A DNA stretch of 64,000 bases, from NCBI GenBank assembly GCA_965649765.1, contig OZ287755.1:2170001-2234000 (forward strand), written 5' to 3'. Below, one piece after another: positions 1 through 64,000 of the stretch (positions within the stretch are counted from its first letter, which is position 1; every line of letters starts with the position of its first letter). The notes under the pieces are model-generated. The model did not search any database and was not told the DNA's origin. It saw only the letters and a list, made by a program, of their open reading frames with translations. A program made the translations under genes and the position numbers. The DNA is from Bispira polyomma. Its lineage: Eukaryota.

Positions 1-649
1 AAGTTTATGTACTTTGTGGCTATGTAACTTATGTAGACAGTAATAGACGTGTGCTTTAAGTATGTGATTTTCTTGTCTACAGATGTGTTCATGTTTTATC
101 TGGTTCAACACGGAATATACAAATCAATTAGTTACGTCATTTTGCCATGTGTTTCAGATCAACAGTGTAAATGGGGTGTAAATAACATAGGTGAAGTGAA
201 AAACAATGCCCCAGCCTTACTTTCAATTCCTCAAGGAAGAATATATATCACTGATTTGATCATCATTACAAAGTACAACACAATATATAATTAAGCAGTA
301 TAATGTTTAATAAGAATGACTACAACATCATTTGAGATTTTTTCTTCTGTAAATTTAAAGTCATAATTGTAACATAAGCTCATATGTGTGCACATCTTTC
401 TCTTCCCCCCCCCCCCCCCCCCCCATGCATGTATGTTAATTGTACTAATGGTACGAAACAAATCAATATATATATAATTGAGTAAAGGGTGCACTTTATG
501 ATGGGGGTGTCAAATATAGTAGCCATATCCCCCCTCTTAATCTCCCATTGTTAGGGGTGTAACATATGGCAGTCATATAATGCACCCCCTGAAAGATCAA
601 AGAGAGGGTGTAAAATATGGCAGGGATGCAAAATATGGCGTTACACTGG
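1..649. mobile_element. Right part of a non-autonomous TIR DNA transposon shared with copy B
   Basis: Ends ggcgttacactgg (637-649) with subterminal gggtgtaaaatatggc repeats; matches the right end of the 31218-32536 element. Confidence 0.55.
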
Positions 650-908
650 CACCAGACTAATCTAGAGCACTTGGTGCCCAATTTCAGTGGTGTCAGTAGT
701 GTCTCTAGTAATTAAATAATGTCATTTGTGTGTAAAGCTATTCAAAATATTTAGTGATCAACAATGATCCAATATTGGATTTAATTCCTGGTTTCTACTA
801 TAAATTAATGGTCTGGCCTACATATTATACAGTTTCTGAAAGCACTCTTAAATCTATCTGAGTTAAAAATCTTGCATTAACTTTGTAGTGTTTATTTAAT
901 ATTTTCAG

Positions 909-1048
909 GTGATTTCATTGAGGAGATTAAAAAGGATGTTTTCAGACAGATGGTGCTGTACAAGTCTAGCACAGCATTTGGTATCAATAACAGTAAATGT
1001 CACCAGCAAACGATTACAGAACACTTCAGAAAACTCAATGTGGACTAA
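909..1048 (+). CDS. Last coding exon of CRAL-TRIO (alpha-TTP/clavesin-like) paralog 1; upstream exons lie outside the window
   Basis: Acceptor ttttcAG at 907-908. Phase-1 exon translates DFIEEIKKDVFRQMVLYKSSTAFGINNSKCHQQTITEHFRKLNVD* (TAA 1046-1048). Same length (140 nt) as, and collinear with, exon 7 of paralog 2. Confidence 0.85.
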
Positions 1049-1559
1049 ATCTACATGTAAAGTTTAAACTCAAAGTTGTAAGCCTGAAAATGTAATACTG
1101 ATATTCAAATATATTGTGTTGTAACTCTGTTAGAATAATAGGCAAAATAACAGCAAGGAATTTTGCTAAATAGGGACAGATTATTCAGTCTATATCTATA
1201 TGTACTAAAAAGCTTTATAGAAAGAATATTTGCAAACCGATTACATCTTTGATTCCTCTAAAAAGCTTGATTAAAATAAATGGAACCATATCGAGATTAT
1301 TCCAGATATGTTGATTTGGTAATTGAGATCAATGAACCTAAATACAACATTGATCAATTCATATAATGATCGCTTGATAACGGACAATCCCTTTTCGAAA
1401 TTAAGCGCATTAGATGATTTTTATCAATTTTGCGCTTTATAAATGTTTTTATTATTATTATTATATAATTAGCAATGAGAGCGTTCTTAGGTTTTCAATA
1501 ATATTCGGTGAATTTGTCTATTAATTGTGACATCGGTTTGGTAAACAGTATGGAAAGAA

Positions 1560-2390
1560 CATAAACATGGACTAGAAATTATACTTTTATGGAATTGGTT
1601 TCTCAATTTAGAGAATACAAGAATAAATAGCAAATATTTAATTGGGAGTATGAGCGAGGGTTAAGTGATTGGTGTAATTATGTTAAACATATCTTGCTGT
1701 CAACTGGCTGCCAAAGATGAAACTATTGGAAAATAATTTGTTGCATGAACACAAACTATATTTGTACAGAGAGATTAAAGATTCTTTTTACCTTTAAAAA
1801 TATATAACAAGTAACATCAGTTTTAATTTTAGAATATGTATAGCACAGTTACAGTTAGATTTGGAATTTTGCCACTGAATGTGGAAATTGGTAGATACTC
1901 ATGACTTGCAATATTAATGACATTGAAGATGAACTCTATTTTATATTTATATGTAAATCTTACAATGACTTAAGAGGTATTATGATAAATCAAGTAAAAA
2001 AATGTAATCGTGATTTTATGAATCTAAGTATATTTGCTAAATTGCAAAATGTATGTGCATACCCTTTGTTTTCAGGAAATTACACAAGTAAAGCTTTCAA
2101 AAGACGTTAGGAGTTGCTACATATTGAAATGTCATAAATGTCACCATGGTAGTGATTAAATATGTGCTAATTCTTGTCTCTAATGTGTGCTTCATTGTAT
2201 GTGATGGTAAAATGTAAATGTCAAACTCTGTGTTACTAGATGTGACATTTTGTGTGTAGTATTTCTTTGTTTCTATTATTTTTAAGGGACTATTAAGCCT
2301 GACTGTCTGGGTGTTATCATGTATTTACCCTAACCTGTAACCAAATTACTGTACAACTTGTCACTTGAATAAATAAATGATATGGATATC
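1560..2390 (+). mobile_element. Decayed 3' end of a non-LTR retrotransposon (C-terminal CCHC-type region)
   Basis: Translates LPLNVEIGRY..TCNINDIEDELYFIFICKSYNDLR, typical of LINE ORF2 C-termini. Ends near aataaataaa at ~2370. Also present, partly deleted, in copy B. Confidence 0.6.
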
Positions 2391-3909
2391 TGTACTGATG
2401 GAAATAAGCAAGACGTGATAATAGAGCTTTCATTGAAGAACTGGAATATGTACCCAATGTTTACATTTATTTGTTGTACACATAAGGACATATTTGGAGA
2501 TTATTGTAAGTTTAAGTTTCATACATTTGAAAAATACAGTCCCTGAGATACATTGATTGTAGAATGGATTTGTAAATGTGAATGGAAATACATAGGGAAA
2601 CACAATGTTGACAAACTTTAGTATAAAACAGATTGCATCCTAAAACCTGTTGAAATATGATATACATGTATATGTCTTTAACTGCATCATGATCAGTTCT
2701 ATTTAATGATACAGAGACGGTGTAATTCTATTATTGGTGTAAATTACGACTATAAAATTGATACAACCAAAGATTATGTGTAAAACATGATTGTATATAT
2801 CATCACATAAGGTACTAAGCTACATCAGATGGATTAAAGTACAGCCCAACCAACGAAAAGCATCCAACATAGGGAAATTCCAAAACCGCTTGCTCTGTGA
2901 TGCTGCTCTTGACAGGTTCTCCAATGATATAGTCAATGTCAACACCATGCCATTTGGTTAATTTTATAAATGCTGATTAAGAGAGGAAAATCATTTATTT
3001 ACATGTATTTCATTCATTACCATAACAATTAATTTATTTGGGTAAATCATATGTTGAAAAACGTCTAAAATAATTGGTCAAATATGCCTTAATATTTTAC
3101 ACATATAATATTGTTTTGAAAGGGCAGCTGTAGTTTATGCTTTTTGAGAAGTAACAATGGTGGTTCAGGTTGCAGGAAGCAGGTTAGTTGTAAACCTAGT
3201 TTTTCTAGACAAAAGGTTGCATTACACATGCGCAGGATTAATGTTGTCTCCTCAGAAAAACCGTTCCAAAAACAATATTTGCCAATTATAAATATCTTAC
3301 ACCAACAATACTTTTAAAAATATAATTTATCCGAAAAAAGTGTCATATTGTAACTGCATAATTAAATTTCAAGATAAATCAAAATTGATTAATGCCTTTC
3401 ATGCAATAAAATTCATATAATATTTGTACTTCTGTCCTGTTTGTAGCTGTACACCACTAATTTGACCTATTATTAGACAAGTAACCTGGTTTACACTTCA
3501 TCAATTGTATTTCTAATGTCATTTTAGTTCCGGCTCATGGCTTAGACATTCCAATATAAGTTTCAATAGTGTGACATAGAATTTTGCCTTAGTGCAATAA
3601 GTGCTGCATGTACAGTCTAAAGTAATAATTATAATTAACAATACAAAAAAAAGTTTACCAATATCTCACATTAACAACACTAGACTCTGACAAAGAAATC
3701 CTTCAGGGTTGACTTATCACCAGCATTAGTTGACTATGTATTTAATGGGCTAATATTCTAAAAGCAAAAACAATACTTGTGGTTAGTGGCCACTTTGACA
3801 TTGTGGTTAGAAGTGTAGCTTTATAATCATTTGTTTGTGAACACGAAATTGAACTGTATTCAAATTGAAATACACTGGTGTTTAATGTGGTGGTTCCGAT
3901 GGGGGACAA

Positions 3910-4468
3910 AGCAATATACTCCGACTCACAGGCAGAACATTAACAGGTCAAAATGAGTTTGTCAGTAGTTTAGTGGGTAAGCTTGCGTCCTCTGTTCTAA
4001 CATTGATCTGAGGTGAATTTGTGGTAGAGCTCATGTTTAAATGAGCCCCCAAGAGAACGAATTTGTTCATATTTGTTCACACAATTTGGCTCACTGATTC
4101 TCTTGTTGCATCGTATTATCTTTAGAAAATGATTAGCATCAGAAAAGCACGTTAAAATGCATAATAATAATAATATGTCTATGCTTAATAACACACAACA
4201 TATATACAATCAACTAACATATATTTAAATTTTTTGCCAACCTCCAACATCACACCTGCACATGTCAATTTTGATGTTGTGGGTGGTTGATCGAATAAAT
4301 AAATATTTTTGATAATTTACTTCGGCAGTCCTTCTTTTAAATTATCTTCAACTGAGTAGTCCATTTTAAGAATGAAATTAAACTATCTACAAACCGTCAT
4401 AAGGCTTCAGAAAAATTATACTTACATTACAATGTTAATGTTCTGCCTGTGAGTCGGAGTATATTGCT
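3910..4468. mobile_element. MITE-like element with perfect ~36-bp terminal inverted repeats
   Basis: agcaatatactccgactcacaggcagaacattaaca (3910-3945) versus tgttaatgttctgcctgtgagtcggagtatattgct (4433-4468). No internal ORF of note. No TSD resolved. Confidence 0.75.
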
Positions 4469-4509
4469 CCCACCCCACATTTTTTTGTTGTCACACAAAT
4501 CGCTTTTTG

Positions 4510-6600
4510 TCATTTTCATCAAATCAATATGTCAGAGCTTAGATGAGAGTTGGCCCATATGGCCTTCGTCAAGTCTCCTGCCGATAATGTGGCTGATCTA
4601 TACACGCAGTACTGTGCTGATGTACAATCTCTCCTAGAATGTCATGCTCCATATAAGTCTAAGATGTTGACGAAGCCTGCACCTGAATGGATCACTGATC
4701 TCCGGGAGTTGAAAATGATGCATAGATAGGTCGAACTGACATAGCGCCATAACAAAACTATCGCGAACAGATCACAACTACACCAATGCATCACCAGGTG
4801 CAATAACACCATCACTGATGCCAAACGTGTCTACTATACCAACATGATCACAGAAAGCGAGGGTGACTCAAAGAAACTCTGGGAGAAATTAAACAGTACC
4901 CTACACCGGAAAAAACAGACCATACTACCCGACAACAGCAATAGTAAATCACTGGCAAACATTTTTAGTACTTTTTTACTAATAGAATCTGTGAGAGTTT
5001 TATATCAGCTGCCTCAAATGCTCCTCTACTATCAGCTCCACCAACCATCTTCAACCATTTTTCCACAGTAACAGTTGATGAAGTCAGAAAAATTATACTT
5101 ACATTACCCGTAAAATCTTGCTTGTTAGATCCGTGGCCTACATTCCTTGTTAAGGAATGTATAGACATTTTATTGCCCTCAATCACCAAACTTTTCAACC
5201 TCTCATTGGTCAATGGCGTTTTTCCGAATGATTTTAAAAAGGCCATTGTCACTCCTTTATTAAAAAACATATTTTCTCTTCCAAAGGCTGATTTGAAAAA
5301 CTACTGTCCTGTCTCGGGCCTTTGCAGTTGGTTGAATGCGTAGTGGCTTTACAGATCAAACAACATCTCAACGTTAGTAATCTATGCAATAAGTATCAGT
5401 CAGCATACAGAAGTGGTCATTCTACAGAGACTGCACTACTCTTCACCAAAAATTACCTTCATATATCTTTATCTAAAGTTATGCCTACTGCCTTGCTACT
5501 GCTGGATCTATTGGCAGCATGTGATACCATTGATCACAAAGTTCTTTTTGAGTGCCTATCGTCTTTGTTTGGTAACAGCGGTACTGCACTTAAATGGTTC
5601 ACAACGTATTTGTCTGATAGATTCCAATCGGTCAAAATTGGCAACATGTTATCCGACCCTATATGGTTAAAATTTGGCGTTTATGGGTCCTATTTTGTTT
5701 TCAATATACACCACTCCACTGCATACAAAAACATAAACTGATGATACACAATTGTACATCCACCTTCAACCCGATTCTGCCCAGGAAGCATTTACCTCCT
5801 TACATAACTGCTTTGTCAATGTACAACACTGGATGGCCCTAATTAAACCCAAGCTCTACCATGATCAGACTGAGTATATTTTGTTTGGCTCCAAGTCGAA
5901 ACGGGAAAAACTGTCCAGCTGTTTCACAGTTCATGTTCTTGGCAGCAGGCTTTTTCTAACTGACAAAATACACAACCTGGACGTGTTGTTCGAATCCAAA
6001 TCCTCCTTTTCCAGCCATGTTGCATCCGTGTGTAGATCATGTTTTGTTGGCCTCAATGATTTCAGGCGGATTTGACGTTATCTAAATACACTGCAATCAC
6101 TGTTGCCAATGCCTTGGTCAGCAGTAGGCTTGATTACTGCAACTCTGTTCTTTTCCCTATCTTGTATTGATCTCAGATGCCTTCAGAACATTCAACACTC
6201 ACTGGCTTGCATTGTGGCCAAAACTTCTAAATTTTCTCACATTACTACGGTAGTCAATTTACTCCACTGGCTCCCAATAAAATATTGTGTTGCTTTCAAA
6301 ACTGTAACAATTTTATACAAATTTCTAAATTCTGGATTACCCACCTATTTCACCTCTAAATATACATTCTTCGTCAGGACTAAGTCAGTAACCCTGATAA
6401 ATTATATCTTGATATTCCCACTTTTGACCCTCCCATTTACAAATCCAAAATACATTTTAATCATTGCCTTGCTCATGATGGCCCCTTCATATTAAACAGC
6501 CTGCCTGATCATGTTCGCCTGGCTCAAACGTTCTCCTCTTTTAGGAGTAGGCTGAAGGCCTACCTTTTTGCACAGGCCTTTCCACCTTAGCCGTTGCAAC
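4510..6600 (+). mobile_element. 5'-truncated, frameshifted L2/CR1-clade LINE (ORF2 RT region)
   Basis: Fragments SCLLDPWPTFLVKEC, FKKAIVTPLLK, QSAYRSGHSTETALL, LLDL..CDTIDH, TDDTQLY (~5737), LHWLPIKY, ending LKAYLFAQAFPP* at 6590. Confidence 0.9.
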
Positions 6601-6619
6601 CATTCTGGTAGTCTAACAC

Positions 6620-7587
6620 ATTACAAATGTATTCGTATTTATGAAAACTTTCATGAATACATTTTCATTTTTTCTTTAAGAAATAAAATATAACCAGCAA
6701 GATGTAATCTGGTAAATAATGTAGTAAATATCACAATGAACTAGTTAACATTTCATATTAAAAACCTAAGTAGAGTGTGTAGACAAAAATAACTGAAAGA
6801 CTCAATATAATATGAAAATAAATGATGTTATTTCTTAGTTAAATCAAATGATCACCATCATTATCAAACCTAAAGCATTTAACAATTTGTTCAGTAAATG
6901 AAGGATTAACCAGCGTGCATAATAAAGAGTATAAAGGGTACATATACAATAAGACCACTGAATAGAAAGGCCCCTAATTAAATAATTGTGTAGCTAGTGT
7001 CACTATTTCCTTATTTGAGGGCTTAATGTTTATGAGTTATGTAGTTAACACTAATATTTACCAGATTTAGAGAAAAACATTCAACGATAGACGTGCTAAT
7101 ATATGGAATTTACTTCACCTCTTCTAAGGCAAAGACTTTGTATATTATACATGCATGTGACTTCTAGATTGTGATCTGTTTTGCATTACAGTATTATATT
7201 ATAGTGTAGTTCAATTGTATTGATAATGAGGAGTATGTAAACCTACAAAAGTACAAGCCATTACAGTTTAATATCATTATATGACACTGCTATGGCCTCA
7301 CACATTGGGTCTATGAAAGCCACATATGTAACTGTCCATACAGTGTTGTTAATTTATACTGTCATATACACAGTTAGCTGAATTTCTACTTTTAAAAAAC
7401 TATACTTACAATGAAAAATAGAGTAAATTAAACCTTCCTTGAAAGTAAAGTATTCATGCATTCATGAATACATTGCAAATGTATTTGTATTCAAATACTT
7501 CCAAAATCAGTGTATTCGCATTTGTATCCGTATTATTGTAAAGTATTCGTATTTGAATACTTTTCACATATATTTGCCCCATGTCTG
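6620..7587. mobile_element. Remnant of a non-autonomous DNA transposon with gtattcgtatttg subterminal repeats
   Basis: Clusters of gtattc/gaatac motifs at 6625-6665 and 7450-7565, ending ..tttgccccatgtctg. Only one terminus is recognisable. Confidence 0.35.
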
Positions 7588-9119
7588 AAAGGAGCAACTT
7601 TGAATAAACTTGTGGATGTCTTAAATATCAAAACAAAGTGGCATTTTAATTTGGCCACTGTAATGAACGATAGCATCCGGAAATTTATATCTACTTGACA
7701 ATACACATGTCTGGTTTCAATGTTAGATAATACATCAAAGTCTATGAACTAGCAAGATTCGAAATGAAATTAGAAAGCAACAGCACTTGTGATACAAATG
7801 TGACTACATTCTTTCTTATTGGTCTTGTGCTGCGCTGTGTTAGTGATGGAAAAAATACCCTGTCATCCGTTATCACAGTGAACCATCATTTTTCTGCTTC
7901 AAAATATACTCATCATTTTCCTTAAACCATCAGGACATTACCTTGTAATATTTTGGCAAATATTGCTGAAAATTAATACTCACTAGTTGTCTTGTGAGTA
8001 TTAGATATTCATCATTTTGTTGGAATATATTTGCATCTGTCAAATATAACATTGGGTACAGTTAATTTACTTTATGTAGCAGATCTCATTAGGGAAGCAA
8101 ATGATCAGTGTGTTTTATTAGTTTACAATTCTATAGCACAGCTCATGAATAAAACCAGAAGGATGTTTTCTGGTGCATAAACATTGGGAAGACTCAATTC
8201 GAAATGACTTCATACTAGTGTTGTTGTTTATTTGATGGAAGTTTGTATTTTGGGTTTCAACAACTGTTGGGATAGACTAGCAGGTAAGTAGGTGTGGCAA
8301 TTAAAGCTGTTAATGAATGAAATGGGTCATTTTAAATGTGACATTATACCTGGTACCAGTATACACCAGATAGCAATTCTAACCACCCGCCTCTAGTCTA
8401 CAATAGTAAGCATCATTTGATGTTGTTGCATTATCACAGATCAGCTATAATTACAGTATGAAGAGGAATAAAAGAAATCACTTTAATTTTCTGGTGGCAA
8501 ATAATTACTACATCTTTTACCATTTACAGTTTGGATTGAAAGAGGTGTTCATGGTAAATACTATCTTATTAAAAAGGTTAAGATTTTTAGAAAATTAGAA
8601 GAGCCAAATTTCAAGTATTAACCATTTTCCTTTTGTTAAAAAGAAAATATCATTAACAATCTCACAGCAACAGAAGTCAACAGATTGTTTGCAGAGACTA
8701 TATTAAAGTGAACTAAACCAAGTTTAGGGCGATACAAAATTTTTGATACAGTAATTTAGCAACACATATATTACAGGCTGATGATAAAATAAAGGATCTA
8801 TAGTACATAATACTATCTAGATTTTACCCACAAATAAGATGCTGTAATACACACTAATTCTTAATGAGGTAAAAAATTCTCCAAATTGCCCTATTTTTGT
8901 AATATGTTTCAACACAATTGAACACATATTTCATGAAATAACTTTCGAGAGCTATTTAACTAATTCATAGAACAGTTTTCACAAAAAATGCTATACTATA
9001 TTTGATATTCTTACTCTGGATGCCTATTTGGCTATGATGCTGGCAAATAAAAACCTTAAGAGCCTTTACAAACACTGATTCCATTGGGTAAATATATATT
9101 TAAAAAACCGGTATTAAAG

Positions 9120-9680
9120 CATTTGTATGTTGTGTGTTGTCCTATTGTGTGTTGTATGTTGTGTGTTGTCCTACTATGTGTTGTGTGTTATCCTATTGTG
9201 TGTTGTGTGTTGTCCTATTGTGTGTTGTGTGTTGTCCTATTGTATGTTGTCCTATTGTGTGTTGTGTGTTGTCCTATTGTGTGTTATTCTATTGTGTGTT
9301 ATGTGTTGTGTGTTGTCCTATTGTGTGTTGTCCTATTATGTGTTGTGTGTTGTCCTATTGTGTGTTGTCCTATTGTGTGTTGTGTGTTGTCCTATTGTGT
9401 GTTGTGTATTATGTGTTGTGTGTTGTCCTATTGTGTATTGTGTGTTATGTGTTGTCCTATTGTGTATTGTGTGTTGTGTGTTGTCCTATTGTGTGTTGTC
9501 CTATTGTGTATTGTGTGTTGTCCTATTGTGTATTGTGTGTTGTGTCTTGTGTGTTGTCCTATTGTGTGTTGTCCTATTGTGTGTTGTCCTATTGTGTCTT
9601 GTGTGTTGTCCTATTGTGTGTTGTGTCTTGTGTGTTGTCCTTTTGTGTGTTGTGTGTTATCCTATTGTGTGTGGCTGTTG
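9120..9680. repeat. Compound microsatellite built from (TGTGT)n and TGTCCTAT modules
   Basis: Direct reading; produces the C/V/L/Y ORFs in three frames. Confidence 0.95.
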
Positions 9681-9791
9681 TTTCTGTGTTTTTGAATTGG
9701 GATTTTGTTAAAATTGTTGTGAAAAAATAATTAGTACCCGTCGATAATTGGTAGTACGGCAGAGTTAGTGTGTATAAATCATAATTATCAA

Positions 9792-10426
9792 ATGGCCTGG
9801 TCACACCTACACATGTTAACGTCTCTCAACGTACCCAATCAATATACACTGAAAACGTGGTAGTTCTGTGTCAAAGTGACGTCATTTAGATAAAGGGGTA
9901 GTCGATTGTGACGTTTTTGTGACGTTTTATGATATTTCGTGATGATGTTGGTACTTATACACACGGAGCAGGGGCAAAAAACGGGCCCTTTACTGGTAGG
10001 ATATCACTACTTACTACTAGGTGTAGCTACTGTACTTCTACTTATTGGTGCGTTCTGCTTCGTTCTGCTGCTTAGTAAAACAAATACAACGACTGGAGAC
10101 GATCTCACTACTTACTGGAACTTCCTCGCTACCTACCACTACATATAGCTACTTACTGACACATCTATGCTACCTTCGGAAACGTCCGGGGATGAACAGA
10201 GAAACGGGGAGAAATGGGAGCTGAGGCTGTAGCGTTTCAAACAGTTTGAAGCACTACACAAAAAAAAAAAAACGGAGACGTTTTGGAAACGATTTTATCC
10301 GTCGGAAAACGTAAAGAAACGATCACAGAAGGGATCCTCACTTCCTACTACGTTTCAAACCATTTCCTAAATTCACACAACGTGACACAAACGTAGCTCT
10401 AGAACGTGTAGGTGTGACCAGGACAT
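9792..10426. mobile_element. MITE with ~25-bp TIRs about 200 bp upstream of the paralog 2 start exon
   Basis: atggcctggtcacacctacacatgtt (9792-) versus aacgtgtaggtgtgaccaggacat (10403-10426). Flanked by AA on both sides. Superfamily unassigned (PIF/Harbinger-like ends). Confidence 0.75.
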
Positions 10427-10625
10427 AACTGATTATCTATTGTATAAAGGCGCAATGCAACCATCAAAACTTGTAGATTGATGATATTGTCAGAAGAACA
10501 TATGGGTATGTGTATCACTGAATCTTCAGATGTGATGTTTTTTTTTGTTTGTGTTTCTCACCACTAATTTTATTCTACACAGATCTGTGTGTTACTCAGA
10601 CATTCACTGACTTCTAACAGAGAAG

Positions 10626-13600
10626 ATGTCAGAAGACTCTGACTATATATGTACACTGGACCAAGCCTCCATCAAAAAGGCTAAAGAAGAACTGAATGAG
10701 AATCCCCAGGACAGAATGGCAGCAGTTCAGGCTCTCAGAGACTGGATCAGAGAACAGCCACATCTTAAGTGTCCTAGTCTGGGTAGGTAGTATATGCCTT
10801 GTTAAATGCAGTCTAGACATTTAATTGGGTAAGTAGTGTACATAGTGATGTGAGAAATGTATATATTGGTGTATGTTGTGTATACATTGGTGTATGAAGT
10901 GTATCCATTATTGTATGAAGTGTATACAAGAACTAGAACGAGAACTTTATTTGCACTTTAAGGTGTGTAGTGTATGTATTGGTGTGTAGTGTATACATTG
11001 GTGTGTAGTACATATATTGTTGTATGTAGTGTATCCATTGGTGTATGTAGTGTATACATTGGTGTGTGTAGTGTATACATTATTGTATGAAGTGCATACA
11101 AGAACTAGAACAAGAACTTTTTTTGCATTTTAAGGCAGCAGACCCATATTACATTGACAGTATACATGAATTAATGAAATACATTGATGAATGAGTTTTG
11201 TAGTATATAATTGAATGTATGCAATGTATACAGTGTCCAAAAAGGTGTATGTAGTGTAAAGATTGATGTATAAATATATGTAGCATATGTCTGAGGGTAT
11301 GAAGTGTACACATTTGTGTATAACAGTGTATGGAGTGTACACATTGGTGTATGAAGAGGATACATGGGTGTATGTGTATGTAATGTATTGAGTGTACCGT
11401 AAAGATAGTATAACAGAAGCAACATTCAATTATTTACTTCTTTTATTCATTAATCATCATTTGTCCCGGATTATATACATATATATAATGTGTACATTTT
11501 AATTTTATATATACATGTATATATGCATTTTCAATACAAGGTGAAATAGAAAAATTAATAAATATAATACTTATATGCATATATATATGAAAGTATTCAT
11601 GGAATTACAAAGTCAATCAATTAATTTGTTTTTCGTACTTGTCAAAATTGTACACCTAAATCCCCATAAAGTTAACCACAAAGTAATTTTTCACAGAAGC
11701 CAAACTTTTGTAATGCCAAGTTAATATCTATAAGGATATCAAATATAAAATACCCAGCATACCCAATAAAGTTAAAAAATGTTATTTGTGTTACATGTTT
11801 AAGCTCGAATATTTACCCTCAATTGCCCAAATTGTGAACCTCCAGATAGCAAGTACATTATTGACAGATATAATGGTGGTACACTACAAAACTGGTTTGA
11901 ACACTACCTGAAGAGGAGAAACCAGAAGGTTGTAATTGGTGGACAAAGTTCTGACTCTAACACAATAACATGTAGGGTTCCACAGATGGTTTTGAAACAG
12001 AAAGCTTCCCTTTCCTAGTTGATACATTTTTAGGTAAAGCATTATCAAAGGTGATCTTTTTTTAACAGTCTTTTATTACACTTTTTTACACTCAGTGTGA
12101 TGTTGAAATGTGCAGACAAACTCTTTAGATGTTAAACCTGTGCCACTATGTTAACGTCTTCAGACATGACATTTTTTTTATATTATAAAGTTGAAGCTTC
12201 TGAAATTACAAAGGTTATTGTATTATTGTCATATTCAAACATTGAAAGTTTACCCATTTTGATGAAGGGGTGGTATTCACAAAAGCGGCTAAGCCATGGC
12301 TCTGTCTTACATCTATTATACATCTGTGCTATTTTGAGGACAATGTCTAGACTTAGCCCTTTTATCTATTTTACGTCTGTGCTATTTATAGGAAAATGTC
12401 TAGACATAGCCCTTTTGAAGAAGATGTATGGCTGAAATTATTGTACCCCACCTCACACAATTAAACAACAATTAATTCAATAAAAATGAATTTCAACTTT
12501 ATAGACAAAATTTAACGTTTTAGAGACCAATCTATTTCTAGTACAGTGAAGACATTCTAGAAAGTATGCAGGGGTTTGGTTTAAAGAAACATTAACTGCA
12601 CTACTACCACACATAAACTTCTTCTCTCACAAACATATTATACTACACACAGTAGCTAACAAACATTGTAGGCAGTGCTTCATTAGTAAGAAGCCAGAAA
12701 CTCCCTGTTGTAAACTGTTATTCTGGTTTATTTACACAGGCTCCACTCACTTAAGTTAATTCTCTTAAATTTTTCTCCGAAGCCAGGTTTTCCTTAACCA
12801 AACAATGGAAGGCCATTTTTTCCTGTTTCCTGTGGAATTCTTTAGCTGTTACATGTGTGTGTCCTGTAAGTTCAACCCTAGCTTGAGTTTAATTACTAAG
12901 TCCTCAATACTTTTGTTGGGCACCAGAGTCTAATTAAGCAGCTGAAAGCACTATTAAAATGTGTACCCTTTCTTTTTAGTCCATTGGCAAAAAACATCTG
13001 CAAATGGTGTGTTAAGTTTGAGGCTGTTTAAAGTGGATGTCATTCAAAACAAGGTTCCTGGGCAAAAATAGGTGTTTCCATGAAACACATTAACAGTACA
13101 CAATTTTAAATATATATATTCCATGGAAACTGATAAACAATATCATAACCACATGTGAAGATTGTATGACTAATCTATTATCAGATTTATGTCACCAATT
13201 CAAACTGTAAAATTTGCAATATAGAGTAAAGCCGCTGTCACACTATCGGAACCTATCGAGAGGAAACCCCAATAATGTAGTCGGGAGCAATCGTTAGTAT
13301 TTTGCCCCGATTTTAGAAAAAAACGTAATGGTTTCCGATTGTTACGATACATCGGGAGCAAGGCCTGATAGATCGGGACAGATGGGGGATTTTGCTGTTA
13401 CAAACCAAAAATATCCTCCCGATTGACCAAGATAGGTCGTTACAACCAGTTAGGACCATAAAGATAGGTTGTTGTCATTACCTAAATTCTACAAGATTCG
13501 TCAACATTTATGCATGGATACAATTACTTGCACTTTGGGATTTTCAAGGTCAAAGAAGAAGACAAAATCTACACTACTGCGTAGCATGAACAAAACTGAC

Positions 13601-16600
13601 ATATTCTGCTTAGAACTAATAAGATAGAACTATATGAAATGCACGAACCACATAATGAACAGGCTATGTATATTACATAGATTAATACATAATACAAGAG
13701 CACATTATTAAATTACATCAGTAAATCAATTCACACATAAGGTTAATAACAACCCAACTACATAACTAAAATCATTGTATGATACCAGCACAGACAATCG
13801 AATTACAAGCTAGCCACATAGCTTGGATTAATATGTAAAAAAGAATACATGATCATATAACTGGCTAAGGAAACAACTCAGATCAATATGTATTGCAAGA
13901 GCACATTATCATAGCTCAGATCAATCAGGTCAAATGAAAACTTTTAGAGACAACATGTTTGACAATATTATATATCACATGTTTATCTAATAGTTACAGT
14001 CTTGCATATATTCAATCCTTATTCATCAGCCTACTGAATTTGGACCATTGTTTAGTAAACATTTCTTCTTTGCAGTTTAATTGTGCTTTTGTGCTTTGTG
14101 CAGTTATTCAGTGTACGTCTTTCTTAGTTTTTGTTTTAACATGTATAATTCTGCATTTCTATTAGCACGGGAGTTTATACCCAAAGTAACATGTATTGAC
14201 TCATAAATCCAATGTTGTTAAGAATTCCAAAGGTCTATTACAACAGGACATTCAGCAAATAGGTGAACTATTGTTTCAGGCCAACTTTTACAGAAAGAAC
14301 AAATAGGAGATTCTTTGATAGACATATCATACAGTAATTTATTGGTGCCTAGTATTCTGTGAATTATTCTATATTGAAGCCATATTAGAAAGCTATCCTT
14401 TAAGGTTTTAAAGCATGCCTTGAATACTGAACACCAAAGTTTGTCATTAAGAGTTTGACCAAGTTCATGGCCCCATTTATCTTTAAAAGTAGATTTGATC
14501 AGAACATTATTAAATTGGCTGTATATACGCTTCATTCCTCTTTGATTTGCAGCAGAATTGAAAACTGATAGGGGTATATTGGCCTTTCCATAATTAGGTT
14601 TTGATTATTATTGCCAAATCTTTCTAATAATAAAGAAACTCTTTTTTTTAATTTTGTAGTATTCTAAAAAGTTTATCAGAAGAAGATTGTTTTTTTTTCA
14701 AATTGTTTTGTGATAAAAAACTACTATTTCCATCAAACATGTCACCATTAACACAAATTCCATTTTTGTACCAATTTGCAGTAGGAGGAATATTACCAAG
14801 TTTCACATAACACCAAAGTGACATGGAGATAATATGATCATTCCTAATCTTTTCATCTTTATTAACTGAATCACACCATGCCAATATGACATTCTTTTAA
14901 AATTGGTTATTTATTCTGCCACATAATAATTTCAACCAGTTTTAAAACGAGTTTTTCAAACTGTACTGCCTAGTCTGGGGATTTAGATAGTAATAGTCTT
15001 CTGATCAAAGGTGATCTTATTTTTTAAAACTAACTGACGATTTGGAACAAATTGATAAATGGGGTACGCATTGGTTGGTAAACTTAATGCAAACAAAGTA
15101 TATATTTTTTCTAAAAAAAGTACACCAAAAAACACATCCATCCTTGGGAACTAAAGAGCTAGAACTGGTTAAAACCTTACAACATTTGGATATTACCTTC
15201 ACTTCAAAAATGACCTACTAAAATAGATCGATGATGAGGCTTTAAAAATGTTATGTCAGTTAAACCAGACAAAAATCTTTTTTTAGCTTCGTCCGGGCAA
15301 ACTTGGGGCAAGTTATTTGACAATTGTTTAGACAAGGAAAGGAAAATTCTTGAAAATATTAAATGTGAATGTCCTTTACCATAACTGGTGCTTATAAAAG
15401 GACAAATCAGAACTCTATTTCATTTAAATTTTGACTAGATCTGCTCAAAAAAAGACACGAGTATAAAATTCAGTTAAAATCAAGCACCTGAATATTGGAG
15501 GAGGATCTGTCCTACCAATATTTCAGTTGAGCCAAACTACAGTTTCAGTACTTCTCAAGTGATTCATAAACAACAACAATATGGTATATCATTATCACAA
15601 TAATAATGCTATTCATAATATTATGTAGCATGTGTTTTGTGTTATAATCATACATGTTTATACTATTATGAATAGACAAAAATATGATTTCTAAAGAAAA
15701 TATTATGATCACTATCTTCAACTTTCGAGGCTTAAGACACAATAACAAAAGACAAATATCTTTTAGTGGTTAAAATCAACATATTTTGGAAATATGTAGC
15801 TTTACTGATTCCCTATAATCTTGATTTTGACATAAAAACAATATCAAGGTATAAAGATGGGAGGGTACTTCTAGTGGTCTCTGATATAAAGGGAATATTT
15901 GGAATTATTGTAAATGTATATGCACCCAAAAAATCATGTGGATTTGCAGCTAAAATTTCTCTTTGAATTGAAAGAAATAATTAAACACCATGATGGTCAA
16001 CACTATATTGTTAGAGGTGATTTTATTACATGTTTAAATAGTGACTTGGATAAATGGGAGATGTGTTGGAGAAATTATCTCATTATACAAAGTACTGATA
16101 AAATGATTTAGTTGATATCTGGAGAATTAGGTACACAATCAATCTTAAATTTACAAGAAGAGAAAGAACAAAGGTTCAATTGGTCCAATCAAGGCTTGAA
16201 TTTTGGTTATTGTCAGTACATAGCATCTGCCACGTAATAGAATGCAACATCAAACTTGAAAGTAGATCAGATCATAATTTAAATTTTTATTAAATTTGAA
16301 AAAAATGAAACTCAGAAAAGAGCCTGGATTCCGGATATTTAATAATACGTTGCTATATGACACTGTATATGTTGATTTGATCAAAAAAGAACTTGACTCA
16401 ATTAAAAAAAAGGTAATGAAAGATAAAAGAATACTTTGTGTGATTTTATGAAGTGTTAACTTAAGACATGTGATATCTGATTCAAAGAAAAAATCACGAG
16501 AAAAAGGGGAAAAGAAAAACGAAGTTTTACAAAAAATAGAAACACTAGTGAAATTAAATTTCTATAAATCTAAATACAATTAGTTAATACTATAAAAGAA

Positions 16601-19600
16601 AACAAGAATAGAAAATTTTTTGAAAGGGGAAAAAACATTATTCTTAGGTCTAACACAAACTACGCGGAGGAAGGAGAGAAAAAATACAAAATATTTTCTT
16701 AATTTAGACAAAAGGAATAAAAACATAAAATATACATTAAAGTTAATAAAAACAAATGGTCACGAGTCTGTAGAACCCAAAGGTATTTTACAAGAATAAA
16801 GACACTTTTCTAAAGACCTTTATGCAACAAGAATCCCTCAACATAGATGAAACATTTACAACTAATCCGTACAATAAAAACTTGTATGATATACAAAATA
16901 ATATTTGTGAAGATATATTACAAGTAGATGAAATCTTGAAGGCATTAAAAGAATAACCGAATGACAAAAGTCCAGGTAATGATGGTTTCACCACCAAATT
17001 ATTTTTAGGTCTTCTATAAAATATAAGCTACACAATAGCTTTACATTTTCCTTTGAGTCTAGTGGGTCTTATCAAAAGTGCGAAATAGTTACTCTTATAC
17101 CAAAAGATAAAAAACATGCGAGATATTTAAGTATCTTAAGACCAATAAGTGTTCTTAATATGGACTATACAGACATTAACCAAACTAATTTGTATTGATC
17201 AAGTAGGATGTATAAAAAAAAATACTTTTAGGGCAAAATATAAGAATCATAGACATTTTAAGATATTGTGCAGTCTCCAAAGGTAACCAAGTGTTGACCT
17301 CTAAAGTCAAGTTGTCTGACATAGAGGTTAAGAAGTGTTAAAGTTATATAGTATTTAATTTGATTATTGATGATGGATAGTTTGATGTTGTTTGAGATAT
17401 TTTATTTACATTTTCTAATTTACAACTGTACAGAAATTTTAAGATGATCTTAAGCTTTTAAAATGCCAAGCCAAAATTAGAAAGAAGGGGGAATAATGGC
17501 CACAAAAGTATCTGGTATAATAGATGCTGCATGTGAAGTAGATTCGAGATACGCCCAAACAGCATCAGACTTCCAACACCCATGTTTTTCAATGTTATGT
17601 AGTTTTACATTACTATTGAAGGCCAGAGAAGCCCCTGACATTCTGAAGCAGTGAAATGAGTGACCAGTATGAGGGATTTGACTCTTTGTCAGAATATCCT
17701 TTAAGATTAATCTTAACTGTGAATCAGTGGTGCATTTTCCTATATTTTTAGGGTTAGCCAATAGTGGGGCATGTAAAGGTAAAGGATATTTGTTAAATAA
17801 TGCCCTAACTGCTATTACTGGGCATAACCACGGATTATTTAAAGCAGGGAGTTGAATAATATTATGATTTGATCTGGTTTGAATAGTTTTTGACCACTTC
17901 AATACTAAATGTAATCTCGGAGATTCAAAAAGGATATCTGACCTTGTGATAAGACGTGTAGAGTCAAATCCGTCCAGTGATGAGGGAGTAAGGTTAGAGT
18001 TTCTCAAAAAAAAACAAAAAAACGCAAATAAAAAGGCAGTTCTGTATAGTTCCGGAAAGTGAGTAATTTGACAATGTCGTGATATTGTGTGTAGTTGATA
18101 AATGTCAAAGACACTCTTAGGAATTGGTTTAAAATTTGATGTGAGCATTATAGACCTCTGAAACAGGACAATTCTGTGATCATACAACTGTGTATCAAAC
18201 ACGGCAAATTTCTTTGCATAATATCTAATGGTTGCCAAATAATTGTTAATAACTTTGTAAGACAACCTTTTCTGATGTAGAAAAAAAACGTAGAAAAAGG
18301 CCAGCACTGTGCGAATTCCGAAAGTTTCCTTTACGTTATAGTATAGAATAAATGCCATGTATAGTCTCATCTGACTGTCATATTGTCTGTTCGTCCTAGG
18401 TCTGTGATTATCTTTTAGTCTCTCAATAGCTTTACATATCAGTGGCTGAACTTCTTCTGTTGTACCCACAATTACATATCAGTATTTAAATGAAACATGT
18501 TAAGGCATGTGTTCCATATAGAAAGTTTTAGGTATTATGGTTTTAATTTCTTCTTCATAATGCCCTAATATCTGCCATCTGGACAGTAAATCTGCCAAGA
18601 TATTCTTTTTCTCTGTATATGCTCAATTATAATCTCAATATTTAACTCTGCACGTATTAGCCAGAGGTTCCTCAGAAATGTACTCAGATATGTATCTCTA
18701 CTTTTAGCGGACTGCATCACAGCTACAACAGCAGCATTGTCAGATTTGATTTTAACTGTTTTATTCTGCCAACTCTCGCTCTATAGCCTAAATGCTATAA
18801 TTATGCTCAACATCTTGAAGTGTACAATTGACAAATTTTGTTTATTACAAAGAGGAATGGTTGCAGCAAATACATTGCCGTCTGATATGCCACCTATCCC
18901 CTGCAAACATGCATCAACATGTAGCAACTTTTCATACATTTTACTCTCTGTTTCCTCAAAAAAACCACCAAGAGGGTTGGATCTAGAGCCTTCTCGGTCG
19001 CAGCCCCTATGTTATGGAACAGTCTTCCAGTTAAACGTACACTGCTCAATGCACTTTCTGGTTTTTGGAAAAGGCTTAAAACCTATCTCTTCAGGCTAGC
19101 CTATCCGCCGTAGTCCTCTTCCTGGGCGCTGACGCATCCATCCTTACGACCTGGCCATGTTTTTTTTTCATTTTTCTATGGGCTGATTGATTCTGATGTT
19201 GTGCCTTAGAAGATGCCTAGAATCAATAAGGCGCATTAAAAATGTACAATACAATACAATTTTTTTTCATAACTCGTCATGCCATTTAATTGGAATAGAA
19301 ACTGAAAGAACCAGTTTAAGTCCTTCTTAAACTTTTTTGTTAATCGTATAGTGTTTGCCTCAAGTGATTTCTTAACAGGTGGAGCATTCAATTCATAAAA
19401 ATCTGAAATGGTTTTATACACCTGTGGATGTATGTAATTTTCCTAGCAATGATTGACACTTGGTTTTTGTCACTTTTTTCAGATGTCGAAAACTATTGCA
19501 TGTATCATATATTGCCTTTAGCTTTTCTTCATCAATACTTATCGTGCCTTGGTCGATGTTGATTGTTATGCCCATGCATGTCACCTTTTTATAAGAGTTT

Positions 19601-22600
19601 TTCTTGTTTATGTGTAAACCAAGTTCCATCAAGAGTTTTTGTAGAAATTTATAAGCTTAGGGTGGCCTTATCTCTATTCTCGCAAAGTACAAAGTCGTCG
19701 ATAGTTAAAGACTTAAAACCTGTGTTGATGCATAAGTGTGTCACTGCGTCAGATACGTGCATGAATACTGCCATTCCGTGCGTTAACCCAAACGTCCAGC
19801 TTAAATTTAAGGCTGTCATATGGATCCACCCTTAGGTTCCTCAATGCGTGTGCGATATCGACCTTTGCTAATAATTCGTCATCTAAAGTCTGAATTTCTT
19901 GAACTATCTGAACAATTGTTGGTAGTTTTAAATAAAATTTCACATTATCATATTGATATTTATGTGTACAGTCATTTACCGACTCTCCTATCGGGTGCGA
20001 CAAGTTTAGTATTAGCCTTCGTTGATTATTATCCTTCGGCCTAGTTAGTAATGGTGAACAGTGAACAATGTCAACCTTAATTGGTCCTAATATTGTTCCC
20101 TTATTTAATTCTGTTTCAAAGTATTTGTCAATATATTCAAGGTATTTCATAGCCGAGTAATAATTTTCAATATTCTTCGTGTTAAGTCTATTTCTATCAT
20201 ATAGTGGGATAGGGAATCAGAATTCTAAATATTAAAGTACTTGTTGATCTTTATAATTCACCAAATACTTTTTCCAGTTTTCTATGTTAAAGCCCGATAT
20301 TAGTGGTATTCGCACTCCTTTGTAATTTTCTTTACCCACACTTTTTATAGTGTCACATATTTTCAATAGTTTACTGTAACTATCAATCGCTACTGGTTTG
20401 ACACTACTGGTCCTATGAATTTAAAATCTGTCACGTCATGTGGGATAAACCCATAAGTCCTCCCTAAATTAAAGTCAATTGCTTCATTACATGTGGCTTC
20501 TGTATTGTCTTTGAATTCTTTTTCCCAAGTCTGGTCATCAATCTCGTGTAGTAATGTCTGAATTACTTGTGAGGTATGGTCATGTGTGTTGTGATGTAAT
20601 ACCTTTCAGTCCTTGTCTCTTTCTTGTTTGAGTTTCTCAGCCTTTATGTCAGTCACTAACTATGTTGCGTTCATACTGAGTTTGTTTTCTCTGTTGTTCT
20701 GTTTTACATTCTGACATAATTGATCAATTATGTCAATGTAGTGTTGGGTTGAATGTATTTTGTTCTTGTGTGTGGGTGTGTACTGTGATGTCTGTTCTGT
20801 ATGTTTTGTTTAGGGCTGTATTTCTGTTTTTTGTTATTAATGTCCATTTTTACTATGGTAGACACTTGTAACTCAAGTGGCCAGATTGTATGTACATTAC
20901 ATCTGACTTTCTGAATTACATGCATATTATCAATCACTGTCATGCTATAAACCACAGTATATTGAGGTTCATTTCTACACATTAAATAATGTAAAACTAT
21001 TTCATCATCAATATTTACATACACATCTACTTTTACTTAAGAATTTTTTATTCTGTTGTCGAATGCCATTATGTGCCCTTACATATTCATTTTGTGTGCA
21101 CATATATACATTGTTCATATTGTCTTCCTGCACTATTTCACCCTCGCAACTTTTATCATCACAACTATATACATTTATATCATTACTGACAAAGTTGTCT
21201 TTCATTGAGTACTTATTAAATTCATAATCTGAATTATAAAGGTAATCGTTCAATTTATAGCTTAAGCAATTTTTATAATCAAATAACTTCTCATTCTCAC
21301 CAATTTAATTAAAAATACATGAGCCATTATACACTTCCTTGATACTCTGTGTTGTAGCTACTGCTGTGCTGTACTGCAGTCCTCTGTCCTATTGTGTTTG
21401 TACTGCCGGCTACACCGTTGTCGGTCGTCCGTGTATCTTGTAACATTTACTTTCAGGGTGTACATTTTCCCTTTTATTTAACTTAAAACAGTTGTTTCAG
21501 ATGTGTCTGAAAACTGTTGTGGAGTTCTCATGGTCTATGTCCTGGTTGCATTGACCTTTCTGATAGTGGTGACACAGTATTCACGTTTTTGTAGATTAGC
21601 TAACATTACTCTGTGTATTATTTGCAGAATTGGTAGTTGTAGTGGAGGACATAAGTGCCTACGAATATGATAGCCTATTCATCATCCACCTGTTCTAGTC
21701 AAGCCATGTCAGTCTGCCTGCCGCAATATCATGCATGTTTGTCGCATAGGCCCCTTTGGCCACTGGCCAAGAAATATTTGTCGCATCGTGGATCGTATCT
21801 CCTAATTGCTTCAACATTGCTTTAACAACTGTCGGATTAGCCATTTCGAGGATGTTATGTATTTGACCTGACACGAATTAACCTAAATTTAAATCGCCAA
21901 AGGAGATTATTTTCTTATTTACTCCAGTCAAACAGCCTTCATTAGGCCATTTAAACATCGGATCTGACGTGCAAATTTCTGCCACGTTATACCTTCTAGA
22001 TTTACGTTTGCCCAGTGACTTACCTTGCAGCAGGTCACCTGTCGCTATGGCTTCTAACTGTTATAGTCTGGTCGTCACCTCATTTTGGATACGAGCTAAC
22101 TGCCTAGGTACTTCAGTAGACGGAATAATATCATGTTGATTAGTCATTAATGTTCCTGTTGCTTGTTGTTGCGCATGAGGAATAGTCGTGTGCACCTGTT
22201 GTCCTGGATAATGAAGCCCCTCTAGCTGTGTAGATGGCATGGGCTGATATGGATAGTGTAGCACCCCGACGTGAGCACTTGGCAAGTAATATGGGATAGG
22301 CTGTTGAGGTAGCGAGGTTACTGGAATTTCACCTTTGTTTTGTTGTCATGGAGCGGGGATGGGACATACATGTCCCTGTGTAGTGTGAGCAATTGGTGCC
22401 AAAAAATTTTCATTGTGTACCGTGGGTGCCATTAGATCATGCGTGTGATCTGATTCTTGCATAAGATTTGTTCCCGTAAGTCACTTATTGGTTGGCTTCA
22501 GTAAACGAATTATTCTAACAACAATTGCCGACTGATAGGTCATGCATTTTATTTGCATTGACTCTTAACATAAAAAATACCTAAATACATAGTATTAGTA

Positions 22601-25600
22601 GACTTTGATAAAGTATTTGATAGTGTAGAATGGCTTTTTTATATAAATGTCTAAAATCTGTTAATTTTGGAGAAAATTGGTTGAAATGGGTAACATTATT
22701 GTATACTAATATTAGGTCTTGTGTAGTTAACAATTGCTTTTTGTATGCATACTTTAACTTGAACAGGGGAATCAGGTAAAGATAACCCTTGTCTGCACTA
22801 GTATTTATCTTTGTGTCAGAAATTATTGCAGTCCGTATCAGAAGTGACAGAGTAATTAATGGCATTAAAGTAAAAGCAATAGGAACATTAGCATACATAA
22901 TTACAATGTTATTTGTTCTGCAATTACAACTCCATGGAAACGCAATATCATACGCACCCCATTAAGTACATACATAAAGAAAAAAACATGCATAAGGATA
23001 AAGATTTAAATAATAAGACTTGTCAAAGTAATCAAGTCCTAAACAGAAAGAACCGACGGCAATAAGTATATTGGTTGATTTATTCTTAGGAGAGCTATGT
23101 ACTATCCTTTCTGTATTTTTTGTAGGCACATAGATACGATAGAACACCATTTTTCTTTTGTGCACTTAGCAATCCTTGATTCATCTCTTTACCTGAAAAA
23201 ATAGGTCTGAGTAGATAATATGTGAAATTATTTTTGGAATAAATCTGACTTAAAATGACGATGAAAAAGATAGGCCAGAAATTGGTAAAATTATTTGTTT
23301 TTCATACTGGACATTACTCACTGTAGAATCAGAAAAAATATACTTGGTATTTCCTGAAATTCTAAATGCATGCAAGAATAAATTTCAAATAAATAAATTG
23401 TCAAATATGAAGCATGTTGAAGCAATTGAACAAAAAAAAACAAATTTAAAAACAATTTAGATAAAGTAATTGAAAGTATCAAGTGGAATGTACCCGGGAC
23501 TATTATGTAATAATAGTAGTATGTAATATAGTAATTTCAAAAAATAGTTTTATAGTATGAGGTAAAATTACTGACACATTTACTCTCTAGCAACCAAATT
23601 GTTCAAAAAATTAGTTTTGTTATCTGTGGAAATAGTGTTGTTGTTGTTTGTATTTATGTAGTGTAATATTAAAATGTATGTATCATGTTGAGTGTAATGT
23701 ATCTGTTTAGTGTGATTTTAAATTGTATCATTAATTCATATACTTTGCAGATACAAAAACAATGTTACAATATCTACGAGGATTCAAGTTCAGCCAACTG
23801 AGAGCCCGGCAAATGTTTGAGAAAATGCTTACATTACAGAGTGTGAAACCTGAGTGGCTTAGAGACATAGACACACATGATCCTCGCATACTCCAGATTA
23901 TAAACAATGGGTAAGGTTAACTGGAGATTTAAATGTACTTACAGGTGTAGTGTGTTAGTTGAAATGTTGACAGAAATTAATTATCAATCAGCTTGATTAG
24001 TAAAAATTAAATTGAAAAATATGTTCATGCATTATCAATAAATGTGCATAAATAAGCAATATAAGGACAGGAAAAAACAGATATCTGTACATATCGGGTT
24101 TACATAGCTGATACAAAATATGTTAACTTGATATACTACCATTTTACATTGCTGGTAAGATATCACTGGCAGACATTTTTCTTCTTCAGGTTAATCATTC
24201 CTCTTCCAAAAAGGACACCACAAGGAAACAAGATTGTAGTGGAACGTGTCAGTAAGTCGTCAATCCAATATTAATAGGTTTTGTAACGAAGAGTCATCTT
24301 AATAGAACATCACATCATATTAGCTATTTACAGAGTCTGTTTGTTAATAAGTCTGTTTGATAAATGCATGGAGGATATATTTACAAAATTAAATTGAAAT
24401 ACACATTCACATTTCGGTTGATGCATGTTGATGTTGAGATAACACATGCATGGTCATGTAGAATTGTAAACTTTATTTGATTGTATTTAGCAGAGCCAGC
24501 TTGTTTACTATTGTTAACAATTCAAAAAGCGTATTCCATTTTTTTGTAATATGCTGCTGTGATGTAAAAACTGGGAATTTAGTTTAATTTCTAAATTTAT
24601 GCAGGTTTGCTTGAGGAACAAAATGTTGTGGCTGTGCATTCAGAATATTAAATTAATCAATGAAATATCATTCCTTCGAATACTGGTCAGTTTAATCCCT
24701 TACTGGTCAGTCTTGACCTTTCATTGGTCAGTTTAACCCCTCATCGAATGTGATCTCAAAGAAGTATGATCAAGAAGAGATCAATTTGAATAATGTCCCA
24801 ACATTTATCATTAAACAGTATAACAATTACATCATAAATATCCAGGTGGGAGGTAACCAGAATAGTTTAAACTACTCCACTGATTTAACTAAACTTAAAT
24901 TTTAACTAGACTCAACTCCAGCTGCTAATTCAACTGTGTGTCTCTGGACTAAACCTTATACAGTTTCAATAGCATTTTGGGAATTTAAAGTTATTGATGG
25001 TATTTAGAATGTGATGTGGTATGACATTTAAGCAATTGCATAACTCACTTGACACCAATGTAATGCTTTGAATATTGTATAAAAGATATAGCAATAGATT
25101 AAATGTTATGAAGGAAAGAATGTAGTAAACAAATGATAAAGGAAATTTGGTCATTACAGTACTAAAACAGTACCAACAGATGAGCCCATATAAAGGATAC
25201 AAGTGTATTTGATTCCACATCATCACAGGTGAGAGGCAAGTACTTGTGATGCCAAGTACTTGTGATGCCACAGGAGAAGGGTAAAGGAGGACTTTAGGGT
25301 TTGCTTTGTTCTATGTATGAAATGTGTTTTTGCTTGCAGACACTTTAAATCTTGGAAAACCAGATCGATTTGTGATGTTCCGAACCCTCAAAGTGATGTT
25401 TGACTACTTGATGAGGAGTGAAATGAATCAGGTCAACGGGTTTGTCTTCTTGTTTGACTTCACTGGGGTGGGACCGAAACTGATGGCTAAGATGATGAAC
25501 AAAGAAGCAATGGATGTTTGGGCCACTTGGGGAGTGAGTGATGTTGTGTTATATAACTTGACGAATCACTTACTCTTATATCACCAGTAAATAGTGGTAC

Positions 25601-28600
25601 AAAACACTACTAAAACAGCAAGTAGTTGACATCAATGGAAAGGGCTTAATAATATCACTTGACTGCACCTCCAATACTGCAATTCTCTTCTTCTTTGGGT
25701 AAACTTCTCTTATATCAACCAGGGACTTGTATATCGAAGCTCTCGTTGTGCCAACGAACACACTAAGTCTTGGTTAAGGCTTTAAGGCTTAATTTTGTGT
25801 AAATAGAAGAATTAGTTTAATGTAGGTTAACTTTGTTCACAAAACCCCCCAAATGAAACGACAACTCAGACCCTGTCGTTAGGTATCAGTTAGAGCATAT
25901 GTTCACAAATAAATCAATGGAAATAATAGTAAAAACTTCTAAAAAACAAAGATATGGTAATTATGCAATCATGCCCAGAAAAATCAATATAACTTATATG
26001 TGTTGGTCTCTGTATTTGCCAATGCACTCGGACAGATTTGTCATGATATCTGTGATAGAGTTTGTTGGGAGATGTGGATGAGTACATTGTGTTTACGTAT
26101 ATTTAATAGTTCTTTATGTATGATGCACATAACTTCTTGTTATACTAGATGGATCAATAACTCATATAAGACATCTAAAAAGCTTTGTTTTTGTTAAAAA
26201 GGGCATAATGTCTACATTAATATCATAACCACATTATATGATGCCATACAACCACACCAGTTAGACCTTCGTTTAGGCTGAACTAACGAAAACCCAACCA
26301 ATACTTTCCATTTACCCACAGAGTTGTTTAGTTCTAGTCTCGTACTTTGGTCATTACTACTAAGTTAGTTGGCATTTTAACTAATGTTTCCATTTACAGG
26401 GCCCTGTTACAGTCCATTTAAAACTAATTGTTGTCCAGGCTGTACTGACATATTTTTCTATACATCGAACATTACATCCACTTCCTATTCACTGTCAAAT
26501 TTTGTTTAAATTCTATACAGCCATATGCAAAGCTGTTGTCTCTCAAAATTCCTACCTTGCAACTTGACCTTCTTTCACCAACATTAAGAGGGTAAAAATA
26601 CGTTCTGTTTTCTCTGTAAAACCAGGGTTGGTTCTAGAGCTTTCTCTGTTGCTGTCCATATGTTATGCAATACTTTCTTAGCTGGGCTTCCATTAATTCT
26701 GCGGTTTATGAAACAATCGCTTTGAACTAGTTAGTTCCTTCCATGTACACCCCACATTGTATTGTGTTGGATTGTATTGTACATTTTTAACGCACCTTAT
26801 CGATGCTAGGCATCTTCTAAGGCGCAACATCAGAATCAATCAGCCAATAGAAAAATTAAAAATATAGCCAGGTCGTAAGGATGGATGCATCAGCGACCAG
26901 GAAGAGGACTACGGCGGATAGGCAAGCCTGAAGAGATATTTTTTAACAGATATTTTTTAAGCTTTCTCCTGAAACCAGAAAGTGTTTCAAGCAGTCTAAG
27001 TTCCACTGGCAGCCTGTTCCATAACATAGGGGCCGCAACTGAGAAGGCTCTAGTTCCAACTCTCTTGGTGGGTTTTTTAGAGGAAACAGAGAGTCTTTTT
27101 CCCCTTGTAAGGCTACTGAAGGAGAGTTTAGTAGCGAGGTAGTGAAGCTGTTGAGAGACAACAATCTCGCAATTTGATTTTTTGGGTTCTAAGAGCAAGG
27201 TACGATTTGATCCAATCAAGGATAGTGCCATTAAGACCAAACCACTATTTTAGAGTGTCAAAGAGTAAGACATGGTCGATGGTATCAAAAGCTGCGGAGA
27301 GATCGAGAAGGGTGAGGGCTACAGTTTTATCACGATTCAAGGCAAGGTTAATGTCATCACTGATTGAAAGGAGGGCACTCTCCGTGGAGTGAAATTTTCT
27401 GTAGGCAGATTGGTGGCAGTTAGCTAGATTTTGTTTATTAAGGCGGTGATGAATTTTTTTAGCAACAGCTTTCTCAATGAATTTAGATACAAAGCTTAGG
27501 CTAGAGACTGGTCTATAGTTTTTAGCCCATTTTTGTCAAGGTCTGGTTTTTTCAGCAAACGGGCAACATAAGCAGTTTTGAAACAAAAGGGAAATATACC
27601 GTCTCTAAGCGAAAAATTTATGATGTTGGTGATAGGATTTATGAGAATGTCTATACATTCTGTGAGAACAGCGGCAGGGATAGGATCCAGTTCACAGGAT
27701 TTGATGGAGTTGGATTTTATGAGTTTGAGAACATCATTCTCCGAAAGTGGGTTAAAATATAGCAGATTTGAGACTTTATAGCCAGGGCATGGTGGAGAGA
27801 ACTGTAGCATTGTTGAAAAACCTTCTCAAATTTTAGTTATTTTTTCAATGAAAATTTTCCAAATTTTTTGCAAGAAATGTGAGGCAATGATTTTCAGGCA
27901 AAACTTTTTCAGCTGTGTGGTGGAGTATTTTATTTATAGAGCTCCATAACATTTTTGGGTAATTTGAATTCTCATTGATGATCGAATCATAGTGCTCTTT
28001 GTTGGCTCTGGTCATTAGTGCATTGAAGTGGTTTGTGGCGATTCTGTAGCGCTTCCTGTCAAGTGATGATTTAGTGCGCCGCCATTGCTGCTCAAGTTGA
28101 CCTTTTAGCTTTCTTGATGTCTGGGTTGGTCCATTCATGGGGGTCAGAAAGTGGGAGGGTTTTAGAAACCCAGGGAGCATGACTGTTAAGGATTGAAGAC
28201 AAAGTGTGGTTATATTGTTGACTGAGACTTGCCGCATTTTTACAAGGGTGTTTAATGAGGCGAGAAGCAAGTATGTCATCCCGAAATTTGGAAATATTAA
28301 TTTTCCTGATGTTGCGGAATTTTATTACCTTAGGTTTGTGTGACAGTGGTTTGGGCAGCACGAGATGTGCAAAAGTGGCAAGATGGTCAGATACCCCGTC
28401 AGTAAGCCATACATCCTGTATCAGCTTAGACTCTGGTCGAGCAATGATAAGGTCAAGAATGTGGTTATGGAGATGAGTCGGACAGGAAATAAACTGTTTG
28501 AATTTAAAGATATTCAAGAGGCTGTAAAAATCTTTAGTTATCGTCTTATTGATGTCGACTTTGATGTTGAAGTCACCAAGTACAATTGTTTTCAATGGGA

Positions 28601-31600
28601 GGAGGTTTATAGATTCAAGGAAACCAGAAAAGTCTTGATTGAAGGCAGACATAGAAGGGTTAGGTGGACGATAGCTGGGAAGAAACTAAAAATTATTGAG
28701 ATCCATTTGAAATTTTGCACGTAATACATTCGAAAGATGGAGGGTAATCAATATTGAGAATTTTGCTTGAAAGAGTACTTTTGACAAAGATAGCAACACC
28801 CCCCTCCCCCACGCTTGACAGGCCTAGGGGAGTGGTACAATCTATAACCTGATGGTGTGATTTCAGAAAGGAATGCAGAAGTATCCATTAAGCTGAGCCA
28901 GGTCTCAGACACACAGGCCACATCAAGGTCTTGTGTTTCAACAAGGGCAGTGACTGAAGGCACCTTATTGCGGATAGATCTGGCATTAAAGGCACCAATT
29001 TTTAGATTTGATTGGAAAGGCCCAGGGTTTATTTGAACATCGCCACAGAGAGCAGTAAGTAATGGAATCCATAGGTTTTTAACACGTGGGTTTGGACGGC
29101 GAAACATGTGTAGTTTAAAACAGAGAAAGACTGTATTTATGTTGTCCAATTGTGGTAAAAAAGAATGGCACATTGTGATTTGAGATGGATATTGTTGGTG
29201 AAAATTTTAACAAAAGTTTCAGGAAAGGATCCTAGTGATGACTAGAATGAAACATGGCAACAGTATTTTCAACATAACTGAAAAAGGAAAAAAGTATATA
29301 TTTAAGTATGCCAGCGATACTAGTAAATAACTACCAGGAATTAAACTAAAACTAGAAGGAAAGCTACCAAAAATTGACCGAAACTAGAAGGAAACTAGAA
29401 AGGAAAACTAAAAGAATTGACAAAAACTAGAAGGAAAACTAGAAAAATATTTACTATGTATACCAGCAACTAAAAAGGAAAACTAGAAAATTATTTACTA
29501 GATATATCAGCAATGCAATGATGAACGACCCACTCCTAACCCCCCAAAAAAACAACCCACCCCAAAACAACCCACCCCAAAATATGATGTACGACCCACT
29601 CCCACCCAGACAAAAACAACACAGTGCTAAATGTGCAGTATTAACAGTATTGCCCAAATATATATATTGTTCCACTCCCGCCAAATGGAATGGACGATAG
29701 TGCTAAATATGGGTCCCTAAATATGCAGTATTAACAGTATTGCCCATATATATATATATATTGTTCCACTCCCGCCAAATGGAATGGACGATAGTGCTAA
29801 ATATGGGTCCCTAAATATGCAGTATAAACAGTTTGTATTGTACCACTCCCCGCTAAACGGAATGGACGATGATAAGGTACTTTTACAATAAAGAGATTTA
29901 AAACATAAACGGAGATTTTAGACAATTTTAATATTGTTTTAATGATTTCTAAAAAGGATATAAAGAGATTTAAAACATAAACAGTGAATATAAGCAATTT
30001 TATAGTAAATCTCGTATTGATTTTCCAAAAAGCGGCTTCTCCCGGTGAACGCTAAACGCCAGAGTATAGAACATCCGTCCTTACAACATTAGCTTTGATT
30101 TTTTTAGACTTATTTTAAGGTTAATTAATGCTGCTGTTGTATGTACAAGATGATTTGTTTGTTTTTTTCGGTGTTTGACTTTCAAATCAACATATTCAAA
30201 ATGCATGATTTTATTTTCATGTAATTTCAAAGAAATTAATAATGAGCATCTCTGATGCATTATTTTACATAATACTATTACTTAAGAATGTACTTCTATT
30301 CACACAAAACAGGGGTGTAGTCCATGGAGGTCAAAGACATTACACTTCTACAATACTGGACTGGCGTTTGAAGCTATTATGACATTTGCTAGACCATCAC
30401 TTTCCAAGAAGTTGTTGGACAGAGTAAGGCCTATTAGTAACTTAACATTAACACATTTGTTTACAAATATATCATAATTACGGTATTAACTTTAATGGAT
30501 TTTAAAATGAAGCCAAAAATTTTCTTCACAATTTAACAATTTCCAAAATGTTTGGGTTTTTATAAATCTGGCCATTTGAAAAAATATTTCAAAGTGAAAA
30601 TATTAGTAGTGATCATATTTCCTCTGGTTATATGCAAACCACTCCATTAATTTCAAAACAGTGCACAAGTTTGTGATATTTTTACAAATTGACAAGGCTA
30701 CAGCTCTCCCATTATGATTTAGAAATAAGTAATGATAACACTTGAACCTAAAAATATTGTTATTTTAATTTTTTTATTTTAAACAGATCAGTTAGTTTAT
30801 ACAAAGCAATATATGTAGCTTTTTGTAGTTGTTATTATTGACAGATCATCACACATGACACACTAGAGACGGTGTACAAACATATCCCCATGGAGTATCT
30901 ACCTACAGAGTATCTCCCAGATGATTACACAGGACCTAATGCTGGGTCATTGACTGATTTAATACGTAAGTAATGTTGCATTGGTGACATTATGTATCAA
31001 TCTATGTCAGAGTTTTATCATACCAAATTTTCTTATTGTCAAACTGTAAGTGGAACAATCCCCAAAAGAATTAAAACAAATTTGGAAGACCAGACTCTTG
31101 TTGATAATTAAGATGCACTCTTATTTAAGTAAGTCAACTTAGTCACTTACTTCAGAAGAATGTTTATTGTTGACAAAGACTCAATTTCCCTTGTGCTAGA
31201 TAAATGCACAATAGAGGCTGGTGTAATGCCAGATTTTGCATCACCATAAAATGCTTTAGGGGTTGTAAAATATGGTAAATCTCTTGCCACATTGTGCACC
31301 TCTTGCCATATGTTACACCCCCTTGCCATATGTTACACCCCCTTGCCATATGTTACACCCTCTTGCCATATGTTACACCCCCTTGCCGTATTTTACACCC
31401 CTTGCCGTATTTTACGCCCCCTCTCATATTTTAGACCCCCTGCCATATTTTAAACCTCCTTGCCATATTTTACACCTCCCTCACAAGTATGGACACAGCA
31501 CATGTATTTCTAAAGATATTTCTGTGTTTCTATTAAACCATTATTTGATTATTTTAGGTTAAATACATTTATAATGTAAGTTTATGTGATTGTAATTCTC

Positions 31601-33662
31601 TTTTAAAATTTGTCCTAAATTGCTGTAAGATGACAAAAAGCTTTTCTTTTCACTTTTTCCTTTTTCACTTATTAATTAACTACACCTTGATATAATGGGG
31701 AGCCATGTATAACTTGATTTGTTTATATGGACTAGATCTGTGATCAACTAGCTCAACTGGATTTAGTGTTAGTAATTATAATTGAAGTTAAGTGGGAAGC
31801 CACAACTGTATGTCGATTTATTTCATTTCAACCGACGAGTGACTTAATCATAATTAATATATCATAACTACATCTGTTTCTATTCCTTTTTATATTTGTT
31901 TATATTAAATATAGCTTCGGTGTCATGTGGCTATGCAATTATGTAGATAGTTTAAATAGACAAGAGAAAGGTTACTGAATGCTAGATATTGTTTGTATCT
32001 TTTTAATTTATAAATACAATTTAATAAATTTTCATTACCTTTTCCTGTTTTATGTTTGTTTATACAAAATATATTTGATGTACCTTCTGGCTATGTAAAT
32101 TATGTAGACAGTAATAGAAGTGTGATTTAAGTATGTGATCTCCTTCTACAAATGTATTCTTACATATATTGGTTCAAAACAAAATATATACAAATCAATT
32201 GGTTTTGTCATTTTACCATGTGTTTTAAATCATGGACGTTTTGTTTCACACAATTATTTAATAGAGTCTAAATAAGGTATAAATAACATAGGTGAAGGCG
32301 AAACAATGCCCTAAACTTAATTGCAATTCCTCAAGAAAGAATAGATATCACTGATTTAATCATCAAAATTGAGTAAGGGTGCACTTTACGATGGAGTGTC
32401 AAATATAGCGGTCATATTTAGTCCCCCTTAATCCCCCATTGTTGGGAGTGCAAAATATGGCAGCCATATAATGCTGTAAAAGATCAAACAGAGGGTGTAA
32501 AATATGACAGCGTTGTAAGATAAGGCGTTACACCGGCACCAGACTAATACAGAGCACTTGGTGCTCAATTTCAGTGGTTTTAGTGGTGTCTCTAGTATTT
32601 AGACAATATTATCTGTGTGTAAAACTATTCAGATTCAAAATATTTAGTGATCAAGTTGCAATCTTTGCTATGGTCACAGGAGCATCCGCGGTAGCAATTA
32701 CCGGTTGCTTTCAAGTTACAACAGGAAAAGACAAAAAGTTCCACTTAACAAATTTATTTTACAATTAAAATAAGAATTACAGTCAACTAAGATACTCTTA
32801 ATAGTTCATATAATAGTACAGTAATACAATAATGAAACCAATCTGACCTGACCACAGTCCTGTCCATATAATTAACAGTTAAACAAGTTTCTCCACTGTA
32901 TCCAGCAATCTGTCTTAAGATCCATTTGGTGTCCAATAACACACAATGCCTGTATCCTGTTATCTATTCGGTGTCCACGAATATGTAGCAGTTCCCCTCT
33001 CCGGTACAACCTTAACTTTATCCAGTTTACTCTAATGAGTTCACCACAAAATGTATATAATATCCAGTTTATATCGACTTGACACAGAAATAAAGGGTTT
33101 CACAATATAGCAATCCGGATAGCATACTAACTCAATAAACTTTAGTCTATGGCCAGGCTTTCAACCCTTATATATACTGGAGATATAGAAGGCCCCGGAA
33201 AGAAATGTAAACAGGTCAACACAACTCCAATAAAAACACAACACAGAACCAGCTTCTAAAAGCTTAGGGATTTTCCCCAAATCTATAAATAGATCACTTT
33301 AGCCGAGTGTAAGAAACATCAGTACCAACTAGATCAGTTCTCCACTGACATACAACAATCTCCTTTTATGTACCATCATTGAACCAATGTTAGATTTAAT
33401 TCCTGATTTCTACCATAAATTAATGGCCTCGCCTAGATAATTTACAGTTGCTGAGATCGCTCTTAAATCTATCTAAGTTAAAAATCTTGCATTGACTTGT
33501 AGTGTTTATTTATTCTTTTCAGGTGATACCATTGAGGAGATTAAACAGGATGATTTTAGACAGAACATGCTATATAGGTCTAGCACATCATTTGGTATCA
33601 AGAACAGTAAACATCACCAGCCAGCGAAAACAGAACACTTCAGAAAACTCAATGTGGACTGA
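10626..33662 (+). CDS. CRAL-TRIO domain lipid/retinoid-binding protein (alpha-tocopherol transfer protein-like/clavesin-like), paralog 2, 314 aa
   Basis: Exons joined by hand with GT-AG introns and consistent phases: 10626-10782, 23751-23910, 24190-24251, 25340-25533, 30313-30423, 30845-30965, 33523-33662 (945 nt). Motifs: AKEELNENP..ALRDWI..QPHL, LQYLRGFKFS (CRAL-TRIO N), QVNGFVFLFDFTG, SPWRSKTLHFYN, ARPSLSKKLLDR, HIPMEYLPTEY, C-terminal FRKLNVD. Confidence 0.9.
10840..11400. repeat. Degenerate ~20-bp GT-rich tandem repeat (tgtatacattggtgtatgtag) just after the exon 1 donor
   Basis: Direct reading; includes a duplicated acaagaactagaac..gaacttt block at 10926 and 11097. Confidence 0.8.
11862..11985 (+). 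mobile_element. Short LINE RT fragment
   Basis: Translates GTLQNWFEHYLKRRNQKVVIGGQSSDSNTITCRVPQ, matching the W..SYL..R.Q.V...GVPQG segment of CR1-like RTs. Confidence 0.6.
14010..15050 (-). mobile_element. 3' fragment of an L1/Tx1-clade LINE (zf-RVT region)
   Basis: ORF 14218-14535: WLQYRIIHRILGTNKLL...CSFCKSWPETIVHLFAECP..W. Adjacent frameshifted pieces continue to FTKQWSKFSRL..* near 14011. Confidence 0.85.
17477..18469 (-). CDS. Tyrosine recombinase (YR) of the Ngaro-like element, 330-codon open frame
   Basis: Catalytic-type residues R (FLRNSNL), K (KWSKT), HxxR (HCFR), H/W (HGCWKSD) and Y (AYL). The annotated start is GTG, so the true start is uncertain. Confidence 0.8.
   Translation of the reverse strand: MGTTEEVQPLICKAIERLKDNHRPRTNRQYDSQMRLYMAFILYYNVKETFGIRTVLAFFYVFFLHQKRLSYKVINNYLATIRYYAKKFAVFDTQLYDHRIVLFQRSIMLTSNFKPIPKSVFDIYQLHTISRHCQITHFPELYRTAFLFAFFCFFLRNSNLTPSSLDGFDSTRLITRSDILFESPRLHLVLKWSKTIQTRSNHNIIQLPALNNPWLCPVIAVRALFNKYPLPLHAPLLANPKNIGKCTTDSQLRLILKDILTKSQIPHTGHSFHCFRMSGASLAFNSNVKLHNIEKHGCWKSDAVWAYLESTSHAASIIPDTFVAIIPPSF
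18943..19260 (+). mobile_element. 5'-truncated 3' tail of the L2/CR1-like LINE family, inserted in the Ngaro RNase H region
   Basis: KRVGSRAFSVAAPMLWNSLP..LKTYLFRLAYPP*, then a 3'UTR and a tacaa-repeat tail. Closely matches the reverse complement of 26757-27095. Confidence 0.9.
26605..26690 (+). mobile_element. Short fragment of the same L2-like tail
   Basis: ttttctctgtaaaaccagggttggttctagagctttctctgttgctgtccatatgttatgcaata resembles 18950-19030. Confidence 0.55.
26757..30084 (-). mobile_element. L2/CR1-clade LINE with 2A-like/APE/RT ORF, internally deleted and frameshifted
   Basis: GDVQINPGP, FNARSIRNK, VSETW, GGGV, LGDFN, LDLII, SDH, SCELDPIP, HSTESALL, LDLSAAFDTIDH. The RT core is deleted at ~27140. 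3' tail of tacaa repeats at 26757-26785. The 5' boundary (~30084) is approximate. Confidence 0.88.
29623..29872. repeat. Three ~80-95-bp tandem copies in the LINE 5' region
   Basis: Unit gtgctaaatatgggtccctaaatatgcagtattaacagtattgccc..ttccactcccgccaaatggaatggacgata. Confidence 0.85.
31218..32536. mobile_element. Non-autonomous TIR DNA transposon with subterminal 21-bp repeats
   Basis: ctggtgtaatgcc (31218) versus ggcgttacaccgg (ends 32536). Tandem ttgccatatgttacacccc repeats at 31283-31480 are mirrored by gggtgtaaaatatg motifs at 32390-32520. Confidence 0.7.
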
Positions 33663-36050
33663 ATCTACATGCAAAGTTTAAACTCAAAGTTTTAAACCTA
33701 AACTTGTAACACTTATCTTCCAATATATTGTGTTGTATCTCTGTGTACTAAAAAGCTTTATAAAAGGAATATTGGATAACAGAATACATCTTTCATTTCC
33801 TCAAAGAACCTTGATTAAAATAAATAGAACCATATCCAGATTATTCTAGATATGTTAATGTAGTACATGAGATCAATTAACCCAAAAACGACATTGATCG
33901 ATTCATGTAATTTGCATTCTATTATTATTATTATATAATTAGCAATTAGAGCATTCTTAGGTTTTCAATAATATTTGGCGAATTTGTTTATTAATTGTGA
34001 CATCAATTTGGTAAACAGTATAGCAAGAACATAAATATCGACTAGAAATTATACTTTTATGGAATTTGCTTCTCAATTTACATAATACAAGAAACAAATA
34101 ACACTGAAGATGAACTCCACTTTCTATTTACATGTAAATAGAAAATGACTTTAAAAGTATTTTGATAAATCAAGTAAAACAATGTAATAGTGATTTTATG
34201 CATCTAAGTTTAATAGCTAAATTAATACTAAATTAATATGAATACCCTTTGTTTTTTAGAATTGTATAAGTAAAGCTTTCAAAATACGAGTTTCTACATA
34301 CTGAAATGTTATAAATGTTACCATGGTAGTAATTAAATATGTGCTAATTCTTGTCTCTAATGTGTGTTTCATTGTATGTGATAGTAAAATGTAAAGGTCA
34401 AACTCGGTGTCACCAGATGTGACATTTGGTATATAGTATTTCTTTCTCGGTTTCTATTATTTTAAAGGGGCTGGTAAGGGGGTCTGGGTGTTATCATGTA
34501 TTTACTCCAACCTGTAACCAAACTACTGTAACACTTGTCACTTGAATAAATAAATGATATAGATTTTTGTACTAATGGAAATAAGCAAAACATGGTGACA
34601 GAGCTTTCAGCGAGGAACTGAAATATGTACCCAATGTCTACATATATTAGTTGCACACATCAGGACATATTTGGAGATTATTGTTAGATTAGGTTTAATA
34701 CATTTGAAAAATACAGTCCCTGAGATTCAATAATTGTAGAATGAATTTGTAAATGTGAAATACATCAGAAACACAATGTTGTCAAACTTTAATATAACAC
34801 AGATTGCATCCTAAACCCTATTGCAATATGATATATGTGTATATGTCTTTAACTGCAGCATAATAAGTTTTATTGTTTGCTTACACTAAATTGTGATTGA
34901 CATTCAAAAATGCCTATAACATTACTAATTAACTATACTATTACTAATATTATTAATATTGGCCTGAGCACAATTATTAAAAAAGATACACGTTTTAAAA
35001 GTAACACAATAGTCCCAATTCTCAAACTCTCTCACATTTAATACTAAAAAAAACGTTCATGTCACATTTTATACACAAAGGTTATAATAATTATAAAATA
35101 AATAAAAACATCCATCATATATTGAAAAAGCCTGAAATAATTGGTCAAATATGCCTTGATACTTCACACATATAATATTGTTTTGAAAGGGAATCGTTGG
35201 TTGCTCTTCAGAGATTTTAATGCCTTTTAAGAAGTGATAATGGTAGTTCAGGTGGCAGGCAGCGGATCAGTCATCAACCTAGTTTTTCTAGACAGGTGGT
35301 TGCACTACTATGTGGTGGCCTGATCAGGTTAGACTGTTCATCGATGTTGTCTTCTCAGAAAAACGGTTCTAAAAACCATTTTTGACAATTATAAATATCT
35401 TTCACCAACAAGACTTTTAAAAATATAATTTATCCAAAAAAGTCTCATAATTAAATTTCAAGATAAATTCATAATTGATTGAAAAATTATTTTCAAATGA
35501 ATGTCCTTTGTCGAATATTTAGATTAAAGAATACCTACATTCTGACTTACACACTATTTCATGCAATAATATTTATATAACTTTGTACTTCTGTCCTGCT
35601 GGTAGCAGTACGCCACTTATTTGACCTAGTATGAGACAAGTAACCTGGTTTACACTGTCATTTTATTTCCAGCTCATGGCTCAGACATTCCAATACAAGT
35701 TTCAATAGTGTGACATAGAATTTTGCCTTAGTGCATACAATATTTGCTGCATGTACTTTAAAGTCTAAAGTAATAATTATAATTAACAATACAAATTAAA
35801 GTTTACCGATGTCTCACATTAACAACACTAGACTCTGACAAATCTTTGAGGGTTGGCTTATCACCAGCATTAGTTGCCTATGTATTTAATGGGTTGATAT
35901 TCTTATAGCAGAAACAATACTTGTGGTTAGTGGCCACTTGGACATTGTGGTTAGAAGTGAAACTTTTAATTCACTTGTTTCTGAACTCAAAATTGAACTG
36001 TATTTAAATTAAAATACACTGGTGTTTAATTAGGTGGTGCCAATGGGGAT
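32075..36050 (+). repeat. Segmental duplication copy B (3' part of paralog 2)
   Basis: Collinear with 1-3906 apart from a solo-LTR insertion (32666-33375), a ~290-bp deletion near 34093 and a non-homologous block at ~34860-35110. Confidence 0.9.
32666..33375 (-). mobile_element. Solo LTR of the same family as the 55061-61767 Gypsy element
   Basis: Reverse complement aligns end to end with the 820-bp LTR (cgcggtagcaattaccggttgcttt; ttccccaaatctataaatagatcact). TG...CA ends. Degenerate flanks atctt/tcatt. Absent from duplication copy A. Confidence 0.92.
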
Positions 36051-36495
36051 TAGATTTAGATGTCTTAATGAAAAAAGACAACAGATTGATGAACTTCTGA
36101 AAAATGGATGCTTTGTCCAGATTGTAACGATCGTAATATATAAGCGTATACTAGTTCCTTGTGTACCGATAATGCACTTGTTAATAATGGAAAAAAGTAT
36201 TAATAAAGACAACCCACGTATTTGGACTATTAGACAAAACAAATAATGACGTCATGATTCGATTTTATCAAAGATATAATAAAAGGTATATATAAAAGTC
36301 TATACAATTAAAGATCTTCAATTCTGCACGAAAAGAAATATAATCTCATATCTGTGTACTTTGTGTGTGTGTTCACTGATCAATACACAAATGAACTACT
36401 TCTCATATTAGTATTAATTGTATTCTAGAACGTGACAGATTACGTAGCGTGATACATCATTTGATTATATATAATCTTCATAAGAAACCAAGCTA

Positions 36496-37191
36496 ATGCC
36501 GTGGTCACATTGGGCTTACGTTTCGATTACACAAAAATAATGGCTAACGTAAGGTCAAACATAAGCATTTGCATACTGAACATAGTGTAGTTAATTCCGT
36601 GGTCACATTTAATGCGTTTGCATTACAGTTTTTTTCATAAACAGGATAAAACGAATTGAAAAACTATGGAAAAATTGGGAAATGTAGCAAAAAACTAGGT
36701 ATGGGCCGTTTTGTACACATTAAGTACGCATCTGTACACGTTTGTACATGCATTTATTACGTTTTAATAGCCGTTTCAATAATGTTTAACTTGTTAGCCA
36801 CGTTTTGACAATATGTTAGCCTCATTAGCCACGTTAGCCACGTTTTTAGCAATATGTTAGCAAGGCCTTTAAACCTGTTACAGTCTCATTCTCCTCATTT
36901 TTAACATTTGTAAACCCGTTTTATTCTCATTATCCTTGTCCTTAATATTATTTGTAGGTATAATTCTTTTTACTCCCGTCCTTTATATCAAATACGTATT
37001 GAATACGTGTCATACGTTTGCTGCGAACGCAGCACTCATTGCCAGAAAATTTGTATAAAAGAACGTCTATAAAATGGCCCATACATTGATTTTTTGCTAC
37101 ATTTTCCTGAATTTTACCTAGTTTATTTCCATTTTCGTACATTTATGGAATTTTAAATGTAACACAAACGTGCTCAGTGTGACCACAGCAT
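36496..37191. mobile_element. MITE/foldback element with long imperfect TIRs and a doubled left end
   Basis: atgccgtggtcacattgggc (36496) and a second attccgtggtcacatt (~36594) versus gctcagtgtgaccacagcat (ends 37191). Internal inverted match 36661-36718 / 37065-37124. TA flanks. Confidence 0.7.
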
Positions 37192-37694
37192 TAGATAAAA
37201 AACCAAATCAAATAATGTGGGTTTTTTTCTGATTATTTGATTTGACTTCCATCTTGACACAATAACCTGGGTATTGGATTTTGTTCTGTGTTTATTACAT
37301 ACTTAGTCACAGTACAAAATACTTTAAGTCCATATACAAACACAATGTATTGATTATCATTGAGAACTACCAAGGTCTATTTCTGTACAGTACCTTATTG
37401 GGGCGTGTGTACTTCTGAGCTCTATATGATATGTGTGTAGTATGTCCAATATATAAAGACAGATGATATAGTTAAGTACACTGTCTTATTAGGTATAATA
37501 ACGAGTGCTTCTTAACCAGTGGATTTGTATTCTAAACACTGTGTCTGTATATAACAGGGACTTTATATACAGATTTACGTGCAATATAGTTTTTGTGTTG
37601 ACGTGGGATAAATTGATCTACACTGCGCCTAACTGCTGTGCAGACGTATTGGTAGGTAAAACAAGACAAACCCTTGTTATGCACTGTTTTCCTG

Positions 37695-38350
37695 GGGCCA
37701 TATTCACCAAGGGATTAATGCCCCAGTCCCACCGGCTTTCACATAAGTAGTCGTTAGGAAATTGATTGTGCTTAGGGTTTGCGTGGTATTGGCAGGAGAG
37801 CTGACGTCACATACATAAACATACATAACCTGGCGTGAGAGATGACACGCAAGAAATTTATCATTTCAAACTGTTTGAAATTTGGACAAGCAAACCACGT
37901 AAGATTGATACGGCAAGCAACGTGACCAAAAACGTAGACTTGCATACATCTATTTCTGAAATGTGGTTAAACATAGCCAAACGAGTAATTACATAATACA
38001 CGTAATACAGCGTAAGAATACATAGAAATTGACGTGATATTATGGCCTTTAATGTGTCAATGTGCGTCGTTTTATGTATTTTTGCGTGTCTTTTTGTACA
38101 AATGCTTGCGAGTCTTTACAGGTAGTAACGTACAAATATGTATATCTCTGCGTAAGTTAATGCCTTTGACGTAAAAAACATATATAAACTGACTTTTGTA
38201 TGCATCAAATATTTGTGAGAGCCCTGCGTGGTTAACATAGACTAACGTCATTCCGGTGGGACTGAGGTCTTAGCCGAACCTTAAATCACTATACTTTTGT
38301 GCTAGATTTAAGTCGAAGACTTGGCTAAGTCCCTTTGTAAATTCGGGCCC
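37695..38350. mobile_element. Nested MITEs: a ~105-bp gggcc..tattcac MITE interrupted by a ~550-bp TIR element (37718-38270)
   Basis: Outer TIRs gggccatattcaccaaggga / tccctttgtaaattcgggccc. Inner TIRs ccccagtcccaccgg / ccggtgggactgagg with TA duplicated. Confidence 0.8.
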
Positions 38351-38934
38351 TGCCAATTAGGGTTAGCCAAAAATTATGGATGCCACTTATTTTCTCACAA
38401 TAAAATATAAACATTTTATAATTTGATGTCAGTGGTTACTTGTTTATCAATGGCAGATCAAGGTAGATGACTATTGAAATAAAACACGCAGTGTAACAAA
38501 AGACAATTCCATCTTTTAATAGTGAAGAAGCTACCATTAATATTCAGGGTGACCATAATTGATGTAGGTCTAAAATTACTAGCAAGCAGTGCTCTAGTTA
38601 GAAATCAAAACAAAAGTGTCAATATTCCCTAAAACTCTCAAGTTGCAAGGTCCAGTTCAAACAGCTCTCTCTAACTCTGGTGCGAAGGGGTTAGATACAC
38701 GAGAGCTGACTGTGGATTTAACTTCAGAGCTGAAAGCTCTACTGCTAGCTACCCTGCGCATTATGGGCATACCAACATTATTTAACAATAATTTTGTTAT
38801 TTTAACGAAAAGTATGGGGTACGTAATGGCATAATATTATTACTACATTTTGCAAATTAAATTGTTTGCCCCTGGTGCCGTGTGCACAAAGAGGTCTGAA
38901 TCAGATTTCCTCCACCCGTAAACTGTGTATCGCA

Positions 38935-39101
38935 ATATGACGCAATCAATTACCCAGATGTAGTGGTGGAAGAAACCACTGCGGAGGACACTGGTTAAAC
39001 CACCGAGCTATTGTAAGTACAAACTTTCCCACATGAAGGAAAAAACACGGATTCAAACCTACATTGGAGTCAGTGACTGTGAAGCAGACATATCTAACCA
39101 C
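38935..39101 (-). mobile_element. tRNA-derived SINE, diverged
   Basis: Reverse complement reads agtggttaga..ggtttgaatcc (A/B-box-like), then atgtgggaaagtttg..cggtggttt core shared with the other SINE copies. Confidence 0.6.
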
Positions 39102-39314
39102 TATATATAATGGTTTATGTAGTGTTGTGTCGTGTGTGGCCATGTCTTCCCCCGTTGTGTCATGTCGTGTAGTCGGTGGTTTGTAATGCCCTTAACTCTT
39201 TTAAATAAGTACAATTCACACAGTACCAAATACCAGACTTAGATCTTATGTACACCCTTGTATTGATGACCACTCAATGAACTCCCATCTCACCATATAC
39301 CCCTAACAGAGAAG

Positions 39315-42300
39315 ATGTCAGAAGACTCAGACTATGTATGTACACTGGACCAAGCCACCATCAAGAAGGCTAAAGAAGAGCTGAATGAGAATCCTCAGGA
39401 CAGATTGGCGGCAGTTCAGGCTCTGAGAGACTGGGTCAGAGAACAGCCACATCTTAAGTTTCCTAGTCTGGGTAGGTGAACTCTTACTAAACTAAGGTTT
39501 AGCCAGCATTTGTTTTAAAGGGTGGGGGGAGGTCAGCGATCCTCTCCTAGAGAAGGTATTGTCAACATAAATGTTAAGATGTGCTTGTTAAACTCCCATT
39601 TGAAGTAGCTCTATAAATGTTTTAAAAGGGGGGTTGATCCTGATAAACCTCCCCCCTCCCCTTCACTCCCAACACCCTGGATCCACCTATGAATCTAATT
39701 AGAAAGCCTGTTGTAATGCAATACAAACCTTGTCATTGTGAATTGTCATATAGACATTGATAGTGCCTTATGGTGAAATGAAATGCTCCTCAATACTTCA
39801 ATACTTCTATCGGTACAATCAGTCATCAAACTTTCGCACAACCCTGCTGTAAAAGTTCATAAAGCTGGTCAAGAGGTCCCATTAGTCATGGGTTTGAATC
39901 TCGGTCACGCCATCTATATTGGAAAGTTTGCAGTGGACTTAACTAAAGCTGGTGGTTTGCAGAACAAAAATCATGAGCAACTACCCTGTTTTGTTTCTCA
40001 TGCAACACCAGTAAACTGCTTACTGTGATATCAAACACATTGTAAACCCCAAAGTAGATGAATAGGTTTGGACCATTGCAATATTACTTAATATGGTAAA
40101 AGTAATGTCAATCCTAAATCATCTTTTAAACTCACACCACATTTTGTGGTATTCAAATATGTCTGGGCTTTAAAAACTATAATATTAATGCTGAATTTGA
40201 ATTTGGATATTTAATGTCCACTCTAGTACCTTTTAGTAGGTTATATTGGGACGGGTAATTGGAAATGCTGAAGGAAACACTGCATACAGTTGGTCAAGGT
40301 TCTGCAGAGAAACCAGCGGCCCACAGTAAGGAACTACCACCTTTCCCACATAAGCATTGACGGGATTCGAAATCACGCCGCCCAGAGGTGAGAGACCAGT
40401 GATTGTGAAGCGCAATGCTTGCTAACCACTAGGCCACCACAGCCCCATATTAATGCGGAAAGCCAGTTTTAACAATGCTGGGACCCTGTTAGCTCTATCA
40501 TTTTGCATTTTGATGCGTTTAATTTTTTTTATACTACCCATCTGCCTGTGTTGTGAGATTCAAAACACTAATTTTGATTATTAATCCCCCGACCCACCAA
40601 TCCAGACACTGTCACAATGCTGCAATATCTGCGTGGAGCCAAGTTCAGCCAGCTTCGGGCCAGGGAACTATTAGAGAAACACCTGTTACTGAGGAACTCG
40701 CTGAAATGGTTCAAAAACATTGACACACATGACAGTGAATTGCTACGGGTATTAAACTTTGGGTATGTAGAAAAATATGTTATAGTTTGTGTATGTCGTA
40801 CAAAACATTGTTATAGTTTGTGTATGTGGTACAACACAGTGTTATAGTTTGTGTATGTGGTACAAAACAGTGTTTATAGTTTGTGTATGTGGTACAAAAT
40901 AGTGTTATAGTTTGTTTATGTGGTACAACACAGTGTTATAGTTTGTGTATGTGGTACAACACAGTGTTATAGTTTGTGTATGTGGTACAAAACAGTGTTA
41001 CACTTTGTGTATGGTGTACAAAACAGTGTTATAGTTTGTGTATGTGGTACAAAACAGTGTTACACTTTGTGTGTGGTGTACAAAATAGTTTTATAGTTTG
41101 TGTATGTGGTACAGAATAGTGTTATAGTTTGTGTATGTGGTACAAAACAGTGTTATAGTTTGGGTATGTGGTACAACACAGTGTTATAGTTGTGTGTGGT
41201 GTACAAAATAGTGTTATAGTTTGTGTATGTGGTACAAAACAGTGTTATAGTTTGGGTGTGTGGTATAAAACAGTGTTATAGTTTGTGTGTGTGGTATAAA
41301 ACAGTGTTATAGTTTGTGTATGTGGTACAAAACAGTGTTATAGTTTGTGTGTGGTGTACAAAATAGTTTTATAGTTTGTGTATGTGGTACAAAATAGTGT
41401 TATAGTTTGTGTATGTGGTATAAAACAGTGTTATAGTTTGGGTATGTGGTACAACACAGTGTTATAGTTGTGTGTGGTGTACAAAATAGTGTTATAGTTT
41501 GTGTATGTGGTACAAAACAGTGTTATAGTTTGGGTATGTGGTACAAAATAGTGTTATAGTTTGTGTATGTGGTACAAAACAGTGTTATAGTTTGGGTATG
41601 TGGTACAAAACAGTGTTATAGTTTGTGTATGTGGTACAAAACAGTGTTATAGTTTGTGTATGTGGTACAAAACAGTGTTATAGTTTGTGTATGTGGTACA
41701 GAATAGTGTTATAGTTTGTGTATGTGGTACAACACAGTGTTATAGTTTGTGTATGTGGTACAACACGGTGTTATAGTTTGTGTATGTGGTACAAAACAGT
41801 GTTTATAGTTTGTGTATGGTATCAAATAGTGTTACAGTTTTTAGGGTTTTTTTAAAGTTTATTATTTATTGTTGAAAGCCTCTTTTTCAGACACCCAGGA
41901 CTTCACAAAAACTGCACTTCACAGGATGTCTAATCTATACAAAAATATGAAAAATAACCATTGTAACAGTAATATAAATGTGTAGCCTTTTATTATAGTG
42001 ACGAAAAATCAACCATTTTTTTTTGTAGAAAGAAAGAATACCAAAAAGTTGTATATTCATTGTACGTGCATTTAACCTGTTTACATATATATAAAATTTT
42101 CTACTACAATATTTACTTATTTAAATATTCTGCATTTTGCACTTATCCAAGCAAATACTGCCATTTACGATGAATGTACAAACCTTGATTTGCATTCTGC
42201 GTTATAGTTTTCTCGAACTTGTAAGTATAACACATCATTTGTTTAAAATACTATATATGTAAAATACTTTCTTTTGGATTTGGTTACAAAGACATGTATA

Positions 42301-45300
42301 TAATAATTGGCAAGGTGAAATATGTGATTCATTATTCTGTCATTATGCCCTTTGTACCCGAGCAGGATTGATTTGGTTGTCAAACAATGATCGATTGATC
42401 AATAAGTCTGTTTTTCTGACCTTAAAGTATTAAGTGGAAAAGTGTTTAGCCAATGAGCTGGGTTAATGCAAATCAATTCCAAGGGACAAATAGAACTACA
42501 TTTTATGTAAATGGAGCCAATAGTGGTTAATCATTCCATTGAACTTCTACAGTGGTATTCATAAAAGGGTTAACAAAAGACTTGGATCCAGTATACTTTG
42601 TGCTAGATTTAGGACAGTGTCCAGACCAAGCCCTTTTTGTGAACACAGTCCCTAGGACAGTATTCACTAACAGACAAAGCCAAGTCTTTGGCTTAACTCT
42701 AGCACAAAAGTATACTCGACATATGCCTAAGATGTGGCTAAGTCTGTTGGTGATTATGGGCCCTGTATATTAGAGACATATAATTGTTGTTCAAGCTGAA
42801 ATTTGTACATATATAGTATATGTTTTTGGTAGGACTTTTAGATTTGTTTCCCGTTTTCTTTGTGTTTTTAGTATGGTGATACCCCTACCCAAGAGAACTC
42901 CCAGAGGTGAAACGGTGGTGCTAGAGAGACCTCGTAAGTCATGTGGGGCTTTATAGTGTAAACAGGGAGGTTTATAGTGTAAACAGGGAGCTATGTAGGG
43001 TAAACAGGGAGGTGTATGGTGTAAACAGGCAGGTGTATAGTGTAAACATGGAGGTGTATAGTGTAAACATGGAGGTTGATTGTGTAAACAGGGAGGTGTA
43101 TTGTGTAAACAGGGAGGTTTATATTGTAAACATGGAGCTTTATAGTGTAAACAGGAAGGTGTATAGTGTAAACTGGCAGGTTAAAAGTTTAACAAGTTTT
43201 AGATTAAAAAAAATTAAAGACTTAATTTTTATCAATCAGCTTATAAATGTTCACATAATGTTTTAAGTAGCATGTGGTTTCCTAATTGTGAAGCAATGTC
43301 AAACTACTGTAATTCATGAAATGAATGTGATCCCAGCTACATATGAATCAGCCTCAATCTGTCTATCCTTCTGTCAGGCTGTTTGGACGGTAAGAAGTTT
43401 TCCTGGAGCACCTTCTTCCAGAGCTTTATTGTGCTGTTTCAGTACCTCACTGACAATGAGATGAGCCAGGTTAATGGCTTCATCTTCCTCATGGACTTCT
43501 CGGGGGTAGGAGCCAAGCTGTTAACTAGGATGATGAACAAGGAAATGGCCGACTTTGAGTCCAAATGGGCGGTTAGTATGGTAGACTATTACTCCCCCCC
43601 ATTAGTAATAGTTCCCATTTTTCGATGATATATCATATAAGTGCTGTGTCAAATTTGTTAACTTTGCTTATGTTAACCACTATGTCGCTGGCTGCTACAA
43701 AAGCCATGAAATGGCCACACAAAGCTCAGTCTAGGTCTGTCCTTCATTCCGGCCATACCACAATGTTTGTCCAGGTGTATATCTTGGTGTCTACTGTAGC
43801 AACTCTATTATCTGAACTTATGTTGTCTAAATATTCAATTTTAGTGAACTTTGTTTCACATTCACAAATTTCCTTTTTCCTATTGTTTTATACAGAAAAC
43901 GTCTCCGAACAAAATGATTTAAGATGTACTTTATACGTCAACATTGACTTAATGAGTACTCAATATGTGCTCCATTTGTACTCCATATCTGTTGCACTTA
44001 TCTTACATATGTGCTTCATATGTTATACGTATGTACTCAATATGTACTTGGAGAAGTCAATATGTACTTAGTGTGTACTTAGTGTGTACTTAATGTGTAC
44101 GGTGGTACAATGTTATTTTGACGTATTAAACAAACTAATTAAAAATAGTTACTCATATTCATACTTAAATAGTTAAGATGTATTTATGATGCAACAAAAA
44201 ACACAACAAGTACAATTAAATCAGCTTTCTCAACATATTTATACAAACATTTTACCATTAGTAATTCTGTTATTAATAAATAAGCGGCAATATAGCTATA
44301 TATGTCAAAATAATATGTGCATTGAAATAACATCATACTGCCATACTTTAGGTGCACTCAACATGTACTTAATGCCTCTTTTTCTTGTATTGTCCAGTTT
44401 CCCATTGTGTATTTTTGTTATACTTCAGAAAAGTTCCCCCGGCCGCTTCAAGGGTTTCCACATATATAACAGTGGGGTGTTGTTTGAGATGATGATCGCC
44501 TTCGCTAAACCTATACTACCAAAGAAGTGGATAGAAAGGGTGAGCTCGACACAATTATCTGTGAACACTTCTTTAGGTTAGAGTTTGGGTTAGAGTTTGG
44601 GTTAGAGTTTAGGTTAGAGTTTGGGTTAGAGTTTGGGTTAGAGTTTGGGTTAGAGTTTAGGTTAGAGTTTGGGTTAGAGTTTGGGTTAGAGTTAAGGTGT
44701 GGGTGTATGAGTGTATTGAATCCATGTATCTGTATGGCCATCTGTATGGATGTATCTGTATGGCTCTCTGTATGGCTCTCTATGGCTGTATGTGTCACTC
44801 GCTCTATCTACGGATAAAGACCCATGACAACTTGGAGACTGTGTACAAACACATCCCTGTGGACTGTATGTATTGATGTATTACTATATGTATGTCTGTG
44901 TATGGTTGTGTGTATGGTTGTATGTATGGATGTATATGTCACATGTCACTCTCTCTATCTACAGATGAAAACCCATGACAACTTGGAGACTGTGTACAAA
45001 CACATCCCTATGGACTGCCTTCCTGAGGAGTATCTTCCTGATGACTATACAGGACCTAACGTGGGCTCTACACAGCAAATCCTGGGTCGGTAGCACTAAA
45101 CTGTGTCTTCAAGATGTTGAGGATATCATATCCAGCCATTGGCTAGTCAAGGCTTTACTAATTACAGATGGGTTTTGTTGATTTGATAGCCTTCTATATT
45201 AAATATTTACCATCTTCATTACCCAAATATGTTTGGTATCATTTGCATGCCAAAAAACATATTAACATAATTTTTTAGATTAAAATACAGCTCCAATTTT

Positions 45301-46138
45301 TGTACAGTGGAAACTCCATTATATAAACTAACTAATATGTTAAGTGACTGACTGACAATCTTAGCCACTCATGTCCACTCTACCAAATTCATGTGTTAGA
45401 ATTTAGGTTCCATGCAGAAATGACTCCAGCTTTCCACTTGTGAGGTTCTACTGTAGTATACTGATGTTCTGATGGAATGTATTATACCACCCTGATCTAC
45501 TGACTCTAGTGTCTGCCAGATTAAGTTAGTCATGATAACATAGTTTATTACATAGCAAGTGCTTCTTGATACAATGAAGCAGACATTTCTCTGGCTCCAC
45601 TATAAGTACAAATCTATCCCACAATGCCCCCTGGGTCTGAGGATACCGGGGCCTAGTGGTTAGCAAGCATTGCACTTCACAATCACTGGTCTCTCACCTC
45701 TGGGATCGGCTAGCGTGGGTTCAATGCCTATGTGGGAAAGGTGGTAGTTCCTTACTGGCCGCTGGTTTCAGTGCAGAATCTTGATCAACTGTATGCAGTG
45801 TTTCCTCCAGCGTTTCGAACTACCCGTCCCAATATTACCTAAACAGGTACTAGAGTGGATGTTAAATATCCCAATTCAAATTCAAAACTCCAAGGGGACC
45901 AATCACTAATCTATCACACAATACCACCTGCCCTGAATATACCAACCACCAACAAATCTATCCACAATGCTGCTGTCTCCATTGTTCTTCAGATGACTAC
46001 ATCCAATCTGTTCAGCAGAGTGACTTCAGGAAGCAGCTCCAGTACACAACCAGGCCCGAGTTCAGGGTCGATGAGTCCAAGCGTCCAAGTGCAGACGGCG
46101 GAGTGACACAGCATTTCAGGAAACTCAATGTGGACTAG
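39315..46138 (+). CDS. CRAL-TRIO domain lipid/retinoid-binding protein (alpha-tocopherol transfer protein-like/clavesin-like), paralog 3, 315 aa
   Basis: Exons 39315-39471, 40606-40762, 42872-42933, 43378-43571, 44429-44539, 44965-45085, 45993-46138 (948 nt), all GT-AG. Intron phases are identical to paralog 2 and exon sizes nearly so. Motifs LQYLRGAKFS, QVNGFIFLMDFSG, PGRFKGFHIYN, KPILPKKWIER, HIPMDCLPEEY, QHFRKLNVD*. Confidence 0.92.
39880..40052 (+). mobile_element. tRNA-derived SINE fragment
   Basis: gggtttgaatctc B-box-like motif, ggaaagtttg..ggtggttt core, tgtaaaccccaaa tail. Confidence 0.45.
40192..40446 (-). mobile_element. tRNA-derived SINE (full length) in intron 1 of paralog 3
   Basis: Reverse complement: ggggctgtggTGGCCTAGTGG (A box)..gatTTCGAATCCC (B box)..atgtgggaaaggtggtagttcc..attaaatatccaaattcaaattca tail. 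Confidence 0.88.
40750..41840. repeat. 31-bp minisatellite, ~34 copies (tgttatagtttgtgtatgtggtacaaaacag), starting at the exon 2 donor
   Basis: Direct reading; no unique spacers. Confidence 0.95.
42551..42765. mobile_element. Two abutting, oppositely oriented copies of the ~105-bp tattcac MITE
   Basis: tatactttgtgctagattta (42592) in the first copy and its complement tctagcacaaaagtata (42698) in the second. The same core is at 38290-38310. Confidence 0.7.
42945..43182. repeat. 21-bp minisatellite, ~11 copies (tatagtgtaaacagggaggtg), just after the exon 3 donor
   Basis: Direct reading. Confidence 0.95.
44572..44696. repeat. 12-bp tandem repeat GGGTTAGAGTTT x~10
   Basis: Direct reading; TTAGGG-like dimer variant in intron 5 of paralog 3. 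Confidence 0.95.
44793..44866 (+). pseudogene. Dead partial duplicate of exon 6 (acceptor plus first ~53 nt)
   Basis: ctctatctacGGataaagacccatgacaacttggagactgtgtacaaacacatccctgtggactg versus the real ctctatctacAGatgaaaacccatgac... 151 bp downstream. Confidence 0.85.
45648..45886 (+). mobile_element. tRNA-derived SINE in intron 6 of paralog 3, same family as 40192-40446, opposite orientation
   Basis: ggcctagtggttagcaagcattgcacttcacaatcactggtctctcacctctggg...gttaaatatcccaattcaaattcaaa. Confidence 0.88.
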
Positions 46139-46227
46139 TGGTGTTTGTGAAGTGTAGAACAGAAGTCAACAGTACTTTTTGACATTCCACTTTTAATTAT
46201 GGCTTTCAACTTATCATAAACCTGGAG

Positions 46228-46446
46228 GGTTATTCACTGAAACTCTTAATTTAGTCTTAAGCTTAACGCTCGGAGACTCGGAGAATTTTGGCCAAAAATA
46301 GATTTTGGTCCTTAGTCCCAGTGACAGTAAGACCAGATGTTTGCTCAGTGTTAACTTTGATATTAATAGTAACACTAACAGTAGGCAATCTTATGTTACA
46401 CATCAATATTACACTGAAGACCAAGTCAAGTTCAGTTAATATGAAC
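46228..46446. mobile_element. Possible MITE immediately 3' of the paralog 3 stop codon
   Basis: ggttattcactgaaact.. versus agttcagttaatatgaac imperfect inverted ends, similar in style to the tattcac MITEs. Confidence 0.35.
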
Positions 46447-47188
46447 ATTTTGTAAAGTCAAAAGTCATTGGAAAAACACAATCAACTTTTAATAACACAT
46501 CTATATCATTAGAGCTTATAGTCTAGGTATTTTTTCACACGATCACCATACTATGTCTCTACGAGTCCTTTTTTGGAGTGCAATGTTCTGTGTTCACAGT
46601 TCCTTCAATTTCCTGTGACTATAGTCAAAATGTCAGATATCATTTGAAATTATTAATATTTATGTACAGAAAAGTATTGGTATAATATTTATTCCTTGGA
46701 CTAAAATTCAAAAATCAAGTCCTTTAATAGGTACAGTTCTGTAATTAACTATGACAAAGACAATTGTTGGAAAAGTTTTACACAGACTAAAATTTTCAAA
46801 AATTTACTTTTCACACTACGACACTTCAGTGTAAAAGGTATAGACTTTTTATACAGTAAAGAATAGACTTGTAAACTGTGAACTAAAACACATCAGGTGA
46901 CGAGCATATGATCTCCTTTTAAAATATAACACTACTTCACAGGTCACATGAACTTTGTTCATCTAAAAAACCACTTAGTAACTCAGGAACCAATGTAACA
47001 TGTCCAACAGATATTTGTGTATATTTTACCACAGTGGAGCATTATAACAGTAATACTGTAGTCATTCTTGTATGAAAATGGTCCTAGTAAGACAAGTGCA
47101 GCTTGGATTTTGGGACAATACAATACAAAATCACAAACTATAAGATAAGTTTCATTTCTTTCATCGACATACAATTATGATGATGCAA

Positions 47189-47800
47189 ATCTGTGAGTAT
47201 ATCTGCAACTCACTATTATATCGGTGAGTATATCTGCAACTCACTATTATATCTGTGAGTATATCTGCAACTCACTACTATATGGAATTGGACAGGGCCA
47301 AATAAACAAGCTATAGAAAATTCAAAATAATCTGTGCAGTATAATAAGCCATGCTGGCCCTCGCACTCACACAACTCCCCTGCTTAAACAATTACATTAG
47401 CTACCTTATTAAATTCAAGGTAATTGCCCTCATTTTTAAGAAGTCCATGTACAACAACCTGCCTACTTATAATCTATGCTGTCTCAGCAATCTCACCAGA
47501 GGCAATCATCTCTCCACCTCCGGTTTCATACCCCAAAAATCAGCTGGTTGAAAATCATTCTTAGTTGCAGCACCTGCTGAGTGGAATAGCCTCCCTACTA
47601 GTACTGAAACAAGCATCACAGTTTTCAGAAAAAAGGATAAAACACATCTGCATCAGCTTACTGTCCCACCTTAGCATTTATCTGCTAGTCACGATGAACT
47701 CTGATAACAAACCTTTTTCATTAACACTCATTAGGATATGCACCACAGAGGATGCCTGGTTATCAATCGAGATGGATTTTATTGCATACATTGTTTAGAG
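47189..47800 (+). mobile_element. Old L2-like 3' fragment whose 5' edge is a 31-bp x3 tandem repeat
   Basis: ICNSLLYGIGQGQINKL*KIQN, LKQLH*LP, SFLVAAPAEWNSLP. Repeat atctgtgagtatatctgcaactcactattat at 47189-47281. Confidence 0.7.
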
Positions 47801-48999
47801 TTTTATTTAGAATAATATAAATGATATTATGAATGAATGTGGTCTGACTTTGACTTAAATTTTGTAGAAGTGGGTATGATATGAAGCAAAACGATAACAG
47901 TGCATGTCTTTGGGTATTTGAGGAAGATAATATTTAGAGACAAGGTAGTAAAAAGTATGCGACATACTTCCATGTATAATATCCTGCTGTATATGTGCAC
48001 ATTAATAACTTGTGCTTCCCGTGGTTTCCCCTTCGGCTCACCTGTGCATTGTAGACCCTAGTTTACACATGAATAACTGTTCTCTACTGTAAGCCATCAA
48101 CCTAAGGCAAGTACTTGAACATACCTTCTCCATTCAGGAAGTGACACAATTTGAAAATAATGTACAACTAGACCTAGCACATCGTAGAACTGATGCATAT
48201 TTGTAAGAAAAACAAAGCACCCTTGGTAGAAAGCACCCTAGCTAGCACCCAAGCTAGAAGCCTATAATTTCCTATAGGGCATTTATGCTAAAAACATAGA
48301 TGGCACAAGTGGGTTTCACATTGCAAACCTGTTGGACCAAAAATAAGTGTGTGATAGGCTAAAATTACTTCCAGACATCCTTTCGTAATAAAGAACATTT
48401 CCTGTAAGTTTCAGGAGCCTAGGTACCAAAGTTTTCCCAGTAGAGCGGTAACGGTAAAATCTCACATACACACTGATGCCGCCGCGGCAGCGTAACAAAG
48501 CTTAATCCAGTGTATCCACCGGAGTGGATACAATTACACAGAGGCGTCAGGACCTCAATAACTATACTGTATTGTCAAAAAGAGACCACTAAGATATATC
48601 CTAAACTATACTGTGACAAGAGAGTAACCACCATGTATCCTAGACTGTACTTTAAGGATTTCTACCTCACTAAATTGTTGCCAATGCATCTTGTAAGACA
48701 CTTGTTCTCCAACAATGTGTACAGACTGTAAAACCAATGTTTGAAATGTCCTCATATAAGCTTGGTTATTATGTAAGGGCTTGTTATGGCTCTAGAACTA
48801 ACTGATGTTCATAATAATGACCAGAGTACAATAAAGATGGCGATCTATGATCTTGTACACAAGAACAAATTTTAAACCAATGTTGGAAATATCACACACA
48901 CACACACCAAACCATAAAGTTGTGCACCTTATGTTAAGTTGTCCTTAATATACCATAGTTTAGGGGCTGCAGTGCTACAAAACTATGTGTGTCGAGTCC

Positions 49000-49456
49000 T
49001 TTGCCGTTTGGGGATCTATACTAATGTCTCTCCATACCTCATAAATTACATTAGTTTTCTATGTATTATCTTATTCTGTCTAAAATGCATGTATCCACTT
49101 TCAAGCTGTTATCTCTCAACAACCCTCTTTCTTTGCTGCTCATCTTTTCTTCAGTAATCTTAAAAGTTGCAAGAGGCTTTGAGTTTTCTCTGTTAAACCT
49201 ACCAAGAGGGCTGGATTTAGAGCTTTCTCTATTGCTGCCCCTGTGTTATGCAATAGTCTCCCTGTTAAGCTTAGATCACCAGAAACACTTTCTGGTTTTT
49301 AAGAAAAAGCTTAAAACATATCTCTTGAATCTCCACATACTTCCTTAGGACCTTGCTATGTCTTTTGGAATTCTCAATTGGTAACTGATTCTGCTGTTGC
49401 ACTTTTAAAAACGTGTTGCATCAATAAGTTGTGTTAAAAATCCATAATACAATATA
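49000..49456 (+). mobile_element. L2-like 3' fragment, same family as 18943-19260
   Basis: accaagagggctggatttagagctttctctattgctgcccct..cactttctggttttt..cttaaaacatatctc, ending ataatacaata. Confidence 0.75.
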
Positions 49457-50074
49457 CCTGTAATACATTTGCTTTAACAATGCCAGTTGGGTCATTATAC
49501 CATTATATGCTATCTTCAAAATAAACTGCATGTATCTCAAATGTCATCGATGCTCTTGTGCTCAAACTAGCAGCTCTTAAAAATAATTATATCCACGGAA
49601 CCACTTTGCATGATACCTGAATACCAAATTTATTTTTTATTTTCTGCAAAAAAATGTGTTTTCTATGGTTATAAAGTCATTATCTGAAAAACAACATCTA
49701 GCTTTATCAACATTATCAGACAATATAGGTCATATGGTGCCACTTAACTAATGGATTTTACAGACAGATATTGACCACAGAGAATCACTTAGTATATGCC
49801 TCTTGTACAAGCACAATGAACAATTTAAGCTTGAAGAAAATGTCTCCACTAATTTATCATTTTTATCAAAAAAGTGTACCATAATTCGTTTTCACTACAA
49901 GACATTAGCTAAGTTAATCAAGTAATAAATATAATTACTCTCCAAAAGTCTTTAACTACAAAATGTTTCTGGTGAGAATTTCTACTTTGTGTAAACTATA
50001 TATGACTCTTAAGGTAGACTGAAAACAAGTGGTTTGGTAGGTGGCCAGAAAGTCTTGAAGGGTTCACAATTCTA

Positions 50075-50800
50075 TCTATACACCCACCCCCCATGGATGT
50101 GCCAGCAACTGGGGCCACACAACAACTGTGGACAAGTGAAACACAGATGGCTGGGTATGTGTATGCATGGTTGGGTGTATGGCTGTATGACTGACTGGGT
50201 GTGTGGTTGTGTGTATGGTTGGGTGTGTGATGTATGTATGGTTGGGTGTGTCTTGTATGTATGGTTGGGTGTGTGGTTTTATGAATGGCTGGGTATGTGG
50301 TTATATGAATAACTGGGTGTTTTGTTGTGTGAATGGCTGTGCCACCAACTGGGATCATTGGCAACTATATATACAGCAACTGCATACAGCAACTGCAAGT
50401 AAAAACATAGATGACTGCGTGTAGGGTTGTGTGAATGGCTGGATGTATGGTTGTGTGAATGGCTGGATGTGTCGTTGTATGAATTGCTGGATGTGTGGTT
50501 GTGTGAATGGTTGGGTGTGATTGTGAGAATGGCTGGGTTTTTGTTTGTCAGAATGGCTGGGTGTATGTGTTTATAGCTACGTGCATGGTGTTGTGAATAA
50601 CTGGATGTGTGGTGGTATGAATGGTTGGGTGTGTGAATGGCCAAGTGTATGGTTGAGTGAATGACTGGGTGTTTGGGTATTTATACACATCCCTATGGGT
50701 GTGCCAGCTGGGACCATTGGCAACCATACACACAACACCTGTATACAAGTAAAACACAGATGGCTGAGTGTATTGTTATGTGAATGGCTGGGTGTGTGGT
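50075..50800. repeat. GT-rich degenerate repeat with three copies of a ~70-bp non-GT block
   Basis: tgtgcca..actggg..acaagtaaaacacagatggctg at ~50098, ~50338 and ~50700, separated by gaatggctgggtgtgtgg-type repeats. Confidence 0.75.
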
Positions 50801-51419
50801 CAGGGGTATGGCTCTAGGCTACTAGGTTCTGGTAGGGACATGGGTGTCTTAACCAAAATTGTTACATATATATATATATGTGTGGACATTTCAATAGATG
50901 CAAAACAAATTCATTGTAGAGTATAATTTTAATCAATTGTAGCAGCCACTTTTAAATAAGGCCTGAATATATTGATATCAACAATGGTGCAAAAGGTAAG
51001 TGACGTACTAATTACATATTATATTACTTCTCCCTTAATCAAATTCTGGAGCAATATTTCTTTGAACTTATGAGGTTAATTAAATTAAATTAAATCAATC
51101 TCACAACTACACCATATGTTGTTGTAATCCTGTGTATGTTATTGGTGCATATAGCTTTATCTATATGGTTTTCCACGTCTAGATTCACCAAGACATTTTA
51201 CCCTAGCTGGCGGCTCACATAGATTAACGTTTAATTATTTGGGGGAAAATTATATTAACAAAACGTGTTTCTGTATTTTCAGGCAAATTTATTTCAGTTA
51301 AGTATAATGTTTTACTTTTGACTTAATTTTAGTGGATGGGTATCTCCGAATTTCTAATCCAATAACAAAGTTTGACAATTATATCCTCGATTAAACCTTG
51401 GGTTGATCCTCAGGCTGAG

Positions 51420-51640
51420 CTGAGTCTGATACACTAAGAGGCTAGAGGATGACCATTTACCACTGTTATGGGGATTTATAACCTACCACCAGGGATAGGA
51501 GACCCCATGACAGAGGACGGACATTTTAAGTGGTCATCCGAGCAATTGGGTATCTTTCTGTATCTGGTCTCACACACTGGGATCAAACCCAGGGCACCTG
51601 TGATCCTTACCGAGTGGTTGACCTCACTAGGTCACAGTGA
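51420..51640 (-). mobile_element. tRNA-derived SINE of a second family
   Basis: Reverse complement: tgacctagtgagg (A-box-like), gggtttgatccc (B-box-like), cggatgaccacttaaaa core. Confidence 0.5.
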
Positions 51641-54600
51641 AAAAAACCCTTGTAATGGTGTGGATCATTCTTGTCTGTGAGTAACAAGGAAAAAACTTGA
51701 AAAAGATAAATATAACTGCCTGGATATTTTTAACATTAAAGTCGCCTTTAACAGCATAGTCTTAACATTTCCAAGCCTTGAAGATGGAGGTATTATATAA
51801 ATATAAAGTGAAAATAGTGAAAAACTAATTCTGTGAAAGTCTTTTTACAAACTGGTAAAACTGGGTCAAGTTTATAAACTTCTGTGTGTATATGCACAGT
51901 CATTATCTGAAGGTGCCTGGGTCATAATTTGACAGACAGGTTTACACCCAAACAACTCTGTGTGTGTGTTATTTGAGAGACCCCATTTCTGTCACCCAGT
52001 GTCAGGTGTGTGTGTGTAAAGTGGTTTTCAGAGGAATGTTCGCCAAGGTCACTCCCTGTTGGAGTCACTCCACTAATGATGAACCAACACACTCATATTA
52101 TAGAGAGACACATTGATGTTCTACACAAATAATAAATTTAGCTAAGAAAAAAATATGACGAATTTTACAAATTTTTTGAGGAATTTACTGGAAATTCAAT
52201 TTTCACTACTGTGAAATTAATTTTTTTCAGTTTAAAATAATTATTACAACTTTTTAGTTGTTTTCATTATTATCCAGTTGCATTAGATAAAACAGCCGAA
52301 ATAAAATCTCGAGTGAGAATTTCTACTTTTGAGAGTCTATTTCTAATTTGGAGGGTGATATTTCTAAACAGTTCTCAGTATTGGACCATAGCCAGGATCT
52401 AAACTAACTAAATACTGGCCACATTTCTATAAGTGTGTGTTTGAGAAAACCTTTTTGGAGTGAATTGGATCCTTTTGAAAGAAAAACAAGTGGGTGTTAT
52501 TTACTGGGTCTGAAAAACTGGGCATTGGACATATGTTTAACATTATATTTATATGTGACTTAATCTTTGTGAACATGAGGTCTAAAGTGTGTAACGCAAT
52601 AGAAAATACATAGGAAATATCCTTTCTCTTTTAAATTAAAAACCTTCATCAAGCTAAAATGCCACTCAATGGAACACATACCGCCAAAAGCAATTCAGTG
52701 CTACAAAGTGATCAAAACAATTCATTGAGCAACCATTTCTACTGGCTATGAAATGAAATGAGAGTATTATGTAGCCCATGACTTGAGCTCTCCACCAAAA
52801 GATAAATCTGTTCAGTTCGCTTTGTTTGTTTTGGCTTACAAATTATTAGACACGGGCCAAAACATGAGCTTCTTGGTGGAGGAGATAACATATTTCTTCA
52901 TATTATCTATTCATTTACTAAAGTTGCATATTAATTACAAAAACAGTAGAGTATTATATCAGTACCCAGCCCTAATGGGCAGACTGTTCACTACTTATCA
53001 AGTTAAGGTGGCAGTTACACAAATACACATAGAAACATAAGCCTTAATACTTGTATTTTATGATATTGGTTATTCGGTAATATATTTCTATTCTCCCACA
53101 TTTCTGAGATAAAATCAACTATTAGTTTGTAACTCTAGAGATACACAATATTTGATAGAACTGATCTATTTGGTCGTTACTTCTACTTATATCTAGTTGA
53201 TGATCACATATTTTACAAAGATTTTCCAACTTAGGACAAACACGTATGAAATGGATGTCATCTTCAACACCTATTCCAGAGATTACATCTTTTCTCATGA
53301 AGTTTTTTTTTTCTTAAATACGTTCCTGTTTCAATCTCAAAGGGTAAAATGTCAATTCTACCTCACACCTTTAATTTTCAAATATACTCTATACATACAC
53401 TATTATTTTTGAATACCCAATGCCAACACTGGCTCATGATATTAATATATTTTGTTTTTTAGTCTGAAAATTATGAACTGATGTATAAATATATATAATT
53501 GTATATGAAAAAAACTTGTAACCCACAAACTCAGTCCATAATGTGCATATAAATCATAAATGCTGTTTTCATACCAAAAACAACACATCGCCAATCTTTT
53601 TATATTTTAACAGGTTTAAACCGGTTTCTTATAAGGCAGCATATTTAATGGGGGTGTGATTGTGTACATACGTGGGTGGCTGTGTGGTTACATGGATGGC
53701 CACACTCTTCACACACAGGTACCGCACAGGAGGAAATGTTAACGTTGGAATTGATTTGGACACCACACTTGATAATTATCTTGATTAAAAAAAATTGAAA
53801 ACTTGTATTAACATTAACATTATTAATATCTTTAAAACTAGACAAAATCATGAATAATACTAATATAAATCTCACTGAATTCCTTTTAAGAACATGTATG
53901 TTATATTCAGATCCTTTCTTTCAGCCACAATGTGTCCATTCAGACTAGTGTACACACACACCAATGTACATATGTGTAGATCTACAGGAGCCTTGTAGCA
54001 AATACTGACTTATGTGCTATCACCAAACTCTGTCTATTTGTATTGTCTAGAGTTCCATGTACATTCGAGTACACACACATACACATACACTGGTGACACA
54101 CAAGCACTTCTACAAAACTAGTCCATGTTGAAGAAAAAAACCATTACAGGGATATATATTTAATAGAGACATGTTCTACTATAGAAACATTTTGTCAGTT
54201 GGGTGTGTTTTTATAAAACCCTTGGAAGTCTCCACATAAACAGTAAGTTGTCTTCTTGTTTACAGTTAAATTTCCTGTTTAGGTTCTCTTATTAATGTAG
54301 ACATGTTAACTGTTAACTCTCATATACAATTATGTATACACATGTTTGATCATTTGGAACCACAAAATAATTTTTATAAATTATGTACCTTACAACATGT
54401 ATGCTTATAAGTAACTAAATATAGATACTATCTAAATACTTAGTATGGCATGCAATTTCTCCATTTGACATTCTCTTTCAATATCCCCCTATTGTAAACT
54501 TATCCCTCTTTTTGCCACTTGACAAGTTCTAACAGGAGATGTTTTTGTTTATTTCAAAAGAAGCAGACTGGGTTTTGTTTCTCTATATATTTGTTTATAA

Positions 54601-55060
54601 CTAACCCTTTTACCCCCGTGTTACGTTTGTTGTTTACCTTTAACCCAGTAACACATCTAAAAACCAAAAAGCAGATTCCTTGTTTTTGTCCGAAATTGTA
54701 AAGGTTCAACTGATGTGAACATACCGTATGCGCCCAAAGTGTGGCCCAATTTTTGGTATATTAACTGTTGGAATTCACTGGAAGTATCTGAAGACAGAGG
54801 AGTATGACACCATTTTTATCCACCACCACACCCCCACCCCCCACAAGGTTATTTAGCCCTGACCACTAGGGATATATAGCACCAGATGACACCTCCATTT
54901 TAAGTATTGACATCCTAAACACTATGAGAAAGCCGCTGTGGCCTAATCTAATCTAATCAAACTTTCATAATAAGTTGTTAAAATCATTGCAATGCAAATT
55001 CATGATCCTAGAGGTCACATGGGCAAGAAAGATTTCTATAGAGGGTACCCCGGGATGAAG

Positions 55061-55880
55061 TGTTACAAATGGGGACATTGTGGTGTGTTGAAGAAAAACC
55101 GGTCTAGTTAGTACTAATGGTTTTACACTCTGCTGGAGTGATCTATTTATAGATTTGGGGAAACCCCTAAGCTTCTAGAAACCGGTTCTATTTTATTTCT
55201 GAAGGTTATTAAAGTTGTATTCATATGTATATCTCATCTCTGGAATGTCCTAGCGATTGCTTACACATTCTAGCAACCTTCTCTAGCAGTGGTATATATA
55301 AGGGTTGACAGCCTGGCCACAGAAGAGATTTAATTGAGCTGAGGTGCTATATGAATGCTATAGGAACTACTATACTGTTTGTTATATACATTTTGTGGTG
55401 AACTCATTGGAGTGAACTAGATAAAAGTTGTGGATCTACCAGAGATTGGATTTACTGCATATTGGATATTGTTTGCATCCTGGACTGGATAGCTTAGTTG
55501 TGCAGATTCTCTGGATATATACATTTTGTGTGCGTGGACGCTGAACAGATAACAGGATACAGGCATTGTGTGGACATTAAGTGGATCTCAAGACAGATTG
55601 CTGGATACAGTGGACAAACTGGTTTAATTGTTATTTAAGTGGACAGGACTGTGGTCAGGTCAGATTGATTTCATTATTATATTATTGTGTGAGCTATTAA
55701 GGGTATCTCAGTTGACTGTAATTCTGTAATTCTGTAATTTTGTAATTTTATAATTCTGTAATTCTGTAGTTGTTATTTTATTTGTTAAATAAATTTGTTA
55801 AGTGAAACTTTTTGTCTTTTCCTGTTACAACCTCAAAGCAACCGGTAATTGCTACCGCGCTGGCTCCCGTCACCGTAACA
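55061..55880 (+). repeat. 5' LTR
   Basis: TGTTACA...GTAACA termini; TATA-like tatatataag at ~55293; ctgtaatt octamer tandem at 55716-55768; AATAAA at 55788-55793. Confidence 0.97.
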
Positions 55881-55887
55881 GGAAAAT

Positions 55888-55905
55888 TGGGGGCTCGTCC
55901 GGGAT
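55888..55905 (+). promoter_or_regulatory. Primer-binding site complementary to the tRNA-Pro 3' end
   Basis: TGGGGGCTCGTCCGGGAT, the 18-nt PBS-Pro sequence known from murine leukaemia virus; 7 nt downstream of the LTR end. Confidence 0.93.
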
Positions 55906-55990
55906 CTAACCATTTGATTTAACTATTTTATAGCTTTTTGAAAAATCATTTATTTTGTTGAAAAATATATTACAGTCAACAGTGCTCAAA

Positions 55991-58900
55991 ATGGCTAGTG
56001 CTAAAGAGTTTGTACAGTCACCATCTATTGAGGTTCTAGAAACTTTTAAAAAAGATATGTTAATGCAGATAACACAGGAATTACAGTTAGATGTGAAAAA
56101 GTCAACACGTAAACATGAACTTAAAAGGCTTATTGTTGAACAGTTAGTTGATGAAGACCTTTTGCATGATAGTTGTTTAGAAGTGTATGAACCTCTGCCA
56201 ATGGAACCTTCTGGGCAATTTGAGATCAGGCGATTAGAAATTGAAAGAGAGCTAAAACTTAAAGAGCTTGAAGCTCAGCAACAACAGAGAAAAGAAGAGC
56301 TTGAGCTTGAGGCTCAAAGGAGAAAAGAAGAGCTTGAGGCTCAAAGGCGAAAAGAAGAGCTTGAGCTTGAGGCTCAAAGGCGAAAAGAAGAGCTCGAAGC
56401 TCAAAAATTTGAAAAGGAGCTTGAACTTAAACATGAAAGGAAAATGAAGGCTTTGGAACTCAATGCTCGCCGAATTGCCCATGAAGAGTCCATGGCAACC
56501 AAATTTGATTTGGGTAAAAATATGCGACTGGTACCACCTTTCAGCGAGTCCGAAGTTGATAAATATTTTCAACACTTTGAACGAGTGGCTCAAAATTTGA
56601 AATGGCCCACAAACCAATGGCCTTTATTGCTGCAAAGTGTTTTCAAAGGCAAAGCCCAAGAGGCATATACAGCTTTGCCAATTTCTGAATGTAGAGATTA
56701 TGACTGTGTGAAAAATGCTATCTTGAAAGCATATGAGTTGGTACCAGAAGCATATCGTCAAAAATTCAGAAATTATCGTAAGCAAGAAAATCAAACTTAT
56801 GTTGAATTTGCCCATGAAAAAGAAGTGTACTTTGACAGATGGTGTAATTCTAGAGAAGTTGGTACAGACTTTGAAAAGCTTAGGCAAGTCATTTTAATTG
56901 AGGAGTTCAAAAGGGGTGTTCGTGATGACATTAGAACCTATCTGGATGAACAGAAAGTAGAAAATTTGCAAAAAGCAGCAGCTTATGCTGATGAGTATGC
57001 GCTGACTCACAAGTCCACTTTTAACAAGAGTAAATCCTCTGGTCCCACAAAGAAGTTTTATCCTGAAATAGGAAAGAAATTCAAAAATGTAGCTCCAGAA
57101 AAGAGTTCCGATAAGTTTCAAACAACAAATCAGACAATGAGTAAGGATAGGAAACCTAGGTCCTTTGCTCCTGTGTGCCATTACTGTAAAAAACCTGGGC
57201 ATGTTATGTCTGACTGTTGGCTCCTTAAGAAAAGGAGAGAAAAGGAGGCAACACCTAATGCTTTTATTTCTAGCAAATCTAATTGGCGTTCAAATCCCAA
57301 TAGAACAGAATCTAGTATTGGTTTAGACAAGTCTGAGATTAGGGATGAGTTCAAACCTTTTGTGTCTGAGGGTTTTGTGTCCTTAGAAAGTAGTTCCAGT
57401 CAAGTTCCCATTAGGATACTAAGAGACACTGGTGCTACTCAGTCACTACTTTTAGAAGGTGTATTGCCATTGAGTGTAAGCACTTCTACTGGTGAGAGTA
57501 TTATTGCTCAAGGTATTGAAGGAGGTTGTGTAAACATTCCCTTACATAAGGTCAACTTAGTATCAGACTTAGTTACTGGTTCTGTTGTGGTGGGTACCAG
57601 GCCCACTTTACCCATTAAAGGGGTGTCTTTGCTGTTGGGAAATGATTTGGCAGGTGGCAAGGTGGTTGCTGATCCTAAGGTTACTTCTAAGCCGATCACT
57701 TTGGTTAGCACTGAGAAATTAGAAGAGGTTATTCCTGGTATTTTTCCCTCCTGTGCTGTGACTCGAGCTATGGCTAAAAAAGCCCAAGAAGAACCAAAAG
57801 ATTGTAAACAATCTGCAGATGTCTTAGTTGATTTATCAGATACATTCTTAAACAACTGTGACCATGATGTGCAAAATCATAGTGAGATTGACCCTAAAGG
57901 TAGGAAAGATTCTGGGAAACAAGACCAATTTGATGATCCAGATGTATCACTCTCAAAATCAAAATTGATTGTAGAGCAGGAAAATGACCCTGAATTAGCC
58001 GCTCTATTCAAATTGGTGTTACCACCAGTAGAGCTAGATAAGGTCCCAGTAGGCTATTATATCAGAAATGGTGTGCTTATGCGAAAGTGGAGGCCGCCAA
58101 GTGTCCCTACCTCTGAGAACTGGTCAATACTTCATCAGATTGTATTACCAAAAGTGTACCAAAATGATGTATTGAGGTTAGCTCATGAGTCTCCAATGGG
58201 TGGCCATTTAGGCATCAACAAAACCTATGGCAAAATATCCAAGCATTTCTACTGGCCTCAAACCCGGCGCTGTGTGGCAGAATTTTGTAAAACTTGTCAC
58301 ATTTGTCAAGTTGTGGGAAAACCAAACCAAAAAATTCCTGTAGCTCCTCTAAAACCCATTCCAGCATTTGAGGAACCATTCAGCAAAGTGATAATGGATT
58401 GTGTAGGCCCCTTACCAAAGACTAAATCCAGAAACCAATATCTCCTAACCATTATGTGTGCCTCAACCAGATTCCCTGAAGCCATACCTTTGACCAACAT
58501 AACAGCCCCAAAAATCTCAAAAGCTTTAGTCAATTTCTTTACTTTAGTTGGCTTACCAAAGGAGATGCAGTCAGATCAAGGGTCAAATTTCATGTCAGGA
58601 TTATTTCAGCAAGTTGTGTTTCAGCTAGGTGCCAAACAGATCAAATCTAGTGCTTATCACCCAGAATCACAAGGTGCCCTTGAAAGGTTCCATTCCACTT
58701 TAAAAAATATGATTAGGACATATTGCTTAGACAATGAGAAAGATTGGGATGAAGGCATCAACTTATTATTGTTTGCAGTTAGGGAATCAGTGCAAGAGTC
58801 TTTAGGCTTTAGTCCCTTTGAGTTGGTGTTTGGTCATTCAGTCCGTGGTCCTCTCAAATTGTTGAAAGAAAATTGGTTATCCGAGAACTCTGAGAGCCTA

Positions 58901-60754
58901 AACCTGTTAGATTATGTTTCAAAGTTTAGGAGTAGGCTGAAAAAGGCTTGTGAGCTAGCGCAACAAAATCTGAAACATTCTCAGTCAAAAATGAAAAGGC
59001 TTTATGATAGAAAGTCACAAAACCGTGTTTTTAAACCGGGAGACAAGGTTTTAGTGCTATTACCTGTCCAGGGGAACATGTTACAGGCCAGATATCATGG
59101 GCCTTACAAAGTGTTAAAAAGAGTAGGTGATCTGGATTATGTCATTGAAACCCCGGACAGAAGGAAGTCAACCCAACTGTGTCATGTAAATATGGTAAAA
59201 CCATACTTTGAAAGGGGTGTGACAAAGCCTGTCATGGCTACTGACTGTAATGTGGAAAATGACAACAATCAGGAGCATGAAGCATGGGATGACACTCATG
59301 ATGTTGAAGTTAAATGTAAAATCAGGTTGAGTAATTCAGAAATTCTTGCTGATTTGGAAACCAAACTGAATCATGTACCTCCAGATAAGAGAATCTCACT
59401 TAGTGAGTTACTCTTGAAGTATAAGTCAGTATTTCCTGATGCCCCTAACAGGACTAATGTACTCATGCATGATGTTGATGTTGGCAATGCCATTCCGGTC
59501 AAACAGCACCCATATCGGGTAAACCCGATTAAACTTGGAAAATTAAGACAAGAAGTGCAATACATGTTGGACAAAGATATAATTGAACCAAGTCAAAGTA
59601 GTTGGGCATCTCCTTGTGTTTTGGTCCCGAAGCCTGATGGTTCTATCAGATATTGCACAGACTATAGAAAGGTTAATGTTTTGAGTAAAACCGATTCATT
59701 TCCTATCCCAAGAATGGAAGATTGTATTGATCGGATTGGTAAAGCCAAATATATCACAAAATGTGACTTATTGAAAGGTTACTGGTGTGTACCTCTTACT
59801 GAACGGGCAAAAGAAATATCAGCATTTGTAACTCCCGATGGTCTGTATCAGTACAAGGTAATGCCATTTGGCATGAAAAATTCCCAAGCTACATTTCAGA
59901 GACTAATGAATATATGTTTAAGAAACTTAGAAGGGGTTGAAGTGTATGTGGATGATATTGTCATCTTTAGTGATACTTGGGAAGAACATTTGAAAAGACT
60001 TGAACAAGTTCTGTTTCAGCTCAAACAAGCCAACCTTACTGTGAATCTATCAAAAAGTGACTTTGTAAAAGCAAAGGTTGTTTACTTAGGGCATGTAGTT
60101 GGTCATGGAGTTGTGACACCAATTAAAGCAAAAGTTGAAAGTATCATTGACTATCCCATTCCTAGAAATAAGAAAAGTTTAATGAGGTTTCTGGGAATGT
60201 CAGGTTATTATAGAAAATTTTGTAAAAATTTCTCAGATGTCACTGCTCCACTGACTGAGCTCTTAAAAAAAAACGTAAAATATCACTGGTCTGAAGCATG
60301 TCAAAAAGCATTTGACAAAGTAAAGAGTGTTCTCTGTTCGGAGCCTGTATTAGCTGCTCCAGACTTCAGTAGACCATTTCGGTTAGCTGTGGATGCCAGT
60401 GATGTTGGAGCAGGTGCAGTTTTACTGCAGACTGATGATGAAGATATTGAACATCCCATTTGTTATTTTTCAAAAAAATTTAACGTACATCAAAAAAATT
60501 ACTCTACAATCGAAAAGGAATGTTTAGCCCTCATTTTAGCCATTAAACACTTTGATATATATATATCTTCATCATCAAAACCAACTATCGTGTACACAGA
60601 TCACAACCCTTTAGTATTCTTGCACAAAATGAAAAACAAAAACAGACGTCTATTGAATTGGAGTTTGGTTTTGCAAGAATACAGTTTACAAATAGAGCAT
60701 GTTAAAGGAAAGGATAACATTTGTGCTGATGCTCTATCAAGAAGTTGTAGTTAA
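55991..60754 (+). CDS. Gag-Pol polyprotein, 1587 aa from the first ATG (capsid/SCAN-like, CCHC, protease, integrase, RT, RNase H)
   Basis: CHYCKKPGHVMSDC knuckle; LRDTGA protease; HESPMGGH..CHIC, MDCVG, SDQG, LERFH and GPY integrase motifs; then DYRKVN, MPFG, YVDD (RT); VDAS, EKECLA, TDH, ADALSR (RNase H). No stops or frameshifts. Confidence 0.96.
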   Translation: MASAKEFVQSPSIEVLETFKKDMLMQITQELQLDVKKSTRKHELKRLIVEQLVDEDLLHDSCLEVYEPLPMEPSGQFEIRRLEIERELKLKELEAQQQQRKEELELEAQRRKEELEAQRRKEELELEAQRRKEELEAQKFEKELELKHERKMKALELNARRIAHEESMATKFDLGKNMRLVPPFSESEVDKYFQHFERVAQNLKWPTNQWPLLLQSVFKGKAQEAYTALPISECRDYDCVKNAILKAYELVPEAYRQKFRNYRKQENQTYVEFAHEKEVYFDRWCNSREVGTDFEKLRQVILIEEFKRGVRDDIRTYLDEQKVENLQKAAAYADEYALTHKSTFNKSKSSGPTKKFYPEIGKKFKNVAPEKSSDKFQTTNQTMSKDRKPRSFAPVCHYCKKPGHVMSDCWLLKKRREKEATPNAFISSKSNWRSNPNRTESSIGLDKSEIRDEFKPFVSEGFVSLESSSSQVPIRILRDTGATQSLLLEGVLPLSVSTSTGESIIAQGIEGGCVNIPLHKVNLVSDLVTGSVVVGTRPTLPIKGVSLLLGNDLAGGKVVADPKVTSKPITLVSTEKLEEVIPGIFPSCAVTRAMAKKAQEEPKDCKQSADVLVDLSDTFLNNCDHDVQNHSEIDPKGRKDSGKQDQFDDPDVSLSKSKLIVEQENDPELAALFKLVLPPVELDKVPVGYYIRNGVLMRKWRPPSVPTSENWSILHQIVLPKVYQNDVLRLAHESPMGGHLGINKTYGKISKHFYWPQTRRCVAEFCKTCHICQVVGKPNQKIPVAPLKPIPAFEEPFSKVIMDCVGPLPKTKSRNQYLLTIMCASTRFPEAIPLTNITAPKISKALVNFFTLVGLPKEMQSDQGSNFMSGLFQQVVFQLGAKQIKSSAYHPESQGALERFHSTLKNMIRTYCLDNEKDWDEGINLLLFAVRESVQESLGFSPFELVFGHSVRGPLKLLKENWLSENSESLNLLDYVSKFRSRLKKACELAQQNLKHSQSKMKRLYDRKSQNRVFKPGDKVLVLLPVQGNMLQARYHGPYKVLKRVGDLDYVIETPDRRKSTQLCHVNMVKPYFERGVTKPVMATDCNVENDNNQEHEAWDDTHDVEVKCKIRLSNSEILADLETKLNHVPPDKRISLSELLLKYKSVFPDAPNRTNVLMHDVDVGNAIPVKQHPYRVNPIKLGKLRQEVQYMLDKDIIEPSQSSWASPCVLVPKPDGSIRYCTDYRKVNVLSKTDSFPIPRMEDCIDRIGKAKYITKCDLLKGYWCVPLTERAKEISAFVTPDGLYQYKVMPFGMKNSQATFQRLMNICLRNLEGVEVYVDDIVIFSDTWEEHLKRLEQVLFQLKQANLTVNLSKSDFVKAKVVYLGHVVGHGVVTPIKAKVESIIDYPIPRNKKSLMRFLGMSGYYRKFCKNFSDVTAPLTELLKKNVKYHWSEACQKAFDKVKSVLCSEPVLAAPDFSRPFRLAVDASDVGAGAVLLQTDDEDIEHPICYFSKKFNVHQKNYSTIEKECLALILAIKHFDIYISSSSKPTIVYTDHNPLVFLHKMKNKNRRLLNWSLVLQEYSLQIEHVKGKDNICADALSRSCS

Positions 60755-60936
60755 AGGTTATTTTGTATGTTAGTAACTGAAAAGTTGTAACTTGTAAAAC
60801 TTAGATGTTTACTTATGGATAATACTTGTGTAACTTAAAATATAATGTTTCATGGATCAATATGTACACTGTATGTTCACTTATGTTTTGTGTAATATGA
60901 AATTTTGTAACCCCTTGGCTTCCAAAATTTTTCTTT

Positions 60937-60947
60937 AAGGGGGGAGG
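60937..60947 (+). promoter_or_regulatory. Polypurine tract
   Basis: AAGGGGGGAGG directly abutting the TG of the 3' LTR. Confidence 0.9.
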
Positions 60948-61767
60948 TGTTACAAATGGGGACATTGTGGTGTGTTGAAGAAAAACCGGTCTAGTTAGTA
61001 CTAATGGTTTTACACTCTGCTGGAGTGATCTATTTATAGATTTGGGGAAACCCCTAAGCTTCTAGAAACCGGTTCTATTTTATTTCTGAAGGTTATTAAA
61101 GTTGTATTCATATGTATATCTCATCTCTGGAATGTCCTAGCGATTGCTTACACATTCTAGCAACCTTCTCTAGCAGTGGTATATATAAGGGTTGACAGCC
61201 TGGCCACAGAAGAGATTTAATTGAGCTGAGGTGCTATATGAATGCTATAGGAACTACTATACTGTTTGTTATATACATTTTGTGGTGAACTCATTGGAGT
61301 GAACTAGATAAAAGTTGTGGATCTACCAGAGATTGGATTTACTGCATATTGGATATTGTTTGCATCCTGGACTGGATAGCTTAGTTGTGCAGATTCTCTG
61401 GATATATACATTTTGTGTGCGTGGACGCTGAACAGATAACAGGATACAGGCATTGTGTGGACATTAAGCGGATCTCAAGACAGATTGCTGGATACAGTGG
61501 ACAAACTGGTTTAATTGTTATTTAAGTGGACAGGACTGTGGTCAGGTCAGATTGATTTCATTATTATATTATTGTGTGAGCTATTAAGGGTATCTCAGTT
61601 GACTGTAATTCTGTAATTCTGTAATTTTGTAATTTTATAATTCTGTAATTCTGTAGTTGTTATTTTATTTGTTAAATAAATTTGTTAAGTGAAACTTTTT
61701 GTCTTTTCCTGTTACAACCTCAAAGCAACCGGTAATTGCTACCGCGCTGGCTCCCGTCACCGTAACA
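60948..61767 (+). repeat. 3' LTR
   Basis: Identical to the 5' LTR by eye except C61469 versus T55582. Confidence 0.97.
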
Positions 61768-61904
61768 TGAAGTAAGGTGTGTTAAGGTTGCTTCTGAAAC
61801 TAGAGAGGGTTGGTGCGGCAACACAGCAAATCATAGGATCCAATCTGTTTACTGGTTCTGGTCTTGGAGACTGACATTTGGGGTTTCCTGGTATTAAACC
61901 TGCT

Positions 61905-62400
61905 GAAAGACAACAATGAGGCAAGACATGCAGTACTTGATTGGTGGCCAAAAGACAGCAATAGAGCAAGATATACAGTACTTGATTGGTGGCCAAAAGA
62001 CAGCAATGAGGCAAGATATACAGTACTTGATTGGTGACCAAAAGACAGCAATAAGGCAAGATATGCGGTACTTGATTGATGACCAAAAGACAGCAATGAG
62101 GCAAGATATGCAGTACTTGATTGGTGGCCATAAAACAGCAATCAGGCAAGATATACGATACTTGATTGGTGGCCAAAAGACAGCAATGAGGCAAGATATA
62201 CAGTACTTGATTGGTGACCAAAAGACAGCAATAAGGCAAGATATGCGGTACTTGATTGATGACCAAAAGACAGCAATGAGGCAAGATATGCAGTACTTGA
62301 TTGGTGGCCATAAAACAGCAATCAGGCAAGATATACGATACTTGATTGGTGGCCAACAGACAGCAATGAGGCAAGATATAAGGTATTTGATAGGTGGCTA
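61905..62400. repeat. 45-bp minisatellite x11 with an exact 180-bp higher-order duplication
   Basis: Unit gacagcaatgaggcaagatatacagtacttgattggtggccaaaa; 61981-62160 equals 62161-62340. Confidence 0.95.
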
Positions 62401-64000
62401 ATGAAGTCTTTTGATAAAAGGGCTTGTACTAATAAGAGATCCCACACTAACACATAATTCTGTACACATTCATACAATATCTACAAGCGGAAGAGGAATT
62501 AGTCGGCAAAAATACCAAACATGAAACTTGTTCTGACTGCCACATTTGGGCACAGAAAATAAACTAATATTTTTTTTTTAATATAACTTCTTTGTGACTA
62601 AAACTTCTCTCTTTGTTTCAACACTTCTTTAAAAACACGTTCATGGCATTACATATGAAATATCTGCATTTTATATCCACCACATATAAACCACTGTGCA
62701 CTATTATTTGGGGTGGCAAACTTTTGTGATATTACTGTAGTAAGTGTATGTACTAGTTTTCTTTTAGAGGAGCCAGTAGTTCTGTCTGTATAATATCAAT
62801 AGACCATATTTTCCGACATAAAGGCCCTCTCTAATTATGGCTACCAACCCCCAACTTTTTCAAACTACTTTTAGGACATTTAATGCCACTTGTTGGTAGA
62901 ATTCTACTACACTCAAATACCAGGGGAAATTGGTTCCAATCTCAGTTTTAAGCAGAGTTGTCCATATGTTCGAGTAGGGAGCTGTCTTAGGTTAATATAT
63001 GACAATGTACAGCAGCATGTACAGTTAATTTACAGGATGTCTAAGTAGCCATACATTCTGAAGATAATTGAATTCTAGCAATACATATTACTATAATTTT
63101 TAACCTTGTGTTACTCCGCCACATTGTTTTCGTTAATGATTACCGTACACCCCCCCCCACCCCCCCCACCCCCAACCCCCATTTCAGTCCAAAGGGGAAC
63201 ACATTGAGGAAAAGATGTTTGATTTCAAACACATTTGGAGGTTTTATTTTAACATCATTTATATAACTTTGTTACATACTACATGTTAGTACAGTTTGTA
63301 AGCATCATATCTTTTCACATTGTTTGTTATTTTACATAGACACACAACTATGTTAATGTAATTTTTTTATCATTACTACCAACGTTTTGTTAGACTACAA
63401 TAACTTTTTTATTTTACAATACAGCAAAAGCATTGCTTTCTAAGTTCCCTTTGGATACTAGAGTACTTATGCTTTATATATCACCTCGGTATTCAACTAC
63501 AGGCATCACGTGGTCCATGGTGTTAGCTGCCTCTAACCATGGGTTGGTAACGACTAAGTGATATAATCTCTAATTATATATATAGAAAAGGTTAAAAAGT
63601 CCAGATTATTAAGAGCCATTTAATTTTTTAACCATTCCCTTTTCAACTGACAGGGTTATGCTACTTTTTTACACATACCCTCAACAAATAGAACACAAAG
63701 CCCCCGGGGTTGTTTTTAACAGAAGTTACAGTAGCTTGTCTGGTGGTGTAACCAACCCCCCCCCCCCCCTCGTCCCCCCCCCCCCCCCCCCACCGCCAAA
63801 CGGACACACACATGTGTGTATTAATGATTCAAGTCACCTACTTCTATATCTATTTTACCTCCTGCAAACTATTGTTGCCATGACAACCAGTTGACAGTTT
63901 GACAGGAGGATTTTGTTCCAGAGTATTCTTCGTATATTCACTGTGTTCCTTGTATACACTAACCGCCCCCTTTCCCCCTCCTCTCTCCCCCTCTAGCTCC

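Follow-up and report, generated by a model that had tools for sequence, protein, structure and literature searches.

The window, the whole 64,000-nt stretch of DNA analysed here, contains a CRAL-TRIO lipid-binding-protein gene (gene B), whose exons were placed by their AG/GT sites. All lie on the + strand: coding exon 1 (from the ATG at 39315 to 39471, 157 nt), exon 2 (40606-40762, 157 nt), exon 3 (42872-42933, 62 nt), exon 4 (43378-43571, 194 nt), exon 5 (44429-44539, 111 nt), exon 6 (44965-45085, 121 nt, with a phase-1 donor) and the coding part of exon 7 through the stop codon (45993-46138, 146 nt), the phases listed being 1, 2, 1, 0, 0 and 1. A candidate for exon 3 at 42553 was dropped, as it had no donor. 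An acceptor-like AG 5 bases 5′ of the ATG suggests a non-coding exon upstream. Intron 2 holds a tandem repeat with units of ~31 bp (40749-41840, no strand assigned), and a partial duplicate of exon 6 (44814-44870, + strand) has an altered acceptor AG and is likely not spliced.

The full-length ORF of gene B (315 aa) is intact, and exons 2-6 show pN of 0.25-0.39 versus a saturated pS of 0.71-0.84; its predicted working product is an ordinary 315-aa lipid-binding protein. Matches to PF00650 at the level of single exons fall under the curated cut-off (exon 4: partial CRAL_TRIO match, E=0.0028), with exon 4 also matching CRALBP in the PDB. The full-length homologue P0001 (55.6 % identical to gene B, aligned over 2-315, E=2e-138) passes the cut-off (PF00650, 3e-20; CRALBP, 4e-26; alpha-TTP, 6e-15), and it is through this homologue that gene B is placed among the CRALBP/alpha-TTP-like CRAL-TRIO proteins. 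The internal exons of 194 and 111 nt have what we take to be the exon sizes of human TTPA. Gene B thus resembles the CRALBP (RLBP1)/alpha-TTP branch in its PF00650 and CRALBP matches but differs from it in belonging to a lineage-specific expansion, with 21 exon-1 matches.

The inverted SINE pair

The first-pass annotation had described two similar SINEs in opposite orientation on either side of exons 2-6. This pair is real (40192-40435 against 45884-45650, 85.8 % over 246 columns), and so are its distances from the splice sites: the upstream copy lies 159 nt from the exon 2 acceptor, and the downstream match starts 564-565 nt past the exon 6 donor. The upstream SINE, a full-length tRNA-derived element in intron 1 (40192-40446, - strand, antisense to the gene), is 5.2 % off the family majority, has an intact A box and a B box off consensus and is flanked by a 10-bp target-site duplication (left 40182-40191, right 40447-40456, no strand assigned). 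The downstream SINE, in intron 6 (45640-45886, + strand, sense), carries small deletions, is 6.1 % off the family majority, has its best other genomic copies at 89-91 % identity and ends 108 nt 5′ of the exon 7 acceptor.

Contig evidence came from three runs covering the introns in two sub-stretches. In both DNA samples, the upstream SINE was spanned at both ends and the downstream SINE at its right end in 3/3 runs and at its left end in 2/3; the gap in the cover of run X3 at 45558-45604 carries no weight as evidence. No joint skipping either SINE was present among those listed for these runs. With the SINE ends present in both samples, there is no sign that either insertion is a rare polymorphism.

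The family is large. One 24-mer from the SINE has 17,654 exact matches in the genome and is carried by 13/32 unselected copies, giving an estimate of ~43,000 copies. Six copies of at least 150 nt were found in 20 random 10-kb stretches, and 15 (8 sense, 7 antisense) in 176 kb of paralog introns. Among the first 100 copies listed there were five inverted pairs within 6 kb (3.8 expected), corresponding to an estimated ~880 such pairs genome-wide. Of 23 unselected copies, 18 have a recognisable A box and 14 a B box. The A/B-box head, target-site duplication and high dispersed copy number identify a tRNA-derived SINE; ARAGORN found no tRNA within the window, and Rfam returned no match in 39000-47000. 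The body and tail of the gene B SINE seem to resemble those of MetaSINEs, a candidate superfamily. MetaSINEs are described as having a 66-bp Meta domain directly after the tRNA head (PMC4824008). As described for these (PMC4824008) and for bivalve HCD SINEs (PMC11481361), both tRNA-derived and with central domains that are conserved, the element is ~250 nt long, has a tRNA-like head with A and B boxes and a short-repeat tail, makes target-site duplications and is common in introns, at tens of thousands of copies.

There was no sign of co-adaptation between the two gene B copies, in a test with little power for young insertions. They have one shared derived change, in similarity to the downstream copy the upstream copy is equalled or surpassed by 18/23 unselected copies, and the 25 mismatches of the pair include seven that form G-U against seven that form A-C. 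The pairing elements are neither kept in the paralogs nor visibly co-adapted, whereas one or the other would be expected of a functionally conserved circRNA.

The reading frame of exons 2-6 and its paralogs

A 645-nt circular RNA of exons 2-6 with an endless reading frame had been proposed from the same DNA, and its arithmetic is borne out by our exon reading: the exon lengths (157+62+194+111+121) add up as claimed, the coding frame is open, both flanking introns are phase 1, the junction codon is Asp with no stop and the Met codon at 40617 in exon 2 is in frame with the circle. An mRNA joining exon 1 to exon 7 would likewise be in frame (157 + 146 nt = 303 nt, 100 aa plus stop). The circle has the 3n length, freedom from stops and in-frame start of an infinite ORF, contains 11 Met codons and spans, by homology, the entire PF00650 region (P0001 108-252).

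These properties are shared across the family. From the 21 exon-1 matches we modelled 15 genes; not among them are two on C2 (one of them only partly mapped), the truncated C9:12.38 Mb copy, an exon 1 duplicate at C8:2.1416 Mb and a pair of fragments at C9:34.177 Mb, and the exon 4 acceptor of the C9:20.5 Mb gene has an insecure boundary. The exon 2-6 block makes a stop-free circle in 15/15 (645-654 nt), with identical splice positions, so the infinite-ORF properties are not diagnostic of gene B. Within gene B, moreover, 4/15 internal exon blocks make stop-free circles, and the open frame therefore needs no selection. Judging from the exon models, the endless frame is an ancestral phase-1 intron property of the paralogs, since the introns on either side of the block have phase 1 in all members of the family that we examined.

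The SINE pair across introns 1 and 6 is present in gene B only (1/15), one other paralog having a 57-nt, 59-bit match between these introns. Inverted pairs of the same SINE occur in 3/15 paralogs, each bracketing a different exon block (exons 2-6 in gene B, exons 2-4 and 5-6 in the C9:22.4 Mb gene, exons 4-5 in the C9:56.8 Mb gene), and an inter-intron inverted match of at least 50 bits in 7/15; the intron 1/4 match of the neighbouring gene is stronger than the gene B pair (360 against 280 bits) but does not bracket an in-frame block. In shuffles, an intron 1/6 pair appeared somewhere among the 15 genes in 34 % of runs and, at ≤200/600 nt, in any of the 15 in 0.6 %; at least three genes had inverted SINE pairs in 24 %, and an in-phase bracket arose in 59 %. 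For gene B alone, whose introns add up to less than those of any other of the 15 (5,876 nt) yet hold two SINE copies, the pair appeared in 0.19 %. The pair is beyond chance for gene B taken singly; it is not for the 15-gene family or the genome. Under assumed gene numbers, 5-42 close in-frame SINE pairs are expected genome-wide, and the gene B bracket is probably one among tens of such arrangements. As found, it matters little; the family as a whole offers a natural test of SINE-driven back-splicing, with 15 paralogs sharing the same circularisable in-frame block, one of them bracketed and two further ones bracketed at other exon blocks.

Separately, three distinct clusters show what looks like homogenisation of adjacent paralogs, confined to coding exon 1, the exon 1 of gene B having 91-94 % DNA identity to paralogs on C8. 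Exon-restricted gene conversion is the likely cause, and a literature search for gene conversion in exons of CRAL-TRIO paralogs gave no match. For work on how gene families evolve, this may be of greater interest than the circle.

Predicted duplex and splicing outcomes

Inverted repeats in introns can promote back-splicing or exon skipping, and gene B has reverse-complementary repeats in both introns flanking exons 2-6. The two SINEs are predicted to form a duplex of -388 kcal/mol, versus -63 and -73 kcal/mol for self-folding, with 222 cross pairs and a longest perfect run of 30 nt. Repeats of 30-40 nt were found sufficient in human minigenes (PMC4201285), a length of stable duplex that gene B reaches by prediction only. 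The exon 2 acceptor ranks second weakest of 91 paralog acceptors, under a matrix trained on these 91 family sites only and with the weakest site insecurely placed; between positions -20 and -5 it has 1 T, where the exon-2 acceptors of the other 14 genes have 6-11. Exon 1 has a strong donor (78th of 91, counted from the weakest). Together, the very stable predicted duplex and the weak acceptor make low-level skipping or back-splicing plausible, and with so weak an acceptor non-linear splicing could exceed trace levels.

Very probably, we are dealing with a chance SINE pair around ordinary exons, any loop-out products being unselected by-products. Two members of an abundant tRNA-derived SINE family would have inserted independently and, we presume, neutrally, in opposite orientation, into introns 1 and 6; they would pair in the pre-mRNA, and a small share of transcripts may be looped out to give the exon 1-7 skip, which the weak exon 2 acceptor would favour, the exon 2-6 circle or both, with no concatenated-protein system behind either. 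Because the stop-free frame is common to all sister genes examined, any circular RNA from gene B would likely be a minor splicing by-product. CircRNAs have been described as by-products of young species-specific transposable elements (PMC8516420), and back-splicing as mostly error (PMC8365531). The circRNA proposal is supported in part, insofar as the predicted duplex makes the established repeat mechanism physically possible. Its joint reading of endless frame and SINE pair does not, the two being independent and ordinary (15/15 paralogs; tens of thousands of copies; no co-adaptation), and the coincidence that the first-pass annotation had kept as a fallback is better supported by the family-wide frame and chance pairing.

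It is unlikely that the duplex drives substantial looping-out of exons 2-6, which would yield an in-frame exon 1-7 mRNA (100 aa) without the lipid pocket, give the circle from the lariat as a side product and down-regulate gene B. The weak exon 2 acceptor, the strong exon 1 donor and the downstream SINE so shortly before the exon 7 acceptor all speak for such skipping, and in human the weak-acceptor exons between inverted Alus are those whose skipping tracks duplex stability (PMC13019027). However, the Alu effect described there is a weak one (R2 = 0.06) on the skipping of single exons, whereas gene B would need to skip five exons over 4.5 kb; the acceptor matrix behind this argument was trained on only 91 sites, and gene B keeps an intact, conserved full-length ORF, so that heavy skipping would be costly.

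We regard it as distinctly improbable that the SINE pair gives rise, in gene B only, to a regulated and abundant non-coding circRNA of exons 2-6. Although the stable predicted duplex lies near both splice sites and short repeats were enough in minigenes, the same source describes repeats as commonplace and circularisation as limited to specific exons (PMC4201285); back-splicing would also have to use the very weak exon 2 acceptor, and the pair is unconserved in the 14 other paralogs and without co-adaptation.

Rolling-circle translation of the circle into functional concatenated CRAL-TRIO cores is extremely improbable, even with 11 Met codons in an open frame and the whole PF00650 region inside. 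Alpha-TTP chains of 228-231 aa in solved structures (5mue, 5mug and 6zpd) begin to align only near the exon 2 start, so a unit lacking exon 1 could fold, and infinite-ORF circles have been reported (circEGFR, circTau and circNFIB; PMC11724312). Against this, the open frame is explained without selection by the 15/15 paralogs and 4/15 blocks, ribosome profiling and proteomics surveys found no circRNA translation (10.1101/328104), and the process would require plenty of circle, initiation without a cap and some function for the concatemer. If true, it would be a rare endogenous concatemer protein created by a transposon. We give next to no credence to the fullest version, in which two recent SINE insertions switched on back-splicing in gene B only and converted a phase-1/phase-1 block, latent across the family, into a circle with an endless frame, whose translation would give tandem lipid-binding cores lacking the N-terminal helices; such a circle, confined to gene B, would show a new protein architecture made by transposons and caught as it arises, in a genome of invertebrate type.

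Comparison with known systems

A literature search for mollusc circular RNAs with reverse-complementary flanking introns gave no match, and no paper on SINE-driven circles in molluscs was among the matches listed. Gene B resembles the repeat-driven circRNAs of ZKSCAN1, HIPK3 and EPHB4 in having same-family SINEs inverted in the flanking introns (PMC4201285), a few hundred bases from the splice sites and capable of a long duplex (PMC4201285, PMC8516420). It differs in being non-mammalian, in its weak acceptor and in a pair unconserved in paralogs. Inverted-Alu loop-out skipping, as described in PMC13019027, shares with gene B the inverted pair, a weak 3′ acceptor in the loop and a possible in-frame skip, but involves one exon rather than five; relative to both of these systems, gene B is known from sequence alone. 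Finally, like the infinite-ORF circRNAs circEGFR, circTau 12-10 and circNFIB, the exon 2-6 circle has a length of 3n and a stop-free host frame; unlike those detected RNAs (PMC11724312), its frame only follows the equal intron phase found throughout the family.

Gene B and its paralogs

Gene B, a CRAL-TRIO paralog with seven coding exons between 39315 and 46138 (+), is the final member of a tandem cluster on contig C8 of the genome (1.035 Gb, 75 contigs), in which exon 1 returned 21 matches. We modelled 15 of these as genes and left out six: two on C2, a truncated copy at C9:12.38 Mb, a duplicated exon 1 at C8:2.1416 Mb and two fragments at C9:34.177 Mb. The gene B protein (315 aa) gave weak matches to the CRAL_TRIO profile from exons 4 and 5; a full-length homolog (P0001; 55.6 % identity across the whole length) passes PF00650 and has CRALBP and alpha-TTP as its nearest solved structures. 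The first-pass annotation had exons 2–6 at 157, 62, 194, 111 and 121 nt, and our model returned the same sizes, with phases 1, 2, 1, 0, 0 and 1 after exons 1–6 and exon 7 starting at 45993. The proposed back-spliced circle of exons 2–6 is indeed 645 nt without a stop in the coding frame (in-frame ATG at 40617), and skipping from exon 1 to exon 7 would, as arithmetic, yield the 100-aa product suggested.

Splice positions are identical in all 15 paralogs, one of which (C9:56.86 Mb, loci L098-L099) has an additional 2,551-nt phase-0 intron splitting exon 4 into 92 + 102 nt, likely an intron gain. Intron 5 of gene B contains a telomere-like hexamer array and a local duplication (44572–44698 and 44727–45017); in the duplication, the initial 57 nt of exon 6 are repeated with an altered acceptor. 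Rearranged gene pieces lie in the C8:2121000–2147000 and C9:12376000–12381300 clusters: exon 3/4 fragments that are inverted and contain stops, an isolated exon 2, a tandem pair of identical exon-1 copies separated by 1.9 kb, and an inverted, truncated copy of exons 1–2. Elsewhere in the window, a young LTR retrotransposon (55057–61771; 828-bp terminal repeats, 99.6 % identical) encodes one 1606-aa open frame with SCAN and an integrase ahead of RT and RNase H, an arrangement presumably akin to that of Gmr1-like Gypsy elements; a related, diverged LTR-like piece lies at 32666–33363.

Exon 1 similarity between neighbouring paralogs

Coding exon 1 of gene B shares 92–94 % identity with five C8 paralogs, against 47–72 % for exons 2–7. 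In three clusters, exon 1 is homogenised between neighbours (pS 0.06–0.19) while exons 2–6 are saturated (pS 0.74–0.80): window 39304–39478 versus 10615–10789, C9:15.44/15.45 Mb and C9:56.82/56.87 Mb. Synonymous differences in exon 1 versus exons 2–6 were 6/32 versus 108/135 and 4/32 versus 103/135 between gene B and each of two neighbours, 2/32 versus 108/137 in the C9:56.82/56.87 Mb pair and 4/31 versus 103/137 in the C9:15.44/15.45 Mb pair (Fisher p 1e-10 to 1e-14), whereas two control pairs showed no exon 1 versus 2–6 contrast (p 0.06 and 1.0). In gene B, as in the C9:15.4 Mb pair, the likeness ends no more than a few bases from the edges of exon 1; in the C9:56.8 Mb pair it reaches ~390 nt upstream, and exons 2–6 reject these two as sisters (AU p = 0.012). 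Judged from sequence, the homogenisation is likely recurrent exon-restricted gene conversion, reportedly a known kind of process, which likely maintains uniform N-terminal helices alongside a diverging lipid pocket. Against conversion in gene B, the poorly resolved exon 1 tree still separates it from the same group of seven genes (support 35/85), so its case rests on branch lengths.

The inverted SINE pair

The inverted SINE match reported around exons 2–6 is real (40192–40435 versus 45884–45650, 85.8 % over 246 columns; 89.3 % identity, gaps excluded). The upstream, antisense copy (40192–40446) sits between 10-bp target-site duplications, 159 nt from the exon 2 acceptor, and the downstream match starts 565 nt past the donor of exon 6, leaving 108 nt between its end and exon 7; the SINE junctions are present in contigs of two DNA samples. 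Near-identical 19–20-nt direct repeats (45609–45628 and 45953–45971) flank the downstream SINE ~340 nt apart, unlike a simple target-site duplication.

Family members combine a tRNA-like head (A and B boxes) with a tail of short repeats, show target-site duplications and bear a putative resemblance to MetaSINEs. An exact 24-mer occurs 8,785 + 8,869 times in the genome (reversed control, 0) and in 13/32 unselected copies of at least 150 nt, giving an estimated ~43,000 copies; random sampling of 20 stretches of 10 kb found six copies of at least 150 nt. The upstream and downstream SINEs diverge from the family majority by 5.2 and 6.1 %, respectively. The former has many 96–98 % relatives elsewhere and the latter's best are 89–91 %, indicating two separate insertions and not a local inversion. 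Intronic and palindromic SINEs are documented for bivalves (PMC11481361). We saw no sign of co-adaptation relative to 23 unselected near-full copies, a comparison of low power for young insertions: 18/23 match the downstream SINE at least as well, the two SINEs have one derived change in common, and their 25 mismatches include seven G-U-forming and seven mirror A-C.

The endless frame of exons 2–6 is not a signal. Any coding exon block between equal-phase introns closes into a circle of 3n length that stays in the host's frame, as do 4/15 internal blocks of gene B (exons 2–3, 2–6, 4–6 and 5). The exon 2–6 circle is stop-free in 15/15 paralogs (645–654 nt) despite synonymous saturation of gene B against all others (pS 0.71–0.84); given the low divergence of the SINEs, the frame is far older than these copies.

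Across the 176 kb of intron sequence in the 15 genes there are 15 SINE copies (8 sense, 7 antisense), with inverted pairs across introns in three genes: gene B (introns 1/6), C9:22.4 Mb (1/4 and 4/6) and C9:56.8 Mb (3/5). One of these four pairs is in-phase (expectation about one third). Inter-intron inverted matches of at least 50 bits, from any repeat, occur in 7/15 genes, that of the upstream neighbour (introns 1/4, another family) being stronger than gene B's. Its repeats (18943–19259/26767–27094, 83.7 % over 332 columns) bracket an out-of-frame block, have a third copy near 49107–49329 and form a predicted duplex of −468 kcal/mol, stronger than that of the SINE pair.

When the 15 SINE copies were shuffled 200,000 times over the paralog introns, at least three genes had inverted pairs in 24 % of shuffles, 59 % produced an in-phase bracket and 34 % put a pair across introns 1 and 6. 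Against a chance origin, gene B itself obtained such a pair in 0.19 %, any in-phase pair with distances of at most 600 nt on either side arose in 6.7 %, and 0.6 % of shuffles placed an intron 1/6 pair as close as 200 and 600 nt, the latter two distance cut-offs having been picked after the locus was seen. Among the first 100 listed copies, five inverted pairs fell within 6 kb (3.8 expected), scaling to ~880 genome-wide, and 5–42 equally close in-frame brackets are expected under an assumed total of 20,000 genes, each with 15 intron pairs. Such an arrangement is uncommon for any one gene and to be expected in a genome.

Splicing outcome and known systems

Back-splicing, as the first-pass annotation proposed, stands as a physical possibility (predicted SINE duplex −388 kcal/mol versus −63 and −73 for self-folding; longest perfect run 30 nt) and not as a special feature, since all 15 modelled paralogs have the frame and such a pair is expected per genome. 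We consider a chance SINE pair with at most by-product splicing very probable. In human minigenes, one study found 30–40 nt sufficient, a range whose lower end the 30-nt run reaches, and stressed that repeats are commonplace yet only some exons circularise (PMC4201285). The exon 2 acceptor of gene B is the second weakest among 91 paralog acceptors, its tract (40586–40605) having almost no T, unlike all 14 paralogs, and inverted-Alu stability in humans is described as tracking skipping of weak-acceptor exons, weakly (PMC13019027). We infer that this acceptor would favour skipping over back-splicing onto it; substantial skipping of gene B exons is nevertheless unlikely, and an abundant non-coding circle even less so. 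Deep RNase R sequencing might find some back-splice reads, although we would sooner expect none, and abundant reads would be surprising. A rolling-circle protein of concatenated CRAL-TRIO cores is highly improbable; a point in favour of this reading alone is that alpha-TTP chains without the exon 1-equivalent part have solved structures.

Infinite-ORF circles are reported (PMC11724312), while another survey did not find circRNA translation (10.1101/328104). Two further studies describe circRNAs as mostly errors (PMC8365531) and, across species, as by-products tied to young species-specific TEs (PMC8516420). If it works at all, the gene B pair would do so in the manner of repeat-driven back-splicing or loop-out skipping.

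Follow-up and report, generated by a model that had tools for sequence, protein, structure and literature searches.

An intact, recently inserted Gmr1-like retrotransposon in Bispira polyomma, from a family with both 4-bp and 5-bp target-site duplications

Gmr1-like elements have an integrase located before the reverse transcriptase and a SCAN-like capsid, and the position of such a capsid upstream of the protease and integrase has been used as a criterion for the clade (bioRxiv 2025.03.03.638093). A single fused Gag-Pol ORF is described for all Gmr families (PMC11117352). Elements of this type were reported in crustaceans in 2013 (PMC3587641), in an annelid in 2021 (PMC8220671) and, in work published in 2025, in a flatworm.

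We identified a Gmr1-like Ty3/Gypsy retrotransposon, which is an element of a known kind, in a 64,000-nucleotide stretch of B. polyomma DNA (the window; Table 1). It was compared with the cod Gmr1, Ciona, pufferfish Gmr1-4, annelid LGF3 and crustacean GyRex4 elements. With these it shares the integrase-first order and the SCAN-like capsid (PMC11117352, PMC8220671, PMC3587641, bioRxiv 2025.03.03.638093) and one fused ORF of approximately 1500-1630 amino acids, a length of 6-6.7 kb and recent peaks of activity.

Table 1. Features of the window copy, with positions in the window
Feature	Position	Strand	Basis
Left target-site duplication TGAAG, 5 bp	55056..55060	+	
5' LTR, 820 bp, TG...CA	55061..55880	+	
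Primer-binding site, complementary to tRNA-Pro 3' end	55888..55905	+	
Single Gag-Pol ORF, 1587 aa, without stop or frameshift	55991..60754	+	ORF translation
Capsid C-terminal domain, Pfam SCAN (PF02023), aa 252-341	56744..57013	+	E 2.8e-11, above cut-off
CCHC zinc knuckle, aa 396-409; Pfam zf-CCHC aa 395-409	57176..57217	+	Pfam below cut-off
Aspartic-protease motif LRDTGA, aa 477-482	57419..57436	+	motif only, no Pfam match
Integrase, aa 720-1072: HHCC, D803/D862/E898, GPY/SH3-like tail	58148..59206	+	
Reverse transcriptase core, Pfam RVT_1 aa 1212-1369, YVDD at aa 1319	59624..60097	+	
RNase H, Pfam RT_RNaseH aa 1433-1564	60287..60682	+	
Polypurine tract, adjoins 3' LTR	60937..60947	+	
3' LTR, 820 bp, TG...CA, one mismatch vs 5' LTR	60948..61767	+	
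Right target-site duplication TGAAG	61768..61772	+	

A preliminary description of this locus, made from the sequence alone, had proposed a single reading frame ordered Gag-PR-IN-RT-RH and a Gmr1-like affiliation. The ORF translation and a Pfam scan agree with both proposals, giving the order SCAN-capsid, protease (placed by its motif), integrase, reverse transcriptase and RNase H. Within the integrase the scan recovered Integrase_H2C2 (720-775), rve (795-891) and a C-terminal/SH3 part (Integrase_p58_C, 1029-1072) with GPY at 1037. The Gypsy-type character that had been read from the reverse transcriptase, RNase H and GPY tail was upheld by these matches and by solved structures, among which Ty3 is the best match to both the RT-RNase H (E 4e-127) and the integrase (E 4e-36). 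In the yeast Ty3 chain, however, the RT-RNase H (580-1009) precedes the integrase (1089-1445). Copia-type reverse transcriptase (RVT_2) was absent among the 10 Pfam families matched at E values up to 0.1. No env ORF follows pol, where only 193 bases separate the stop codon from the 3' LTR.

Of 120 homologues, 112 have the PR-IN-RT-RH order, among them proteins from mollusc, echinoderm, fish and sponge hosts; the other eight lack some domain, and none has the reversed order. In a reverse transcriptase tree of 32 rows, which held one canonical-order family and no labelled Gmr1, the element grouped at 100/100 with integrase-first, SCAN-bearing proteins from fish, echinoderms, molluscs and a sponge. 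The host is placed by its sequence in the lophotrochozoans, probably among the annelids; a search for the mollusc marker haemocyanin gave no match, nor did its controls. A protostome host had been singled out in the preliminary description as a point of interest. However, with crustacean, annelid and flatworm elements published and mollusc proteins of the same order, it is one more data point in an already published range.

The insertion is very recent, as had been supposed, with the two LTRs differing only at LTR position 522 (1/820). The TGAAG duplication, the primer site and the polypurine tract were likewise recovered. The primer site (TGGGGGCTCGTCCGGGAT), which is complementary to host tRNA-Pro genes, starts 7 bases past the 5' LTR and is not adjacent to it. 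By chance, only 31 of 6006 mismatched flank pairs share 4 or 5 bp. Consensus matches to TATATAA (LTR position 235) and AATAAA (728) are candidate signals. The left host/LTR junction is crossed with no differences by contigs from two public runs of one sample. Among the matches listed, no joint skips the element, and the runs that cover the flanks are identical to the assembly in every letter. The assembly may itself have been built from these runs, so they do not constitute independent support. Two CRAL-TRIO exons are located 11 kb upstream; a search for the last exon of that gene, which would show whether the element is intronic, did not find it.

Exact junction searches show that the family has approximately 1,400 copies and burst in two waves. 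Tract/LTR junctions number 695 for the young wave and 697 for the older, there are 1307 LTR/primer-site junctions, and reversed-pattern controls gave none. Near-identical copies are numerous in the host genome itself. Young copies have a median LTR-LTR difference of 0.25% and carry an ORF of at least 1500 amino acids in 10 of 25 sampled, whereas older copies differ by 1.7% between LTRs and retain the full ORF in 0 of 18. Identity is 85-94% for the older wave and 66-73% for an LTR of yet greater age. Both waves have the same LTR tips, primer site and tract. The best matches had hinted at a subtelomeric preference; on contig C1 the copies listed lie along the entire length and are denser in the first 9 Mb. 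A copy on C11 at 47.25 Mb was considered as the parent of the window copy; its U3 is identical, but its R/U5 is not, which indicates a mosaic rather than clean descent.

In nine draft mollusc genomes the largest family has 23 copies (PMC6238403). Part of the difference from the number found here is technical, since those assemblies were fragmented. A burst of this size, at less than 1% of the genome, indicates that long-read lophotrochozoan assemblies can carry far larger young LTR families than drafts suggested.

At a few percent of loci the copies form head-to-tail tandem arrays with shared LTRs, whose units differ at 0-2 of approximately 5,060 bases. Such arrays probably arise after insertion by unequal LTR-LTR exchange, and LTR-internal-LTR-internal-LTR arrays elsewhere have been ascribed to LTR-LTR recombination (bioRxiv 158386). 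There is no difference of substance from those, and here whole arrays are resolved, three of them with one duplication around the array.

The window copy may be mobile at present, judging from its sequence. A quite possible alternative, to which we give somewhat less than even weight, is that the burst is over, youth alone explaining why the window copy is intact, with the family now silenced or fixed. The ORF is already broken in 15 of 25 young copies, and the junction is spanned without a break by contigs from a single public sample. Against an ended burst are the identical LTRs in 5 of 25 sampled young copies, which also show that the window copy is not special within its family, and the catalytic D/D/E residues, retained in 59/61, 61/61 and 60/60 copies, respectively. 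This alternative concerns only whether the family is active now, and it does not conflict with the reading of duplication lengths set out below.

Among 78 insertions for which both ends were available, the target-site duplication is 4 bp in 36, 5 bp in 38 and uncallable in four. In contrast, all 20 callable loci of other integrase-first families in the same genome have 5-bp duplications (p = 1.6e-5 versus this family). These control families are only 31-39% identical to it in protein, so the entire SCAN-capsid clade may show the 4/5 mix. A canonical-order Gypsy family was left out of the controls, as the LTR pairs at its 20 loci fell outside the stretches or were uncallable. The 4-bp and 5-bp classes do not differ in LTR termini, primer spacer or tract. 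A T at -3 is preferred in both (42 of 72 half-sites at 4 bp, p 3e-4; 47 of 76 at 5 bp, p 2e-8), and a central pyrimidine-purine step is mildly enriched (15/36 and 27/38, respectively; p about 0.02 each, weak and uncorrected). Sister copies that are well supported in the LTR tree differ in duplication length.

Some retroviruses yield a minor second duplication length. In a comparative study, each of 12 viruses is given one length, in contrast to the two found here; the integrases of foamy virus, MLV, HIV-1 and Rev-A are described there as favouring, as in this family, a T beyond the joint and a central step that is flexible (PMC4422553). The IS481EU DNA transposons, which have a related DDE enzyme, show several duplication lengths per family, which their authors call unusual (PMC10045372). 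However, those are DNA transposons with lengths near 4, 15 and 25 bp, whereas the lengths here, 4 and 5 bp, belong to an LTR element.

The window element is an intact, very recent member of a Gmr1-like family of approximately 1,400 copies. We consider it likely that the family spread by ordinary copy-and-paste retrotransposition and that a single integrase joins its ends 4 or 5 bases apart. By analogy with Ty3/Gypsy elements generally, the 5' LTR would drive one RNA, and the polyprotein would be cut by its own protease into capsid, integrase and RT-RNase H. The minus strand would be primed by tRNA-Pro and the plus strand by the polypurine tract; spread would be inside the cell, since there is no envelope gene. 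Each integrase active site may read its own flank, with the T three bases outside the joint, and the spacing between the two sites may flex with target bending to give both lengths.

Alternatively, two integrases of fixed spacing (4 bp and 5 bp), from sister subfamilies with the same LTR ends, could act in trans on both. We regard this as unlikely. Two waves with shared tips, primer site and tract do coexist, and the mosaic appearance of copies implies that RNAs from different copies meet. In addition, the 4-bp length is somewhat the more frequent in the older wave (11 of 16) and the 5-bp length in the young wave (14 of 24; p 0.12), as would be expected with two enzymes or with one that drifts. 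However, full ORFs are absent from the sampled older copies, and 4-bp duplications nevertheless flank young copies whose LTRs differ at only 0-2 positions. The two classes show no difference in LTR age (p 0.50), and both share the T preference. None of 11 variable integrase columns tracks duplication length among 46 young copies (best p 0.31), a small sample in a test that assumes insertion of each copy by its own protein, where action in trans would hide a link.

Recent arrival by horizontal transfer between marine animals, raised in the preliminary description, was looked for without any sign of it and appears quite improbable. A run labelled as another organism contains 3407 bases from the ORF (95.5% identity), and the reverse transcriptase tree mixes host groups, with a fish protein inside the same 8-row clade (99/99). 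However, other flank repeats also occur both in that run and in a second organism, as expected of a close relative, and identity to named homologues in other phyla is only 47-55%. The older wave and the still older LTR in the same genome point to a lineage resident for several rounds. A third organism yielded 17 short pieces only, and a metagenome scan two distant loci from 52 candidates. Clusters at 87-90% identity also exist.

It is scarcely credible that faulty assembly or end calling produced the 4-bp class: although one assembly underlies all 4-bp calls, it gives 5 bp throughout for the other families, exact LTR tips were seen in each of 21 4-bp cases, and 8 of 15 listed 4-bp sites, counted by eye, have neither A before nor T after the duplication and thus could not result from base loss at the LTR edge.

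The literature searched yielded no report of duplication length for Gmr1-like elements or of a mixed 4/5-bp pattern in one LTR family; such a mix may already be in print, for instance in the founding Gmr1 papers. We propose only tentatively that one LTR-retrotransposon integrase cuts in vivo with 4-bp and 5-bp staggers in near-equal proportion and that this is new for LTR elements, with the 7-base U5 spacer as a candidate cause. Duplication length is regarded as fixed for a given integrase and serves to classify elements, and what sets the spacing has until now been studied by comparing different viruses. If the proposal is true, the approximately 1,400 young natural insertions, together with solo LTRs, are a data set for what sets cut spacing, and an even 4/5 family would let target sequence, DNA ends and intasome geometry be asked about directly as its determinants.

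Insertions of the Gypsy family to which the window element belongs carry target-site duplications of either 4 or 5 bp, and this even split is solid in the present assembly. The 35 nearest insertions retaining both ends comprise 19 with 5 bp, 15 with 4 bp and one with none, and 43 insertions chosen by position comprise 19 with 5 bp, 21 with 4 bp and three that were uncallable. Pooled (n=78), 36 have 4 bp and 38 have 5 bp (share of 4 bp 0.37-0.61), with chance matches, estimated from mismatched flank pairs, at 31/6006. In contrast, other integrase-first families of the same genome, used as the control, gave 5 bp in 20/20 calls at 23 loci (one of the calls falls within a TA repeat, three loci were uncallable, and at two an alternative 4-bp reading off the LTR ends was set aside; Fisher p 1.6e-5). 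Duplication length is described as conservative, with several lengths within one family being unusual (PMC10045372), and a single length is listed per virus for the retroviruses covered by PMC4422553. We found no description of such an even split in a literature search made without access to key papers.

Both classes have the same LTR tips, primer spacer and tract. Solo LTRs carry both lengths (4 and 6 cases), and strongly supported sister copies have unlike lengths. Among 46 young copies, none of 11 variable integrase columns tracks duplication length (best p 0.31); including the older copies raises the columns to 31, the best of which reaches p 0.049 uncorrected. Length likewise did not track age (p 0.50). 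T is preferred three bases outside each joint in both classes, with a weak central pyrimidine-purine excess, as for retroviral integrases. We regard the whole account, including one enzyme with two spacings, as probable. Its main rival is that two enzymes acting in trans lie behind the two lengths. Counting against one enzyme, the older wave of copies leans toward 4 bp and the young wave toward 5 bp (p 0.12), and the families used as controls are only remotely related (31-39% identity in protein). The LTR-to-primer-site spacer is 7 bases in the window family and 1-5 in the control families; linking the 7-base spacer to the duplication spacing is speculation.

All features listed in the preliminary description (LTRs, target-site duplication, primer site, polypurine tract, ORF and domain order) are present in the sequence. 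The 820-bp LTRs differ at one site (1/820, 95% range 0.003-0.68%), TGAAG lies on both sides, and a single 1587-aa ORF encodes, 5' to 3', SCAN, a zinc knuckle, a protease motif, integrase (HHCC, D803, D862, E898 and a GPY tail), RT and RNase H. The SCAN link given there, with the capsid of Gmr1-like elements as the proposed source of the SCAN domain, agrees with bioRxiv 2025.03.03.638093 and PMC4592553. The assignment of the RT as Gypsy-type is upheld by Pfam (RVT_1, not RVT_2), and the closest solved structure is Ty3 (E 4e-127). The primer site, beyond its 7-base spacer, is complementary to host tRNA-Pro, which a 22-base pattern places at 42 positions; 3/3 places checked are tRNA-Pro genes.

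Gmr1-like elements are defined by integrase-first order (PMC6238403, PMC8220671). A protein search scored 7965 candidates, of which 2939 matched at E 1e-50, with named homologues in pearl oyster, scallop, sea cucumbers, sawfish and sponge (47-55%). Among 120 listed homologues, integrase precedes RT in 112, a domain is missing in eight, and the order is reversed in none. In an RT-RNase H tree of 32 rows, with one canonical-order family and no labelled Gmr1, the window element falls within a 22-row clade with integrase-first homologues (support 100/100). The window element is genuine and intact, a young Gmr1-like element. A protostome host, put forward as a point of interest, is already published: crustaceans were reported as the first protostome cases (PMC3587641), and a deep-sea annelid (PMC8220671) and a flatworm (Gmr1/Osvaldo; PMC12801592) are also reported. 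In the portions available, a polychaete survey lists Gmr1 among multi-phylum clades without itself recovering it (PMC8556966), and a mollusc survey omits it from its list of known clades (PMC6238403).

The host genome comprises 1.035 Gb in 75 contigs. Erythrocruorin linker matches (3/7 candidates) point to an annelid; to our knowledge, such linkers are not an exclusively annelid trait. The Hox cluster on contig C13 includes a gene with a KLTGP motif following the homeodomain and with neighbours that we take to be Post2 and Lox4. KLTGP marks Lox5 in lophotrochozoans and flatworms (PMC5431905).

Genome searches gave 98-100% identity for the best 40 of 2333 LTR candidates and for 30 of 2893 internal-region candidates. 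Exact patterns found 1307 LTR/primer-site junctions, and 695 young-type and 697 older-type tract/LTR junctions (controls 0). Sixty loci were sampled among the first 100 listed on contig C1 (entries 1-20 and 31-70), with both outer ends callable in 43 and not in 17. Young copies (n=25) are 96-99% identical to the window LTR, with a median LTR-LTR difference of 0.25%; five have identical LTR pairs and ten an ORF of at least 1500 aa. Older copies (n=18) are 85-94% identical, with a median difference of 1.7%, and none is intact. The window copy is a young member of a minor branch, its LTR-tip variant occurring in five LTRs at three loci, and two lineages appear to be combined in its LTR as a mosaic.

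Shared-LTR arrays of the family, each within one duplication, occur on C2 (two units), C11 (three) and C5 (four), and further arrays on C4 and C7 have one end missing. Units differ by 0-2 per ~5,060 bases (three pairs compared). Four arrays were seen in 100 listed young tract/LTR junctions (95 loci), a count confirmed on 29 coordinates. Such arrays are a known outcome of LTR-LTR exchange (bioRxiv 158386). Another integrase-first Gypsy family forms a 14-unit head-to-tail array, spaced at exactly 6317 bases, whose units are 0-2 bases apart per 7-10 kb. The reading frame is open in every unit and 1645 aa long, with 510 bases of the integrase zinc-finger part duplicated in frame. This duplication is absent from a dispersed copy (1475 aa). 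No target-site duplication was found at the array ends. Either a satellite is forming here from a retrotransposon, or the array is an assembly artefact. At least four more integrase-first Gypsy families (L215, L219, L222, L226, L242, L262) are present in this genome; their primer sites differ and lie 1-5 bases from the LTR, and in several the LTRs are near-identical.

Positions of the window element, its surroundings and related loci (window coordinates unless a contig is named)
Feature	Position	Strand	Remarks
Window element	55061-61767		
LTRs of window element	55061-55880; 60948-61767		
Related older LTR	32666-33363	minus	66-73% identity; nested in another repeat
Second copy of that repeat	~480-3900		
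CRAL-TRIO lipid-binding gene, two exons	43380-43550; 44414-44550	plus	weak Pfam hits; remaining exons not found
Open frame, 333 aa	17477-18478	minus	no Pfam hit; presumably tyrosine recombinase-like, by motifs
Broken non-LTR retrotransposon pieces (endonuclease, RT, zf-RVT)	26890-29206; 4356-6495; 14218-14604	minus; plus; minus	
45-base tandem repeat, 11 copies	61906-62398		140 bases right of insertion; open in both directions
Further minisatellites			several in window
14-unit array	G000:C2:38,237,138-38,326,440		~89 kb; L179-L194, L206-L212
tRNA-Pro 3' pattern clusters	C11:40.84-40.88 Mb; C2:69.98 Mb		16 and 7 places

Among public sequencing runs, three from one study (organism A) match the window element flanks exactly, and a marine metagenome contains the element at ~98-99%, without flanks. 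In organism B, 3407 bases of it are present at 95.5%, while organism D has numerous copies (80-99%). Repeats found in the element's flanks occur in both organisms as well. Arrival of the family by horizontal transfer between marine animals is not shown by these matches and is regarded as very improbable. Judged from these matches, the data fit organisms B and D being relatives, which would carry inherited copies of the family.
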